Shown here piece by piece: positions 1-64,000 of a DNA stretch of 64,000 bases (within the stretch, counting starts at the first letter, position 1; every line of letters starts with the position of its first letter). The stretch is from an uncultured delta proteobacterium (GTDB lineage: Bacteria; Desulfobacterota; Binatia; JACPRU01): NCBI GenBank assembly GCA_963745025.1, contig CAVUWD010000013.1, positions 256,001 through 320,000 on the forward strand. The letters run 5' to 3'. The notes under the pieces were generated by a model, which was not told where the DNA came from, made no database searches, and saw nothing but the letters and a program-made list of their open reading frames with translations. A program made the position numbers and the translations under genes.

Positions 1-167
1 CCTACACAGAATCAACCGTCGGGTAATCTATCCGCAAATCACATGCCACGATCTGGCCCTGCGATCGAGGCAACTTCATGTGCGTTTTTCTCGTCGCTGA
101 GAACGTCTCCAAGCGTGTTTCTCAGAACTGGTTACCCCGGCGCTTGGAAAGCGAGGTGCGTCCGGTC

Positions 168-183
168 TGGCAGTCCAATTGCA
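168..183 (+). promoter_or_regulatory. putative sigma-54 -24/-12 promoter
   Basis: TGGCAGTCCAATTGCA fits TGGCA-N6-TTGCA, about 27 nt upstream of the ATG at 211; a sigma-54 activator gene lies nearby. Confidence 0.6.
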
Positions 184-210
184 AGGCTTGATTGGCAGGG
201 AGTAAAGGTC

Positions 211-657
211 ATGCACGAATTTCTCGAATACCGCGTGAGCGACTTCATGAGTCGTAACGGCGTCATGGTGGGGTCCAAGACCCCGCTTAAGGAGGCGGAG
301 CGACTTTTCGAGCGGCACGACTTCAACCTGCTTCCCGTCGTCGAGGGTCGGCGCTTGGTGGGAGTGCTGACCAAGCTGGACTTCCTGAAGGCGTTCAGCT
401 TCGGCCCAGATCGGCTGGTGCCGCATTACCAGGAGATCCTTGAACAACAGGTTGGTGCGTTCATGATGCGAAATCCCATGACCGTGTCGCCTGACATGCC
501 ACTCACCAAAGTGCTCGAGAAGATCGTCGCGACTCGTTACCGATCCTTCCCCGTCGTCGAGGGTGACACGCTGGTGGGCATCATCTCCCGCGAGGACGTC
601 GTCACGGCGCTCCGCCGCGCCGCCGCATCCAAAGCCACCGCCGCGCGGCCCGCCTGA
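211..657 (+). CDS. CBS domain pair protein
   Basis: ATG at 211 after GGGAG; two CBS repeats (LLPVVEGRRLVGVLT, SFPVVEGDTLVGIIS). Confidence 0.85.
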   Translation: MHEFLEYRVSDFMSRNGVMVGSKTPLKEAERLFERHDFNLLPVVEGRRLVGVLTKLDFLKAFSFGPDRLVPHYQEILEQQVGAFMMRNPMTVSPDMPLTKVLEKIVATRYRSFPVVEGDTLVGIISREDVVTALRRAAASKATAARPA

Positions 658-738
658 AACGGCTTCCGCAGGCGGGCTACCGGCGACCGACTACCGCAAA
701 AGCCCATGGTGTCTTTGGCGGTAGCCGGTAGCCGTTTC

Positions 739-2403
739 TCAGAAGAACGTGAATCCCGGAGACAGCAGTTTCGGCGGGATGTGCCGCACGAGGAATGGCC
801 CGTACGCCATCGCGATCAGCACCAGCACGGTCACGACACTGTAACGCAGCCGGTCGAGGTGGACCTCCCAGCCGCTCGCTGGTGGGCCTTCGATCGTCTC
901 GGTAAATGGAATGTCGACGCCCTCGCTCTTCTCGCCGAAGACGACCGTCATCGCCAGAACGAAGAAACACGCCATCGCGCTGACGAACATCATCGTACCG
1001 CCCACGCCCGTGAGGATTGCCGGGAGGCGCCAATCGGCCTTGTAATAGGGCGCGGCGAGCACCAGCGTGCGCCGCGGCATGCCCAACAGGCCGCCCGAGA
1101 TCATGCCGCGGGCGAAGATCAGCACGCCGACGAAGTAGATCCAGCCCTGCCAGCACGCGAGCCGTGAGCCCCAAAGCCGCCGCTCGCTGAGGTAGGGAAC
1201 CAACCAATACGCGATGCCCATGACCGACAACGCCACCGCGGCGCCGACGGTGAGGTGGAAGTGGCCGGGGATGAACGCGGTGTTGTGGACGACCTGGTTC
1301 ATGCTGAAGCTCGCGTTCATCAGCCCCGTGATGCCGCCCAGCATGAACGCCAGCATGGCGAGCACCTGCGCCGAAAGCGCCGGGTCGTGCCACGGGATCT
1401 TCAGGAACCACGCCGCTAGCCCCTGGCCGCCGCGACGGCGAGCGCCGATCTCGAGCGCGTACATGACCGAGAAGGCGGTGGCTAGGCTCGGGAAGAAGAC
1501 CGCGAAGGTGAGCACGGCGTGGGCGAACTTCATATGACCCGAGATACCGGGATCGGTGAATTGGTGGTGGAAGCCGACCGGGATCGACAGCACGATGAAC
1601 ATCAGAAAAACGACGCGCGTGAGCGTATCGCTGAAGAGCTTCCCGCCCGCGAGCTTCGGCACCATCGCGTACCACGACACGTAGATCGGCAAGAGCCAGA
1701 AGTAGACGATCGGGTGGCCGCTGTACCAGAAGAGCGTGCGGCTGAGCAGCGGATCCGCACCGGGGAGGAGCCCGAGCGACCACGGAAGCAACAGAAACAC
1801 GACCTCGACCGCGATGCCGATCGAAGCGATGTCCCACATCACGTACGTCGCAACCGACAGGAAGGCGAGAAGCGGGATGCGCTCGCCTGGATTGTCTCGC
1901 CGCCAGCCGCGCAGCATCACGAGCTGCGTGGCGGACGTCACCCACGTGCTGACGACGAGGAGCGCCAGCCCGAGGTAGAACGTCCAGTGGGCCTGTAGCG
2001 GCGGATAGAACGTGAAGAGCACGCTCGCCCGTCCCGAGAACATCGCGAAGGCGGCGAGCAGCGAGCCGAGGACGAGGCAGGCGAACATCGCGATCATCAA
2101 GCCCTCGTTGCACTTCCGTCCGAGCCCGCGCGCGGTGGTGAGCAGCAAGAACCCGTTCGAGAACGAGAACGTGAACACGATTGCGTTGAAGACGCCGTGG
2201 ACCGTCAACCCCTGGTAGTACGTGCGCATGCCCGGAAAGAACTGCAGGATGTTGACGCCCGCGTAGTTCAGAGCCTGGCCGAGCCCGTTGATGACGCCGA
2301 CGGCGAGGGCCGCGAGGCCGAAATAGATCGTCCAGCGGATGACCGCCCGCTGCGAATCGGGCAGCGCGAAGCCCTTCGGATCATGAACCACCGGTGTGCT
2401 CAT
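739..2403 (-). CDS. cbaA: cytochrome c oxidase subunit I, ba3/B-family
   Basis: Multi-TM protein with TVHGV, FWYSGHPIVYFW (His-Tyr), FHHQF and GHFHL heme/CuB ligand motifs. Confidence 0.92.
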   Translation of the reverse strand: MSTPVVHDPKGFALPDSQRAVIRWTIYFGLAALAVGVINGLGQALNYAGVNILQFFPGMRTYYQGLTVHGVFNAIVFTFSFSNGFLLLTTARGLGRKCNEGLMIAMFACLVLGSLLAAFAMFSGRASVLFTFYPPLQAHWTFYLGLALLVVSTWVTSATQLVMLRGWRRDNPGERIPLLAFLSVATYVMWDIASIGIAVEVVFLLLPWSLGLLPGADPLLSRTLFWYSGHPIVYFWLLPIYVSWYAMVPKLAGGKLFSDTLTRVVFLMFIVLSIPVGFHHQFTDPGISGHMKFAHAVLTFAVFFPSLATAFSVMYALEIGARRRGGQGLAAWFLKIPWHDPALSAQVLAMLAFMLGGITGLMNASFSMNQVVHNTAFIPGHFHLTVGAAVALSVMGIAYWLVPYLSERRLWGSRLACWQGWIYFVGVLIFARGMISGGLLGMPRRTLVLAAPYYKADWRLPAILTGVGGTMMFVSAMACFFVLAMTVVFGEKSEGVDIPFTETIEGPPASGWEVHLDRLRYSVVTVLVLIAMAYGPFLVRHIPPKLLSPGFTFF

Positions 2404-2867
2404 TCCACGACCACCTTTCCGAACATCAGATGATGACCGACGCCGCAGTACTCGTGACAGATGAGCAGGTGCTCGCCGCGATCCTCGAAACGATATTCGA
2501 GTTCGGTGATCTCACCGGGGATGAGCATCGCGTTCAGTCGCGTGCCCTCGATCAAGAAGCCGTGAATCACGTCCGCCGACGTGGCGCGGAAGCGCACGTT
2601 GGTGCCGGCGGGGACGTGGATTTCGTTCGGCTCGTACGCCCATGCGTGACCGACCAGGACGACCTCGTAACGACCCGGCGCAACTTGGCGAACGCCAGGC
2701 GAGTCGAAGGGCGGCGTCTGGCGGACGGTCCGGGGGTCGACGCCGCCAGAGTGACCGGGGAGATGAATGCCCATGCCGATCGCAGCGTAGGCCAGAGCGG
2801 CGAGGAAGATCACCAATAGCGCTGCGCCGAATGAAAGAAAGATCTTCTCGTAACGTTGTGGGTCCAT
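2400..2867 (-). CDS. cbaB: cytochrome c oxidase subunit II, ba3-type (CuA)
   Basis: Single N-terminal TM; DVIHGF and CHEYCGVGHHLM CuA motifs; 4-nt overlap with cbaA. Confidence 0.92.
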   Translation of the reverse strand: MDPQRYEKIFLSFGAALLVIFLAALAYAAIGMGIHLPGHSGGVDPRTVRQTPPFDSPGVRQVAPGRYEVVLVGHAWAYEPNEIHVPAGTNVRFRATSADVIHGFLIEGTRLNAMLIPGEITELEYRFEDRGEHLLICHEYCGVGHHLMFGKVVVE

Positions 2868-2870
2868 TCG

Positions 2871-2999
2871 TCACCTAGACAGCATGATCAAGTACATCGC
2901 GCCCCACATGCCGGCGAGGGCCGCGAGGTAGAGCGTCATCAGAAAGAGGGTGCCCGTCGGCGGCGGCAGGTCTTCTTCCGGTTCGTGTTCCTGATTCAT
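2871..2999 (-). CDS. cbaD: cytochrome ba3 oxidase subunit IIa-like small protein (42 aa)
   Basis: Not in the ORF track; translated by hand as MNQEHEPEEDLPPPTGTLFLMTLYLAALAGMWGAMYLIMLSR; one TM with a P-x-G...W...Y...R pattern like subunit IIa; directly upstream of cbaB. Confidence 0.75.
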   Translation of the reverse strand: MNQEHEPEEDLPPPTGTLFLMTLYLAALAGMWGAMYLIMLSR

Positions 3000-3220
3000 C
3001 GCGGTACTCCCTTCATGACGCGTGCGAGGATGAGTGCCGTGCCTGCGAACGCGAGCGAGGCAGCGAACCCACGGAGCAGCGAGCCGGTCTCAATGTTGCC
3101 GTTCAACACTTCGCTGAGCTCATGCCACGCAATCATGGCGAGCGGAGCGGCGATGATCAGGAACGCAGCGAGATAGGCGATTAGAAGAAAACTTTGAGGC
3201 GAGAAGCCGTTCTGCCGCAT
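2996..3220 (-). CDS. small two-TM hypothetical protein heading the cba operon
   Basis: 74 aa with two hydrophobic segments; stop overlaps the cbaD ATG (ATGA coupling). Confidence 0.6.
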   Translation of the reverse strand: MRQNGFSPQSFLLIAYLAAFLIIAAPLAMIAWHELSEVLNGNIETGSLLRGFAASLAFAGTALILARVMKGVPR

Positions 3221-3267
3221 TCCATCGCTCTCCGAGTACGACCGTTTACGAACAACGGGTTAAGCCC

Positions 3268-3282
3268 GCAAGTGGTATGCCT
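3268..3282 (-). promoter_or_regulatory. putative sigma-54 promoter of the cba operon
   Basis: Minus strand reads AGGCATACCACTTGC (GG-N10-GC), about 48 nt upstream of the first operon gene. Confidence 0.5.
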
Positions 3283-3585
3283 TCCTTTATGGCTGGCTGA
3301 TTTTCGGCAGCTTGGGCAAATCCCTATTCCCAAAAGCGAGAGGCAGCGGCCGACTGTATCTGCATATTGCGAAGTCAGCCCGTGGCGATCATGCGAGAGG
3401 CACGGTTCCGCCATCGGAGGCCACTTCCACCTCGCTAGCCAAGACGTGCGCGGACAAGCTGTGCGAGGCTCTCGGCGGCTTCAGGCTCGCCCGATTGCCC
3501 GTGCAGAGCACGTATTTCGAGCCGGTGACGGTGCCGGCGCCACCCGCGAACCGAAGCGACGGCGGGCCTTGGCTCATCGACTCGC

Positions 3586-5022
<1,437 letters not shown>

Positions 5023-5081
5023 TCAACTCCATTCTTGATTCAGAGAATTCGTGTCGGAAAATTCTTGATATTGGGAATTTT

Positions 5082-5516
5082 TCAATGGATCTGCCCACCG
5101 GGTACCTCCTTGAGAAATCCGGCCAACACCTGAAGGCAATCCGTCTCGGTCAGGAGTCCAACGAGTCTTCCGTTCTCGACCACAGGTAAGCACCCGAATT
5201 TCTTGGAGATCATCAAACGAACGGCCTCTTCCAGTGTGTCTTCAGGCGAAACCGTCGAAAGCTCCGTGCTCATCACCAAGCGAACTGGGATTGCCTTCAG
5301 CCAGTCGTGTTCGATCGATCGGCTGAGCTCGAGCACGGATGCGACGGACGCTTTCAAGAGATCTCGCTGGGTTACGAGACCGACGAGACGCCGATTGTCG
5401 GCCAATACCGGAAGATGACGAACGCGGCCGAGGGTCATGATGTCTTCGGCGACGTCTAGAGAATCTTCGAGGCCGAGAGTGGCGACTTCCTTCTGCATGA
5501 TCTCCCGAACTTTCAT
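5082..5516 (-). CDS. CBS domain pair protein
   Basis: Probable start MKVREIM after an AAAGGA RBS; RHLPVL...LVGLVT and GCLPVVENGRLVGLLT. Confidence 0.85.
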   Translation of the reverse strand: MKVREIMQKEVATLGLEDSLDVAEDIMTLGRVRHLPVLADNRRLVGLVTQRDLLKASVASVLELSRSIEHDWLKAIPVRLVMSTELSTVSPEDTLEEAVRLMISKKFGCLPVVENGRLVGLLTETDCLQVLAGFLKEVPGGQIH

Positions 5517-5777
5517 CGTAGCTGATCCTTTCGGGCGCGGATGCGCCACGAGCTTCTTCCTAGCAACCTTCGTTCCGAGGCGGTGGAGGGCTGAGATCCG
5601 CTGTCGGCGCCTAACCTTAGGAGCGAAAATACTTAAACCCGTAGAGCGTGCCGAGCCCGCACCCGACTTGGCCGCCACGAGCTTCTAGGCGCCTCGCGCG
5701 CCTCCAAAGACGGCTCCGCGACTCATCTGGCGCTTGCGACGCGTCCCAGTCGGGTGCGGGCTTGCGTTTGCTCTTCC

Positions 5778-8477
5778 CTACTGCGGGGCAACTCGGATCC
5801 GCGCGTCTACGGCGATCGCGCCCTTCGCCGGCTCGAGCACCTTGACCGGGTTCAGGTCGAGCTCGCGAATCTCGGGCACCAACTCGACGAGCGCCGACAC
5901 GCGCTCGATCACACCTACGAGGGCCTGGCGATCGCCAGCCGGCGCGCCGCGGTAGCCGTCGAGCAGCCGTGCCGAGCGCAGGCTGCCGACCATCTCGAGC
6001 GCGTCGAGATCGCTCACCGGCGTGAGCCGAAAGGCGACGTCGCGCAGGAGCTCGACGAGAATCCCACCGAGTCCGCAAACCAGCAGTGGACCGAAGACGG
6101 GGTCCATCGTGACGCCGACGAGCGCTTCGATGCCCCCGCGGATCTCGCGCTGAAGCAGTATGCCTTCGAAGCGAGCCCCGTGGGCTCGAGCACGTTCGGC
6201 GAGGGTGGAGGCGGCGCGGGCGACGTCCTCAGCCGAATCGAGGCCGAGGATCACGCCCCCGACCTCGGTCTTGTGGAGTACGTCCGGAGAGATCAGCTTT
6301 GCGACCAGCGGGTAGCCCATGCGCTCGGCGGCGGACGCGGCGTCTTCGAGGGTCACTCGCTCCGATGCGGCATGCCCGATCCCTGCTGCGCAGAGCACAG
6401 AGGCGACGTCTTCGGGAGTAAGCCACGCCGGGCTGCTGTCCGCCGCGATCGCGCGATCGATCACCGCGCGGATGCTGCTGGCCGCGAAACGTTCGAGCTC
6501 GAACATCTGGCCGGGCGGCCGCCGGCGCCAGCGCGAATAGCGCGAGGCTGCGGCTAGCGCGAGCGCGGCGTTCTCCGGGAATACGTAACAGGGAAGCGAA
6601 CCACGCTTGCCCTCGTGGAGCGACACCGGCGCACCTTGAGAGGAGATGTAGACGACGAGCACCGGCTTCTCCGGAGGCATCTCGGCGACGCCGCCTGCGA
6701 TACCCTTGCCGATCTCCTCTGGGACGCTGACCATCGTCGGCACGTGCGCGACGACGATCGCATCGACGTTCGGATCGGTCCCGACGGCGGCGATCGTTCG
6801 CGCGTAGTCCTCGGGGCTCGCCGAGGAGATCATGTCGATCGGGTTTCCGAGCGCGGCTTCCGCAGGTAGGAAGCCGCGGAGCTGGTCGAGGGTCTCTGGG
6901 GCAAGCGAAGGGAGCTCCAGACCGCGCGCTTCGCAGGTATCCGCCGCGAGGATCGCCGGTCCCCCGGCGTTGGAGATGATCGCGACTCTCGGCCCGGCCG
7001 GGATCGGCTGGGAGGAGAAGAACTCGATGACGTCGAACAGTTCCTCCATCGTGTTGGTACGAATCACGCCCGCTTGATCGAAGAGAGCATCGACGGCTAC
7101 GTCTAGCTCGGCGAGGGCCGCGGAGTGGCTCAACGCCGCGCGCGCCCCGGCCCTCGAACGACCCGACTTGACCGCTACGATCGGCTTTTGCCGCGCAACC
7201 TCGGGAGCGACCCGGGCGAACTTGCGGGGGTTTCCGAAGCTCTCCAGGTACAGGGCTATGACCCGAGTGCGCGGGTCCTCGGCCCAGTACGCGAGCAGAT
7301 CGTTGCTCGAGACGTCGGCCTTGTTGCCGACGGACACGAACGTCGAGAGCCCGAGGTTTCGGCCGCGTGCATAATCGAGCAGGGCGAGCCCGAGCGCCCC
7401 GCTCTGCGAGAGCATCCCGATGTTGCCGGCCGGCGGCCAAGGCGGCGCGAACGTGGCGTTCAGCAAGATGGCGGGATCCGTATTCAGCACGCCGAGGGAG
7501 TTGGGGCCGATCATCCGCATGCCCGAAGAGCGCACGAGATCACGCAGCCGATCCTGGGCGACACGTCCCTCGGGTGAGACCTCGGCGAATCCCGCCGAAA
7601 CGACGACGAGGCCGTGGACCCCCGCACGGGTCGCATCCAAGACCACGTCCTCGACGGCCCGAGCCGGAACGGCGACGATCGCGAGATCGACCGGTGCGCC
7701 GATCGCGGAGATACGCGGATACGCCGGCAGGCCTTCCACCTCGCATGCTGCAAGGTGAACCGGATAGAGCCGTCCGGTGAAGCCGCAGCGCTTCAGGTTG
7801 CGGACGAGCGCGTTGCCGATCGTGCCTCGGCGAGGGGACGCACCGACGACCGCGACCGAGGCAGGATTCAGGAACGGCCGAATGCTGCTTGCGACGGCGG
7901 AACGCTCCCGCGCGGCGCTTGCCTGATCGGCTTCTTCGGTGGCTTCCGTGGGGAAAGTGACGTAGAAAACGCCACCGTCGATCGCGCGCCGGACGCGAAA
8001 GCCGCTCGTGCCGAAGACTTCCAACATGCGGTTGTTCTCGCCGAGCACGTTGGCCTCGAACTCGTCGATGCCGTTGCCTCGGGCGATACGAGCGAGCTCT
8101 TCGAGGAGCAGCGTCGCGATGCCGCGGCCCTGATGCGCATCGGGGACCGCGAACGCCACCTCCGCGCGCTTCGGCTCGCCGCTCGCGGTCGGCACCACGA
8201 TGTAGCGGGCCACGCCGATGATCTGCTCCTCGCCCCGCTCCCGCAGCGTCGCCACTAGCGCCACGTGGCGAACGAAGTCGAGCTCGGTGAAGCGCCGGAG
8301 TTCGTCGTCGGTGAGCCGGAGCTTCGAGCCGAAGAACCGGAAGTAGACCGAGCGCGCGCTCAGCCGCTTGAAGTGGTCGACGAGCCGAGCCTTGTCGTCC
8401 GGGCGAATCGCGCGCAGGTGGATCGATCCACCGTCGCGCAGCACCGCATCCGCGGCGAATGTTCGCGCGTCGATCAA
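5778..8477 (-). CDS. GNAT N-acetyltransferase fused to an NDP-forming acyl-CoA synthetase-like region (Pat-type protein lysine acetyltransferase)
   Basis: N-terminal GNAT (HQGRGIATLLL), CoA-binding VAVVGAS, SQSGALG, SVGNKADV and C-terminal ATP-grasp (HKTEVGGV, ELDLNPV). Confidence 0.88.
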   Translation of the reverse strand: MIDARTFAADAVLRDGGSIHLRAIRPDDKARLVDHFKRLSARSVYFRFFGSKLRLTDDELRRFTELDFVRHVALVATLRERGEEQIIGVARYIVVPTASGEPKRAEVAFAVPDAHQGRGIATLLLEELARIARGNGIDEFEANVLGENNRMLEVFGTSGFRVRRAIDGGVFYVTFPTEATEEADQASAARERSAVASSIRPFLNPASVAVVGASPRRGTIGNALVRNLKRCGFTGRLYPVHLAACEVEGLPAYPRISAIGAPVDLAIVAVPARAVEDVVLDATRAGVHGLVVVSAGFAEVSPEGRVAQDRLRDLVRSSGMRMIGPNSLGVLNTDPAILLNATFAPPWPPAGNIGMLSQSGALGLALLDYARGRNLGLSTFVSVGNKADVSSNDLLAYWAEDPRTRVIALYLESFGNPRKFARVAPEVARQKPIVAVKSGRSRAGARAALSHSAALAELDVAVDALFDQAGVIRTNTMEELFDVIEFFSSQPIPAGPRVAIISNAGGPAILAADTCEARGLELPSLAPETLDQLRGFLPAEAALGNPIDMISSASPEDYARTIAAVGTDPNVDAIVVAHVPTMVSVPEEIGKGIAGGVAEMPPEKPVLVVYISSQGAPVSLHEGKRGSLPCYVFPENAALALAAASRYSRWRRRPPGQMFELERFAASSIRAVIDRAIAADSSPAWLTPEDVASVLCAAGIGHAASERVTLEDAASAAERMGYPLVAKLISPDVLHKTEVGGVILGLDSAEDVARAASTLAERARAHGARFEGILLQREIRGGIEALVGVTMDPVFGPLLVCGLGGILVELLRDVAFRLTPVSDLDALEMVGSLRSARLLDGYRGAPAGDRQALVGVIERVSALVELVPEIRELDLNPVKVLEPAKGAIAVDARIRVAPQ

Positions 8478-8678
8478 CGACCGCGAACTACAGGAAGACC
8501 TTTGGAAGCGAAAGAGCAGTCAGGAGTGCTGCGCCACGGATCGCTCCCGCTGGTCGCGAACCGGCTCCGGCCAGGCAGCCTGCCGAGCTAGCATCTGGCG
8601 ATACTGAGCCTATGATGCCTATGATGCAGTTACTGACACCGCCGCGCGGGACAGCGGCGATCCGATGATGAAGGCGCA

Positions 8679-10283
8679 ATGAACGCTGCCGACGTCCTGC
8701 CCGCGGAGTTCAACGCGGCGGCCCATTTCGTCGATCGGAACCTCGCCGAGGGGCACGGCGACCGGCTCGCGTATCTCTGCAGCCAGAGTACAGTCGCCCC
8801 TTCTTCTGCCGGCGAACGCTCGCTTCGTTACCGAGACGTCGCGGAGCTCGCCAACCGTACCGGCAACGCGTTTCGCGAGTTGGGCGTTGGTCTCGAGGAT
8901 CGCGTGCTGATGGTCTGCCTCGACGCCCCCGAGTTCCTCGGAACGTTCTGGGGCGCGATCAAGATCGGAGCGGTTCCGGTGCCGGTCAACACGCTCATGC
9001 GCTGGCGCGACTATGAGTATTTCCTGAACGACAGCCGTGCCAAGGCGATGGTGGTTTCGGCGCCGCTCTTCGCGGAGGTCGCTCCGGCGCTCGGCCAAGC
9101 GCCCGGTCTGAGGCACGTGCTGATCGCGGGAGGCGATGCTCCGGGCTGTCTCTCGTACGAGGCCCTGCTGGAACGCGCCTCGTCTGCGCTCGAGCCGGCG
9201 CGCACCTCGCGCGATGACGTCGCGTTCTGGCTGTATTCGTCGGGCTCGACCGGTTTTCCGAAGGGCGTCGTTCATCTGCAACACGACATGGTGGTCGCCG
9301 CCGAGTGCTATGCCCGCCACGTACTCGGCCTCACCGCGAACGACCGCATCTACTCCGCCGCCAAGCTCTTCTTCGCCTACGGTCTCGGCAATTCGGGCTA
9401 CTTTCCGTTGAGCGTTGGCGCAGAGGCGGTGCTCTATCCCGAGAGGCCGACGGCAGAGCGCGTCTTCGAAGTTCTGAGCCGCCATCGTCCGACGATCTTC
9501 TTCGGCGTGCCGACGCTCTATGCCGGGATGCTGGCGCTCGCGGACGCCGAGAGCCGCTATGATCTCTCCTCGCTCAGGCTATGCGCCTCTGCCGGCGAGC
9601 CTCTTCCCGCCGAGATCTACCGCCGCTGGCTCGATCGCTTCGGCGTCGAGATCCTCGACGGCATTGGCACCACCGAGATCCTGCACATCTTTCTCTCCAA
9701 TCGTCCGCGGGCCGCGCGTCCGGGCTCCTCCGGGGTCCCCGTGCCGGGTTACGAAGTGACGATCCTCGACGAGCAAGGAGCGCCCGTCCGCTCGGGGACG
9801 ATCGGCAACCTGCGCGTCAAGGGCGATTCGACGATGGCCTTCTACTGGAACCAGCACGAGCAAACGAAGGACGCGCTGCGCGGACGGTGGATCGAGACCG
9901 GCGACAAGTACTATCGCGACGAGGATGGCTACTACTGGTACTGCGGTCGCAGCGACGACATGCTCAAGGTGGGCGGCATCTGGGTCTCGCCCGCCGAGGT
10001 CGAGGCGGCCCTCGTCGAGCATCCCGCCGTGCTCGAATCGGCGGTCGTCGGTCGTGACGACCGGGACGGGCTCCTCAAGCCGCAAGCGTTCGTGGTGCTC
10101 AAGGAACGCGCGCTCGCATCGCAGGCGCTCGCCGAGGAGCTCAAGGGATTCGTGAAGAGCCGGCTCGCACCGTACAAGTATCCGCGCTGGATCGACTTCG
10201 TCGACGAGCTTCCGAAGACGGCGACCGGCAAGATCCAGCGCTTCAAGCTGCGTCATCGATCGCCAGAGGAGCGCCCCGTATGA
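8679..10283 (+). CDS. benzoate-CoA ligase family (aryl-CoA ligase)
   Basis: FWLYSSGSTGFPKG, AAKLFFAYGLGN, DGIGTTEILHIFLSN, TGDKY and PKTATGKIQR motifs. Confidence 0.9.
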   Translation: MNAADVLPAEFNAAAHFVDRNLAEGHGDRLAYLCSQSTVAPSSAGERSLRYRDVAELANRTGNAFRELGVGLEDRVLMVCLDAPEFLGTFWGAIKIGAVPVPVNTLMRWRDYEYFLNDSRAKAMVVSAPLFAEVAPALGQAPGLRHVLIAGGDAPGCLSYEALLERASSALEPARTSRDDVAFWLYSSGSTGFPKGVVHLQHDMVVAAECYARHVLGLTANDRIYSAAKLFFAYGLGNSGYFPLSVGAEAVLYPERPTAERVFEVLSRHRPTIFFGVPTLYAGMLALADAESRYDLSSLRLCASAGEPLPAEIYRRWLDRFGVEILDGIGTTEILHIFLSNRPRAARPGSSGVPVPGYEVTILDEQGAPVRSGTIGNLRVKGDSTMAFYWNQHEQTKDALRGRWIETGDKYYRDEDGYYWYCGRSDDMLKVGGIWVSPAEVEAALVEHPAVLESAVVGRDDRDGLLKPQAFVVLKERALASQALAEELKGFVKSRLAPYKYPRWIDFVDELPKTATGKIQRFKLRHRSPEERPV

Positions 10284-10705
10284 AACAGCGGATCATCAAC
10301 CCGACGGCCCTCTCGCGGCCTTCCGGCTTCAGCCACGGGATCCTCGTCGAAGGCGGGCGGATTCTCTTCCTCGCCGGGCAGACCGGCAGCGATGCCACGG
10401 GTCGGATCGCCGATCCGAGCGATCTCGTACGCCAGTTCGACCTGGCGATCGCCAATCTCGGCGCGGTGGTGGGCGATGCCGGAGGCGTGCTCGGGGACGT
10501 GGTGAAGCTCAACGTCTTCGTGCGGAGCCGCGACGACTACGTGGCGAAGCTCAAGCCGCTCGGCGAAGTGTTCCGCAAACACTTCGGCGGCCACTATCCC
10601 GCGATGGCGCTATTCGAGGTGAGTGGGCTCTTCCAGAAAGAGGCGCTCGTCGAGATCGAGGGGATCGCCGTGCTCGGGAGCAAGCCCCCGCGGCGATCCC
10701 GTTAA
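10280..10705 (+). CDS. RidA/YjgF family protein
   Basis: GFSHG, LFLAGQ, DVVKLNVFV, YPAMAL, LVEIEGIA; coupled to the ligase gene. Confidence 0.85.
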   Translation: MKQRIINPTALSRPSGFSHGILVEGGRILFLAGQTGSDATGRIADPSDLVRQFDLAIANLGAVVGDAGGVLGDVVKLNVFVRSRDDYVAKLKPLGEVFRKHFGGHYPAMALFEVSGLFQKEALVEIEGIAVLGSKPPRRSR

Positions 10706-10988
10706 CAATCCGAAGGTCGACGGCAAACTCCCGAGGACGAAGGACGAGGACGACGGGTGGTACGCTGGTTCGTCTCGAGCGAATCCGCTCATCGTCTTGA
10801 AGGGGGGACTCCACCCGATCGAGCTCGGACTTCTAGAGCAGGTTCCGGGCGACGCCCTGCTGCTCGTTCGGGCTGCTCACGTTGTGTCCAAGAGCGTTTT
10901 GAGACAGGATTTCGGGATAGTGGTGGCCATGGAGCTTGACGCTGGTGTTGCAGTTCGAGGGGAAGGGCCTCCTTCGGCTCGCCAAGCG

Positions 10989-12395
10989 ATGAAGCCACGC
11001 GCCACGAGCGGCGTGGGGACGATGGCCTGGCTCGCTCTCCTCGTTTCGCAGTCGATCGCCGGGGCCGAGACGGTGCTTCTCACTCGTGACATCAACCCCG
11101 GCGCGGCTTCCTCGAGCCCGAGTGACTTCGCCGTCGTCGGCGACACGCTCTTCTTCTCCGCGAACGACGGCGTCAACGGCTTCGAGCTCTGGAAGAGCGA
11201 CGGCACCGAGGAAGGCACCGTGCTCGTCGCCGACATCAATCCGCCCGGTGGCCTCGGCTTCGGCCATTCCTCGCCGTCGTCGCCCGTCGCGGTCGGCGCG
11301 GTGCTCTTCTTCGCCGCGAACGACGGGGTCACGGGTCGCGAGCTCTGGAGGAGCAACGGCAGCGCCGAGGGCACGGACCGCGTTCGCGACATCGTTCCTG
11401 GAGCGGTCGGGTCGGATCCCGAGGATCTCCTGGCGGTCGACGGCACGGTCTACTTCTCGGCCATGGGGCCCGGGACGGGACGCGAGCTCTGGAGGAGCGA
11501 CGGCACGCGAGACGGAACCCGGATGGTCGCCGACATCGCTCGCGGGTTCGGCGCCTCCTCAACACCGCGCTTTCTCACGCGCGTCGGCGACGCGATCTTC
11601 TTCTCCGCTCGAAACGCCCGGGGCCGGGAGCTCTGGAAGACCGACGGGAGCGAATCCGGGACCGTGCTCGTCGAGGACATCAATCCGTCGGGCAACTCCT
11701 TCCCCGAGAGCTTGATGGCGGTCGGCGGCCTCCTCTTCTTCGCAGCGAACGACGGCCACCACGGGAAGGAGCTCTGGCGGAGCGATGGCACGCCGCAGGG
11801 CACGAGAATGGTCCGCGACATCGCGCCCGGTACGACGAGCTCCAACCCCGCGGCATTCGCGGTCTTCGGGGAACGTCTCTACTTCTCGGCCTTCGATCCG
11901 GCGCACGGGCGCGAGCTCTGGACGAGCGACGGCACGGGGCCCGGCACGACGCGGGTGAAGGACATCTTTCCGGGTTCCACCAGCTCCGAGGCCGCCGACC
12001 TCGTTCGCGCGGCGGGACGGCTCTTCTTCGCCGCCGCGCATCCCGATCTCGGGACCGAGCTCTGGGCGAGCGACGGGACCCGAGTCGGAACGCAGGTCGT
12101 CGCCGATATCGGGCCGGGCTCGGCGAGCGGTCTCGGCGCGGGCTTCGGCTTCTTCTACCTGACGCGCGTCCCGGGCGGGGTGTACTTCGCCGCCGACGAC
12201 GGCGAGCACGGGACCGAGCTCTGGCGGAGCGACGGCAGCGAGAACGGTACGACTCTCGTCGCCGACATCGCACCCGGCCCCGACGGCGCGCTCGCGCATC
12301 TCGAACCTGTCGGCATCGTTCGCGCCGGGTCGCTGGTCTTCTTCCTCGCCGACGACGGCGAGCACGGCCTCGAGCTCTGGGCGACTCCGCTCTGA
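10989..12395 (+). CDS. secreted ELWxxDGT repeat protein
   Basis: Signal-peptide-like N-terminus and about 9 copies of G-x-ELW-x-[ST]-[DN]G-[TS] at roughly 49-aa spacing; start codon uncertain. Confidence 0.85.
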   Translation: MKPRATSGVGTMAWLALLVSQSIAGAETVLLTRDINPGAASSSPSDFAVVGDTLFFSANDGVNGFELWKSDGTEEGTVLVADINPPGGLGFGHSSPSSPVAVGAVLFFAANDGVTGRELWRSNGSAEGTDRVRDIVPGAVGSDPEDLLAVDGTVYFSAMGPGTGRELWRSDGTRDGTRMVADIARGFGASSTPRFLTRVGDAIFFSARNARGRELWKTDGSESGTVLVEDINPSGNSFPESLMAVGGLLFFAANDGHHGKELWRSDGTPQGTRMVRDIAPGTTSSNPAAFAVFGERLYFSAFDPAHGRELWTSDGTGPGTTRVKDIFPGSTSSEAADLVRAAGRLFFAAAHPDLGTELWASDGTRVGTQVVADIGPGSASGLGAGFGFFYLTRVPGGVYFAADDGEHGTELWRSDGSENGTTLVADIAPGPDGALAHLEPVGIVRAGSLVFFLADDGEHGLELWATPL

Positions 12396-12529
12396 GTTGA
12401 AGTTCGCATTACGCACCCTGAGGGATGCGACGTGCTCACCCGCGGGGAAGGAGAGGGGCGCTTCGCGCTCTTGGTCTGCGCGTGTGCGCGCCCGGAGGGC
12501 CCCGAGGACAGCACTGGGGGATAACACCG

Positions 12530-12559
12530 TTGACTCCATCCAAGTTCACCCGCTAGCAT
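12530..12559 (+). promoter_or_regulatory. putative sigma-70 promoter of the polysaccharide locus
   Basis: TTGACT-N18-TAGCAT about 87 nt upstream of the first gene. Confidence 0.45.
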
Positions 12560-12645
12560 TGGATGGCTAAGAGAGCGAACGGAGACTTGAGGATGCTCGT
12601 CCAATCGATTCGGTGTCCACCGTACGGTGGACTGAGGAAAAGACC

Positions 12646-14133
12646 GTGAAAGTGCTCATGCTCAACCCGCCGTTCCTGCGGCGTTATTCACGGTCGCAGC
12701 GTAGCCCGGCGGTGATCAAAAGCGGGACTCTCTACTACCCGATCTGGCTCGGGTACGCGACCGGTGTCCTCGAAGAAGCCGGCCATGACGCACGTCTCAT
12801 CGATGCCCCGGCGCGCGGGTACGAGCTCGAATGGGTGAAGGACTTCACCCGGGACTTTCGACCGGACGTCATGGTCCTGGACAGCAGCACGCCGAGCTTC
12901 CAGTCGGACGTGCGCGTCGCTGCGGAGCTCAAGGCCGTCGCTCCCGAAGCACCCGTGGTCTTCGTGGGCAACCACGTCTCCGCAACCGCCGAAGAGTCAC
13001 TCCGCAAGGGCGAGGTGATCGACGTCGTCGCGCGCGAGGAGTACGACTTCACGCTGCGCGAGCTCGTTCCTGTGCTCCACGAGCGCGGGGATCTGAGCAC
13101 GGTGGGGGGCATCTCCTTTCGCCGAGGCTCGGAGATCCGGCACAACCCTCGACGCGAGTACATCTGGGATCTCGACAAGATTCCCTGGGTCAGCAAGGTG
13201 TGGAAGAAGCACCTGGACTATCGCGATTACTTCTACTCGATCACGCAGTACCCGGAGATCACGATCGTCACCTCGCGCGGGTGCCCATATCACTGCTCGT
13301 TTTGCGTGTATCCCCAGGTGATGCACGGTCACAAGTACCGCCGCCGTAGTGCGCAGGACGTCGTGAACGAGTTCTGCTACGTCGAGCGCGAGTTCCCGAA
13401 CGTGAAGGAGATCTTCATCGAGGACGACACCTTCACCATCGATCCGAAATGGCTCCTCGACTTTTCGCAGTGCATGGTCGCCTCCGGTTGCAAGCTCCAG
13501 TGGACCGCGAATTCGCGCGTCGATCTGAAGCCGAACGTGCTGCAGGCGATGAAGCGGGCGAACTGCCGGCTGCTGTGCGTCGGCTTCGAGAGCGGTAACC
13601 AGGAGATCCTCGAGCGCATGCACAAGGGGATCGATCTCGACGAGACGAAGTCGTTCGTCCGAGACGCGCAACAGACCGGCATCATGGTCCACGGATGCTT
13701 CATGTGCGGGAACCCTGGGGAGACGCGCGCGACGTTCGAGCAGACGGTTCAGCTCGCGATGGAGATCAATCCTGACACGGCTCAGTTCTTCCCGATCATG
13801 GTCTATCCCGGCACCGAGACGTACAACTACTACAAGCAGAAGGGCCAGATCCGCAGCGAGAACTACGAGGACTGGATCACTCCCGAGGGCTGGCACAACT
13901 GCGTCGTGAGCACGCCGGATCTGTCGCACGAGGAGATGGTGCGGCTGTGCGACGAGGCGCGAGACCGCTTCTATCTACGACGCGAGTACGTTTGGTCGAA
14001 GCTGAAGCAGGTCTTGCATCACCCGAGCGAGTTCACTCGGGTCAGCATGGCTGCGAAGAACTACTTCCTCAGGTACATGACCAAGCGGTGGAGCCAGCGG
14101 AGTCACCTCGAGCGGTCTCTTCCCGCGGGTTGA
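12646..14133 (+). CDS. B12-binding domain radical SAM protein (HpnJ-like architecture)
   Basis: GTG start after GAGGA; N-terminal cobalamin-binding-like region; SRGCPYHCSFC, IEDDTF and GFESG motifs. Confidence 0.88.
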   Translation: MKVLMLNPPFLRRYSRSQRSPAVIKSGTLYYPIWLGYATGVLEEAGHDARLIDAPARGYELEWVKDFTRDFRPDVMVLDSSTPSFQSDVRVAAELKAVAPEAPVVFVGNHVSATAEESLRKGEVIDVVAREEYDFTLRELVPVLHERGDLSTVGGISFRRGSEIRHNPRREYIWDLDKIPWVSKVWKKHLDYRDYFYSITQYPEITIVTSRGCPYHCSFCVYPQVMHGHKYRRRSAQDVVNEFCYVEREFPNVKEIFIEDDTFTIDPKWLLDFSQCMVASGCKLQWTANSRVDLKPNVLQAMKRANCRLLCVGFESGNQEILERMHKGIDLDETKSFVRDAQQTGIMVHGCFMCGNPGETRATFEQTVQLAMEINPDTAQFFPIMVYPGTETYNYYKQKGQIRSENYEDWITPEGWHNCVVSTPDLSHEEMVRLCDEARDRFYLRREYVWSKLKQVLHHPSEFTRVSMAAKNYFLRYMTKRWSQRSHLERSLPAG

Positions 14134-14208
14134 CCGGCTCCCCGCCATGTCGTTCTCGCCGGTCGGTCAAGCCGAAGAGCCCTGGGTCGGTCGCTTTAGG
14201 GGAGCGGA

Positions 14209-15174
14209 GTGATCTCGGTCGTGGTGCCAGCGTTCAACGCAGCGGAGACCATCGATTCCTGCCTCGTCGCGCTGGCGAGGCAGACGGTCCCCGAAGACCG
14301 CTACGAGGTGATCGTCGTCGACGACGGCTCGATCGACGGGACCGCCGCGTGCGCGGAAAAGCGCGGGGTTCGGGTCCTGCGTCAGACGAACCAGGGACCG
14401 GCGGCGGCGCGCAATCACGGCGCCCGCGAAGCCCGCGGCGAATTGCTCCTCTTCACCGACGCCGACTGCGTTCCGGCGGCGAACTGGATCGAGGAAATGG
14501 CGAAGCCTTTCGCGAACCCCGAGGTCGCGGGGGTGAAAGGGATCTACCGCACGCGACAGCCCGAGCTGGCGGCGCGCTTCATCCAGGTCGAATACGAGCA
14601 CAAGTACGAGCGCATGCGCCGACGTCGGGAGATCGACTTCGTCGACACGTACTCCGCGGGGTTCCGGCGCGACCTCTTCCTGAGCTACAAGGGCTTCGAC
14701 ACGAGCTTCCCGTCGGCGTCCGTGGAGGACCAGGAGTTCTCGTTCCGTCTCGCGGAGAACGGCCGCAAGATGGTCTTTCAGCCGACCGCGGCCGTGTTCC
14801 ATCGCCACCAGCCCAACTTCGCGGGATACCTGCGCCGCAAGTTCTACGTCGCATACTGGAAGGTGCGCGTGCTGCTGAAGCATCCGAAGAAGGTCGCCGG
14901 CGACGCGCACACGCCCGGGTCGCTGCGGCTGCAGATCGTTCTCACCTATGCCTTCGCCGGAGCCCTGCTCGCGGCCCTCCTCTTTCCCCGGGCGCTCGTC
15001 CTCGCCGGCTTGAGCCTCGCCGCCTTCCTTGCAAGCACGCTGCCGTTCGTCTCCTTTGCTCGAGGCCGCGATCCCTCGGTCGCGCGCCTGGCGCCCGGTC
15101 TGCTGTTCCTGCGCTCGATTGCCTTTTGTGCCGGGCTAGTGGCGGGCGCGTTCGGCCGGATCGCGAGACGATGA
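14209..15174 (+). CDS. GT2 glycosyltransferase
   Basis: ISVVVPAFN, VVDDGS, GPAAARN, FTDAD and VED motifs; C-terminal TMs. Confidence 0.9.
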   Translation: MISVVVPAFNAAETIDSCLVALARQTVPEDRYEVIVVDDGSIDGTAACAEKRGVRVLRQTNQGPAAARNHGAREARGELLLFTDADCVPAANWIEEMAKPFANPEVAGVKGIYRTRQPELAARFIQVEYEHKYERMRRRREIDFVDTYSAGFRRDLFLSYKGFDTSFPSASVEDQEFSFRLAENGRKMVFQPTAAVFHRHQPNFAGYLRRKFYVAYWKVRVLLKHPKKVAGDAHTPGSLRLQIVLTYAFAGALLAALLFPRALVLAGLSLAAFLASTLPFVSFARGRDPSVARLAPGLLFLRSIAFCAGLVAGAFGRIARR

Positions 15175-16232
15175 CCGGCGGCGAACGAAAACGCGTTCTC
15201 GTCTTCGGCGCCCCGGCCGCGGCCGCGACAATCGCTCGACGCTTGGAAGGCGAATATCCGATGCAGTTCGAGTACGTGGGCTTCTCCGACGAGAACGGCC
15301 GCGATGGACGTCCGAGCGGAGGAGAACGGTTCTCGCCCCACGACTTCGACGGCGCCTCGTCGCAGGCGGCGTCTCTCCTCGGCCTCCTCGAGCACACGGG
15401 TGCAGAGGTCGTCTTCTGCGCCGCGCCGCTCCGTTACGCGTCGTTGACCGACGTCACGCTGCGGCTGTCACCGGCGAGCCGGGTCGACTTTCGCCTCCCG
15501 CCAGAGGTGTACGCGCAGACTGTCGAGCCGGTCCGAGCCCCGACCAACGGCTTCTTCGGATCGCTGAGCCTTCGCGAGCCCAATCTCCCGCCTTGGCACC
15601 GACGGCTCAAGCGCGCCATGGACATCGTCCTCTCGCTCCTCATGCTCGTTGCCTGCGCCCCGATCTTCCTGGTGGTTCCGATCCTCATCAAGTTGTTGAG
15701 CCGCGGCCCGGTCTTCCACACGCAAATCCGCGCAGGCCAGAACGGCTATCCATTCCGCCTCTACAAGTTTCGCTCCATGGTCGCGAACGCCGAGCAGCTG
15801 CTCTCGCAGCAGGTCGCACTCGACGCCGGCGGCGAGCCCGTGTTCAAGCTCGTCGACGACCCCCGCGTTACCGCCTTAGGGAAGATACTCCGGCGCACGA
15901 GCATCGATGAGCTACCCCAGATCTTCAACGTGCTGCGTGGCGAAATGAGCTGGGTTGGACCGCGACCGGAGGAGGTGCACATCGTCGAGAAGTACAACGG
16001 CTACCAGCGCCAGCGGCTGCGAGCGCGACCCGGTGTCACGGGCCTACAGCAGATCCGTTGCCGCGGCGTCCCCTCGATGGAGGAACGCATGGTTGACGAC
16101 CTCGAGTACATCGAAACGCAGACGCTCTGGATGGACCTGAAGATCCTCGTGAAGAGCGTCTTCGTGGTGCTGTCGCTCAAGGAAGTCCGCTGGCCGAAGC
16201 GCGCCGCCCGCCGTATGGTCGTGACCCGATGA
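15171..16232 (+). CDS. polyprenyl-phosphate sugar-1-phosphate transferase (initiating enzyme)
   Basis: KRAMDI, YKFRSM, DDPRVT, RRTSIDELPQ, GEMSWVGPRP and PGVTG motifs. Confidence 0.9.
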   Translation: MTGGERKRVLVFGAPAAAATIARRLEGEYPMQFEYVGFSDENGRDGRPSGGERFSPHDFDGASSQAASLLGLLEHTGAEVVFCAAPLRYASLTDVTLRLSPASRVDFRLPPEVYAQTVEPVRAPTNGFFGSLSLREPNLPPWHRRLKRAMDIVLSLLMLVACAPIFLVVPILIKLLSRGPVFHTQIRAGQNGYPFRLYKFRSMVANAEQLLSQQVALDAGGEPVFKLVDDPRVTALGKILRRTSIDELPQIFNVLRGEMSWVGPRPEEVHIVEKYNGYQRQRLRARPGVTGLQQIRCRGVPSMEERMVDDLEYIETQTLWMDLKILVKSVFVVLSLKEVRWPKRAARRMVVTR

Positions 16233-17269
16233 ACGACGCACGTCGCCGGCGCCTCGTCACGGGTAGGGCGCGGTGGCTGGCGGCCGCGCTGACGCTCGCG
16301 GTCCTTTCCGGGTGCTCGGCCCGCCGAGCCCAGTCCGCGAAGGAGATCTCGGCTGCTGCGGCTCCGCCTCCGGGCGAGGCCGCGTTTCAAGAGGCGGGTA
16401 ACCTCTCGATGGCGCAGTCACTCCAAGCGGAGACCCCCGAGGACTATCGCCTGGGCCCGGGCGACACCGTGGAGATCTCGCTCCTCCGCCATCCAGAGTT
16501 CCACGCCGACGTCACGATCGGCCCGACGGGTAACATTCTCTACTACCTCGTGGGCGAAGTCGCGGCACGCGGGCTCACGCTGCTCGAGCTGCGCGAGGCA
16601 CTGCGCAGCCGCCTGACGGCCTTCGTGCGGGAGCCCGAGGTGCTCGTGCGTATCACCGAGTACAGGAGCCAGCGCGTCTACGCGCTCGGGCAGGTGCGCA
16701 ACCCCGGGTTCTACCCCCTGCGCGGCCCGACGACGCTCGTCGAGCTGATGGCCATGGCGGGAGGGTTCACCGACCGCGCGTTCCTGCGCGGCGCGTACCT
16801 GGTGCGGGGCGGCAAGCTGACGATCATCAACTTCCCCGCTCTGTTCGAGAAGGGAAACATGGGGGAGAACGTCCCCGTTCATGCCAACGACATCGTCTTC
16901 ATCCCGGACCAAAACGACCAGAAGGTGTTCCTCCTCGGCGAGGTGAGTCATCCGGCCGCGATCATACTCGAACGCGACCTCACGCTGCTCCAGGCCATCG
17001 CCGTCGCCGGGGGCTTGACCCGGGACAGCGACTGGAAGAGTGTGCTGCTTCTCCGCGGTGGCCTGAGCAACCCGCGCTACGTCGAGCTCGATGTGAAGGA
17101 GATGCTGCGCGGAAAGGACCGCCGCGGTGATCTCCTCCTCGAGCGGGGCGACATCATCTACGTGGCGAGCACGCCGATCACCGACGTCGCGCACTTCATG
17201 GCGCAGATCTCGACGATCCTTTCGCCGATCTTCAACGGCTTCCAGGTCCGCTACGTCATCCGGCCCTAG
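16229..17269 (+). CDS. wza: polysaccharide export outer-membrane lipoprotein (Wza-like)
   Basis: Lipobox LSGC, YRLGPGD poly-export motif and two SLBB-like repeats. Confidence 0.85.
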   Translation: MNDARRRRLVTGRARWLAAALTLAVLSGCSARRAQSAKEISAAAAPPPGEAAFQEAGNLSMAQSLQAETPEDYRLGPGDTVEISLLRHPEFHADVTIGPTGNILYYLVGEVAARGLTLLELREALRSRLTAFVREPEVLVRITEYRSQRVYALGQVRNPGFYPLRGPTTLVELMAMAGGFTDRAFLRGAYLVRGGKLTIINFPALFEKGNMGENVPVHANDIVFIPDQNDQKVFLLGEVSHPAAIILERDLTLLQAIAVAGGLTRDSDWKSVLLLRGGLSNPRYVELDVKEMLRGKDRRGDLLLERGDIIYVASTPITDVAHFMAQISTILSPIFNGFQVRYVIRP

Positions 17270-17302
17270 TAGCGGAAACGCGCCGCACGAAAGGACGCAT
17301 AG

Positions 17303-19366
17303 ATGGAGCTCCAGCAGATTCTCGACATTCTGCGCCGCCGGAAGCGGATGGCTCTGCTGACGTTCCTGGTGGTCACGGTGACCGCGATGGGGATCACCTT
17401 TCTCCTCACGCCGACGTACACGGCGTCGAGCAAGATCTACATCAAGCCGGTGACGGAGGTCGCCGCCAGCCTGAAGATCCCCGTCCTGACCGAAGTGGCC
17501 TCCCTGCTCACCCAGAGCAGCGACGCCGACGTCGGCATGGGGCTCGCGCTGTCGCGGCCGTTGATGGACCGCATGGCGTCCACGCTCCAACTGCGCAACG
17601 ACGTCGGAGACGTGCGTAAGGCGGACGACTTGATCGTTTCGACCCTGCTTTATCCGCTCTTCCCGAAGCCCCTCGTCGAGATCATCAAAATCCCGGCAAC
17701 GAGCCTCCTCCAGCTCTTCGTATACGACACCGATCCGCAAGAGGCCGCGTTGATGGCCACAACGCTGGCCGACCTCATGGTCGAGGAGAGCCGCCAGGAC
17801 ACCCGCGCGGAATACCGGAGCGCGCTCACCTTCGTGGAAGAGCAAATCCAGGGCGTCAAGGGCCAGTACGACGCCGCGCTCGACGCGGTCCGACGCTTCC
17901 AGGAGGAGCATCAGACCGTGAACCTGGGCACCGAGAAACAGCTCGCAGCCGACGAATTCGCGGGTCTCCTGAAGCAGAAGGAGAGCGACCTGGTCCAGAT
18001 GGCGCAGGCGCGCGTCAAGCTCGAGACCATTCGAAGCCAGACGCAAAGGCCGTCCGGGGAGGGTGTCGCGACGTTCGTTCTCGACGAGAACCCCCAGGTA
18101 CGAGCGCTGAAGGAGCGCCTTTCGACCCTCGAGGTCGAGCTCGCGGCCGCCCTCACCGAGTTCACGGAGGCTGCTCCTCAGGTAAAGGTGCTCCGCCAGG
18201 AGATCGCTCGCGTCCGCAGCGAGCTGCCGAAGGAGCTACAGGTGCAGCAGGCGACGGGCGTCGCAGCCGCGACGCTCGAGCGCGAGATCGATGGCCTCGG
18301 GGCGCACCTCACCGGCGTGGACGCCGCCATCGACAAGCTCGTCGGCTCGTCGTTTCGCGGATTGCCCGCAAAGTCCGCCGAGCAGGCACGGCTCGATCTC
18401 GCGGTGAGCGCCACCGAGCGCGTGTACGAGTCCCTGCTCGAATACCGAAACCAGATCGGCGTGGCCGAGGCGTCGGTGCTGTCGAACATCCGGGTTGTCA
18501 ATCCGGCCGTCGCGCCGCTCTGGCCGACGAGCCCGAACAAGCTCTTGAACCTGGCGGTCGCATTGGCTCTCGGCGCGTTCCTGGGCATGGGCCTGGCATT
18601 CCTCCAGGAGACCCTCGACGACTCGTTGAGGAGGCCCGGGGACCTCGAGCTTGGGCCGACGAAGGGGCTCCCGGTGCTGGCCACGATCCCGCGCTTTCGC
18701 GGCGCCGACGCCGCTTCGATCGCCTCGCTGCCCCCAGCCGCCCCGCCTTGCGAGGCCTATCGAGCGCTGCGCCACGCTCTCGAGTTCGCGAGCCCCGAGC
18801 GGCCCCTAAAGCGGCTCCTCTTCACCAGCGCCTGGGCCGGGGAAGGCAAGACGACCACCGTCGCCAACCTCGGCGTCACCCTCGCGCGCGACCACAAGCG
18901 CGTGCTGCTGGTGGACGCCGACCTGCGTCAGCCCGGCCTCGATCTCTTCTTCCACGGCCAGCCGGCACAGCTCGGGCTGGGCGACGTCCTCGCGGGCGTA
19001 GCCGAGCTCGACGAGGTGATCCGTAAGACCGACATCGAAGGTCTGCACCTCCTGCCCGGCGGTCGGCCGCCGGTCGATCCCGCGGAACTGATCGAGTCGA
19101 GCCGTCTCCGCGAGGTGATCGAGACCGTCTCTGCGCGCTTCGACGTCGTGCTGATCGACAGCCCGCCGGCGCTCCTCGTGAACGACGCCCTGATCCTCGG
19201 GGGAGCCGTCGACGGCGTGGTCGCCCTCTTCCAGAGCGGAGGCGTTTCGCGGGAGGACGCTTTGGCGTTATGCGAGCGCTTGCGGCGCGCGAGGGTGCCA
19301 TTGGTCGGCGCGGTGCTCACCAAGTTCGCCCCCCAACGGGGATCGGCTCCGCATGGCTACTATTGA
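17303..19366 (+). CDS. wzc: polysaccharide co-polymerase/tyrosine kinase (Wzc-like)
   Basis: Two TMs flanking a coiled region; Walker A GEGKTT, LLVDADLR, IDSPP; C-terminal GYY. Confidence 0.88.
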   Translation: MELQQILDILRRRKRMALLTFLVVTVTAMGITFLLTPTYTASSKIYIKPVTEVAASLKIPVLTEVASLLTQSSDADVGMGLALSRPLMDRMASTLQLRNDVGDVRKADDLIVSTLLYPLFPKPLVEIIKIPATSLLQLFVYDTDPQEAALMATTLADLMVEESRQDTRAEYRSALTFVEEQIQGVKGQYDAALDAVRRFQEEHQTVNLGTEKQLAADEFAGLLKQKESDLVQMAQARVKLETIRSQTQRPSGEGVATFVLDENPQVRALKERLSTLEVELAAALTEFTEAAPQVKVLRQEIARVRSELPKELQVQQATGVAAATLEREIDGLGAHLTGVDAAIDKLVGSSFRGLPAKSAEQARLDLAVSATERVYESLLEYRNQIGVAEASVLSNIRVVNPAVAPLWPTSPNKLLNLAVALALGAFLGMGLAFLQETLDDSLRRPGDLELGPTKGLPVLATIPRFRGADAASIASLPPAAPPCEAYRALRHALEFASPERPLKRLLFTSAWAGEGKTTTVANLGVTLARDHKRVLLVDADLRQPGLDLFFHGQPAQLGLGDVLAGVAELDEVIRKTDIEGLHLLPGGRPPVDPAELIESSRLREVIETVSARFDVVLIDSPPALLVNDALILGGAVDGVVALFQSGGVSREDALALCERLRRARVPLVGAVLTKFAPQRGSAPHGYY

Positions 19367-19383
19367 TTCCTGAGGACTCCGCG

Positions 19384-19944
19384 ATGACTCGACGTTCGGT
19401 TTTGTGGATGGCATGCTGTCTGCTCGCCGCCGCATGCGGCCGCGACGCAGGACTCGTCAAGCGGCTCGAGAGCGACAACCCGATCGTGCGGCTCTCGGCG
19501 GCGCGCGAGATTGCGATCTACGCTGCCGCCACTGGGGTTTGGGGAGTGGCCGTATGGGTGCTAAAGGGCGTTCCCGGTTCCTCCGTCACCCGTGTGCTCG
19601 TCGAGCGCCTCCAGGACCCCTTGGCCGAGATCCGCCGGACCGCAGCTCAGGCGCTCGGCAACCTGCACATCCGTGAGGCCAGCGAGCCTCTGGCGGCGGC
19701 GCTGCGAGACGAGGTCCTCACGGTCCGGCTCGAAGCCGTCTCCTCTCTCGGCAAGATCGGTGATCCCCGGGGACTGCAGCCGCTCGCCGCCGTCCTCCGC
19801 GATCCTGAGCTCCAGGCGTCCGCGATCTGGGCGCTCGGCGCGATCGGCGACCGCCGGGCGGTTCCGCTGCTCAAGCCGCTTGCCGAGCACCCCGACGCAG
19901 CGGTCCGCTTGAACGTGCGCCGCGCGCTCGCCAAGCTCGGCTGA
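19384..19944 (+). CDS. HEAT-repeat lipoprotein
   Basis: Lipobox-like LAAAC; repeated (R)xxAxxxLG HEAT/PBS-type units. Confidence 0.7.
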   Translation: MTRRSVLWMACCLLAAACGRDAGLVKRLESDNPIVRLSAAREIAIYAAATGVWGVAVWVLKGVPGSSVTRVLVERLQDPLAEIRRTAAQALGNLHIREASEPLAAALRDEVLTVRLEAVSSLGKIGDPRGLQPLAAVLRDPELQASAIWALGAIGDRRAVPLLKPLAEHPDAAVRLNVRRALAKLG

Positions 19945-19968
19945 TCCACTGCTGATCTGGGCCTGCGA

Positions 19969-21330
19969 ATGGGTCTCCTCGAGAAACTCTGGCGCGGTCG
20001 GAGGCGACGCCGTGTCTGCGTTCTTGGCCTCGACGGGGTCCCGGTCGGGCTGCTGCGTGAGCTCGCCGCCCGCGGGCAGATGCCCTGCGCCCGGGAGCTC
20101 TTGCAGAGCGGAACACTCGTCCCGATGCTCTCGACGCTGCCTACGATCTCGAGCGTCTCGTGGACGAGCTTCATCACAGGAGTGAATCCCGGCCGCCACG
20201 GGGTCTACGGCTTCACCGACCTGAAGCCGGGCAGCTACGACGTGTACTTCCCGGACTTTCGGGAGGTGAAGAGCCCGACGCTCTGGGACCTCCTCGGCAA
20301 GGAGGGCCGCACGTCGTTCGTCCTGAACGTCCCCGGCACCTATCCGGCCCGGGAGCTGCGCGGCATGATGGTCTCCGGCTTCGTCGCCGTGAACCTCGCG
20401 AGGGCGGTCCATCCGCCCTCGATCCTGCCGACGCTGCAGGGCATGGGGTACAGGATCGACGTCGAGTACGCTCGCGCCGCCGAGGAGCCCGAGAGCTTCT
20501 TCGCGGATCTCGAAAGAACGCTCGCCGCGCGCCGCCAGGCGTTCCTCCATTTCCTCCGGCAGCCCGATTGGGACCTCTTCATCGGCGTGGTCACGGAGAC
20601 CGACCGGCTGCACCATTACTTCTGGGGCGACTACGTCGATCCGACGGCGCCGCGCCACGCAGCGTTCCTCGAGCACTACCGCCAGGTCGATTCACTCGTC
20701 GGCGAGGTGGCGGCGGAGGCGGAGCGCGCCGGTGCCGAGCTCCTCATGGTGTCGGATCACGGCCACTGCCGGATCGAGCAGGAGGTGTATCCGAACGTGT
20801 GGCTGCGCGATGAGGGTTACCTTCGGTTCCGCTCGCCGGTTCCGAAGTCGGTCGCCGACCTGGACCCCGCGTCGCGGGCCTTCGTTCTCGATCCCGGCCG
20901 GATCTATCTGAACGTGCGCGGAAGGTACCCCGGCGGTTGCGTCGAGGAAGCGCAGGCGGAGGGGCTCCGGCTCGAGCTGGCCGAGCGGCTGCGCAATCTC
21001 ACGGATCCAGCAAGCGGCGAGCGGCTGGTCGGCGAGGTGTGGACCAAGGAGCAGCTGTACGCGGGCCCCCAGGTGAACCGCGCCCCGGACCTGGTCCTGC
21101 AATGCAGGAACGGCTTCGACATCAAGGGCGCCGTGGCACGACGGAATCTGGTCGGGAAGATGAAACTCACCGGGATGCATACCTACGACGACTCCGTCTT
21201 CTACGTCCGCGGCCGGTCGGTGGCGCCGGGCGACGTCCGGATCGTCGACATCGCCCCCACGATCCTCGGAATGCTCGGCGTCGACACCCCGCCGACCATG
21301 GACGGCCGCCCGCAGGTGCTCGCGGCATGA
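19969..21330 (+). CDS. alkaline phosphatase superfamily (NPP/type I phosphodiesterase-like) protein 1
   Basis: GLDG, PTISSVSWTSFITG, ETDRLHH, SDHG and GMH; no LGY tail. Confidence 0.88.
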   Translation: MGLLEKLWRGRRRRRVCVLGLDGVPVGLLRELAARGQMPCARELLQSGTLVPMLSTLPTISSVSWTSFITGVNPGRHGVYGFTDLKPGSYDVYFPDFREVKSPTLWDLLGKEGRTSFVLNVPGTYPARELRGMMVSGFVAVNLARAVHPPSILPTLQGMGYRIDVEYARAAEEPESFFADLERTLAARRQAFLHFLRQPDWDLFIGVVTETDRLHHYFWGDYVDPTAPRHAAFLEHYRQVDSLVGEVAAEAERAGAELLMVSDHGHCRIEQEVYPNVWLRDEGYLRFRSPVPKSVADLDPASRAFVLDPGRIYLNVRGRYPGGCVEEAQAEGLRLELAERLRNLTDPASGERLVGEVWTKEQLYAGPQVNRAPDLVLQCRNGFDIKGAVARRNLVGKMKLTGMHTYDDSVFYVRGRSVAPGDVRIVDIAPTILGMLGVDTPPTMDGRPQVLAA

Positions 21331-22289
21331 AGGCCGTCACCGTCGACGTCGTCACAGGCTTCCTCGGCAGCGGGAAGACGACGCTCATCAAGCACGTGCT
21401 CGAGAACGGCCTGCAGGGCCGCCGGGTCGCCGTCGTCGTGAACGAGATCGGGGACCTGAACCTCGACGGACGAATCATCGAGGGCGTGAACGTCGACAAG
21501 ATGGTCGAGCTCAGCAACGGCTGCATCTGCTGCTCGATCAGCTACCAGTTCGGCTACGCGATGCAGGAGATCGTCGAGACCACCAAGCCCGAGCTGATCG
21601 TCATCGAGACCAGTGGCGCCGCCGATCCCGGTCCGCTCGTCGACGAGGTGCGCGCCGCAGGCCTGCGAGTGGACGCGGTCATCACCGTCGTCGACGGCGA
21701 GCAGATCCAGCGGTTCTGCAAGGAGAACGTGGTGGCGCGCCACCAGCTAGAGGCAGCCGACTTCCTCGTGCTGAACAAGCGGGACCTGTTGACCCCGCGC
21801 GACCTCGACCGCGTGGGGCGCCTGCTCGGGCGATACAACCGCCGGGCCCTGGTGGTACCGACCGAGTTCGCGCGCGTCTCGACGGACCTCCTGTTCGCGA
21901 CCGGAGTGCGTCGCTTCCGCGACGAGGCGGCCGCGACTGGGCGCCGCGCGAGTCACGATCATCTCGGTGAGGACGAGATCCAGGCCTTCACGTACGAGAC
22001 GGCGGCTCCGCTCGACCGCAAGCGCTTCGAGCGGTTCCTCGCGCGGCTGCCGCACGAACTCTACCGCGCGAAGGGGATCCTCTGCTTTTCCGGCGACGAT
22101 TGGAACTCCATCTTCAGCTACACCTGCGGTCGCTACGACATCGATTGGTTCGTGCGGAAGCAGTCGCTGCCGGCGAAGTCGCAGGCGGTCTTCATCGGCA
22201 AGGGCATTCTGCGGAAGCAGGAGCGCATCCTGGCGGAGCTCGTCGATTGCCAGCTGCGCGAGATCGAGACGCGCAGCGGCGACCGCTGA
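21327..22289 (+). CDS. COG0523/CobW-family GTPase metallochaperone
   Basis: TGFLGSGKTT, NEIG, GCICC, IETSG, NKRD and YRAKG motifs. Confidence 0.9.
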   Translation: MKAVTVDVVTGFLGSGKTTLIKHVLENGLQGRRVAVVVNEIGDLNLDGRIIEGVNVDKMVELSNGCICCSISYQFGYAMQEIVETTKPELIVIETSGAADPGPLVDEVRAAGLRVDAVITVVDGEQIQRFCKENVVARHQLEAADFLVLNKRDLLTPRDLDRVGRLLGRYNRRALVVPTEFARVSTDLLFATGVRRFRDEAAATGRRASHDHLGEDEIQAFTYETAAPLDRKRFERFLARLPHELYRAKGILCFSGDDWNSIFSYTCGRYDIDWFVRKQSLPAKSQAVFIGKGILRKQERILAELVDCQLREIETRSGDR

Positions 22290-22291
22290 TC

Positions 22292-23419
22292 ATGGAGACC
22301 GCCGGCGATCCGGCGCGGGGCTCGAAGCGACGCATCCTCTTCGTCAACGTCGGCGAGGGCCGGCACGGCTCGACCTACCGCGCGCGCAAGCTCTCGGAGC
22401 TGCTCCGCGCCGGCGGGCGCGACGTGTTCTACGTGGAGTCGAACTACGAGGATACCGAGACATCGTGCTCGATCGCGCAGCCCGACACGACGATCGGCCT
22501 GATCGCCGCCACCGCTCGCCGAGTCCGGCTCTGCTGGCAGAGGGACTACGACGTGCTCTTCCTGCAAAAGCCGTTGCCCCCGACCGGGCCATGCGTGCTC
22601 GTGGCAAAGCTCAGGGGGAAAAAGGTGGCCCTCGACTTCGACGACCTCGACTCGCGCTGGCAGTCGACGGTGGTGCGGCGTAGGCTCACGGCCCTGTGCG
22701 AGCGGTGGATCCCGCGGTGCGCCGACCTGGTCACGACCCACAACCGCTACCTTCGCGAGCACATCGAGCGGACGACGGGCGTGGCAGCGGCTCTCGTGCC
22801 CCAGGGCGTCGATGCGCACCTCTTCGACCCGACGCGCTATGATCGCAGAGCCGAGAAGGAACGCGTGGGCGTCGCCGGAAAGACCGTGTGCTGCTTCCTC
22901 GGCTCGTTCACGGCGGGCAGCGCGCGCGATCTCGACGTGATTCTCCGCGCGGTGGATCTCGCCGCCCGCCGCCGCCGGGACCTCGTGCTGCTCATCATTG
23001 GCGGGGGTGGGCCACTCGAGGATCGCTATCGGCGTTTGATCGGCGAGCTCGGGATCGATGTGCGCATCACCGGGCGGCTGGCTCAGAGCGAGGTCCCGAG
23101 ATTCCTTGCGGCTACCGACCTGGGACTGATATACATGGGGGACGATCCGGCCAACCAAACGCGGATGTCGCTGAAGGTGCTTGAGTACCTAGCCATGGAG
23201 CTGACGGTCGTTGGACGCCTGGTGGGAGCGACGAAGGATGCCTTCGCGCCCTACTGCTTCGCTTGCGGGCCGTCGGAGGGGTCAATGGCGAGCCAAATCG
23301 AAGAGGTGCTCGGCGAGGGAGCACGAAAGCCGAGCGCACGAGAACTCATCTCCCGCGATTACGACTGGCGCGTGATCGGTGCCTCGCTGGAAGAAGCAGT
23401 CAGGAGTATCGAACAGTGA
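22292..23419 (+). CDS. GT4-like glycosyltransferase
   Basis: DFDD, VPQGVD, LKVLEYLAM and C-terminal YDW motifs typical of GT-B. Confidence 0.8.
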   Translation: METAGDPARGSKRRILFVNVGEGRHGSTYRARKLSELLRAGGRDVFYVESNYEDTETSCSIAQPDTTIGLIAATARRVRLCWQRDYDVLFLQKPLPPTGPCVLVAKLRGKKVALDFDDLDSRWQSTVVRRRLTALCERWIPRCADLVTTHNRYLREHIERTTGVAAALVPQGVDAHLFDPTRYDRRAEKERVGVAGKTVCCFLGSFTAGSARDLDVILRAVDLAARRRRDLVLLIIGGGGPLEDRYRRLIGELGIDVRITGRLAQSEVPRFLAATDLGLIYMGDDPANQTRMSLKVLEYLAMELTVVGRLVGATKDAFAPYCFACGPSEGSMASQIEEVLGEGARKPSARELISRDYDWRVIGASLEEAVRSIEQ

Positions 23420-24885
23420 AGATCGCGTACCTCGATGGTCCATGGCCGGATTTCGGCCATCGCACGCAGCGTTGGGCTCACAAGAATCCGGGTGGCAACA
23501 TCAACCCGCCGCCCCTCTTCCAGATGTACTCCGCTTCGATCGCCCGGCAGCGAGGGCACGAGGTCGCGCTGTGGGACGCACCGGCGCGCGGCCTCGACTA
23601 CGACGAGCTCCTCGGGCAGGTGGGCGAGTTCGGCCCCGATCTCGTCGTCGTGAACACCTCGACGCCGAGCTTCGATCACGACATGACGCTCGTCCGCAAG
23701 CTCGAGAAGAGCGTGAAGGCGGTGCGCGTGCTGGTCGGCTCTCACGTCTCCGCCCTCCCGGACGACGTGATGGCGAAGCACCCGGAAGTGGACATCATCG
23801 CCACCGGTGAATACGACGACACCATCAGCGACATCGCCGAGAACCTCTCGGACCTCTCGAAGATCGGTGGCGTCGTCTATCGCAAGAGCGGCGGACACGC
23901 GCGCACCGGCGTGCGGCCCCTGATGAAGAATCTCAACGAGCTGCCGTTCCCCGCCTACGACCTGGTGAACGTCAACGATTACCGGGAGTCGATGTTCCCG
24001 GCGCGGAAGAAGCCGATCGCGACCATGTGGACGAGCCGGGGCTGCAACTTCCACTGCAACTTCTGCCTGTTCCCGCAGATCTTCTTCCAGGACCGCATGC
24101 GCATCCGCACCCCGGAGAACATCGTCGCCGAGATCCGCTGGCTGAAGGACAAGTTCGGCGTCCAGTTCTTCTACTTCGAGGACGACAACTTCACGGCTTC
24201 GTGGAAGCGCGTCGAGACGCTCGCGCAGCGCATCATCGACGAGAAGCTGGACATCACCTGGGGATGCCTCTCCAGGACCGACGGCGTCACTCCCGAGCGG
24301 CTCGGGCTGATGAAGGAGTCCGGCTGCTACATCGTCAAGTTCGGCATCGAGACCGGCGTCGAGGAGTTCCTCGAGCACATGGAGAAGTACAACAAGATCA
24401 GTGAGATCGAAAACGCCTTCGAAGTCGCGAAGAAGGTGAACATGGTGACCCACGGAACGGTGATGATCGGCAACGCCGGCGAGACGTGGGACACGATTCG
24501 CCGCACGCGCCAGTTCATCAAGAAGCTCGCGCCGGACTCGGTCCAGTTCAGCGTGTGCACGCCGTTCCCGGGGACCCGCTTCTTCGACGAGTGCAAGGAG
24601 AAGGGCTGGCTCGACTACGAGAAGTGGGAGGACTTCGACGGCGTGACGGGCGGTGCGATCAGCTATCCCGGCCTGTCGAAGCACGACATCCAGCGCGCGG
24701 TGAAGGACTCCTACCTAGACTACTATTCCTCGTTGCCGCACGTCCGGCAGCGCTTCCGGCGGATCCTCTACGGGCCGGAGCGCGGATCGCAGATGATGCG
24801 CAATCTCTGGCTCGCGAAGCGCTTCTTCCGGATGGTTCTCAAGGAGCGTCGGCAGGTGTTGCAGGCGGCTCACGCCAGAGCCTGA
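23416..24885 (+). CDS. B12-binding domain radical SAM protein
   Basis: GTG start overlapping the previous stop; SRGCNFHCNFC, FEDDNF, GIETG and TPFPGT motifs. Confidence 0.88.
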   Translation: MKIAYLDGPWPDFGHRTQRWAHKNPGGNINPPPLFQMYSASIARQRGHEVALWDAPARGLDYDELLGQVGEFGPDLVVVNTSTPSFDHDMTLVRKLEKSVKAVRVLVGSHVSALPDDVMAKHPEVDIIATGEYDDTISDIAENLSDLSKIGGVVYRKSGGHARTGVRPLMKNLNELPFPAYDLVNVNDYRESMFPARKKPIATMWTSRGCNFHCNFCLFPQIFFQDRMRIRTPENIVAEIRWLKDKFGVQFFYFEDDNFTASWKRVETLAQRIIDEKLDITWGCLSRTDGVTPERLGLMKESGCYIVKFGIETGVEEFLEHMEKYNKISEIENAFEVAKKVNMVTHGTVMIGNAGETWDTIRRTRQFIKKLAPDSVQFSVCTPFPGTRFFDECKEKGWLDYEKWEDFDGVTGGAISYPGLSKHDIQRAVKDSYLDYYSSLPHVRQRFRRILYGPERGSQMMRNLWLAKRFFRMVLKERRQVLQAAHARA

Positions 24886-26615
24886 TGGAGCCAGCGACCC
24901 ACGTCGAGCCCGAGAAGCTGTTCGTTCTCGGGCTCGACGCCGCAACCCTCGACCTGATTCTCCCATGGGTGGAGGAGGGTAAGCTCGCTAACTTCAGCCG
25001 CCTGCTGCGGGAGGGGGCATGGGGTCCACTAGAGTCCACCCTGCACCCGCTGAGCCCGCCTGCGTGGACGTCCTTCATCACCGGTCGCAATCCCGGGAAC
25101 CACGGCATCTACGACTTCGTCGTCCACAAGCCCGGCACGCACGAGCTGATCTACACGAACGGTGGCATGCGCCGCGGAGCGTCGCTCTGGCGCCTGCTCA
25201 GCGATGCCGGGAAGCGCGTCGTGATTCTGAACGTGCCGATGACCTACCCACCCGAGCCGGTCAACGGGCTGCAGGTCTCGGGCTTCGATGCGCCTGGCAT
25301 CGACTCGGACTTCATCCACCCGCGTGCCGCACGTGACGAGATCACGCGCGCGCTCGGCGAGTTCGTCCTCCGGGACTACCCGCAGGGTCACAGTCCGGAG
25401 TCCTTCCTGAGGCAGATCCACGTGATCCTCGACTTTCACCGCCGCCTCACCTTTCACGCGCTCGAACGGTACGAGTGGGACTTCTTCATGGTGGTGTGGA
25501 GTGCGCTCGACCTCGTGCAGCACGGCTACTGGCAGTACATGGACCCGAAGTTCGCGAGCGTGTCGGCGGAAGACCGTGCCCGCTTCGGAAGCGCGATCCA
25601 CGACCTCTACGTGAAAATCGACGGCATCCTCGGCGAGCTGCTCGAGCGCCTACCCAACGGGGCGCGCGTCGCCGTGGTCTCGGATCACGGCGCCGGGCCC
25701 TGCTACAAGGCGATTTTCATCAACAAGTGGCTCGAGTCGCTCGGCTACCTGCGCTACGTGGGGGGCGCCCGGTCGGGCTCGGTCGCCGACCGAGCGAAGA
25801 CGGCGGGGCTTGCGGCGCTGAAGCTCCTCCACGGCGGGATCAAGCGCCACGTCCCTCCGGCGGGTCTGGAATGGCTGAAGCGCAGGTTCCCGGTCCTTCG
25901 CGAGAAGGTCAAGTCGCGCCTGGTTTTCTCCGAGATCGACTGGAGACACACCCGGATTTATTCCTTCGGCCGCGAGAGCACCAACCTCTTCGTGAACCTC
26001 AAGGGGAAGTTGCCGCAGGGTACGGTCGAGCCTGGCGAAGAGTACGAGCGGCTGCGCGAGACGGTGACGCGGCAGCTTGCGGAGCTCCGCGATCCCGACA
26101 CCGGAGAACCGGTGGTCGATCGCGTCTACCGGAAGGAGGAGGTCTACCACGGGGAGTGTTTGGACTTCGCCCCAGACCTGCTCGTGACGTGGCGCGATTC
26201 CACCTACACCTCCTGGCCCGGGTACTCCGACCGAACGCGAGCGATCTTCGAGTCGAGCCTGAACCACAGCGACTACAGTGATTGGTCGAGCCTGCAGAAG
26301 GGCGGGAACCATCGGCGCAGTGGCATCCTCTTCCTTCGCGGCGACGGCGTGCGCGCGGGGCACGCGCTCGCGGGCGCACGCATCATCGACCTCGCGCCGA
26401 CCCTTCTGAACCTCATGGGCGTGCCCGTCCCGTCGGACATGGACGGGATCGTGCTCGCCGACGCGTTCACGGCCGAGTTCCGGACGGCGCATCCGCCGCA
26501 GTACACCGCGGCGAAAGCGCCTCCAGCGCCCCCGGATCGACCGACGAGCGGGTACGACGAGCGCGAGAGCGAGCTGATCGCGACGCGCCTGCGCAGCCTC
26601 GGCTATGTCGACTGA
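24885..26615 (+). CDS. alkaline phosphatase superfamily (NPP-like) protein 2
   Basis: GLDAA, PLSPPAWTSFITG, DLVQH, SDHG, GNH; ends LRSLGYVD. Confidence 0.88.
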   Translation: MEPATHVEPEKLFVLGLDAATLDLILPWVEEGKLANFSRLLREGAWGPLESTLHPLSPPAWTSFITGRNPGNHGIYDFVVHKPGTHELIYTNGGMRRGASLWRLLSDAGKRVVILNVPMTYPPEPVNGLQVSGFDAPGIDSDFIHPRAARDEITRALGEFVLRDYPQGHSPESFLRQIHVILDFHRRLTFHALERYEWDFFMVVWSALDLVQHGYWQYMDPKFASVSAEDRARFGSAIHDLYVKIDGILGELLERLPNGARVAVVSDHGAGPCYKAIFINKWLESLGYLRYVGGARSGSVADRAKTAGLAALKLLHGGIKRHVPPAGLEWLKRRFPVLREKVKSRLVFSEIDWRHTRIYSFGRESTNLFVNLKGKLPQGTVEPGEEYERLRETVTRQLAELRDPDTGEPVVDRVYRKEEVYHGECLDFAPDLLVTWRDSTYTSWPGYSDRTRAIFESSLNHSDYSDWSSLQKGGNHRRSGILFLRGDGVRAGHALAGARIIDLAPTLLNLMGVPVPSDMDGIVLADAFTAEFRTAHPPQYTAAKAPPAPPDRPTSGYDERESELIATRLRSLGYVD

Positions 26616-28321
26616 GCGAAAGATCCTCGCGATCGGGCTCGATGCCGCAACCTTCGACCTGATCGACCCGTGGGTGAAGGCGGGCCAGCTTCCCGCCTTT
26701 GGGCGATGCCTCGCCGCAGGCACACGAGCCGATCTCCGCTCCACGCCTTTGTCGAACAGCGCCCAAGCATGGTCCTCGTTCATCACCGGAAAGAACCCCG
26801 GGAAGCACGGAATCTACGACTTCTTCGAGCCGCGGCAGGACGGCTACGGCGTTCGCTTCGTCAACGCGAGCTTTCGAAAGGGAAAGAGCCTGTGGGGGAT
26901 GCTCGGCGAGGCGGGCAAGCGAGTCGTGGTGATCAACGTGCCGATCACCTACCCCGCGGAGGCCGTGAACGGAGTCCTGATCGCGGGTCTCGACGCACCG
27001 GGCGTGGACAGACGCATCGCGCATCCCCCCGAAATTCTGCGCGAGCTCCGGGAGCGCGTCGGGCCCTATCGGGTCGAGGCGGGCGTCTGGGGATTCATGC
27101 GCAACGGCCGCCCGGACCTCGCCCTCGAGGGGCTCCTCGAGACGATCGAGTCGCGCGCCGCGACGGCGAAGTACCTGATGGCACGCGAGCCGTGGGACTT
27201 CTTCCAGGTCGTCTTCACCGAGACGGACAAGGTGCAGCACCATTTCTGGAAGTACGTGGATCCCAGCCGTGCGGCGAGCGTGCCGCCCGAGGAGCGGCGC
27301 TACGGCGAGGCGATCTTCAGGGTGTACCAGCGGCTCGACGAGGTCATCGGCGAGCTCTGCGCTCTGGCTCCGGCGGACGTCACGGTGCTTTTGATGTCGG
27401 ACCACGGAGCGGGACCGTCGAGCCATCGCACGCTCTACATAAACCGCTGGCTCGCGCACGAGGGCTTCCTCACGTACCGGGAGCCGGGAGGTGGGCGCGG
27501 CGCCGCGGCGACACTCCTCGACGGGGCGCTCCGGGGCAGCGATCTGTTCCTCAAGAAGGTGCTCCCGCGACGCGCCAAGGAGCACCTCCTTCGCCTCTTC
27601 CCCGGCGTACGCGACCGGGTGGACTCGATGCTGCAGCTCGGCGGCATCGACTGGTCGCAGACAGTCGCCTACTCGCGCGAGAACCATCCCGCGATCTTCA
27701 TCAACCGTAAGGGCCGGGAGCCTGGCGGCATCGTCGAGCCCGGCGAGCCGACCCTGCGGGTCCGTCAAGAGATCGTGGACCGCCTCCTCGGGCTGCGCTG
27801 CGCCGAGAGCGGCGAGCCGATCGTCGACCGAGTCACCTTCGGGGAGGAGGTCTTCCACGGGCCCGAGTCGTGGCGCGGTCCGGACATCCTGTTCTCCTTC
27901 CGCGGCCACGCGTACGTGCAGCGACCGACCGGCCCGGACCGGCGCGACGGATTCTTGAAGCTACTGACGCCTGCTGAGCGCGAGCGCGCGGAGATCACCG
28001 ACCGGCCGAGCGGCATCCATCGCGACCTCGGCGTGTTCGTGGCCGCCGGGCCCGCGATTCCGGCGTCCCGCGAGATCGGGTGCGTCGACCTGTTCGACGT
28101 GACGCCGACTATCCTCTACCTGCTCGGTGTTCCCGTTCCGGACGACATGGACGGCCGAGTGCTCGTCGAGCTGTTCGCCCCCGCGTTCGTCGAGGCGAAC
28201 CCCGTCCGCATCGCGCCGAGCGGCCCGACCGTGTCGGGCGACCGGCACGCCGAGCGCGTTCGAGGAGGACGAGGAGCGGATCATCCGGGAGCGCCTCGAG
28301 GGCCTCGGCTACATCGACTGA
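26605..28321 (+). CDS. alkaline phosphatase superfamily (NPP-like) protein 3, +1 frameshift near 28243
   Basis: GLDAA, SNSAQAWSSFITG, DKVQHH, SDHG, GIH; the expected tail FEEDEERIIRERLEGLGYID-stop is in the +1 frame. Confidence 0.8.
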
Positions 28322-28332
28322 GGCGACGCGCC

Positions 28333-28455
28333 GTGAGCACCGCCCGACCTTTGATCCTCCTCGGCATCGACGGAGGGACCCTGGACCTGGTCCTGCCGTG
28401 GGTGGACGAGAAGCACATCCGCGAGTACCTGCGCGGGCTGGGATACACGGATTGA
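28333..28455 (+). pseudogene. 40-aa internally deleted NPP-like paralog, or a stand-alone LGY-tail peptide
   Basis: VSTARPLILLGIDGGTLDLVLPWVDE (family N-terminus) joined directly to KHIREYLRGLGYTD (family C-terminus). Confidence 0.7.
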
Positions 28456-30161
28456 AGAGCCGCATCCTCATTTTCGGTCTGGACGGCGCCACCTTCAGGG
28501 TCGCGCGGCCGCTCGCCATGGCGGGGCGGATGCCGACGCTCGCCCGCCTCCTCGAGCGTGGCGCCTGGGGCGAGCACGCCTCGACCCACGAGATCAACAG
28601 CCCGAACGCCTGGTCCACCTTCATCACCGGCAAGAACGCGGGAAAGCACGGGATCTACGGCTTCTTCGAAACCGCGCCCGGGAGCTACGACGTGCGTTTC
28701 GTCAACGGCTCCTTCCGGGCGGGGAAGTCGCTCTGGCGGATGGCGACGGAGCACGGTCGGTCGGTCGGTGCGGTCAACGTGCCGATGACGTACCCAGCGG
28801 AGGAGGTGAACGGCTTCGTGATCGCGGGACCCGACGCCCCGAGCCAGGACGCTCCTGGCTTCTGCTCGCCGCCCGACCTCGTCCGCGAGGTCGTGAAGGC
28901 GACGGGGCTGTATGTCATCGAGGCTGGTGCCTCGTCGCTCGTCCGGCAGGGGCGCCCGGCGGAGGCGCTACGCGCGCTCGAGGAGAGCATCCGGGCGAGG
29001 ACGGAGGTCGCCCGCTGGCTAGTTCGGCACCACCCAACCGACCTTTTCATGATCACCTTCACCGAGGCGGATCGGGTACAGCATCACTTCTGGAAGTACG
29101 TGAATCCGCAGCACCCCGCGAGTCAGACGCCGCAGGCGCGGGTCTTCGGAGAGGCGATTCACCGGGTTTACGAGCAGCTCGACAGGGCAGTCGCGGCGAT
29201 TCTGGACGCCGCCGGCGGCGACCCCACGGTGATCGTCGTCTCCGACCACGGGGCGGGCCCGTCGAGTGCGCGAACCTTCTTCATCAATCGCTGGCTCGAG
29301 TCGATTGGGCAGCTCGGCTTCCGTCGTGACGAATCCCTTTCCGCCAAACTTCGCCGGCCGGCCGAGCGGATGATGAACGCCGCATATCTGTACGCCCGCC
29401 GCCGCCTTTCGAAGTCGTGGAAGCGGCGCTTGCGGAGCCGACTCCCGGGCGTCAAGAACAGGATGCACACGAACCTGCTCGCCTCGTCACGGATCGATTG
29501 GCCGTCGACGCGGGCGTTCTCTCGCGAGAACCTCCCGACGATCTACGTCAACGTGAAGGGCCGCTACCCGGCAGGCACGGTGGAACCGGGAGGCGAGTAC
29601 CGGGACCTCTGCCAAGATCTCGCCGGCCGGCTCATGGCGCTCCGCTGTCCGTTCACGGGAGGGCAGATCGTCGAACGCGTGCGGATGCGGGACGAGATGT
29701 ACTGGGGGCCGTTTGTCGACAAGGCGCCCGATCTGCTCATCGAATGGAAGGATGGCGGCTACACGGAACGTCCCGAATACGTGAACCCGGGGGCCGCCTT
29801 TGTCGCAGAACTCCGGGGCCGAGAGCTCGCGCGCGCCGAGCTCGCCAGCCGGCCGAGCGGCATCCACGCGCGGGAGGGCATCTTCGTCGCGAGCGGCGAG
29901 GGCATCGTCGCCGGGCGGTCGCTCGCGGGGCTCGAGCTCTACGACGTCACGGCAACTCTCCTCTATCTCTTGGACGTCCCGGTTCCGCCTGACCTGGATG
30001 GGAAGGTGCGCACGGATCTCTTCGACGCCGACTACGCCGAGGCACGTCCCGTCCGGTACTCCGAGGAAGAGACGAGCGCACAGGCCTCCCCCCGGGAATT
30101 CTCCTCCGAGGACGCGGATCGCATCGAGGAACGACTCCGGGGGCTGGGCTACATCGAGTGA
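28452..30161 (+). CDS. alkaline phosphatase superfamily (NPP-like) protein 4
   Basis: TTG start; GLDGA, INSPNAWSTFITG, DRVQHH, SDHG, GIH; ends LRGLGYIE. Confidence 0.86.
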   Translation: MKSRILIFGLDGATFRVARPLAMAGRMPTLARLLERGAWGEHASTHEINSPNAWSTFITGKNAGKHGIYGFFETAPGSYDVRFVNGSFRAGKSLWRMATEHGRSVGAVNVPMTYPAEEVNGFVIAGPDAPSQDAPGFCSPPDLVREVVKATGLYVIEAGASSLVRQGRPAEALRALEESIRARTEVARWLVRHHPTDLFMITFTEADRVQHHFWKYVNPQHPASQTPQARVFGEAIHRVYEQLDRAVAAILDAAGGDPTVIVVSDHGAGPSSARTFFINRWLESIGQLGFRRDESLSAKLRRPAERMMNAAYLYARRRLSKSWKRRLRSRLPGVKNRMHTNLLASSRIDWPSTRAFSRENLPTIYVNVKGRYPAGTVEPGGEYRDLCQDLAGRLMALRCPFTGGQIVERVRMRDEMYWGPFVDKAPDLLIEWKDGGYTERPEYVNPGAAFVAELRGRELARAELASRPSGIHAREGIFVASGEGIVAGRSLAGLELYDVTATLLYLLDVPVPPDLDGKVRTDLFDADYAEARPVRYSEEETSAQASPREFSSEDADRIEERLRGLGYIE

Positions 30162-31666
30162 ACGAGAACGGAAGCGGGAAGCCACTGATGGGACCGGGCC
30201 ACGTGGAGCCGGCGCTGCGTGTGATCCGCAACAGCGGTCTCCTCATGGCGGGAGAGATGTACGGCGTATCGGTGAACCTAGTCACCGTCGGCATTCTCTC
30301 CCGCTACCTGCCGCTCGATGTGTTCGGGGACTACGGCTTCATCCTGGCCGTCTCGATGACGTTCATGGTGCTGACCGATATGGGCGCCGGCCCCATCGCG
30401 ATCCGAGAGATCGCTCGCGACCTGCGCAGTGCCGAGAAGGTGTTCGCCGCCACGGTCATTTTGCGCTGTCTGTTCTCTGTCGTGACGTTCATCGCGATCA
30501 TGGGGATGGTTCGGATGACTTCCGATTCGCCCGCGGTGCTGAAAGCGACGTTCATCTCGGCGATCGCCGTGGTCGTCTTCTTTCTCGGCGACGTTCCGCC
30601 GATTGTCTTCATCGCCTACGAGCGCATGCAGTTCAACGCGATCGTCAAGGTGGCCGCGGAAACGGTCTACCTGGCCGGGATCGTGGCGGTCGCGTTCTTC
30701 GACTTCGGCCTCAACGGGGTCTTTCTCGTTTCGCTCGCGTCGTACGCGGCGCGGCTCGCGATTGGACTGTTGATCCTGAAGCGATGCTTCTTTTCTCCCC
30801 GTCTCACATGGGATCCAGCTCTTCTCCGGTGGCTCTTCCTCGAGGCTCTGCCGGTCGGCGCCAACCGGCTTCTCCGGAAGGTCAGCTTCCGGATCGATAC
30901 GATCCTTCTCCAGGTCCTGAGGACCCGGGAAGAGGTCGGAATTTTCCACGGGATCTACCGAGTGGTCCTCGGGGTGCTCTTCGTCCCGCGGATGATCACG
31001 GACGCGCTCTTCCCTCTCTTCGCGCGCTACTCCGAGGGATCTTCCGTCGCGATGGCGGTCTCCTTCGAGAAGTCGATGAAGTTTCTTCTGATCCTCGTGC
31101 TCCCGCTGATGCTCGTCGTCTTCGTCGACGCGGAAGGCATCGTCGTGCTCCTCCTCGGCAAGAACTTCGCGTCCACGGGCGGGCTCTTGCAGCTCTTCTG
31201 TCTGGTCTGGGGGGTGTCGTTCTTCAGTGTGCTCTGCGACAAGGTGCTGAACGCGTCGAACCACCAGCGCCTCGCGACCATCGCCACCGCCTGCTGCGTC
31301 GCCGTCAACCTCGCCCTCGATCTCGCGCTGATCCCCTCATTCGGTTACATGGGGGCGGCGGTGGCGACCCTGTGCGCGGAAACGGTGCTTTTGGTCGTCG
31401 GATTCCGTTTCGTCTCGACCCGGATCTGTCGCGTAGCGGTGGTTTCCGTCCTGTGGAAGCCGGCCTTCGCAGGTGTATCGGCCGCGCTCGTGGCGTCCGT
31501 GCTTTCGTCCTCGGCGCCTTGGATTCGGGCATCGATCGCCCTCGCGGCGTACGCCTCGCTCTTGTTGGCGCTCGGCGCGTTCGACCGATCGGAGATCGAC
31601 GTGCTCCGCGCCGCGGGCCGACAGCTGCATCGCCGGTTCACGCACCTCGCGGCCGCGCCGCGCTAG
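30158..31666 (+). CDS. wzx: oligosaccharide flippase (Wzx-like)
   Basis: Many hydrophobic segments; SRYL...FGDY, RIDTILL, VGIF and LIPSFGYMGAAVAT motifs. Confidence 0.85.
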   Translation: MNENGSGKPLMGPGHVEPALRVIRNSGLLMAGEMYGVSVNLVTVGILSRYLPLDVFGDYGFILAVSMTFMVLTDMGAGPIAIREIARDLRSAEKVFAATVILRCLFSVVTFIAIMGMVRMTSDSPAVLKATFISAIAVVVFFLGDVPPIVFIAYERMQFNAIVKVAAETVYLAGIVAVAFFDFGLNGVFLVSLASYAARLAIGLLILKRCFFSPRLTWDPALLRWLFLEALPVGANRLLRKVSFRIDTILLQVLRTREEVGIFHGIYRVVLGVLFVPRMITDALFPLFARYSEGSSVAMAVSFEKSMKFLLILVLPLMLVVFVDAEGIVVLLLGKNFASTGGLLQLFCLVWGVSFFSVLCDKVLNASNHQRLATIATACCVAVNLALDLALIPSFGYMGAAVATLCAETVLLVVGFRFVSTRICRVAVVSVLWKPAFAGVSAALVASVLSSSAPWIRASIALAAYASLLLALGAFDRSEIDVLRAAGRQLHRRFTHLAAAPR

Positions 31667-31714
31667 GATCGACGAGGGCGCGAACCGGCCGCTGAGAAAG
31701 GATCATTCCAGGCC

Positions 31715-33427
31715 ATGAATCCCGAACCGAAGAAGGTCTTCGTACTGGGCCTCGACGGCGCGACGCTCGACGTGCTGAAGCCCCTCGCCGAGAGCGGACG
31801 ACTGCCGAACATCGCCGCTCTCATGCGCGGTGGCGTGCACGCAAAGCTGAACTCCACGATTCTCCATCACTCGGCTCCGGCGTGGACGTCGTTCGCCACG
31901 GGAAAGAATCCGGGTAAGCACGGGATCATCGGCTTCACGAAGATCCAGCGGAACACCTACAAGCTCGCGCTGGTCAACGGCGCCTCCAACCGGGCGAGAA
32001 CCGTGTGGCAGCACCTGAGCGACCTCGGCAAGGACGTGATCGTCGTCAACGTGCCGATCACGTACCCCCCTCGAGCCGTCAACGGAGTGATGGTGAGCGG
32101 CCTGGACACGCCGAGCACGAAGACAGCCTTCACCTATCCGCCGGAGGTGAAAGACGAGATTCTCCAGGTGTCACCCGACTACAAGATCAACTTGCATCTG
32201 GGTGGCTATCTCCACAACGACCGGCGCCGGCTGCAAGCTCTCGAGATCATGGCGGCGGCCACCCGCGCCCGGGCGAAGGCCGTGGTCCACCTGATGACTC
32301 ACCACCCGTGGGACTTCTTTGCGGTGCGCTTCAACAGTCCCGACAATGCCCAGCACCAATACTGGAGCTTCATGGACGAGACGCATCCCCAGCACGACCC
32401 GTCGAGCCCGCCCGCTTTGAAGAACGCCATCCCCGCCACCTACGAGCTCCTGGACGAGGTGGTCGGGGAGGTGCTGCGGAGCCTCGACCCGTCGAAGACG
32501 ATGCTTCTCATCATGTCGGATCACGGCGCGGGCCCGCGAACCGGGAAATCAATCTACGTCAACGAGTGGCTGCGGAGCTTGCACCTCCTCGCGCGACCCA
32601 GCGATGACAGCGGCGGCGGCCGCGTCTACCGGGCGTTCGACGACGCTATGTTCCTCCTGAAAGGCCGCGTGCTCGCCTTCCTGCTTCGCACGCTGCCGCC
32701 CGATGTGAAGAACGCCCTGCTGCAGTACGTGCCTTCCGCCGCCGGCACGACGGCATCGTACCTGCGGTTCTCGAGCATCGATTGGTCGAAGACCAAGGCG
32801 TTCGTCGGCGAGGTGGAGGGAATCCGGATCAACCGCCAGGGCCACTATCCCAACGGTATGGTGAGCGACCAAGAGTACGAATCGCTACGCGAACGGCTCG
32901 TCGCGGAGGCGAAGCAGATCCAGGACCCGGAGACCGGAGCGCCGATCTTCAAGGGCGTCTACAAGCGGGAAGACGTCTTCCACGGAGACTCCGTCGGGGA
33001 GTTCCCGGACATCATCCTCAAGCCCCACGACAAGTACTACGTGAGCCCGCGCCTGTTCCGCTTCGGCGAGAGCCGTGGAGGATCCTTCGTCGTGCGAGAC
33101 GAGCACTGGCGCAAGATCAGCGGCTCCCACCGCCAGTATGGAATCTTCATCGCGAACGGGCCGGACTGCCCCGCCGGCCTGGAGATAGAGCCCGTCGACA
33201 TCATGAACGTCTTTCCCACCGTCCTCTACCAGATGGGCTTGCCGATTCCGGATGATCTCGACGGTACGGTCGCCTGGGACGTTTTTCGCGAAGAGTTCCG
33301 CAAGGAGAACCCACCCCGCTATGCGAAGGCGTTCGAGGCGCCCTCCGACGCTCCCGGCGCGGACTACACGGACGCCGACAACGCCAAGCTCATCGACAGC
33401 CTGAAGGGGCTCGGCTACATCGAGTAG
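31715..33427 (+). CDS. alkaline phosphatase superfamily (NPP-like) protein 5
   Basis: GLDGA, HSAPAWTSFATG, DNAQH, SDHG, GSH; ends LKGLGYIE. Confidence 0.88.
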   Translation: MNPEPKKVFVLGLDGATLDVLKPLAESGRLPNIAALMRGGVHAKLNSTILHHSAPAWTSFATGKNPGKHGIIGFTKIQRNTYKLALVNGASNRARTVWQHLSDLGKDVIVVNVPITYPPRAVNGVMVSGLDTPSTKTAFTYPPEVKDEILQVSPDYKINLHLGGYLHNDRRRLQALEIMAAATRARAKAVVHLMTHHPWDFFAVRFNSPDNAQHQYWSFMDETHPQHDPSSPPALKNAIPATYELLDEVVGEVLRSLDPSKTMLLIMSDHGAGPRTGKSIYVNEWLRSLHLLARPSDDSGGGRVYRAFDDAMFLLKGRVLAFLLRTLPPDVKNALLQYVPSAAGTTASYLRFSSIDWSKTKAFVGEVEGIRINRQGHYPNGMVSDQEYESLRERLVAEAKQIQDPETGAPIFKGVYKREDVFHGDSVGEFPDIILKPHDKYYVSPRLFRFGESRGGSFVVRDEHWRKISGSHRQYGIFIANGPDCPAGLEIEPVDIMNVFPTVLYQMGLPIPDDLDGTVAWDVFREEFRKENPPRYAKAFEAPSDAPGADYTDADNAKLIDSLKGLGYIE

Positions 33428-33431
33428 AATC

Positions 33432-35099
33432 TTGGCGCGGCGCGTCTTCTGCATCGGTCTCGACGGCGGTACCTTCGATCTCGTCGACCGCTTCGTCGGG
33501 GAAGGACGCTTGCCTCATCTCGGGCGATTCTTGAGAGAAGGCACGCGCGCCGAGCTGCGCTCCGTCCTCTTGCCCTTCACGCCCCAGGCCTGGAGCTCCT
33601 TCCTCACCGGCGTGAATCCGGGCCGGCACGGCATCTTCGGATTCAAGGAGAAGTCGGCCAACGACTACTCCTTCCAGCTCGTCAACGCCCGGCGACTGCG
33701 CAGCAAGACGCTCGCGCAGATGCTCGGCGATGCCGGGAAGAAGGTGATCCTCCTCAACGTCCCGATGAACTATCCGCCGCCGGCCGTGAACGGGATCGTC
33801 GTCGGCGGCATGGACTCCCCGGGAATCAGCTCGAACTTCACCCATCCGCCCGAAGTCAAGGACGAGATCCTCGGGCTCGCCAAAGACTACGTGATTCATC
33901 TGCACGTCGGGGCCGGTTATCTCGATTCGGACGTCAAGCGACGCGAGGCGGTTCGGGCGTTGCTCGCCGTTGCGGCGGCGCGCGAACGCGTGATCCTCCA
34001 CCTGATGGACAAGTACCCTTGGGACCTTTTCGCCCTGAACTTCGGCGAGACGGACCAGGTGCAACATCACTTCTGGCGTTACCTCGAGAGCGGGGGTGAG
34101 TTCCAGGACGCGATCCGCCAGGTCTACGAGAGGATCGACGAGGCCGTCGGTCGGATCACGGCAAAGCTCGGCGACGACGTGGTGCAGCTCGTCGTCTCGG
34201 ACCACGGCGCGGGCGCGGCCTCGAACCTCGTCTTCTTCATCGACGAGTGGCTCCGGTCCGAGGGATTGCTGCAGTTCCGGAACGTGGCAGTCGCCAAGCG
34301 CGTCGCGCGGGGGTTCCTCGGCTTCGCCCTGGACTCGTTGTCGCGAACGTTGTCGTCGTCTGCGAAAGACGCTCTCATGCACCGGTTTCCTCAGCTGCGC
34401 GCACGTACCCAAGGGTTCGTTCGTCGCTCACTCGTCGACTGGTCGAAGACCAGCGTCTACTCCGGCGAGCACCCGGCAACGCTTCGCGTGAACCTCGCCG
34501 GCCGCGATCGGAGCGGCATAGTGACCGGGACCCAACGGTACGAAGAGCTGCGGACGGCGCTCATCGACAAGCTCCGAGGACTCGTGGATCCCGTGAGCGG
34601 GAAGGCTCTCATCGAAGAGGTGTATCGGCGCGAAGAGGTGTACCACGGACCGTTTCTCGAGTCCGCGCCCGACCTGATCCTGGTTCCGAAGGACTTCGCC
34701 CATCAGATCCTCGGCGGGCCCTATCCCCGCAACCGCCACTACCGACAGGTGATCTCCACGAAGGACACGCGGAAGTTCTTCGTCAACGGGACCCATCGGA
34801 TGAACGGGATGTTCATTGCGCGAGGCAAGGACCTGCATGCCGGCCGGAGCCTTCCTCGGCTCGAGATCACCGATCTCTGCCCGACGATCCTCTACTCCCT
34901 CGGCATGGCGGTGCCGAACGGCCTCGATGGGCGTGTCGTCACCGAAATTTTCACCGACCGCCATCTCGCCGAGAATCCGGTGCGGTACGTCGACTACGAT
35001 CTCCGGTCCGGTGGAGTGGACGGCGGACAACCGTCTTACACGGACGAGGAGTCCCGTGTCGTGGAGCAGTCGCTGCGCAATCTCGGCTACATCGAGTAG
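33432..35099 (+). CDS. alkaline phosphatase superfamily (NPP-like) protein 6
   Basis: GLDGG, PFTPQAWSSFLTG, DQVQHH, SDHG, GTH; ends LRNLGYIE. Confidence 0.88.
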   Translation: MARRVFCIGLDGGTFDLVDRFVGEGRLPHLGRFLREGTRAELRSVLLPFTPQAWSSFLTGVNPGRHGIFGFKEKSANDYSFQLVNARRLRSKTLAQMLGDAGKKVILLNVPMNYPPPAVNGIVVGGMDSPGISSNFTHPPEVKDEILGLAKDYVIHLHVGAGYLDSDVKRREAVRALLAVAAARERVILHLMDKYPWDLFALNFGETDQVQHHFWRYLESGGEFQDAIRQVYERIDEAVGRITAKLGDDVVQLVVSDHGAGAASNLVFFIDEWLRSEGLLQFRNVAVAKRVARGFLGFALDSLSRTLSSSAKDALMHRFPQLRARTQGFVRRSLVDWSKTSVYSGEHPATLRVNLAGRDRSGIVTGTQRYEELRTALIDKLRGLVDPVSGKALIEEVYRREEVYHGPFLESAPDLILVPKDFAHQILGGPYPRNRHYRQVISTKDTRKFFVNGTHRMNGMFIARGKDLHAGRSLPRLEITDLCPTILYSLGMAVPNGLDGRVVTEIFTDRHLAENPVRYVDYDLRSGGVDGGQPSYTDEESRVVEQSLRNLGYIE

Positions 35100-35219
35100 A
35101 TCGTAGCGCGACCTCACAGCCACAACGAAAGTCGGAAGCCTATTGAAACATCTTCATCTCACATGTGGGTGTGGAAACGAGAAATCCTACCCTAGTCGAT
35201 CGGAGGAACGGATCGCGCG

Positions 35220-36686
35220 ATGAGGACCATCGTCTTGGGAGCCGGGTTGTCCGGCCTTGCATGCGCGACCGCGCTCCGGCTCCGCGGCGCGGACGTCGTC
35301 CTGGTCGAGCGGGAAGCGGAGGTGGGCGGGCTCGCAAAGTCATTCCGCATCGACGGTTACACGTTCGACTACGGGCCCCACTTCCTGTTCGGTCGGGACG
35401 TTCTACCCCTGCTCGCGGACACCCTGTCGCCCGGCCTCGACCTGCTCCCCATCCGTCGGGCGAACGAGAAGATGCACTTCCGCGACCGCTACTTCACGTT
35501 TCCGTTCGACCCCAAAGACCTGCTGCGTCAGATGGAACCGCGCCTGATGCCCGGGATCCTCTGGGAGCTTCTCCGGCGCAACATGTTTCTCCAGTTCAGC
35601 GACGAGAGGGAGCGCGGCAACGTCGAGGAGTGGGTGATCCGAGGAGTCGGCAGACGCGTCTACGATTACATCTCGCTCGGCGGTTACATCAACAAGCTCT
35701 ACGGCCTGCCGGCCACGCGAATCTCGCAGGATTGGGGCATCCAGAAGCTCAAGTTCCTCTCGCGCTGGCGGGAAGCGAACATCCTCCGCCTGGCGACGAA
35801 CGCCCTGCGGGAGGAGCGACGGGTCAAGCAGAACGTGATCCATTATCCTTCGGGTGGCGGAATCGATGCGATTGCCAAAGGGATCGCGGCCACCTATGCG
35901 GGCCTCGGAGGGGAACTGCTGTGCGGCGCCGAGATCTCCGGCGTCGAGCGACGCGGCGAGCGAATGCAGGTCCACTACCGGAGCGCCGGCGGCGAGGGGA
36001 CTCTCGAGGGGGAATTCGTCGTGTCGACGCTTCCGGTCGGCAAGTTCGTCGCGATGCTGTCACCCGAGCCCGCGAAACCGATTCTCGAGGCGGCGCGCTT
36101 CCTGCGGCATCGAACGCTCCTCCTCGTGCTCCTTTGTCTCGGCAAGGAGCGCGCGCTAGAGTACGCCTCGATTTACTTCACCGAGCCGCAGTTCCCCTTC
36201 CGCAGGATCACCGAGTTCAAACACTTGAGCGCTTCCATGGCGCCCGGGGAAAAGACGTCCTTGTGCGTGGAGATCACCTGCTTCGACGACGATCCGGTGA
36301 CCCAGGAGGACAGATCCAAACTCCTCACCAGCGTGATCGGGCCGCTCGAGCGGGGAAAGTTCATTCGAGCGAGCGAGATCGATACGTGCCACGTCCTTCG
36401 CGTCGCGCACACCTACCCGGTGTACGAGGTCGGCTACGAGGCGGCGCTCCGGACCCTGTTGGAACACCTTGCGGCGCTCGAGAACGTCGTGTCGATCGGG
36501 CGGCAGGGACTCTTCTTCTACAACCTGATGCACAACTGCATGCTCGACGGGTATCGGCTCGCGGAAGGGATCGACGGGCGCGACGGCGCCGGCAGGCACG
36601 AGGTCATCCAGCGGCTTTACGCGGAGCGCCTTGAGAAGTACGCCTCCGCCCGGTCTTCGGGTCCATCGGAGAGCCATGCGGACTGA
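35220..36686 (+). CDS. FAD-dependent oxidoreductase (protoporphyrinogen oxidase/UDP-galactopyranose mutase-like fold)
   Basis: GAGLSG Rossmann motif, VGGLAKS, FDYGPH, YPSGGG, YPVY and IGRQGLFFY. Confidence 0.8.
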   Translation: MRTIVLGAGLSGLACATALRLRGADVVLVEREAEVGGLAKSFRIDGYTFDYGPHFLFGRDVLPLLADTLSPGLDLLPIRRANEKMHFRDRYFTFPFDPKDLLRQMEPRLMPGILWELLRRNMFLQFSDERERGNVEEWVIRGVGRRVYDYISLGGYINKLYGLPATRISQDWGIQKLKFLSRWREANILRLATNALREERRVKQNVIHYPSGGGIDAIAKGIAATYAGLGGELLCGAEISGVERRGERMQVHYRSAGGEGTLEGEFVVSTLPVGKFVAMLSPEPAKPILEAARFLRHRTLLLVLLCLGKERALEYASIYFTEPQFPFRRITEFKHLSASMAPGEKTSLCVEITCFDDDPVTQEDRSKLLTSVIGPLERGKFIRASEIDTCHVLRVAHTYPVYEVGYEAALRTLLEHLAALENVVSIGRQGLFFYNLMHNCMLDGYRLAEGIDGRDGAGRHEVIQRLYAERLEKYASARSSGPSESHAD

Positions 36687-38115
36687 TTCCATCTCCCGGT
36701 GGGCGATGCTCTTGGCGGCCGAGGTGGTCCTCGCCGCGAGCCTCGCCGTCATGACGCCGCTCGTCCCGCTCGCGGCCCTCGGGGTCGCTGCGGGGCTGCT
36801 CGCGCTCATCTTCATGCCGCGTTGGGCCGCCGTGGTGGTGCTCATACCTTGCCTCCCCGCTTACGACTATCACTTCTTCACGATTGGCCAAGACGCGGAC
36901 GTTGGCTTCCTCGAGCTCGGCGTGCTGATCGCTCTGTTGAAGTGGGGGCTCGACGCGGTGCGCGAGCGGCGGTTCCACTTCGACCTCACGGGGTTCGACT
37001 TCCCCGTCTTTCTCCTTCTCGGCTATGCGCTGCTGACGCTCTTCTGGGCGCCTACGGCCGCGCGAGGCATCCATCAGTCGATCAGAATCTTCCTTGGGTT
37101 CGCGGTCTACTTCCTGCTCGTGAACCTCATCCGCGAGCGCCGCGACTTCGAGTGGGCGATCACCGCCTGGGTGATCCTGGGTACCGTGATCGCGTACGTA
37201 GCCTTCTTCTACGTGGAGCATAGCAGTATCCCCGCCACGGCGGGGATCCAGCTCCCCGAGGGCGGATTGACCGAGCTCCACAAGACGGTGCGCGTGACGC
37301 TCATGTTCACTGACCCCAACGCGTTCGCCTTCTTCCTCACCATCTCGGTCCTCTTCACCTTCATCCGGTACTACTGGGCGCGCTCGATCTTTCAGAAGCT
37401 CTTCTTCGGGGCGGCGATCATAGTGATAATGCTGACGCTTGCAGCGACCTTCTCGCGCAAGAGCTGGCTCGCGATCTTCCTCGCGCTCGGGATCGTCGGC
37501 CTTCGCTTCCCAAGGGTCCTGGTCGAGGGGGCGCTGGCCGCGGTCGGCGGCGTCCTCGTCCTCTTCGTGAGCGACACGGCGAACTTCTCGGAAGCGCTTT
37601 GGCAGCGCTTCATGACCCTCTTCATCGATCCCAACGTCTCGATCTCGGAGCGCGTGGTGGCATGGGAGGTCGGCATGCAGCTCTTCCACAGGAGCCCGCT
37701 CATCGGTGACGGGGTCGGCTCATTCTGGACGTTGTCTTGGCGACTGGGATCGCCGCTCCTCTTCCCGCACAGCTTCTACGTGTACCTGCTGGCCGAGGTC
37801 GGGCTCGTCGGCCTGAGCCTGGTCATCATCCTCGCGGTGCACTTCGCATGGGCACTCTGGACGGCGATGGCCCGGCTCACCGAACCGTACACGAATTTCC
37901 TAGCGACGCTGCTCTTCGCCGGCTGGTTGTCCATCCTGTTCCAGGCGGCGTTCAGGACGATTGGCCTGACGGACACGCTCTTCTGGGGGTTCCTCGGGCA
38001 GGCTGCCAGCTTCGTGCGCCTGACGGCCGCGGAAGGGCGTGCGGCGCTTCCGGGGAGGCCGGAGGAGGACGAGCCCGTAAAGGCCCCTGTGGTGCCGGCT
38101 GTCCGCGTCGCTTGA
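36676..38115 (+). CDS. O-antigen ligase/Wzy polymerase-like membrane protein
   Basis: Multi-TM; [26 protein letters not shown] and PHSFY...LAEVG motifs. Confidence 0.8.
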
Positions 38116-38162
38116 GCGATCGACTGCCTGCCTCACGAGGCAGTCGAGAAGGTTGCACCGTC

Positions 38163-39584
38163 ATGATCGCACGCCTCGTCCAAGCGCTCGCGGCCTGGGC
38201 ACTGTTCCTGTGCGTGGCGTCGCCGGCCTTCGCCGCCGACACGCCGAAGCCGAACGTGCTCTTCATCGCCATCGACGACCTGAACGACTGGGTCGGCTAC
38301 CTCGGCGGCCATCCGCAGACCAAGACGCCGAACATCGACCGGCTGGCCAGGCGGGCGTCACCTTCACCACGCCTACTGCGCCGCGCCGGTCTGCAATCCC
38401 TCGCGCGCGGCGCTGATGTCCGGCCTGCGGCCGTCCACCACGCGGCGTCTACGACAACAACAACGACTGGCGCACGGTCATCCCCGAGACCGCAGCACGC
38501 TGACCGCTGCACTTCAGCAACAACGGCTACTACGTCGCCGGCGCGGGCAAGATCTACCACGACGCCTTCCGCCGCGCACAGCGACTGGAACGACTATCGC
38601 CAAGGAGAAGGACGGCGACCGCCGAAGCCGAAGGGGCATGACGACGGCGTCGGCGGCATCAAGTTCGCCCCGCTCGACTGCGAGGACGAGGACCTGGCAC
38701 GACTACCAGATCGTCGATCTGGATCGATCGAGCAGCTCGGCAAGAAGCACGACAAGCCGTTCTTCCTCGCCTGCGGCCTGCACAAGCCGCACATGCCCTG
38801 GAACGTGCCGCAGAAGTACTACGACATGTACCCGCTGGACAAGATCATCCTGCCCCAAGGTGCTCGACGAACGACCTCGACGACGTGCCGCCGGCCGGCG
38901 TGAAGATGGCCAAGCCCGAGGGCGACCACGCGGCCATCGTCGAGTCGGGCCGCTGGAAGGAAGCGGTGCAGGGCTATCTGGCGGCCGTCACCTTCTCCGA
39001 CGCCATGGTCGGCCGGCTGCTCGACGCGCTCGACAAGAGCCCGTACAAGGACAACACGATCATCGTGCTTCTGGGGCGACCACGGCTGGCACCTCGGCGA
39101 GAAGCAGCACTGGCGCAAGTTCGCGCTCTGGGAAGAGGCCACCCGCGTCGCCGCTCATCTGGGTCGTGCCGGGCGTGACCAAGCCGAACGGCGTCTGCGA
39201 GCGCACCGTCGATTTCATGAGCATCTACCCGACGCTGTGCGACCTGTGCGGCCTGCCGACGCCGAAGCACGTCGAGGGCCAGAGCATCCGCCCGCTGCTG
39301 GCCGATCCCGCGGCCGCGTGGGACCGCCCGCGCTGTCACCACCTACCAGCTTCAACAACCACGCCGTCCGCACCGAGCAGTGGCGCTACATCCGCTACGC
39401 CGACGGCGGGAGGAACTGTACGACCACGCCAAGGACCCGCTGGAGTGGACCAACCTCGCCGGCGAAACCCGAGTACGCCAAGGTGAAGGAAGAGTTGGCG
39501 GGGTCGCTGCCGAAGATCAACGTCCCTGAACCGAAGTTGCCCCGGTGGCTGAAGAAGATGTGGACTCTTTGGCGCCGTCCTTGA
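38163..39584 (+). pseudogene. secreted formylglycine-type sulfatase, heavily frameshifted
   Basis: Signal peptide, [33 protein letters not shown] and DHGWHLGEK recognisable across shifting frames; more than ten indels. Confidence 0.8.
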
Positions 39585-39631
39585 CCACGTCGCCAAACTT
39601 CATGAGCTTCTCGACGATATGCAGACTTCTC

Positions 39632-41164
39632 TCAGGAATTGACTCCGCGAATCTCGACATAGACGGGAGATTCTCCAAGGTCGAGCTGCAGAGTGCCGTT
39701 CGCAACCTTTGCTTGGGTGCGGCGAAACGACTCTGCGGAGACACTCGCCTTCAACGGTGTCCCACCGGAGGGGACCGCGGGAACCGCGTCCGTTACCCAG
39801 GCGGTCTCACCGGGAGGCAGTGAGCCAACGTTGACGGCGACGGGTGCGTTCTTCGCCGAAGAAGCCTTGCGCTGCCATTCGTCTCTCCAGACGATGAAGA
39901 CTGGTTTGCCCCGGGCCTCTAATCGATAGACATGCACGGAATCGTCGCCGCTCTTTACCACGGACAACTTGCTCCAATCGGCATCCTTGAAGCGTTCCAT
40001 GAAGAACTTGAATGCATAGTAGGAGAGCTTCTTCACGCCATATCCCGGATCAGGGCAGGGGTCTTCTTTCGTCGGGTCACATTGGCTTTTTTCGGGGATC
40101 CCGTTGTAGACGAGCCCGTTGTGGCAGTACGTGTCATGCCTGCGGTTGCGGAACTCGGTTTCGACGACAGTCCCCCAAAGAATCAAGGGACTGCCATCTG
40201 CCGCGACGCGGACGAATCTCTTGATGAGATATGCCGCTTGCTCGGCCTCCGTCTGTTTTTGGTGGAGACGTTGGTTCTTCGCCTCGAGATCCCAGCCAGA
40301 GTGCGTGGCGCCGGCCTTGATGAGAACGGGCTTGTCGGCGAATCCTACCTCCGCGAGCATCTTCTTGAAGAAGTCGAGGTTCTTGCCGCACGTGCCCGCC
40401 TCGTAGTTCTGAATTACATTGAAATTGTGATAGTCGAAGAAATCGAAAGCTCCACCCCAGCGCTTCTCCTGGAGCGTCTTGAGGATCGGCTTCCAGTACA
40501 GTTCGAATTCTTCGTCGGGAGTATTGCCCGGAACCCCCCCCAGAACGATCTTGGCTTGGGGATCTACGGCGCGAATCGTGCGACTGGAGTACTCCAAGAG
40601 GCGGGCGTATGCCATCGCGGCATCCTTGCCGCAGGATGGATTCATCGCCTGCCCTCTTCCGTGGCAATACGCCTCGGCGAAGAGGTCCGCGTGCTCGTTA
40701 TCGATGCTCCAGTAGAGCACCTTCCACCCGGGGACGTAACTGTTGACATGCTTCACGAGCTCGCGGAGGAACTTCCCGTACGCCTCGTAGGAGACCGGAC
40801 CATCGGGTAAGTACTTGCCGTGGCTCTTCCAGCCGCTGCCGATCAATTTGCCGTCGGTAAAGGCGTCTTTCGACTCGACGTTGATGACGAACCACGCTTT
40901 CGTTCGCGCCTTCCGCCCATACTCGTCGAGCATCTTGTCGATCCTCTCGAATTGGTAGAAGACGCCCTTCGGCTTCACCTTCTCGATCCTTCGTCGAGGA
41001 AGGTGATCGGAGATCCATGAGACGCCAAGATCGCGAATGTAGTCGGCGGTCTCCCCTTTCGCCCCCTCGAAGACGTCGTTCAGCCCGAACTCCGTGGCCC
41101 GGGCGCCAACGCTTCCGAAACACAACGTCAAGCTGGCAAGGACCAAGACTACGCGAACCCTCAT
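39632..41164 (-). CDS. secreted glycoside hydrolase clan A-like protein
   Basis: Signal peptide; WSIDNEH, IRAVDPQAKIVLGG, FDFFDYH, QAAYL and KKLSYY motifs of GH5/GH39-like barrels. Confidence 0.65.
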   Translation of the reverse strand: MRVRVVLVLASLTLCFGSVGARATEFGLNDVFEGAKGETADYIRDLGVSWISDHLPRRRIEKVKPKGVFYQFERIDKMLDEYGRKARTKAWFVINVESKDAFTDGKLIGSGWKSHGKYLPDGPVSYEAYGKFLRELVKHVNSYVPGWKVLYWSIDNEHADLFAEAYCHGRGQAMNPSCGKDAAMAYARLLEYSSRTIRAVDPQAKIVLGGVPGNTPDEEFELYWKPILKTLQEKRWGGAFDFFDYHNFNVIQNYEAGTCGKNLDFFKKMLAEVGFADKPVLIKAGATHSGWDLEAKNQRLHQKQTEAEQAAYLIKRFVRVAADGSPLILWGTVVETEFRNRRHDTYCHNGLVYNGIPEKSQCDPTKEDPCPDPGYGVKKLSYYAFKFFMERFKDADWSKLSVVKSGDDSVHVYRLEARGKPVFIVWRDEWQRKASSAKNAPVAVNVGSLPPGETAWVTDAVPAVPSGGTPLKASVSAESFRRTQAKVANGTLQLDLGESPVYVEIRGVNS

Positions 41165-41232
41165 GAGTCGTGTCTCCTGTCGAACCCGTCGAGCGCCCGG
41201 GCGTCCGGCGATCCGCGTCGCGGCGCCGAACG

Positions 41233-41261
41233 AGTAAATCGAGGGAAGCCACAGCTGTCAA
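41233..41261 (-). promoter_or_regulatory. putative sigma-70 promoter
   Basis: Minus strand TTGACA-N17-TTTACT upstream of the gene starting at 41164. Confidence 0.5.
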
Positions 41262-41413
41262 TGCGAGGAGACGTCGCAGCGAGTCAGTGCAAGACCTCGG
41301 CGTTGTCCGCGCCAGGCGAGCGGGAAACGTCTGCTCGGCGAGCCCGGCTCCTCGAGCTTCTTGAAGCGCAGCTTCCTACGAGCGACGAAGAAGCCCGCCC
41401 GAAACGGTGTGAC

Positions 41414-42921
41414 TCACTCCTCGACGAGAACGGGGCTCTTGCCGAGCGTGATCTTCACTGAACCGTCGGTCACGGGCTGCACGGACGTCGGGAAGGCGGT
41501 CGCGTAGTCGGTCACCGCGGCCCCGCTGTCCTGAGCCGGGAGGAGCTCGGTGACGACGACGGCCGGAGAAACGAGGCCGTCAAAGCTGACGGTCTTGCTC
41601 GTCGCGCCCGTCTTGTCCTTGAAGTAGTCCCACCACGCGAAGATCGACCTCTGCACCGCGCCGGCGCGCCGCAGCCTGTAGGCGTAGACGTCTGCGTGCC
41701 GTCACGCAGCGTCTCGACGTGCTCCAATCGAGCGGCCAGGCTTTTTCCATCAGGTGCTTGAAGGTGAAGTAGGAAAGCTTCTTCACGCCGTCCCCGGGAT
41801 CCGGGACACGGGGACTCGACCGCAGGGTTGCAGGTGGCCGTGCGGGTGAGGCCGTTGTAGACGAGGCCGTTCTGACGAAAGAGTATCCTTAGATGTCTTC
41901 CTCGCCGGTCTCGTCCTCGCGGATCGTCCCCCACAGCGTGAGCTTCACGCCGTTGGCGGCGTGATGCACGAAGCGCTTGACGAGATGCTCGGCTTGCTGC
42001 CTTCGGTCTGTAGCCGTCGCAGCCGGCGATTTGACGAGGCGAGGTCCATGCCAGAGTGGGTGCCGCCCGCCTTGACGAGGATCGGCTTACCCGCGAACCC
42101 CGTATCGTTGAGCAGCGTTCGAAAGAACTCGACGGTTCGCCCTTGGTCGAGGACGGCTCGTACCTCGTGAAGATGTTGAAATCGTGATAGTCGAAGAAGT
42201 CGAAGTACCCGTCAGCGCTCTTGGCTTTGAGCTCGAGGAGCGCCTCACGATAGTAGAGGTCGATCTCCCCGTCCGGCGTGCTGGCGGCGACGCCGCCGAA
42301 CACGATCTTCGCCTCGGGATCGAGGCCGCGGATGACCTGGTACGAGCGCTCCAGCAGATCGGCGTAGGCTGCGCGGCCGCATGCCGCGCACACGGGTTCG
42401 ATCGTGGCGCCGCAGAAGGCCGGGAGGTAGAGGCTCGAATGCTCGTTGTCGACGCTCCAGTAGCGGACCTTCCAGCCCGGCCACCTGCGCGTTCACCCAG
42501 CGCACGAGTTGGTCGAGAAACGCGGCATAGGCATCGAGGGAGACGGGACCGGCGGGAAATACTTTCCCGTCTCGGAACCGATGCGGATCAGCCGTCCGTC
42601 CGTGAACGGGTAGAGCGACTCGACGTTGATGACGAACCAGGCGTTGGAGCTGCGCTCGACGGCATACTCGGTGATCAGCGGGCCGACCACCCTGTCGAAG
42701 TCGTACCGGGGAACCCCGTCGTCGTTGATCTTCTCGATATCCCGGCGGGGCAGGTGGTCGGAAATCCAGGAAACCCCGAGCTCATCGAGCCAGACGTTGG
42801 TATTGCCGTCGCTGGCGTCGAAGGCGTTGTTGACGCCGAAGGGCGGCTCCAGATTTTGGGCGCGGGCGCTGAACGGCGTGAGGACTAGGATGCTCAGGAT
42901 GACGGCGTAAAAGGTTTTCAT
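41414..42921 (-). pseudogene. frameshifted paralog of the adjacent GH-A-like protein
   Basis: Fragments in several frames share LGVSWISDHLPRR, AWFVINVES, FDFFDYH, NGLVYNG and KKLSY with 39632..41164. Confidence 0.8.
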
Positions 42922-43061
42922 ATCGCTGAAAGAATAGCAGGAATCGGGCCAACGAAGGAACGAAGAAAAAACGAGAAACTGGGATGACAGTTTCTGTCTA
43001 CGGTGTAGCGCTCGTTAGCGAACGGCAAGAATTTGACGAATCTCGTGCCGAAGTGGTATGG

Positions 43062-44876
43062 TTATTCCTCCTCCTCGGTGGTGTCGGCCTGCTCTTGGCT
43101 AGAGGGCAAGCTCTTCGACGGCGTCGGGGCGTCGCCGTCCGCGGCTGCCGTGAGAGTGGCGCCGGGCCTGATCTGCACCAGGACGAGCCGGTCGCGGCCT
43201 TTCGGGCCGGTGCCCTCGCTCCTGTGGAGGAACTGAAGCTCGCCCTTCCGTGCGGCCGGGAGAGAGTCCCATTGACTCTCCCACAGGAGCGCGTAGCTCC
43301 GCTGCCCGGCCGGCACCGAATCGCCGACGCTCTCCTCGAGTGGCGGGATGCGCCGCCGCGCGTAGAAGACCGCGCCGTAGTCGAAGGCGCGAAAGAAGAA
43401 GAGGCGATCCCTCTCGCCGACCTCGCTGCGCACGATCTCCATGAAGGGCTTGAAGCTCCGCCCGCGGGCGAGCTCCGGGTGCAGCACGCCGTTGACCAAG
43501 GCGAACGTGCTGGCGACGAAGGCGACGACGCAGGCGAACACGGTGCCCCAGCGACCGCGGTTGGCGCCGCGTGCCAGGAGCCCCATTAGCGGCAGCAGCA
43601 CCGCCCCCCAGACCAGGAAGACGGCGAAGCGCGAGCGGAGAAGGTCCTGGAAGAGGGGGACGTTCTCCCGGTCCTTGGGATGGAGGAGGGGCTTCAGCCA
43701 TTCGAGCGGGTCGGCGCCGAGAGCCGAGGCGAGGAGCAGGGCGACGACCAAGACGACCAGTCCGGCGAGCAGCCAGCAACCGAAGCGCAAGACACGCGCG
43801 ACGAGCGGCGGCATCGGCACCGAGCCCTCGACCACGCCGCTCCACCAGCGGCCGAGCAGCAGGGCCGCCGCCGGATAGAGCGGCAGCAGGTAGACCGTGC
43901 GCTTGCTCTGCGAGATCGAGTAGAAGACGAACACGACGCCGAACCAGACGAGCAAGTACAGAGAGCCCTCCATCTCGAGGCGTCGTCGCTCGCCCCAGAG
44001 ATGAATGGCCACCGGGATGACGAAGAAGCTCCACGGCGCGAAGCCTGTGAAGAAGCCGCCGATGAGGTAGTAGAAGGAATGCACGTGGCCGGCGCCGCTC
44101 GCGTCGGCAGCGAAGAAGCGGCCGACGTTCTCGACGAAGAGCTGCTTGTAGACGAAGGCTTCGCCGCCCTTGACGATCGCCGCAACGTACCACGAGCCGG
44201 CGATGACCAGCGTCAACGCGCCCCCGGCCAGCGGGCGCATGCGCCGCAGCCGCCCGAGGTCTCGGCGCACCGCCAAGAAGACCAAGGCCACCAGTGCCGG
44301 CAGCAAGATGCCCACCGGACCTTTGCCGAGCGCGGCGAATCCCATGCAGGCGTATAACGCCAGCAGCGCACGCGGCGACGGAGCGGGCATCGACACGACT
44401 CGATCGAGAGCCACGAAGGCGCCGATCAGGAAGGCGGTGAGCGACATGTCGACTCGCGCCGTGGTCGCCGCCCTCATCCACTCGAAATTGGTCGCCAGCA
44501 CGAAGGCGGCGAAGACCCCCGCAGAGGTTCCCCATTTTACCAAACCCAGCCAGAAGACCAGCAGTACCGACAGCGTCGCCAGCAAGGCCGAAGGGAAGCG
44601 GATCGAGAACTCGTCCACGTGTCCGGTGATGAAGGAAGTCACGCCGCCGAGCCAGTGGAAGAGCGGCGGTTTGGAAGGCACCTCGCGGCCGTTGCGCATC
44701 GGCAGGACCCACTCGCCGGAATGCACTTCCTCCCAGACCTGCACCGCCTCGCGCGGCTCGCCCTTGGTGTAAAAGGGGATGCGCCCGAGGCCAAAGAAGG
44801 AGAGGAAGAGCGTGAAGAGGAGGACGGTGGCCGCCCACGGCAGGGGCTTTGAGGAGATCACTCGTGAACTTCCCAT
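43062..44876 (-). CDS. ArnT/GT83-like (family 39) polyprenyl-donor glycosyltransferase
   Basis: EPREA, KPPLFHW, IRFPSAL, RVDM, LGKGPVG, HSFYY and SKRTVYLLPLYP motifs; start approximate. Confidence 0.85.
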   Translation of the reverse strand: MGSSRVISSKPLPWAATVLLFTLFLSFFGLGRIPFYTKGEPREAVQVWEEVHSGEWVLPMRNGREVPSKPPLFHWLGGVTSFITGHVDEFSIRFPSALLATLSVLLVFWLGLVKWGTSAGVFAAFVLATNFEWMRAATTARVDMSLTAFLIGAFVALDRVVSMPAPSPRALLALYACMGFAALGKGPVGILLPALVALVFLAVRRDLGRLRRMRPLAGGALTLVIAGSWYVAAIVKGGEAFVYKQLFVENVGRFFAADASGAGHVHSFYYLIGGFFTGFAPWSFFVIPVAIHLWGERRRLEMEGSLYLLVWFGVVFVFYSISQSKRTVYLLPLYPAAALLLGRWWSGVVEGSVPMPPLVARVLRFGCWLLAGLVVLVVALLLASALGADPLEWLKPLLHPKDRENVPLFQDLLRSRFAVFLVWGAVLLPLMGLLARGANRGRWGTVFACVVAFVASTFALVNGVLHPELARGRSFKPFMEIVRSEVGERDRLFFFRAFDYGAVFYARRRIPPLEESVGDSVPAGQRSYALLWESQWDSLPAARKGELQFLHRSEGTGPKGRDRLVLVQIRPGATLTAAADGDAPTPSKSLPSSQEQADTTEEEE

Positions 44877-45050
44877 CGATGGAAAAGCTACTCGAGTCCA
44901 ATGAGGGCGATCCGGACGATCCCGTTTCCCGGCCGCGATCCCGAGCGGCGAAGTTCGGCAAGATTCAGGAAGCCGAGAATCAGATCGAGGGCCACGAGAA
45001 TCCACGGGATCACCAAAGCGGCGACCACCATCCTCCGGGGTCCTCTTCCT

Positions 45051-46010
45051 CTATGGCGCCGTCGGCGCCGTCGCCGACGACGGCTCGCCAGGCCCGCCAC
45101 CCGCGAGCTCGCCCAGCGATTCGGCGGCGACATCACGGACGTCCTCGTCCTCGTCGGAGAGAGCCCCGCGCAACGCCTGGATCACTTCCGGCCCGCCGAT
45201 CCGTCCGAGGGCGTAGACGGCGCTCTCGCGGACGTCGGGCGATTTGTCTTCGAGGGAGGTTTTCAAGGCATCGACGCTTTGCAAGCTGGCGATCTGTCCA
45301 AGAGCGTCGGCCGCGCTCTCGCGCACGTCCTCGTCCTCGTCCTGGGTGAGCGCGCGGGAGAGAAGCCCGACGGCGGCCTCGTCTCTGGCGTCTCCGAGAG
45401 TATCGATGGCTCGCTCGCGGACATCTGGCTCCGGATCCCGCATGGCCGCCAGCAAGGCGTCTCGCGCGCTGGTATCCCTGGAGTCGGCGAGCGCGTCCAC
45501 GGCCTGCGAGCGTTCTTGGTAGTCGTCCGCCGAGCGGGCCCTGCGGATGCTCGCCTCGAGGCCGCCCTCGGCCTCGGCGGCAGCGTCGCGCCCGGCGCCG
45601 GTTCCCGCGCTCGTGGCGAAGATCCAGACGCGGACGAGGCGTCTCGGGTTGTCCGGCTCGCCCTTCGATCCGGCATAGAGCAAGCCCACGTTCGCGCCGC
45701 GAAACAGTCTTCGCAGCGCCTGCTCGGTGGGAACCGCCTCGAACGTGTCGGTCACGGTGGGCGGCATGGGCCCCTGAACCTCGAACTCGGCGTTCGTGGC
45801 ACGGTGGAGCTCACGGAGCACCGAGTTCAAGGGCGCTTCGCGGAACCGAACGCTCAGGCGCTCGTCCCGTATCTCGACGGCCGCACCCGCCGAGTCATCG
45901 GCGACGCTCGATGGCGGCGGTGAGGAATGAGAATCGGCGCCCGACGAGCCCGCGATCACGACGATGCCGGCGAGCGCGGAAGACGCAACGATCGCGAAGA
46001 AACCCTTCAC
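45051..46010 (-). CDS. secreted HEAT-repeat protein
   Basis: Signal peptide; about five DxxxDVRExAxxxLG repeats. Confidence 0.75.
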   Translation of the reverse strand: MKGFFAIVASSALAGIVVIAGSSGADSHSSPPPSSVADDSAGAAVEIRDERLSVRFREAPLNSVLRELHRATNAEFEVQGPMPPTVTDTFEAVPTEQALRRLFRGANVGLLYAGSKGEPDNPRRLVRVWIFATSAGTGAGRDAAAEAEGGLEASIRRARSADDYQERSQAVDALADSRDTSARDALLAAMRDPEPDVRERAIDTLGDARDEAAVGLLSRALTQDEDEDVRESAADALGQIASLQSVDALKTSLEDKSPDVRESAVYALGRIGGPEVIQALRGALSDEDEDVRDVAAESLGELAGGGPGEPSSATAPTAP

Positions 46011-46163
46011 TAACCGAAACCTATACGCCCTTCACTGGCGCTTGGCGAGCCTTGGTGGACCCCAAGCCTCGACCCATGATCCTAGCAGGATTTCGAGGCC
46101 TAATTTATCCGGTTACCCGTCCAGAAGACGGAGGAAGAGAACGATCGGAAACAGAGCGGCGTT

Positions 46164-46548
46164 TCAGTAGCTGATCCAGACGATCTCGAATCCCTTCGCT
46201 TGGAGAAGCGCCCGCACCTCGCCGCGCGTGAATCGACCTGCGGTGGGGGATCGCCGCCTCGACGCTCGAGCGTTGCTCGTTCCACCCGTACTCGCGGAGC
46301 CGCCGATGCCGCAGGCTGCGAGCGCGAGTCGCACAGCGTCGGTCCCAGACGCCACGCCCACGGCCCAGCGAGTTCCGAGCCAGGCAGCGAACTCCTCCTC
46401 GAACGCGGCGACGTTCTCGCCAGGACGTAGCGGCCGCGCTCGAGCACGAGAGCGATCGCCGCATCGATCTCCCGGCGGTGGGCGACGTAGCTGCGGCGCG
46501 GGTCGGCCTGAGCTGAGGGATGAGTTCGCGCGGCGGCACGCGGGTCAC
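46164..46548 (-). pseudogene. truncated DegT/DnrJ/EryC1/StrS aminotransferase remnant
   Basis: Stitched reading IPQ/ADPRRSYVAHRREIDAAIALVLERGRYVL/GENVAAFEEEFAAWLGTRWAVGVASGTDAVRLALAACGIG; two frameshifts, then truncation. Confidence 0.75.
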
Positions 46549-47537
46549 GGCCAGTAGTGTTCGCCGTGCTCGCGGAAGTAGGCCAGCGTTCTCGCGAGCC
46601 CCTGCGCGAGACCGACCGTCGGTCTCCAGCCGAGGACGCTGCGGATCCGGCCGCAGTCGGCGTAGTAGTCGCCGATGTCGATCGCCTTCCGGTCCTCGGG
46701 AAAGGGCACGATCCGGGACTCGCCGCCGCCGTTGAGCTCGATCAGCAGGGAGGCCAGCTCGGCCAGCGAGATCCGCTCCTCCCCACCCAGATTGAACACC
46801 AGCCCGTCGCTCCGCGGACTCGCGCCGGCGGAGAGAAGGGCGTCCACCGCGTCGTCTACGTAGTTGAAGTCGCGAACCAGGCGGCCGTCGCCGTAGACGT
46901 CGATCGGCGCGCCCTCGATGAGCCGGCGGATCCAGATCCCGAGGACGTTCTGCCTGGCGTCCCGGGTGCGCATCGCCGGTCCATAGGTGTTGGTGAGGCG
47001 AAGCGCACAGGCGCGAATCCCGTGCACGCGGTTGTAGAGGATGTGGTACGACTCGCCCGCGAGCTTGTTGATCCCATTCACGTCCGTCGGCCGGAGCGGA
47101 TGCTTCTCGTCTACGGGCAGGTAGTTTGGAGCGCCATAGATCTGCCGCGTGCTCGCGAACACGATCTTGATCCGCAGGTTCTCCCGGCGGCAGGCCTCGA
47201 GGATCGAGAGCTGGGCCCGGCAGTTGATCTCGAGATCGGTAAGGGGGTCGGTCATCGAATCGAGGTGGCTCGTCTGCCCGGCGAGGTTGAACATGTAGTC
47301 ATGGCCGCGCACGAGATACTTCATGCTGTGCTCATCGCGCACGTCGGCGATGTTGAGCCGAACCCGGTCCTCGATCCCGGAAAGGTTGAAGAGGTTTCCG
47401 CCGTACTCCGGGATGAGCGAGTCGACGATCGTCACCCTGGCGCCGAGTTCCAAGAGCCGGCGTGCCAGGTGGGAGCCGATGAAACCCGCGCCGCCGGTGA
47501 TGAGCACGCTCCGCTCGCCATAGGCCTCTGCGCTCAA
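46545..47537 (-). CDS. NAD-dependent epimerase/dehydratase (extended SDR)
   Basis: TTG start after GAGGAG; ITGGAGFIG, FASTRQIYG, LRLTNTYGP and RDFNYVDD motifs. Confidence 0.88.
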   Translation of the reverse strand: MSAEAYGERSVLITGGAGFIGSHLARRLLELGARVTIVDSLIPEYGGNLFNLSGIEDRVRLNIADVRDEHSMKYLVRGHDYMFNLAGQTSHLDSMTDPLTDLEINCRAQLSILEACRRENLRIKIVFASTRQIYGAPNYLPVDEKHPLRPTDVNGINKLAGESYHILYNRVHGIRACALRLTNTYGPAMRTRDARQNVLGIWIRRLIEGAPIDVYGDGRLVRDFNYVDDAVDALLSAGASPRSDGLVFNLGGEERISLAELASLLIELNGGGESRIVPFPEDRKAIDIGDYYADCGRIRSVLGWRPTVGLAQGLARTLAYFREHGEHYWP

Positions 47538-48553
47538 CCGGCGCTCCTCAAGCGCGCCGCCCCACTCGGTGCTGCGACGGCGGATCCGGCTGGCGCCGCC
47601 GCCCCGTTCCTGACCAGCGTCTTCAGCACGCCCTGCGGCATGCCGTTGGCCGTGAGCAGCACGCGCCCGACATACTCGCCGATCGTTCCCATCAGCACGA
47701 GCTGCATACCCGAGAAGATCACCAGCGCGGTCATCAGCGACGACCAGCCGACGGCGTTGTTGGGCCAGAAAATCTTCTCGATCAGCACCTCGATGCCGAG
47801 CAGGCCCCCGAGCGCGGCCATGCCCAGGCCGAGGACGACGGTGATCCGCAGGGGAAGGATGGAGGAGCTGGTCGTCATGTTGAGCCATACGGCTACGAGC
47901 TTCGCCAGATTGTAGCCCGAGGTGTCGACCGCCCGCGGCTCGTGGCGAACGACCACCGAAGAGATCGAGTTCGTAGTGCGGAACACCAGGCTGTCCACGT
48001 AAGGAAAGGGACCCTGATAGCGGGTGATCTCGTCAACCAGAAAGCGCGACAGGCTGCGGAAGGTGGAGAGGTAGAAGTCGCGGGGTTTCCCGAGCAGCAG
48101 GGTTGCCACGCGATCGTTGAAACGGCTACCGAGGTTACGAAACCAGGGATGCTCCTTGCGCTCGAAGCGCGCGTAAACGGCGTCGAAGCCGCGCATTGTC
48201 TCGGAGACGAGCTTCTCCACCTCTTCCGGCGGGTTTTGCAGGTCGTCGTCCATGGTGACGACGACGTCGCCGGTGGCGAGGCGGAGCCCGGTCATCACCG
48301 TGTTGTGCTCGCCGAAGTTCCGGGCCATGGCTGCGTATACGACCGTCCGCGGGTACCGCTGCGCGAGCTCGAGGCACGCCCGCTCGCTCGCGTCCGGGCT
48401 CGCGTCGTTCACCAGCACGATCTCGAGCGGGTACTTCGGGGCTAGCGCAGCGATCAGACGGTCCACGAGTGCGCCAACCGTCGCCTCCCCGCGGTAGACG
48501 GGGATGACGACCGACAGCTTCGGGACCTGCTCCTGCTGCACGATCGCTTCCAT
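47534..48553 (-). CDS. GT2 polyprenol-phosphate glycosyltransferase (ArnC/GtrB-like)
   Basis: SVVIPVY, VNDAS, RNFGEH, MDDDLQNPPE, two C-terminal TMs and GEYVGR. Confidence 0.88.
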   Translation of the reverse strand: MEAIVQQEQVPKLSVVIPVYRGEATVGALVDRLIAALAPKYPLEIVLVNDASPDASERACLELAQRYPRTVVYAAMARNFGEHNTVMTGLRLATGDVVVTMDDDLQNPPEEVEKLVSETMRGFDAVYARFERKEHPWFRNLGSRFNDRVATLLLGKPRDFYLSTFRSLSRFLVDEITRYQGPFPYVDSLVFRTTNSISSVVVRHEPRAVDTSGYNLAKLVAVWLNMTTSSSILPLRITVVLGLGMAALGGLLGIEVLIEKIFWPNNAVGWSSLMTALVIFSGMQLVLMGTIGEYVGRVLLTANGMPQGVLKTLVRNGAAAPAGSAVAAPSGAARLRSAG

Positions 48554-48587
48554 CCGAGTTTCGGAAGGGGTCACTGCACGCGTGGAA

Positions 48588-48616
48588 CCTCTAGAGATGG
48601 CTGCCGGCGATGTCAA
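48588..48616 (-). promoter_or_regulatory. putative sigma-70 promoter
   Basis: Minus strand TTGACA-N17-TAGAGG, 35 nt upstream of the ATG at 48553. Confidence 0.4.
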
Positions 48617-48854
48617 GGCAGTCGCAGGCAGTCGCCGAGCCGTGACCGGCGACTGGAGAACGCTCAACTTCTGGGTCTCCCGGGTCGGCTGGATTGACCC
48701 ATGAGCGGAGCATCGCGGCGATCGGCTGCCCGATCGTTGGCGACGGGAAGTACGGCGCCGCGGCCGGTGCGAACTCTCGCGCCGCTCGGTGGGGTTCTGC
48801 GACGCGGAGGAATTCCGCCGGCGGCTCGCGACCGACTGAGGAGATCCGCTGGGG

Positions 48855-49262
48855 TCAGCGACCCGAGCTCCGCCCGCGGTCGCGTCGCTCCTCCCGGTTC
48901 ATGTCGCTCCAGCGCCGGCGCAGCTTATCGCGCTCGTCGCTCGGCAGCTCGCGCCAGCGTTGCCAGTTCTGCATCACCCGGTCGCGCTCCGCGGGCGGCA
49001 TCTGCTCAAGCCGGTCCAGGTGGTCGAGAAGCCGCGTCCGCTGCTCGGGAGGCATCCGTCCCAGGCGGTCGTGAGCGCGGCCGAGCTGGCGCCGGCGCTC
49101 CTCGGGGAGGTCGTTCCAGCGCCGTAGGTCGCGGAGGTCGTCGAGCGGCCTGTCCGACGACGAGACGAGCCGAAAGCTCCGCCGGTCCCGGGCGCCGGCG
49201 CCGGGCGCGGTGGCGAGGAGGCCCACGACCACGAGGACGCCGAGGAAGATCCGGCGGTTCAT
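48855..49262 (-). CDS. DUF3106-like secreted protein
   Basis: Signal peptide and repeated [WL]xx[LM]PxxxR units; follows the ECF/anti-sigma pair. Confidence 0.7.
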   Translation of the reverse strand: MNRRIFLGVLVVVGLLATAPGAGARDRRSFRLVSSSDRPLDDLRDLRRWNDLPEERRRQLGRAHDRLGRMPPEQRTRLLDHLDRLEQMPPAERDRVMQNWQRWRELPSDERDKLRRRWSDMNREERRDRGRSSGR

Positions 49263-49266
49263 GGCT

Positions 49267-49797
49267 TCACCCCGCCGCCATCACCCGGTCGAGGTCCCGG
49301 ATCACCTCGAAGTCCTCGAGGAGGTCGAGATCCTCGTCGGCCGCGTCCTCGCTCGGCACTCCGCTCTGCGGGGAAGCGACGTTAGGCGGAGCGACGCGCG
49401 GAGTCGCACCCCGGCGCGCGAGACGCGCCGCGCCCGGCTCCTCGCCCGGCGTTCCCTCGGGCGGTCCGGAACGGAGCGCCACGACGAGCACGAGCGCGGC
49501 AAGCGCGAACGCCGCCGCGGCCGGGATGAGCCGCGACCACGCCGAGCCCGGAGAGGCGTCCCCCCGCCGCGCCTCGAGCTTCGTCCGGAGCTCGGCCCGG
49601 TAGCGGCGCCAGTCGATCTCGGGCGGTTCGGGCATCGCCTCGCGGAGCTCGCCGAGAAGCCGGCGGAGCGCCGCGGCCTCGCTTCGGCACTCGACGCACG
49701 AGACGACGTGTCGCTCAGTACTCTCTCGCTCCTCGCTCGAGAGCTCACCGCGGAGCAGCGGGACGAGGAGCGTCTTCGGATGAGTTGCGGTCGTCAT
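49267..49797 (-). CDS. zinc-binding anti-sigma factor (zf-HC2)
   Basis: HVVSCVEC (HxxxCxxC) followed by one TM; coupled to the sigma gene. Confidence 0.8.
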   Translation of the reverse strand: MTTATHPKTLLVPLLRGELSSEERESTERHVVSCVECRSEAAALRRLLGELREAMPEPPEIDWRRYRAELRTKLEARRGDASPGSAWSRLIPAAAAFALAALVLVVALRSGPPEGTPGEEPGAARLARRGATPRVAPPNVASPQSGVPSEDAADEDLDLLEDFEVIRDLDRVMAAG

Positions 49798-50399
49798 GCT
49801 TCACCAGCTAGCCGCCGGCGCAGCGCCGAAAGCGCCCGATGCAGGTGCACGCGCGCAGTCGCCTCGGAGCAACCTAGCACGGCCGCCACCTCCGCGCCCG
49901 AGAGGTCCTCCTGGACGGTGAGAACGAGCGCGGCGCGCTGCTGCGCCGAGAGTTCCCGGGCCGCTTCCCAGACGCGCTCGACGAGTCGCTTCCTGCCGAG
50001 GGCGTCCGCGGGGTCCGCGGCGCTCGTCGCGATCGCCTCCGCCGGCACGGCCGCCGCGCCCTCGGCCGCGGAGCGCCGCCACGCCCACCACCAGCGCTCG
50101 CGCCGCCTCCGGTCCAGGCAGAGGTTGACGAGGAGGCGGTGGAACCAGGTCGTGAAGCGCGCCCGGCCATCGAACTGCCCGGCGCGCTCGAAGAGGCGAA
50201 GGAAGGCCTCCTGCGAGACCTCGCGCGCCTCTTCGGCGTCGAGCAGCACGGTCCATGCGATCCGGTGCGCGCGCTCCTGGTGCCGACGCACGAGCTCCTC
50301 GAATGCGGCGCCGTCCCGCGCCGCTGCGCGCTTGCAGAGCTCCTCGTCCGATGGTCCCTCTCCGAAAGCAGCCGCCGCGCTCGCATCGTCCGATCCCAT
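49794..50399 (-). CDS. ECF RNA polymerase sigma factor
   Basis: AFEELVRRH, SQEAFL, FTTWFHRLLVNLCLD and region 4 EVAAVLGCSEATARVHLHRA. Confidence 0.9.
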   Translation of the reverse strand: MGSDDASAAAAFGEGPSDEELCKRAAARDGAAFEELVRRHQERAHRIAWTVLLDAEEAREVSQEAFLRLFERAGQFDGRARFTTWFHRLLVNLCLDRRRRERWWWAWRRSAAEGAAAVPAEAIATSAADPADALGRKRLVERVWEAARELSAQQRAALVLTVQEDLSGAEVAAVLGCSEATARVHLHRALSALRRRLAGEA

Positions 50400-50477
50400 G
50401 CCACCCCTGTGAACACACGCGCCGCGAGGACGGCGCGCGCCACCGGAGCGACGCGCGCCGCGTCTGGCCGGGAGGTC

Positions 50478-51002
50478 CTAGGCATTGGGGCGGTGGAAGC
50501 GACGGAACCGGTTGTAATCACCTTGGTAAACGCGGTTCTGGGAGAAGCGGTAATAGGGCCGGTTGTGCCAGCGCTGGCCGACGTCGCGGCGATCGCCGCG
50601 CAGGTCCCGCCGGTCCTGGCGGTACTCCCGCCGATCGCTCCGGAGATCGACCCGATCACCCCTCAGCTCGTGCCAGTTGCCGTGCTGGGGATCGTAGGTG
50701 CGGTCTCGCCGATCATCCCACAACTCGCGGCGATCGCCGCGCAGGTCCCGCCGGTCCTGGCGGTACTCCCGCCGGTCGCTCCGGAGATCGACCCGATCAC
50801 CCCTCAGCTCGTGCCAGTTGCCGTGCTGGGGATCGTAGGTGCGGTCTCGCCGATCATCCCACAACTCGCGGCGATCGCCGCGCAGGTCCTGCCGGTCCTG
50901 GCGGAGCTCCCGCCGGTCGCTCCGGAGCTCTCCGGCCATCGCGGGGGCCGCGAGCGAGACGCAGAGCGCACCCCCGAGCAGCAAACTCCTCATTCGGTCC
51001 AT
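50478..51002 (-). CDS. secreted Arg/Asp-rich repeat protein
   Basis: AAAGGAGG RBS; signal peptide ending AMA; LRxDRR[ED] heptad units. Confidence 0.75.
   Translation of the reverse strand: MDRMRSLLLGGALCVSLAAPAMAGELRSDRRELRQDRQDLRGDRRELWDDRRDRTYDPQHGNWHELRGDRVDLRSDRREYRQDRRDLRGDRRELWDDRRDRTYDPQHGNWHELRGDRVDLRSDRREYRQDRRDLRGDRRDVGQRWHNRPYYRFSQNRVYQGDYNRFRRFHRPNA
50584..50927. repeat. 141-bp near-perfect tandem repeat, about 2.4 copies
   Basis: TCGCGGCGATCGCCGCGCAGGTCC recurs at 50584, 50725 and 50866. Confidence 0.9.
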
Positions 51003-51046
51003 GATCCTTCCTCCTTTCGGCGGCTTCGCGCCGCGCATCCGGCCCG

Positions 51047-51077
51047 TACGACGGGGGCAGCGTGTGCGTCGTTTACA
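51047..51077 (-). promoter_or_regulatory. putative ECF-sigma promoter
   Basis: Minus strand TGTAAAC-N17-CGTCGTA upstream of the repeat protein/ECF unit. Confidence 0.45.
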
Positions 51078-51383
51078 CGGGGCGCAACCGTTGAACTTGA
51101 TGGGCAGTTTAGAGTCCCGCGGGAGGAAACGGTGAGCGCACACACGACCGGGACAGTCGTCCTTCAGGGCTAGACGCAAGCTCCGGCCGGCGCCAATTCG
51201 GCATACCCGTCGTCGCGCTCGTGATCGAGCCGCTCGCCAGCCGACAATCACTCCGTTCCACAGGAACAGCAGCAGGCAGAGCGAAGACAGCGCGATCGCG
51301 TCGGCGGGCGAGACTCCGCGGCTGGCATGGAGCCGGGTCGCTTGATCCCGCGGGGGTGCTCTTCTAGAGCTTGTCCGGCGAAG

Positions 51384-52643
51384 ATGGAAGAGAACCCGCC
51401 GCGTGGCGAAGCCGACCCGCACGACCCGCTCCGTGTGACGATGGTCATTCAGCGGTTTCGGCCGTACTTCTCCGGTCAGGGTGTGCAGCTCGAGGAGCTC
51501 TCTCGCGCGCTCGCCCGCCGCGGCGTCGAGGTCACGGTGGTGACGGCGATGCGCGACGGCGACGCGCCGCGCGCGGAGGCGACCGACGGCTACCGCGTGC
51601 GGCGGCTGCGCTGCGATCTGCTCGGCAACGCCGCGGTCGTTCGCCGGCTGTGGTCACCGACGTTCGCGGTGCGCGCAGCGATCGATTTGCACTCGCGCCG
51701 GCGCGAGATCGACCTCGTGCACGTTCACGGCGTGAACGACGCGCTCTACACTTCGTGGGCGCTCGGGCGCGCGCTCGGCTTTCCGGTGGTCTTCGAGCTC
51801 ACGCTGATGGGCGCCGACGACCCCGCGGCGGTTCGCGCCGCACGGAACCACTTCTCGGCGCTGCGCCATGCGATCTACCGCCGCCAGGACGGCTACGTGG
51901 CGATCTCGCCGCAGCTCGCCGAGGCGGCGCGCGCCGGCGGCGTGCCGGCGGCCCGGTTGCGGACGATCCCGCAGGGCGTCGACCTCGAGCGCCATCGCCC
52001 CTGCGTCGACCGTGCCGCACTTCGGCGAACGCTTGGGCTCGCCGAAGAAGGACCGCTGTTCGTGTTTCTCGGCTCGCTCGTCGAGCGCAAGGGGATCGAC
52101 GTGCTGCTGGCCGCTTGGGAGCGCATCCACGCGCGCGCGCCAGCGGCGCGCCTCGTGCTCGTCGGACGCGATCGTTTCGCCGACGACGCAGCGGCGGAGG
52201 CGTTCCTGCGCCGAGCGCTCGAGAGGTTGCCGGCCTCCGCGGCCGCGGGCGTATCGCGGGTCGGCGTGCGCGACGACGCCGAGCGCTTCCTGCAGGCCGC
52301 CGACGCGTTCCTCTTCCCGTCACGACGCGAAGGCTTCGGCACGGCGATCATCGAAGCGATGGCCTGCGGCTTGCCGTGTGTGGTGGCCGAGCTGCCGGGG
52401 ATCACCGACTTCATTTTCCCCAAGCCGCCGGACGGCGCCGGTGGCGTCGTCGTGCCGCAGGAAGATCCCGCCGCACTCGCCGATGCCGCGCTCGCGCTCC
52501 TCGCCGTGCCGGAGCGAGCCCGCGCGCTCGGCGCCGCCGCCCGCACCCGCGCCGCCGAGCGCTTCGGCATCGACGCCGTCGCCGAGCAGTATCTGTCGCT
52601 CTATGCCGCGCTGCTCGGCAGGCCGGGGGGCGCGCCCCCTTGA
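51384..52643 (+). CDS. GT4 glycosyltransferase
   Basis: IPQGVD, ERKGIDVL and PSRREGFGTAIIEAMACG motifs; start uncertain. Confidence 0.88.
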   Translation: MEENPPRGEADPHDPLRVTMVIQRFRPYFSGQGVQLEELSRALARRGVEVTVVTAMRDGDAPRAEATDGYRVRRLRCDLLGNAAVVRRLWSPTFAVRAAIDLHSRRREIDLVHVHGVNDALYTSWALGRALGFPVVFELTLMGADDPAAVRAARNHFSALRHAIYRRQDGYVAISPQLAEAARAGGVPAARLRTIPQGVDLERHRPCVDRAALRRTLGLAEEGPLFVFLGSLVERKGIDVLLAAWERIHARAPAARLVLVGRDRFADDAAAEAFLRRALERLPASAAAGVSRVGVRDDAERFLQAADAFLFPSRREGFGTAIIEAMACGLPCVVAELPGITDFIFPKPPDGAGGVVVPQEDPAALADAALALLAVPERARALGAAARTRAAERFGIDAVAEQYLSLYAALLGRPGGAPP

Positions 52644-53815
52644 AGATTCTCTACGTCGCCTCGGACATCGCTCTGTCGGCGACGCACGGCGGAGCCGTCC
52701 ACGTGCGTGAGGTGGCCGGCGGTCTCGCCGCGCTCGGCCACTCGGTTCACGCCGTAGTGAAGGGCCTCCCGGGCGAGCAGGCGCGCTCGGTCGAGGCCGG
52801 CTTCGAGGTGCGGCGCGTGCTCCACCACGTTCCGCCGCGCATGCTCCGTCTGCTCGCGCTGCCCGCCGTGGCGCGCGAGGCGCGGGAGCTCGAGCCCGAC
52901 GTCGTCATCGAGCGCTATTACAACTTCGGCGGCGAAGGCGTGCTCTGCGCTGCGCGCCGCGGCATCCCCGTGGTGCTCGAGGTGAACTCGCCGATGGTCG
53001 AGTACGCGGGCTCGCCGAAAGAGCGGCTCGATCGGCTGATCGGCTCTCCGCTGCGGCGCTGGCGGGAGCACCTGGCGCGAAGCGCGGTGGTGTTCGTCAC
53101 CCCGACTGCGGCGATCCTGCCCGAGTTCGTTCCGGCCGAGAAGGTGCACGTGCTGCCCTGGGGCGCGAACACCGATCGCTTCCGGCCCGACGTCGAGCCG
53201 GCGGCGACGCCCCTGCCTGTGGGACGGCCCGTCGTCGCGTTCGTCGGCAGCTTTCGGCCGTGGCACGGCGCGCGCACGCTGGTCGAGGCGGCCACGGTGC
53301 TTCGGCGCCAGGGCCGCCACGCTCCGCTCTTCCTGATGATCGGCGACGGCCCGGAGCGCGCGGAGATCGAGGCGCTGGTGCGCAGTCGCGGCCTCGCCGA
53401 CGACTTCCGGTTCGTCGGCTCGCTCGCGCACGCCGAGGTCCCTGGGTACCTGCGCCGGGCGACGATCGGCGTCGCCCCGTTCGAGACCCGCCGGCACCGC
53501 TACCTGGAGATCGATTTCTACTGGTCGCCGTTCAAGATCCTCGAATACATGGCGATGGCGTTGCCGGTTGTGACGATCGACGTGCCGGCGCTGCGCCGCC
53601 TGGTGCGCCCGGGGATGGAGGGGCTGCTCTATCCCGAAGGCGACGCGACGGCGCTCGCCGACGCGTTCGGCGAGCTGCTCGATTCGCCGGAGCGAGCCCG
53701 CGCTCTAGGGGCTTCGGCCCGGCGGCGCGCCGTCGAGGAATTCTCCTGGCGCGTGCATTGCGCCGCGCTCGACCGCATTCTGCGAGCGCTCGTGCTCGGC
53801 AGCGATCCGTCGTAG
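52640..53815 (+). CDS. GT4 glycosyltransferase
   Basis: TTG start overlapping the previous stop; FVGSFRPWHG and SPFKILEYMAM motifs. Confidence 0.85.
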   Translation: MKILYVASDIALSATHGGAVHVREVAGGLAALGHSVHAVVKGLPGEQARSVEAGFEVRRVLHHVPPRMLRLLALPAVAREARELEPDVVIERYYNFGGEGVLCAARRGIPVVLEVNSPMVEYAGSPKERLDRLIGSPLRRWREHLARSAVVFVTPTAAILPEFVPAEKVHVLPWGANTDRFRPDVEPAATPLPVGRPVVAFVGSFRPWHGARTLVEAATVLRRQGRHAPLFLMIGDGPERAEIEALVRSRGLADDFRFVGSLAHAEVPGYLRRATIGVAPFETRRHRYLEIDFYWSPFKILEYMAMALPVVTIDVPALRRLVRPGMEGLLYPEGDATALADAFGELLDSPERARALGASARRRAVEEFSWRVHCAALDRILRALVLGSDPS

Positions 53816-53966
53816 GCTGAGGTGCAAAATCCAGCCGCGGTCGGATTGGCAGGTCCCCCGCGGCTGCGCGAGCTCGGATCGCGTCCGTCACGGTGACGAC
53901 GCCATCGATGCCGGCCTCGCGGCACGCCTTGCGGGCTTCGTCGCCGGGAACTTCGGTCGTCACCAT

Positions 53967-54125
53967 CTACTCGCTGAGTACGAAGCCCAGGCGCCTCATG
54001 CGTTCCTGATGCGAGACGTACGGCCAATTCGGGATCGACACCGCGAGCAACACGCTGACGGCGCCGTCCGCGAGGCCTCGAAGGCCCCGCGCGAGGATCA
54101 GACGGCGACCATCATCGTGAGCACT
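53967..54125 (-). pseudogene. possible MFS transporter N-terminal remnant fused to an unrelated tail
   Basis: DGRRLILARGLRGLADGAVSVLLA resembles the first TM of an MFS family, then ends within about 25 aa. Confidence 0.35.
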
Positions 54126-54150
54126 TGCCCGAGCGGGCATCGACCGGTCG

Positions 54151-55548
54151 CTAACGGAATTCCATCTCACGCACGTCGGAGGCCACCTGCAGCGGGGCGG
54201 CCGTCGCGCGCCGTACGTCGTCGACGCTGACTCCGGGTGCGACTTCGCGAAGCACGAACCCGCTGCCGCGGACGATCTCGATCAGCGCGAGGTTCGTCAC
54301 CACCTTGGAGACGCAAGCGAGCGCGGTGATCGGATACGTGCACTCGGCTACCAGCTTCGACTCGCCGTTCTTCGACGTGTGATACATGAGTACGATGACC
54401 TCGCCGCCGCCCGCAGCGAGATCCATCGCGCCGCCGATCGTCCCGGCGCGCTGATGCGGCGCCTTCCAGTTGGCGAGGTCGCCGTTGCCCGCGACCTGAA
54501 AGCCGCCGAGCACGATCTTCGCGACGTGCCCGCCGCGCGCCATCGCGAACGAGTCCGCCGAATGGAAGAACGACGCGCCAGGCAGCGTGGTGACCAGCTG
54601 GCCCCCGGCGTTGTAGAGATCGACGTTTTCTCGGCCGGGCTCGGGGAAAGGGCCGTAACCGAGGACTCCATTTTCGGCGTGCAGCACGACGCCTCTCCCG
54701 TGGACGTAGTTCGAGCATTGCGTGGGCAACCCGATGCCCAGGTTCACGACGTCTCCCTCGTGGAAGAGCGCCGCCGCCCGCATCGCCATCAGGTCGGCGG
54801 GGATGCCCGGCAGACCAGCCGCTTCGGGCGCCTGGCGACCCAACTTGCGGATCATCTCGATGAGCTCCGAACGCTCCATCCGGACGGTGGCGCGAAACAC
54901 GCGATCGACGAAGATTCCGGGCGTGACGACCGCCTCGGGGTCTAGATCACCGAGGGCGACGATCTCGTCCACTTCCGCGATCGTCCGCTTGGCGCCCATC
55001 GCCCAGATGGGATTGAAGTTTCGACTGCCTCCCCGAAAGACCAAGTTCCCCGCGGGATCCGCCGCGGCGGCGCGCACCAAAGCCACGTCAGCCCGGATCG
55101 CGCGCTCGAAGACCACCCGGCGGCCATCGATCTCACGGACTTCCTTGCCACGCTCGATCTCCGTACCGACGCCCGTCGGGGTGTAGAACCCGGCGATCCC
55201 GGATCCGCCGGCGCGCACGCGCTCGACCAGCGTACCCTGCGGCACGAGCTCGAACTCGACCTCGCCGCGGCCGATCATCTCCTCGGCCGGCGTCAAGCGG
55301 TAGGGAAAGCCGCCGAAGGACGCCACCAGCTTGGCGACTTGCCCGTTCTCGAAGAGGATCTGGGGCGAGGACGGACCGAAGCCCGGAGTGTTTGCGATCA
55401 GCGTGAGCTTGCGCGTGCCGCGATCGCGAAGCGCCTCGATGGCGCTCGAGGGCCAGCCCTGGAGCACCCCGAAGCCACCGATCGACACGATGGCGCCGTC
55501 TTCGATTCCCTCGACCGCGAGCGCTGGGGATTCAACGACCTTGTTCAT
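54151..55548 (-). CDS. 3-oxoacid CoA-transferase, fused A and B subunits
   Basis: IGGFG, PQGTLVERVRAGG, RNFNP, VNLGIGLP, catalytic AENG and IGGAMDL motifs. Confidence 0.88.
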   Translation of the reverse strand: MNKVVESPALAVEGIEDGAIVSIGGFGVLQGWPSSAIEALRDRGTRKLTLIANTPGFGPSSPQILFENGQVAKLVASFGGFPYRLTPAEEMIGRGEVEFELVPQGTLVERVRAGGSGIAGFYTPTGVGTEIERGKEVREIDGRRVVFERAIRADVALVRAAAADPAGNLVFRGGSRNFNPIWAMGAKRTIAEVDEIVALGDLDPEAVVTPGIFVDRVFRATVRMERSELIEMIRKLGRQAPEAAGLPGIPADLMAMRAAALFHEGDVVNLGIGLPTQCSNYVHGRGVVLHAENGVLGYGPFPEPGRENVDLYNAGGQLVTTLPGASFFHSADSFAMARGGHVAKIVLGGFQVAGNGDLANWKAPHQRAGTIGGAMDLAAGGGEVIVLMYHTSKNGESKLVAECTYPITALACVSKVVTNLALIEIVRGSGFVLREVAPGVSVDDVRRATAAPLQVASDVREMEFR

Positions 55549-55647
55549 GATAGCAGACCCTCGGAGCGGCAACCGAAACGTCGTCGGCCTACTGAAGTAT
55601 CGTATCTCATATCTTGGTGTGGAAGTGAGACATCGTGCCCTACTAGC

Positions 55648-56289
55648 TCATTCCGCGTCCGGCTGCACTTCGGGGCGCGCCTTGGCGAAGGCGGGCAGGC
55701 TCTCGAGAGATTCGCTCACGCGGACCAGCACGGGATACGGAGCGAGATCCACCGCGAAGCGCCGCGCGTTGTAGACCTGCGGCACCAGGCAGACGTCGGC
55801 CAGGGTGACCGCGTCGCCGAAGCAATGCCTGCCGTCCCCCGTATGCTTGCCGATCGATTGCTCGAGCGCCCGGAAGCCTTCGGCAATCCAGTGCCGGTAC
55901 CAGAGGCTCGTCGCGTCCTCGTTCTGCCCCATCTGCGACTTGAGATAGTCGAGCACGCGCAGATTGTTCAATGGGTGCATGTCGCAGGCGATCGCCTGCG
56001 ACATGGCGCGCACCCGCGCGCGATCCGCCGGACTCGCTGGGAGCAGGCGCGGCGTCTCCGGGTAAGCTTCCTCGAGGTACTCGAGGATCGCCAGCGACTG
56101 GGAAACCACGACGCCATCGTCGTCGAGCGCCGGGATCAATCCCTGGGGATTGACCGCCAGGTACTCGGGCTTCCGGTGCTCGCCGCAGCGCAAGTGCTTG
56201 GCTACGTACTCGTACGCGAGGCCCTTCACTTCGAGCGCGATGCGCACGCGGTAGGCGGCGGAGCTGCGGAAATAGGAATAGAGCTTCAT
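55648..56289 (-). CDS. maiA: maleylacetoacetate/maleylpyruvate isomerase (GST zeta)
   Basis: YFRSSAAYRVRIAL, NPQGLIPAL, QSLAILEYL and CDMHPLNNLRVL motifs. Confidence 0.9.
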   Translation of the reverse strand: MKLYSYFRSSAAYRVRIALEVKGLAYEYVAKHLRCGEHRKPEYLAVNPQGLIPALDDDGVVVSQSLAILEYLEEAYPETPRLLPASPADRARVRAMSQAIACDMHPLNNLRVLDYLKSQMGQNEDATSLWYRHWIAEGFRALEQSIGKHTGDGRHCFGDAVTLADVCLVPQVYNARRFAVDLAPYPVLVRVSESLESLPAFAKARPEVQPDAE

Positions 56290-56315
56290 CGTCCTCTCGT
56301 CGGCGGAAGCAGGTT

Positions 56316-57014
56316 TCAGCCTGTCCCGGCTTGGATCGTCGTCACAAGCGTGTCGAGGCCTTCGACTGCGCCCTCCATGCGGTCGCCGGGCTTGACCGGG
56401 CCGACGCCGGCGGGCGTTCCGGTGTAGATGAGGTCGCCCGGCGCCAGCTCGAACAGGGCCGACAGCTCGGCGATCAGCTCGGGTACGCCCCAGATCAGCT
56501 CGCGGACGTCCGCCTTCTGACGGATCTCGCCGTTGACCGCGAGCCAGATCGCGCCGCTTGCGACGTGCCCGCCGTCGGCGACGGGCCGGATGGCGGTGAT
56601 CGCCGCCGAACGATCGAACGCCTTGCCCGTGTCCCAGGGGCGGCCCTTGTCTCGTGCCTCGAGCTGCAGATCGCGCCGGGTCAGATCGTTTCCCACCGCA
56701 TAGCCGTAGACGTGATCCAGCGCTCGAGCAACCGCAACGTCACGACCGGGCGCACCGAGGGCGACCACCAGTTCGATCTCGTGGTGGAGGTTCCTGGTGC
56801 GCGTCGGGTAGGGGATCGTCGCGTGGTTCGCGACGATCGCGTCCGGCGGCTTGGTGAAGAAGAACGGCGGCTCGCGCGTCGGGTCCTTGCCCATCTCGCG
56901 GGCGTGCGCCTCGTAATTGCGCCCGACGCAGTAGATGCGATGCACGGGAAATCGCTCGCTCCGACCCTTCACCTCGACGGAGGGCCGCTGCGGCGGCGTG
57001 AAGACGTATGCCAT
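56316..57014 (-). CDS. fumarylacetoacetate hydrolase family (fumarylpyruvate hydrolase-like)
   Basis: RIYCVGRNY, PFFFTKP, HHEIEL, DLTRRDLQ, KAFD and GDLIYTGTPAGVG motifs. Confidence 0.88.
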   Translation of the reverse strand: MAYVFTPPQRPSVEVKGRSERFPVHRIYCVGRNYEAHAREMGKDPTREPPFFFTKPPDAIVANHATIPYPTRTRNLHHEIELVVALGAPGRDVAVARALDHVYGYAVGNDLTRRDLQLEARDKGRPWDTGKAFDRSAAITAIRPVADGGHVASGAIWLAVNGEIRQKADVRELIWGVPELIAELSALFELAPGDLIYTGTPAGVGPVKPGDRMEGAVEGLDTLVTTIQAGTG

Positions 57015-57029
57015 CCCTGTCTCCTCTCG

Positions 57030-58457
57030 CTACTGCGCTCTGAGGTCCTTCACCCGCTTCGCCTTGAACTCGGTCTTCGGCAGCGAGCCGGGTGCGACGA
57101 TCTCCACCACCGGACGGAGTTCGCAGCGCGAGACGATCTCCGACTCGACCGCGCGGCGCAGCGCTTCGCAGCGGCCGCCATCGAGCGCGGCGCCGGGCTC
57201 CACGAGCACGGTCAACACGTCGAGCTCTCGTACACGCGTGACGCGGATCTCGAACTCGTCTCCGGCCTCGGGGACGCGGCGGATCGCATCTTCGATGTTG
57301 CTCGGGAAAAGCGTTACGCCGCGCACGTTCAGCATCTCGTCGGCGCGTCCGAGGAAGCCGCCGAGCGCCCGCGGATGGCTCCGACCGCACGCGCAGCGTC
57401 CTCCCTGAAGGACGGTGAAGTCGCCGACCAGGAAGCGGAGCTGCGGCGAGGCCTCGGAGATCAGGTTGGTCGCGACCGAGAGCCCGCGTTGTCCCTCGGG
57501 CACCGGACGGAGCGTATCGGGATCGACGGTCTCCCAGATGTGAGCGTCGGCCATCAGGTGCGTGGCGACCGAACCCTGCTTGGCCCGGGCGATTGCGCTG
57601 CAGGTGTAGCCGCCGCCCGCCGGGGCCGCCTCGGTGCAGCCGTAGAACTCGTGCAGCTCGGCATTCCATGTCCTCTCGAGGCGCTCGCGCGTCGCGGGGA
57701 CACCGAAGCCCGGCTCGCCGGCACAGAAGAGGAAGCGCACCGCCGTCGCGGCCGGGTCGATCCCCGTCTCGCGCATCACTCCGGCGAGATACAGAGCGTA
57801 GGAGGGCGTACAGCAGAGAATCGTCGGCGCATAGTCGTGGATGAAACGAGCGCGAGTCCGCGTGTCGAGACCGCCGCCGGTGACGATCGGGATGCCCATC
57901 AAGTTGAGCGCGTAGTGGACCCCCCAGAGCCACACGTGCGGCCCGTAGCCGAAGGCGAGCAGCGCCGAATCGCGACCCGGCCGGAATCCCATGGCCCACA
58001 TCGCCCGCGCGTTCACCCACGCCCACATGCGGCGATCGAACTGCGTGTAGCGGAAGAGCCGTGGGCGCGACGTGGTGCCGGAGCTGGCGAACGTCTGCCA
58101 GCCGCTCTCGCGCCAGCGCCGGTCGTCGACGGACGTGTACGTTCCCCACGGCGGATTCGCCGCCACGTCTTCGGCCATCTCCTGCTTCGTCGTGACCGGG
58201 ATCTTCACGAGGTCGTCGAGCCCGCGGATGTCACCGGGTTCGAGGCCGATCGCATCGAACTTTCGGCGGTAGAAGGGGATGCATTCGTAGACGAACCGCA
58301 CGGCCACGACGAGCTTCTCGCTCTGAATGGAGCGGATCTCGTCCGCCGACGCGAAGTCGAGCGCGGGCGACCACGCATCGGCGGAACCGGGCCGTTCGAG
58401 ATCCTGCTGGAACCGGACGATCGTTCCGAGCCACGCGTTGCGGATCGAGTCCGTCAT
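57030..58457 (-). CDS. phenylacetate-CoA ligase family protein
   Basis: IPFYRRK, SSGTT, FGYG, TPSYAL, AGEPG, YGCTE and GRADEMLNVRGV motifs. Confidence 0.85.
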   Translation of the reverse strand: MTDSIRNAWLGTIVRFQQDLERPGSADAWSPALDFASADEIRSIQSEKLVVAVRFVYECIPFYRRKFDAIGLEPGDIRGLDDLVKIPVTTKQEMAEDVAANPPWGTYTSVDDRRWRESGWQTFASSGTTSRPRLFRYTQFDRRMWAWVNARAMWAMGFRPGRDSALLAFGYGPHVWLWGVHYALNLMGIPIVTGGGLDTRTRARFIHDYAPTILCCTPSYALYLAGVMRETGIDPAATAVRFLFCAGEPGFGVPATRERLERTWNAELHEFYGCTEAAPAGGGYTCSAIARAKQGSVATHLMADAHIWETVDPDTLRPVPEGQRGLSVATNLISEASPQLRFLVGDFTVLQGGRCACGRSHPRALGGFLGRADEMLNVRGVTLFPSNIEDAIRRVPEAGDEFEIRVTRVRELDVLTVLVEPGAALDGGRCEALRRAVESEIVSRCELRPVVEIVAPGSLPKTEFKAKRVKDLRAQ

Positions 58458-59566
58458 CCCCAGATGGCCCGCGCGCCGGCCACCACGAGACCGAGCTTCG
58501 CGCGCATGTCCGCCTCGCTGACGGGATTGCCGGCGACCGTGCTGGCGAAGCCGCACTGTGGGCTGAGCGCGAGGCGATCGCCGTCGACGTACCGCGCGGC
58601 CTCCGTCGCCCGGCGCTTCAGCAGGTCGATGGGCTCGAGCGCGGCGACCTTGGAGCTGACCATGCCGAGAACCACACCCTTGTCCTTCGGCACGAAGCGC
58701 AACGGCGCGAAGCCGCCTGCGCGCGCCGTGTCGTACTCGAGTAGAAAATGGTCGACGTTCGCCCGCTGGAAGAGCGCCTCCGCGACCGAGTCATAGCCGC
58801 CCTCGGAGAGGTACAAGCCTTTGTAGTTGCCGCGGCACATGTGGACGCCGATGACGAGGTCCGCGGGACGGTTGGCGACGGCCTGATTGATCGCGTCGAC
58901 GTAGAGCTCGACGAGCGAGTCGGGGTCCTGCCCCCCTGCCGCCACCGTATCGCGCACGGCCGGGTCGCAGAGCATCGCCAGCGGTACCTCGTCGAGCTGC
59001 ACGTACTGGGCCCCGGCGGCCGCGAGCGCAGCGATCTCCTGTCGGTAGACTTCGGCGAGGTCGGCGAAGAACTTCTGCGCGGTTTCGTAAACGCCAGGAT
59101 CGGCATACTGCGCTCCGCGGTAGAAGTGCAGGGTCGACGGCGATGGTAACGTGACCTTCGTGATCGCTCGGGTTAGGCCTCGGACGAACGCGACTTCGTC
59201 GACCGCGATCGGCTGCCCGCGACGGACCTTGCCGGTCACGTGCGGCCCAGTGAAGTCGAGTACACGGCCCTGGTCGTCGCGAAAGGTGAACACCGCCGGC
59301 TTGACGGCCAGGCCTTCCGTGAGCTCGACGAACCGGCCCCAGTACGAACCGCGTCGGAACTCGCCGTCGTTCACGACTTCGAGGCCGACGTCCTCTTGGA
59401 GCTTGACGATGTCGCGGATCGCGGCGTCCTGAATGGAGTGAAACTCCTCGCGGCCGAGCTTCCCGGCGTTGAAGTCGCGAAACGCTTGGCGGAGCGTCGC
59501 CGGACGGAGAAGGCTGCCGATGTGGTCGGCACGAACGGGCGGACGGCCGTGGGTCGCTGACACCAT
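58454..59566 (-). CDS. cobalamin-independent methionine synthase II-like (MetE catalytic-domain-only) zinc protein
   Basis: RADHIGSLLRP, DGEFRR, QLDE, HMCRGN, LEYD and LSPQCGFAS motifs. Confidence 0.88.
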   Translation of the reverse strand: MVSATHGRPPVRADHIGSLLRPATLRQAFRDFNAGKLGREEFHSIQDAAIRDIVKLQEDVGLEVVNDGEFRRGSYWGRFVELTEGLAVKPAVFTFRDDQGRVLDFTGPHVTGKVRRGQPIAVDEVAFVRGLTRAITKVTLPSPSTLHFYRGAQYADPGVYETAQKFFADLAEVYRQEIAALAAAGAQYVQLDEVPLAMLCDPAVRDTVAAGGQDPDSLVELYVDAINQAVANRPADLVIGVHMCRGNYKGLYLSEGGYDSVAEALFQRANVDHFLLEYDTARAGGFAPLRFVPKDKGVVLGMVSSKVAALEPIDLLKRRATEAARYVDGDRLALSPQCGFASTVAGNPVSEADMRAKLGLVVAGARAIWG

Positions 59567-59569
59567 CGC

Positions 59570-60490
59570 TCAAGCCGCTCTGTTCGGGGACGTTCCGCTC
59601 TTGCTTCCCTCGCCGTTCCTGGCGGTTTTCGATGCAGGCGAAGCGCCCGTGAAACGTTCGTCTTGCTCGACGATCTCGGCGACCCGTTTCTCCGCGGCAG
59701 GGCCGAGCCCGCGGAAGAGCTCTGCGAAGAGAGCGCGCGCTTCTCGCCGCGGCCAATCGGCAGGCAGGAACGCGTCGGGGAGGTCCGGATCGACGCGCGG
59801 GAATTTCCGCCATTCGTCCATGACCCGCGTGCGCATCACGAGCGCCTCGCGAGCCGTGATCCTGCCGGCGCGCATCCGCGCCCGCACCGGCCGAAACCGT
59901 TCGAGGTAGCGGACGTACGACTCGCGGAGCGAATCGAGATCCCAAGCTTCCCGGAAATCGCCGGGCCTCGAGCCCCAGCTCGGCACGATGCCCTTGAACA
60001 CGGTCATATTGTGGATGCCGAGATCGTCGAGGGCCTTCGCCGCCTCCTCGAGATGGGGATGGGGCGAGATCCACAGCCCCGGATAGAGCGGCCCGAAGCC
60101 CAGCCAGCGAAGCCGGGTGCGCAGCAGGTGGCGACGGTCGCGATTCGCCTCGGCCACCGAGAACGCCACCACCGACCACGTCCCGTCCCATCGCGCCTGC
60201 TCCAGACCGAAGCGAAAGATCCGCTTCGCGCCCTCGTCGAGGAGCGCAAGGCCCCGGTTCGTGAGGCCGTACGAGGTCCGGCGCCCTCGGCGCGATCGCG
60301 CGAGAAGGCCCCGCCGGACGAGTCGGCTGAGCGCGGAGCGAGCGCCGTTCGCGCTCACGCCGAACTCGGCGAGCAGACGCAGGAGCGCGGTCGAGGGGAT
60401 GTGCTCGGTTTTCCCGCGCCAGTGGTCGCCGAGCAGCGTGACGAGGAGTCGTTGCGGCTTCGCGCGCGGCCGGTCGTCGGCTCTCTTCAT
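59570..60490 (-). CDS. PaaX-family transcriptional regulator
   Basis: LVTLLGD, RSALSRL wHTH, WDGTW, LGFG and FPRVDPDLP...LPADWP motifs. Confidence 0.88.
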   Translation of the reverse strand: MKRADDRPRAKPQRLLVTLLGDHWRGKTEHIPSTALLRLLAEFGVSANGARSALSRLVRRGLLARSRRGRRTSYGLTNRGLALLDEGAKRIFRFGLEQARWDGTWSVVAFSVAEANRDRRHLLRTRLRWLGFGPLYPGLWISPHPHLEEAAKALDDLGIHNMTVFKGIVPSWGSRPGDFREAWDLDSLRESYVRYLERFRPVRARMRAGRITAREALVMRTRVMDEWRKFPRVDPDLPDAFLPADWPRREARALFAELFRGLGPAAEKRVAEIVEQDERFTGASPASKTARNGEGSKSGTSPNRAA

Positions 60491-61560
60491 CGCGGTTGGA
60501 ACCGCTCGCGGATCTTCTGCGGCTCGTCGAGCCGCGCTTCCCGAAAGAGCGCGAGTCGCTCGAGGAGCGGGCGATCGTCGATCGTGAAGAGGTCCGCGGG
60601 CTCGGCGGCCTGGTGTTCGACGGCCGCCCACGAAGGAGCGACGAACGAATCGCCGGTTGCCCACTCGAGCTCGACGCCGTCGACGACCGAGACGCCGCGA
60701 CCGCGGAAGACCACGTACACGGAGCTGCCGACTTTGCGGACGGGCCGTGTGCGCCGGCCCTCGAGAAGCCGCGTCATCTCGCAGCCGAGGGTCGGCAGCG
60801 CGGCCTCGCCCGTCAGCGGATTCACGTAGCGAAGCGTCGCCATCGGTTCGCGGCTCTCCGTAAGCAGCGCGGCGAGCGACGCGTCGGTGTCTCGCCAGCG
60901 GTAGACGAGCAGGGAGTGCGGCGCCTCGTGTCGCGCGTCCGCCGGGATCGTGGCGCGGCCGCCAACCGCGCGCTCGGAGACGTTCCGACCGCGCACGGCT
61001 TGCGCCGCGTCGGGGTGGGGCTCGAAGAACACGGCGTCGAGCGCGATCACGGTGGGCATGTCGAGACCATCGAACCAAATCATCGGCCGGTCGCTCCCGT
61101 TCTTGTGATCGTGCCAGCACCAGCTCGGCGTGAGGACGAGGTCGCCGGGCGCCATGTCGCACGCGTCGCCGTCGACGGTCGTCCACGCGCCTTCGCCCTC
61201 CATCACGAAGCGAATCGCACCCGGCGAGTGCCGGTGGGCGGGGGCGGATTCCCCGGGGCCGAGGTACTGAAACGCTCCCCAGAGCGTGGAGGTCGCGAAC
61301 GGCAACCCGCCGAGGCCCGGGTTGGAGAGCGAAAGCACTCGCCGCTCACCGCCTCGTTCGATCGGAACCAGCCGGCCGGCGCGCTCGCAAAGCCGGCGCA
61401 CGGCTTGCCACTTCCAGAGCCAGGGCCGCGTGGCGGGCGTGGGCTCGTCGGGCATCAGATTCCGTGTCTGCGTCCAGAGCGGCTGCAGATCCAGCGCGGC
61501 GACGTCCGCGTAGAAACGATCGAGCTCGCGCTCGTGATCCGTGGCGGAAACCAAGCCCAT
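60487..61560 (-). CDS. gentisate 1,2-dioxygenase-like bicupin ring-cleavage dioxygenase
   Basis: GERRVL-NPGL, APAHRH, AIRFV, GDLVLTPSWCWHDH, DGLD and YVNPLTG motifs. Confidence 0.85.
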   Translation of the reverse strand: MGLVSATDHERELDRFYADVAALDLQPLWTQTRNLMPDEPTPATRPWLWKWQAVRRLCERAGRLVPIERGGERRVLSLSNPGLGGLPFATSTLWGAFQYLGPGESAPAHRHSPGAIRFVMEGEGAWTTVDGDACDMAPGDLVLTPSWCWHDHKNGSDRPMIWFDGLDMPTVIALDAVFFEPHPDAAQAVRGRNVSERAVGGRATIPADARHEAPHSLLVYRWRDTDASLAALLTESREPMATLRYVNPLTGEAALPTLGCEMTRLLEGRRTRPVRKVGSSVYVVFRGRGVSVVDGVELEWATGDSFVAPSWAAVEHQAAEPADLFTIDDRPLLERLALFREARLDEPQKIRERFQPR

Positions 61561-61592
61561 CCTACCAATTTATCCCACTTCTCGGTGAGGGT

Positions 61593-61608
61593 CGCAACGT
61601 ACTTTGCG
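61593..61608. promoter_or_regulatory. inverted repeat, candidate operator in the divergent promoter region
   Basis: CGCAA-N6-TTGCG between the two divergent aromatic operons. Confidence 0.3.
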
Positions 61609-61689
61609 GATCGCTTGACGAGGGTATTCTTCAGTGCAAAAGACTTCGACTCCGTGGGCTCGCCGGAGAGGATCCGCGAGACGCGGCGA

Positions 61690-62399
61690 ATGCGAGCCCG
61701 AGCCTGAGCCGACCGCGACTTCGCAGCGTGCTTTCCTCGCGCGATTCGAGCGCGCCCGCCGTCGTGCCGCTCATCGAGGCGCATGCGGCGCGTCTCGAGC
61801 AGCTTTCCGACGATCGCTGGTCCGCCGACGCGGAGGCGCAGGCGCGCATGCTCCGCTCCGTCCAGGCGCTCTATGGGCTCGATGCGGTGACGGTCGGAGC
61901 GCGAGGCCTCGCCGCCGCCGCGCGAGAATGCCGAGCGCTCGGGCCGGCCTCGGTCGGGGAGATGGCGAGCGTCACATTGGCTCGCGACGTCATCCGCCGG
62001 CTGCGGTCTGTTCTTGGTGAACGAGCGGGCATTGCGGCGGTGCTTCCCGACGCCTCCCGCCTCGCTTCACTGCTCGGGGCTCCGGGCGAGACCGCATGGG
62101 CCAGCGCCGTTCTCGCCGAGCTCGTGCGCGCCGTCGGCCCCGAGGAGCCGGATCTGATCCTCCTCTGCGGCGACGACCCCGTCGATCCGACGCTCGAGAC
62201 GATCGCCGAATTCTTCGGTGCGTCGTTGCTGCCGATCGGCCGCTCGGCTCCTGCAGGAATGGTGGCCGTTACGCAGGCGGAGTTGATCCGCGGCGATTTA
62301 CCGCCCGGCTGGCTCTACACGACGACCACCGAGATCGAACCCGCGGCCGACCCGGCGACCGTTCGAGCGGCGATCGAGCGTTTGCGGGGCCCGCGATGA
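61690..62399 (+). CDS. short divergent UroD/MtaA-superfamily-like protein
   Basis: VVPLIEAHAARL...QALYGLDAVTVG and C-terminal TTTTEIEPAADPATV resemble UroD/MtaA barrel ends; stop coupled to the next gene; start not determinable. Confidence 0.45.
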
Positions 62400-63628
62400 G
62401 TGTCGACCCGCGCTCGCGCCATCGCCCCGTGATCGTCGTCGGTGCCGGGCCGGTCGGCTTGAGCGCGGCGTTGGCCGTTCGAGCCGCAGGCCTCCCGGCG
62501 ACGATACTCGAGGCGGGGCCGGAGAACCGGCTCCGCCCCGGAAGCCGTGCGATCTACATCCATGGCACGACCCTCGAGACACTCGAGCGCGTGCACGCCG
62601 GCCTCGGCCGGCAGCTCGCCGAGCGCGGCGTCGTATGGCCGACCCGGCGCACGCTCTGGCGCGGTCGCGAGGTGTTCTCGCGCACGTACGATCCGGCCCC
62701 GAAATCGAAATTGCCGCACTTCACGAGCCTCCCGCAGACCCAGGCCGAAACGCTTTTTCTCGAGGCGTGCACGCAAGACGGGGTGGAGCTCGTCTGGGGC
62801 GCTGCCGTCGCGGGAGTGGACTCGCGCGCCGACGGAGTGACGATTCACCTCGCTTCCGGGGACGGGTGGACGGCGGATTACCTCGTGGGTGCGGACGGCG
62901 CTCGCTCCGCCGTGCGCCAGGCGATCGGAGTCGAGCTCGAGGGCAACTACTCGGTGAATTCCTACGTGATCGTCGACGTCGCGGAGGATCCGAGCGAACC
63001 CCTCCCGGTCGAGCGCGTCTTTCACTACGAGCACCCGGCGGTCGGCGGTCGAAACGTTCTACTGGTGCCGTTCGCTGGGGGTTGGCGCGCCGACCTGCAA
63101 TGCAAAGAAGACGACGATCCGGAGGCATTCAGCAAGCCGGAAGGCGCTCGTGCCTGGGTGGCGAGCACGCTCGGCGAGAGGTACGGCGGGCGCGTGACCT
63201 GGGTCTCGACCTACCAGTTCCTGCAGGTGATCGCCCAAAGCTTCGTCGATCGCAATCGTCGCGTCCTGCTGGTCGGAGAGGCGGCGCACCTGTTCGCTCC
63301 CTTCGGCGCTCGAGGCATGAACTCCGGAATCGCCGACGCCGCGGCGGCAGCGACCGCCATCAAAGCAGCGATCGGCGCGCGTTACACGGCGGCGGCGTCG
63401 GCGGCGATCGATGACTTTGCGCGCGAGCGTCACGCGGCCGCGGAATGGAATCGGGCGGCGGCGGGCGAAGCGCTCGCGCACTTGCAGGCGCACACGCCGT
63501 GGCGGCGCGTCAGGCGGATCGCCGCCGTACTCGCCGCGCCGTGGTGGCCGAGAGCTGGACAGTGGCTGGACACCGCGCCCTACGGGCCGCGCGGCGGACC
63601 CCCGACGGCGGGGCGTACGAAGTACTGA
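62396..63628 (+). CDS. FAD-dependent monooxygenase (MhpA-like group A)
   Basis: GAGPVG, SRAI, VGADGARSAVR and LVGEAAHLFAPFGARGMNSGIADA motifs. Confidence 0.87.
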   Translation: MSVDPRSRHRPVIVVGAGPVGLSAALAVRAAGLPATILEAGPENRLRPGSRAIYIHGTTLETLERVHAGLGRQLAERGVVWPTRRTLWRGREVFSRTYDPAPKSKLPHFTSLPQTQAETLFLEACTQDGVELVWGAAVAGVDSRADGVTIHLASGDGWTADYLVGADGARSAVRQAIGVELEGNYSVNSYVIVDVAEDPSEPLPVERVFHYEHPAVGGRNVLLVPFAGGWRADLQCKEDDDPEAFSKPEGARAWVASTLGERYGGRVTWVSTYQFLQVIAQSFVDRNRRVLLVGEAAHLFAPFGARGMNSGIADAAAAATAIKAAIGARYTAAASAAIDDFARERHAAAEWNRAAAGEALAHLQAHTPWRRVRRIAAVLAAPWWPRAGQWLDTAPYGPRGGPPTAGRTKY

Positions 63629-63788
63629 GCAATCGAGCCGGTGTTTCCGGCCTCTCCCCTCGCAGCGACGCCCTGCGCCCCGGGGCGAGACGTCACCGTC
63701 TTCCACGGATGCCGTTGTCGCGGATGATGCGCACCTCGACCGCCCACGGGCAACTATTGACGGAACGGCGCCCGCAAGTGTCGCCGCG

Positions 63789-64000
63789 TCACACGATTGC
63801 GCGCGCCGCGGCGAGCCCGTCGACCTCCTCGCTCTTGAACCCCCAGTCGCGAAGCACCTCTCGGGTGTGCTGTCCGGGGATCGCGGGGGGGCGCTGCACT
63901 CTGCCCGGCGTACGGCTGAAGCGCGGAGCGGGTGCCGGCTGGACGACGCCTTCGACCTCGACGAACGCCTTTCGCCGGGTGTTGTGCGGGTGCGCGGGCG
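63789..64000 (-). CDS. CaiB/BaiF CoA-transferase/racemase family, C-terminal part (runs off the window)
   Basis: Translated by hand: HPHNTRRKAFVEVEGVVQPAPAPRFSRTPG...PGQHTREVLRDWG. Confidence 0.8.
   Translation of the reverse strand, partial: PAHPHNTRRKAFVEVEGVVQPAPAPRFSRTPGRVQRPPAIPGQHTREVLRDWGFKSEEVDGLAAARAIV

Follow-up and report, generated by a model that had tools for sequence, protein, structure and literature searches.

Six diverged NPP-like paralogs in a Wzx/Wzy polysaccharide-export operon of an uncultured Binatia bacterium: possible cytoplasmic tailoring enzymes of a lipid-linked glycan

Six PF01663 genes, P1–P6, lie on the plus strand of a single Wzx/Wzy polysaccharide-export operon within the 64,000-nucleotide stretch of DNA analyzed here (the window). 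Judging from sequence, their products are probably two-metal enzymes, with zinc the likely metal, that belong to the NPP branch of the alkaline-phosphatase (AP) superfamily. We tentatively propose, at somewhat less than an even chance, that they tailor the undecaprenyl-diphosphate-linked repeat unit by group transfer at the inner membrane face, before it is flipped by Wzx.

Family Assignment and Active Sites

P1 (19969..21330, 453 aa) is a short-form paralog, whereas P2 (24885..26615, 576 aa), P3 (26605..28321, catalytic domain intact), P4 (28452..30161, 569 aa, TTG start), P5 (31715..33427, 570 aa), and P6 (33432..35099, 555 aa) are long forms. All match PF01663 (Phosphodiest) at E 1.4e-29 to 7.9e-43 (104–148 bits against a cut-off of 23), with E 7.9e-43 for P1, 1.2e-36 for P2, 1.4e-29 for P4, 6.7e-38 for P5, and 1.4e-35 for P6. 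The pairwise identity of only 31–44% agrees with the original prediction, made from the DNA letters alone, of six diverged NPP-like paralogs. Its claim of intact metal sites also held: the six metal ligands (Asp, Asp, His, Asp, His, His) and the Ser/Thr nucleophile, seven catalytic residues in all, are kept in 6/6 sequences (DSDHDHH in P1–P5, DTDHDHH in P6), as is the neighboring NPP Asn (N120 in P1), and the motif [ST]-x-x-[AS]-W-[TS]-x-F-x-TG fits each paralog, with Ser in P1–P5 and Thr in P6. Invariant positions in the six-way alignment (P1 numbering) are D22, D212, H216, S262-D263-H264-G265, G402, and H404, and all seven catalytic residues are present in 137 of 149 near-complete relatives. 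In profile alignments, the nucleophile column falls on a Thr in the ENPP1 chains of 4b56 and 4gtw, which we take to be the catalytic Thr, and on an Ala in the 6aek chain, presumably an engineered inactive form.

Structure prediction, one of the checks named at the outset, was run on P5, and the AF2 model (pLDDT 90.6) has an alkaline-phosphatase-like fold with NPPs as its nearest relatives. The best Foldseek matches are Xanthomonas (Xac) NPP and ENPP6, 7, 5, 3, and 1 at E ~1e-16, with 2gsn, 5egh, 5tcd, 6f2v, and 5ven as top entries (E ~4e-16; TM 0.61–0.69 by target). P1–P6 thus share Pfam family, fold, and two-metal Asp/His site with the NPPs, but P5 is only 12–14% identical to the NPP structures, and the paralogs differ in being arrayed inside a polysaccharide operon, in a conserved C-terminal ...LGY[IV][DE] tail (5/6), and in the location and basic insert described below.

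Many P5 homologues among the 120 matches listed are named “predicted AlkP superfamily phosphohydrolase/phosphomutase” by one source, a label that we take to be COG3379; it is a name and states no tested function. The AP superfamily does include mutases, namely cofactor-independent phosphoglycerate mutase (iPGM) and phosphopentomutase, and this public-source name, together with a weak NCBIfam match of the P1 C-terminus to iPGM (E 2e-4, 19.9 bits against a cut-off of 330), would fit sugar-phosphate phosphomutases that supply unusual precursors. We regard this as very improbable: NPPs, not mutases, are the top fold and profile matches, six mutases would have little obvious purpose where the cluster itself shows no genes of a nucleotide-sugar pathway, and the membrane-type insert would be left unexplained.

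Another PF01663 member, the phosphonoacetate hydrolase PhnA, is cytoplasmic, and of all solved structures its 3t02/3szy match the N-terminal 100 residues best at the sequence level (E 0.004). Phosphonoacetate hydrolase identity was rejected, as the TIGR02335 equivalog scores only 20.7–32.7 bits against a cut-off of 407.55; the Pfam scan of the window ORFs revealed no phosphonate genes.

Operon Context

The cluster lies on the plus strand and includes, by Pfam, an upstream part (12613..19366) encoding a second B12-binding radical SAM enzyme (12613-14133), a GT2 (14209-15174), a priming sugar transferase (~15171-16232), Wza (16229-17269), and Wzc (17303-19366). P1 is followed by a CobW/COG0523-type GTPase (21327..22289; PF02492 at 5.3e-46, PF07683, CxCC motif; ZigA and CobW NCBIfam matches under cut-off), a GT4 glycosyltransferase (22292..23419; PF13692, PF00534; ATG at 22292), and the other B12-binding radical SAM enzyme (23263..24885; PF04055, PF02310), which is HpnJ-like but under cut-off (TIGR03471, 274 bits against 577.6). 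The span 19969..35099 therefore includes these three genes and Wzx besides the paralogs, and P1 lies 3.5 kb upstream of P2–P6. The Wzx-type flippase (30158..31666; PF01943 at 2.4e-27, PF13440) sits between P4 and P5, and P6 is followed by an FAD-dependent oxidoreductase (35220..36686; PF01593, PF13450) and a Wzy-type polymerase (36631..38115; PF04932). Stop and start codons overlap at P1/CobW (ATGA), radical SAM/P2 (TGATG), P2/P3, the relic described below/P4, and P4/Wzx (GTGA), and P5 starts 49 bases past the end of Wzx, so the paralogs do flank the flippase as had been described.

The cluster ends with a broken gene for a secreted formylglycine-type sulfatase (38163..39500; signal peptide, CNPSR motif). 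In a three-frame reading the frame changes about nine times and there is a single in-frame stop, with weak PF00884 and PF16347 matches on the pieces, and related environmental contigs differ there by 1-base indels at 38442, 39067-39071, and 39407. Among the 48 window ORFs scanned, neither a cytidylyltransferase nor an APS kinase, ATP sulfurylase, or sulfotransferase was found, and no gene for a nucleotide-activated alcohol or PAPS was seen by Pfam; in one 28-ORF scan of the window, 13 ORFs were without a family.

Orthologous Arrays and Decayed Copies

The phylogeny that had also been suggested as a check revealed 1:1 orthologues of P2, P5, and P6 in a planctomycete cluster, L034, with SH-aLRT 99–100 and a similar gene order. 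The P2 orthologue is L034:4925-6613 (SH-aLRT 100, 62% identity), that of P5 is L034:9923-11716, and that of P6 is L034:8186-9919, while P3 and P4 (44% identity) are co-orthologous to L034:3175-4926. In L034, two paralogs precede Wzx and two follow it, together with an FAD oxidoreductase (L034:11748-13217) that is conserved after the paralog pair. P1 falls in a separate short-form clade with members from L001, L019, and L007. At least two family copies occur in 45 of 98 related loci. This 1:1 orthology of P2, P5, and P6, with its similar gene order, argues that the copies are specialized and kept, and the suggestion of one paralog per task fits since these orthologues surround a flippase in L034 as well.

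Not every copy appears to be under strict selection, since the tail of P3 is frameshifted and a seventh copy has decayed. The canonical P3 tail (...RLEGLGYID*, 28256-28321) sits in another frame, so that a frame change is needed near 28233-28255, and the uninterrupted frame instead runs to 28455; in one ~95% identical environmental contig, of depth 4.58, two extra bases (after 28233 and 28238) bring the tail in frame. Downstream of P3, translation and likeness to the paralog ends identify 40 codons (28333..28455, plus strand) as a relic of a seventh paralog, in which ~23 N-terminal residues (…LILLGIDGGTLDLV…) are joined to a 14-residue C-terminal tail (…YLRGLGYTD).

Cytoplasmic Location, a Basic Insert, and the P1-CobW Pair

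A hydropathy scan, used here for the export-signal check proposed at the outset, identified neither a signal peptide nor a transmembrane segment in P1–P6: the Kyte-Doolittle 19-residue maximum is 1.66, as compared to 2.47 in Wzx, which has 96 windows >1.6. The N-termini lead directly into the first beta-strand, which holds the metal-binding Asp. By the same measure, the secretion or outward-facing catalytic domain that marks ecto-NPPs was not found. A cytoplasmic location, as originally predicted, is thus supported by sequence, and the coupling of P1 to a cytoplasmic GTPase points the same way.

P2–P6 carry a 59–76-residue basic insert that is missing from P1. Its median net charge is +8 in the P2–P6 clade (29 rows), whereas the same position holds 20–21 residues of charge -1 in the P1 clade (7 rows) and 26–33 residues of charge -0.5 in a clade fused to ATP sulfurylase (14 rows). 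The insert helices, in a low-confidence region of the P5 model, are amphipathic (muH 0.44–0.61). The insert, missing from the clades of soluble-substrate context, would fit membrane action on lipid-linked intermediates.

For P1, the stop codon overlaps the start of the CobW-type GTPase, and the adjacency recurs in L001 and L005. A complex model of the two proteins gave an ipSAE of 0.64 (runs 0.61, 0.70, and 0.64; at least 61% of contacts in common; partner pLDDT at least 69), against 0.00 for the best of three controls; among solved complexes 116 of 157 reach that ipSAE mark, as do 2 of 215 mismatched pairs, counts that apply only roughly because the model was built on our own alignments. The model, which places the GTPase close to the active-site entrance of P1, supports binding between the two. 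P1 may receive its metal from this co-translated partner, and this, together with its lack of the insert, would make a soluble precursor its more likely substrate. If true, few other clients of a COG0523 metallochaperone would be as well defined as this pair.

The P3 frameshifted tail, the relic, the L034 orthologues, the P2–P6 insert, and the P1-CobW overlap and complex model are all new relative to the original prediction.

Transfer, Hydrolysis, or Sulfation

AP-superfamily transferases such as LtaS, EptA, OpgB, and BcsG decorate envelope glycans via a covalent Ser/Thr intermediate, and the same mechanism is proposed here for P1–P6. The LtaS/EptA-type enzymes are PF00884 proteins with N-terminal transmembrane domains that act on the outer face, whereas P1–P6 are PF01663 proteins, soluble or peripheral and cytoplasmic. 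Membership in that class was rejected, as the Pfam scan of P1–P6 gave no PF00884 match at E<=0.001; it also gave no canonical PAPS sulfotransferase profile (PF00685/PF13469). EboF of the ebo operon is, as described in PMC5133447, another PF01663 lineage of unknown function that lacks targeting signals and sits in a biosynthetic operon, and in these respects resembles P1–P6. Its context differs, with prenyltransferase and cyclitol genes, and no ebo-type neighbors were present in ~25 loci scanned with Pfam.

In the proposed mechanism, a Ser/Thr alkoxide activated by the metal pair would attack a phosphodiester or phosphoanhydride donor, or less likely a phosphosulfate donor, and the covalently substituted enzyme would hand the group to a glycan hydroxyl. 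P2–P6 may dock at the membrane via the insert, as its composition suggests, and each may differ in the position or donor that it serves. Our first choice would be a phospho-substituent taken from a phospholipid of the inner leaflet or from a nucleotide-activated compound, because no donor-making enzyme was found among the window ORFs scanned. Related fusions also speak for the proposal: beside family members, AP-fold domains that lack the formylglycine motif are joined to a cytoplasmic GT4 (L092) or carry an LPG_synthase_TM membrane domain (L093, L097). Membrane docking, a lipid-linked acceptor, and transfer over hydrolysis are steps that we infer; activity as a transferase rather than a hydrolase would be plausible.

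It is also possible, but unlikely in our estimation, that P1–P6 are pathway-specific phosphodiesterases or pyrophosphatases, like all characterized PF01663 enzymes. Such hydrolases might clear inhibitory NDP/NMP, PAP, or PPi, trim a transient phosphate or phosphodiester, or release and recycle the lipid carrier. The solved structures that match P5 or the paralogs (NPPs, ENPP1-7, phosphonoacetate hydrolase, sulfatases, and PafA) all bear hydrolase names, and our literature search found neither a PF01663 transferase nor a characterized member of the paralogs' own family, a large one with 4372 cluster representatives at E<=1e-30 (12004 at E<=1e-10). A sister clade, in which the seven catalytic residues are also kept, points the same way: among 5701 proteins at E<=1e-10 from 8000 candidates scored, an ATP sulfurylase::NPP-like fusion (~860 aa) was found in 120/120 matches listed. 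At L020 this fusion is followed by an APS kinase, and one fusion match (P0214) also has PF01583. The architecture parallels that of stramenopile and haptophyte proteins in which ATP sulfurylase is fused to an inorganic pyrophosphatase and which, according to PMC2275785, pull an unfavorable reaction, and can by analogy be read as a pyrophosphate-hydrolyzing helper. However, the fused domains form a clade with a stand-alone paralog of this genome on contig C10, with none of P1–P6 inside; they lack the basic insert and have Gly in place of the NPP Asn retained in P1–P6, and so the chemistry may differ between clades. By-product removal would also leave unexplained the five or six diverged copies per cluster with 1:1 orthologues across phyla, as well as an insert confined to clades of flippase-type loci, and the intermediate would be lost if the diphosphate joining the repeat unit to its lipid were hydrolyzed.

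The fusions, which provide the strongest functional link that we found, tie their clade to sulfate activation, whereas P1–P6 are linked to a flippase. Since the fusion is widespread, it also bears on a special case of the transferase reading, in which P1–P6 would be new sulfuryl transferases that move sulfuryl from APS/PAPS via Ser/Thr to the glycan of a multiply sulfated polysaccharide. Sulfate-activation or canonical sulfotransferase genes occur within 10 kb at 15 of 97 unique related loci, with APS kinase or ATP sulfurylase at L003, L019, L020, L028, L030, L035, L056, and L076 and sulfotransferase-like ORFs at L019, L053/L090, L062, L069, L071, L072, L089, and L094. Direct neighbors are seen at L003 (APS kinase-NPP-NPP), L028 (NPP, then a fused ATP sulfurylase/APS kinase; no sulfotransferase was seen), and L019 (APS kinase-CysQ-like-sulfotransferase-NPP), and the true sulfatase gene, now broken, closes the cluster in the window. 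Against this, APS kinase and ATP sulfurylase occur in 0/20 loci of a second sample, made up of the closest long-form arrays from the same phylum; canonical sulfotransferases are already present at several linked loci; and the genome's own APS kinase and ATP sulfurylase are on a different contig from the window, with its 4-5 canonical sulfotransferases likewise outside (contigs C11 and C10). P1–P6 retain the Asn that in NPPs contacts the phosphoryl group, and no AP-fold sulfotransferase was found in the published literature within the reach of our search. We therefore consider sulfuryl transfer improbable.

Implications

In the boldest form of our proposal, which we hold to be a long shot, P1–P6 represent a new cytoplasmic NPP-fold class that passes sulfuryl groups from APS/PAPS through Ser/Thr to lipid-linked glycans. 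If so, the six paralogs would write a position-specific pattern of sulfation (or of phospho-substituents) before flipping, and the versions fused to ATP sulfurylase would channel the donor. The fusion offers a directly testable way into the chemistry of the family. If the members of this family are cytoplasmic transferases, polysaccharide tailoring, and possibly sulfation, would gain an enzyme class that has been missing, which would also help explain how heavily anionic polymers are made in anammox, nitrifying, and sulfate-reducing lineages.

Family Membership and Active Site

All six NPP-like (nucleotide pyrophosphatase/phosphodiesterase-like) paralogs, P1 to P6 (+ strand, window positions 19969-35099), match Pfam family PF01663 with E values of 1e-29 to 1e-43, and the original observation of six such genes is thus confirmed; it is also extended here. 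Their pairwise identity is 31-44%, with P3 and P4 the closest pair. In the six-way alignment, D22, D212, H216, S262-D263-H264-G265, G402, and H404 (P1 numbering) are invariant, and the nucleophile motif proposed at the outset, [ST]-x-x-[AS]-W-[TS]-x-F-x-TG, is present in every paralog, the nucleophile being Ser in P1-P5 and Thr in P6; the catalytic sites are thus intact, as had been claimed. The Asn of NPP enzymes, which we take to contact the phosphoryl group, is also retained in the six (N120 in P1). In the comparison of the family profile with ENPP1, the nucleophile column falls on Thr of the 4b56 and 4gtw chains and on Ala in the 6aek chain; we read the former as the catalytic Thr and the latter as an inactive form. 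The structure model of P5 (pLDDT 90.6, pTM 0.91) has its best fold matches in Xanthomonas NPP and ENPP6, 7, 5, 3, and 1, with phosphonoacetate hydrolase ranking next.

The family is large, with 18738 representatives at E<=0.001 and 4372 at E<=1e-30. Selection acts on catalysis throughout the family: all seven catalytic residues are retained in 137 of 149 near-complete members. Among the exceptions are one actinomycete clade, which reads EEDHEIH, and two copies of the window's own genome (contig C15) whose N-terminus lies outside the alignment cover. A clade that has lost catalytic residues in this way (EEDHEIH) occurs in the actinomycete loci L010 and L012, where two or three NPP-like genes lie within an apparent natural-product cluster together with an AMP-ligase/O-methyltransferase fusion, radical SAM genes, a carrier protein, and a CysN-like GTPase (below cut-off). 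In addition, P0242 (1104 aa), the best representative match of P5, matches in two stretches, the better of which covers nearly the whole of P5; it probably consists of two NPP-like domains fused in tandem.

Homologs are named only "predicted AlkP superfamily phosphohydrolase/phosphomutase" in one public source, and the protein atlas names are likewise generic only; that P1-P6 are mutases seems very improbable to us. None of P1-P6 reached the cut-off of an NCBIfam model, and a literature search found no functional study of the NPP-like family or of the ATP sulfurylase fusion described later. EboF also belongs to PF01663, and the available text of PMC5133447 presents its lineage as lacking targeting signals and any assigned function.

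Cellular Location and the Basic Insert

A hydropathy scan of P1-P6 found neither a hydrophobic N-terminus nor a membrane span, the maximum 19-residue hydropathy being 1.10-1.66, compared with 2.47 for the flippase Wzx; on hydropathy, the six are predicted to be cytoplasmic or peripheral. An RRRRR stretch in P1 was considered as a Tat signal and rejected, because the next stretch is the conserved first strand bearing the metal-binding Asp (KD19 <=1.45).

In P2-P6, the long forms, SDHG is followed by three helices of low model confidence, a stretch with a net charge of +4 to +17 whose most amphipathic windows have a muH of 0.44-0.61; in P5 the insert covers residues ~290-355. Across the P2-P6 clade (29 rows), this insert region measures 59-76 residues with a median net charge of +8, and the clade with the sulfotransferase-sandwich loci (21 rows) has medians of 73 residues and +7. 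The corresponding region comprises 20-21 residues in the clade of P1, the short form (median charge -1, 7 rows), 26-33 residues in the ATP-sulfurylase-fused clade (-0.5, 14 rows), and 17-33 residues in three actinomycete gene-cluster groups, where the median charge is negative. The basic insert may act as a docking element for the membrane or an anionic lipid.

Cluster Organization and Paralog Specialization

The paralogs belong to a single + strand polysaccharide cluster of the Wzx/Wzy type at 12.6-38.1 kb of the window. Its genes run from a B12-radical-SAM gene, GT2, the priming sugar transferase, Wza, Wzc, and a HEAT-repeat gene, through P1, a CobW-type GTPase, GT4, and a second B12-radical-SAM gene, to P2, P3, P4, Wzx (30158-31666), P5, and P6, and end with an FAD oxidoreductase and the polymerase Wzy. 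The true starts of P2 (ATG 24885) and P4 (TTG 28452) both lie within longer open frames. The pairs rSAM/P2, P2/P3, P4/Wzx, and P1/CobW are joined by overlapping stop and start codons, as are P4 and a gene relic preceding it, and the cluster genes are therefore read as one unit.

Two samples of related loci were compared. The first comprises 78 loci, drawn from the 80 of 603 most like P1, a choice that biases it toward short forms; the second comprises 20 loci around the best long-form matches, from the same phylum, with at most four candidates per genome scored in the source. Two or more family copies lie within ~21 kb in 45 of 98 related loci, and a priming transferase is present in 7 of the 78. 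The B12-binding radical SAM genes of the window (12613-14133 and 23263-24885) are closest to HpnJ, under its cut-off; such genes recur close to family members in 11/78 and 5/20 related loci, with runs of as many as four in L091 and L096. Beyond the cluster, a secreted 510-aa protein (39632-41164, - strand) matched no Pfam or NCBIfam family; it has weak relatives in the similar clusters L067 (adjoining its Wzy gene), L085, L087, L091, and L096, and might serve the polymer as its glycoside hydrolase.

Three genes of the planctomycete cluster L034 have 1:1 partners in P2, P5, and P6 (SH-aLRT 99-100; tree of 80-92 family members), and a fourth pairs with P3 and P4 jointly. L034 has a similar order, with two paralogs on either side of Wzx and, after the second two, an FAD enzyme, one more paralog, an unassigned gene, and Wzy. 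These orthologs and the similar layout show that the paralog split is old and that the set travels together.

Frame Changes, a Relic Copy, and a Broken Sulfatase Gene

The canonical tail of P3 (…EEDEERIIRERLEGLGYID, then stop; within 28233-28321) is out of frame with the P3 body, whose open frame continues through a 40-codon mini-ORF (28333-28455); the catalytic domain is unaffected. The mini-ORF joins ~23 N-terminal paralog residues from the beta-strand region directly to a 14-residue C-terminal tail (...YLRGLGYTD), and so is what an internal deletion has left of a seventh NPP-like gene. Because the P3 frame enters this relic, it ends with an LGY-type tail again. In an environmental contig of ~95% identity, two extra bases (after 28233 and 28238) put the canonical tail in frame, which is weak evidence as it comes from this single contig at a depth of 4.58; either the strains truly differ here or the assembly is wrong. 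The contigs compared, from four runs, represent small shares only, and just the stretches that they cover are informative.

At the cluster end (38163-39500) lies a gene for a secreted formylglycine-type sulfatase with a signal peptide and a CNPSR motif, in which ~nine frame changes and one in-frame stop were read by eye; the 15 kb upstream hold only one frame change. Several of these sites carry 1-base indels in related contigs. The gene may have decayed to a pseudogene, or the assembly may be locally faulty.

P1 and the CobW-Type GTPase

The GTPase gene (21327-22289) starts inside the stop codon of P1 (19969-21330; ATGA). CobW-type genes are present in 3/78 first-sample loci, and this adjacency recurs in L001 and L005. 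Modeled as a complex, the two proteins gave an ipSAE of 0.64 (runs 0.61, 0.70, and 0.64; best of three controls 0.00), a mark that 116 of 157 solved complexes attained, as did 2 of 215 mismatched pairs; these counts are only rough since our own alignments were used. At least 61% of contacts are common to the runs, with a partner pLDDT of at least 69, and the model supports binding of P1 and the GTPase to each other. The predicted interface includes GTPase residues 71-81, directly after the CxCC motif, and Y125-P126 of P1, adjoining N120, which would fit metal delivery to a cytoplasmic metalloenzyme.

Association With Sulfate Activation

Within 10 kb of the family members in the first sample, APS kinase was found in 7/78 loci and ATP sulfurylase in 5/78. 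Direct neighbors in L003 are APS kinase-NPP-NPP; in L028, the NPP gene precedes an ATP sulfurylase/APS kinase fusion; L019 holds APS kinase, CysQ-like, sulfotransferase, and NPP genes; and further sulfate-activation neighbors occur in L030, L035, L056, and L076. Family members and canonical sulfotransferase genes are intermixed in L053/L090, L089, L094, and L069. These counts omit matches to the seed ST_C10_60713, whose GT2 part matched glycosyltransferases, and greedy ORF calls were rough in high-GC loci (L004-L014, L020), where some true genes were dropped. Over both samples, sulfate-activation or sulfotransferase genes occur in 15 of 97 unique loci, compared with ~0.5 expected by our own estimate that a single-copy gene falls within 20 kb of a 4-Mb genome ~1/200 of the time.

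This association favors sulfuryl transfer, a special case of group transfer, and the secreted sulfatase at the cluster end likewise counts in favor of sulfate in the polymer. However, none of the 20 second-sample loci holds APS kinase or ATP sulfurylase, nor was any sulfur-activation gene found among the ORFs scanned in the window. The organism's own APS kinase and ATP sulfurylase are instead on contig C2 with GT9 and PMT_2 genes (C2:179000-185000, L080), and its canonical sulfotransferases are on C11 and C10, four or five of them clustered at C11:501600-506500; the organism probably sulfates another envelope glycan. We consider sulfuryl transfer by P1-P6 improbable. On C2, APS kinase directly follows the PMT_2 and GT9 heptosyltransferase genes, and ATP sulfurylase is divergent from them. 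As for precedents, Sam10, an "unprecedented" sulfotransferase, was ruled out, as the available text of PMC13291958 gives it a canonical sulfotransferase fold, and that of PMC11641403 mentions no sulfotransferases but canonical ones.

ATP Sulfurylase Fusions and Other AP-Fold Fusions

The gene at L020:1073-3700 encodes a true fusion, free of intervening stop codons, of ATP sulfurylase and an NPP-like domain, and is followed by an APS kinase gene. All 120 matches listed to it (P0122-P0241; from 5701 proteins at E<=1e-10, 8000 scored) carry PF01747 and PF01663, and 118 carry PF14306 too; most are ~860 residues long and consist of ATP sulfurylase (PUA_2 and PF01747) and NPP-like domains. The fusion is widespread, and our literature search found no paper describing it. 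One match, P0214, additionally carries an APS kinase domain. In the tree, the fused clade, a sister clade within the family, includes a stand-alone paralog from C10 of the window's own genome but none of P1-P6, and it has Gly at the NPP Asn position, both of which argue against extending the sulfur link to the window.

The fusion can also be read as a pyrophosphatase-type helper, by likeness to the ATP sulfurylase-inorganic pyrophosphatase fusions of some algae and oomycetes, which pull the reaction according to the available text of PMC2275785. It would thus favor P1-P6 being hydrolases, which we consider somewhat unlikely.

PF00884 proteins adjoining family members lack the C/S-x-P-x-R formylglycine motif in 7/7 cases, including a GT4 fusion (L092:11007-13964) and two fusions to the LPG_synthase_TM membrane domain (L093:9143-12301 and L097:6369-9449). 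For a sulfatase-fold domain joined to a cytoplasmic glycosyltransferase, a tailoring role would be likelier than a degradative one.

Proposed Role of the Paralogs

The interpretation of P1-P6 as transferases stands in part. The cytoplasmic location, the intact sites, the flippase context (P4-Wzx-P5, with paralogs on both sides of Wzx also in L034), and the specialization of the paralogs (P2, P5, and P6 each with its own L034 counterpart) were all borne out; the transfer reaction itself we put forward tentatively. In the reading that we rate highest, though short of even odds, the six paralogs might transfer groups, at the membrane face, onto the lipid-linked repeat unit.
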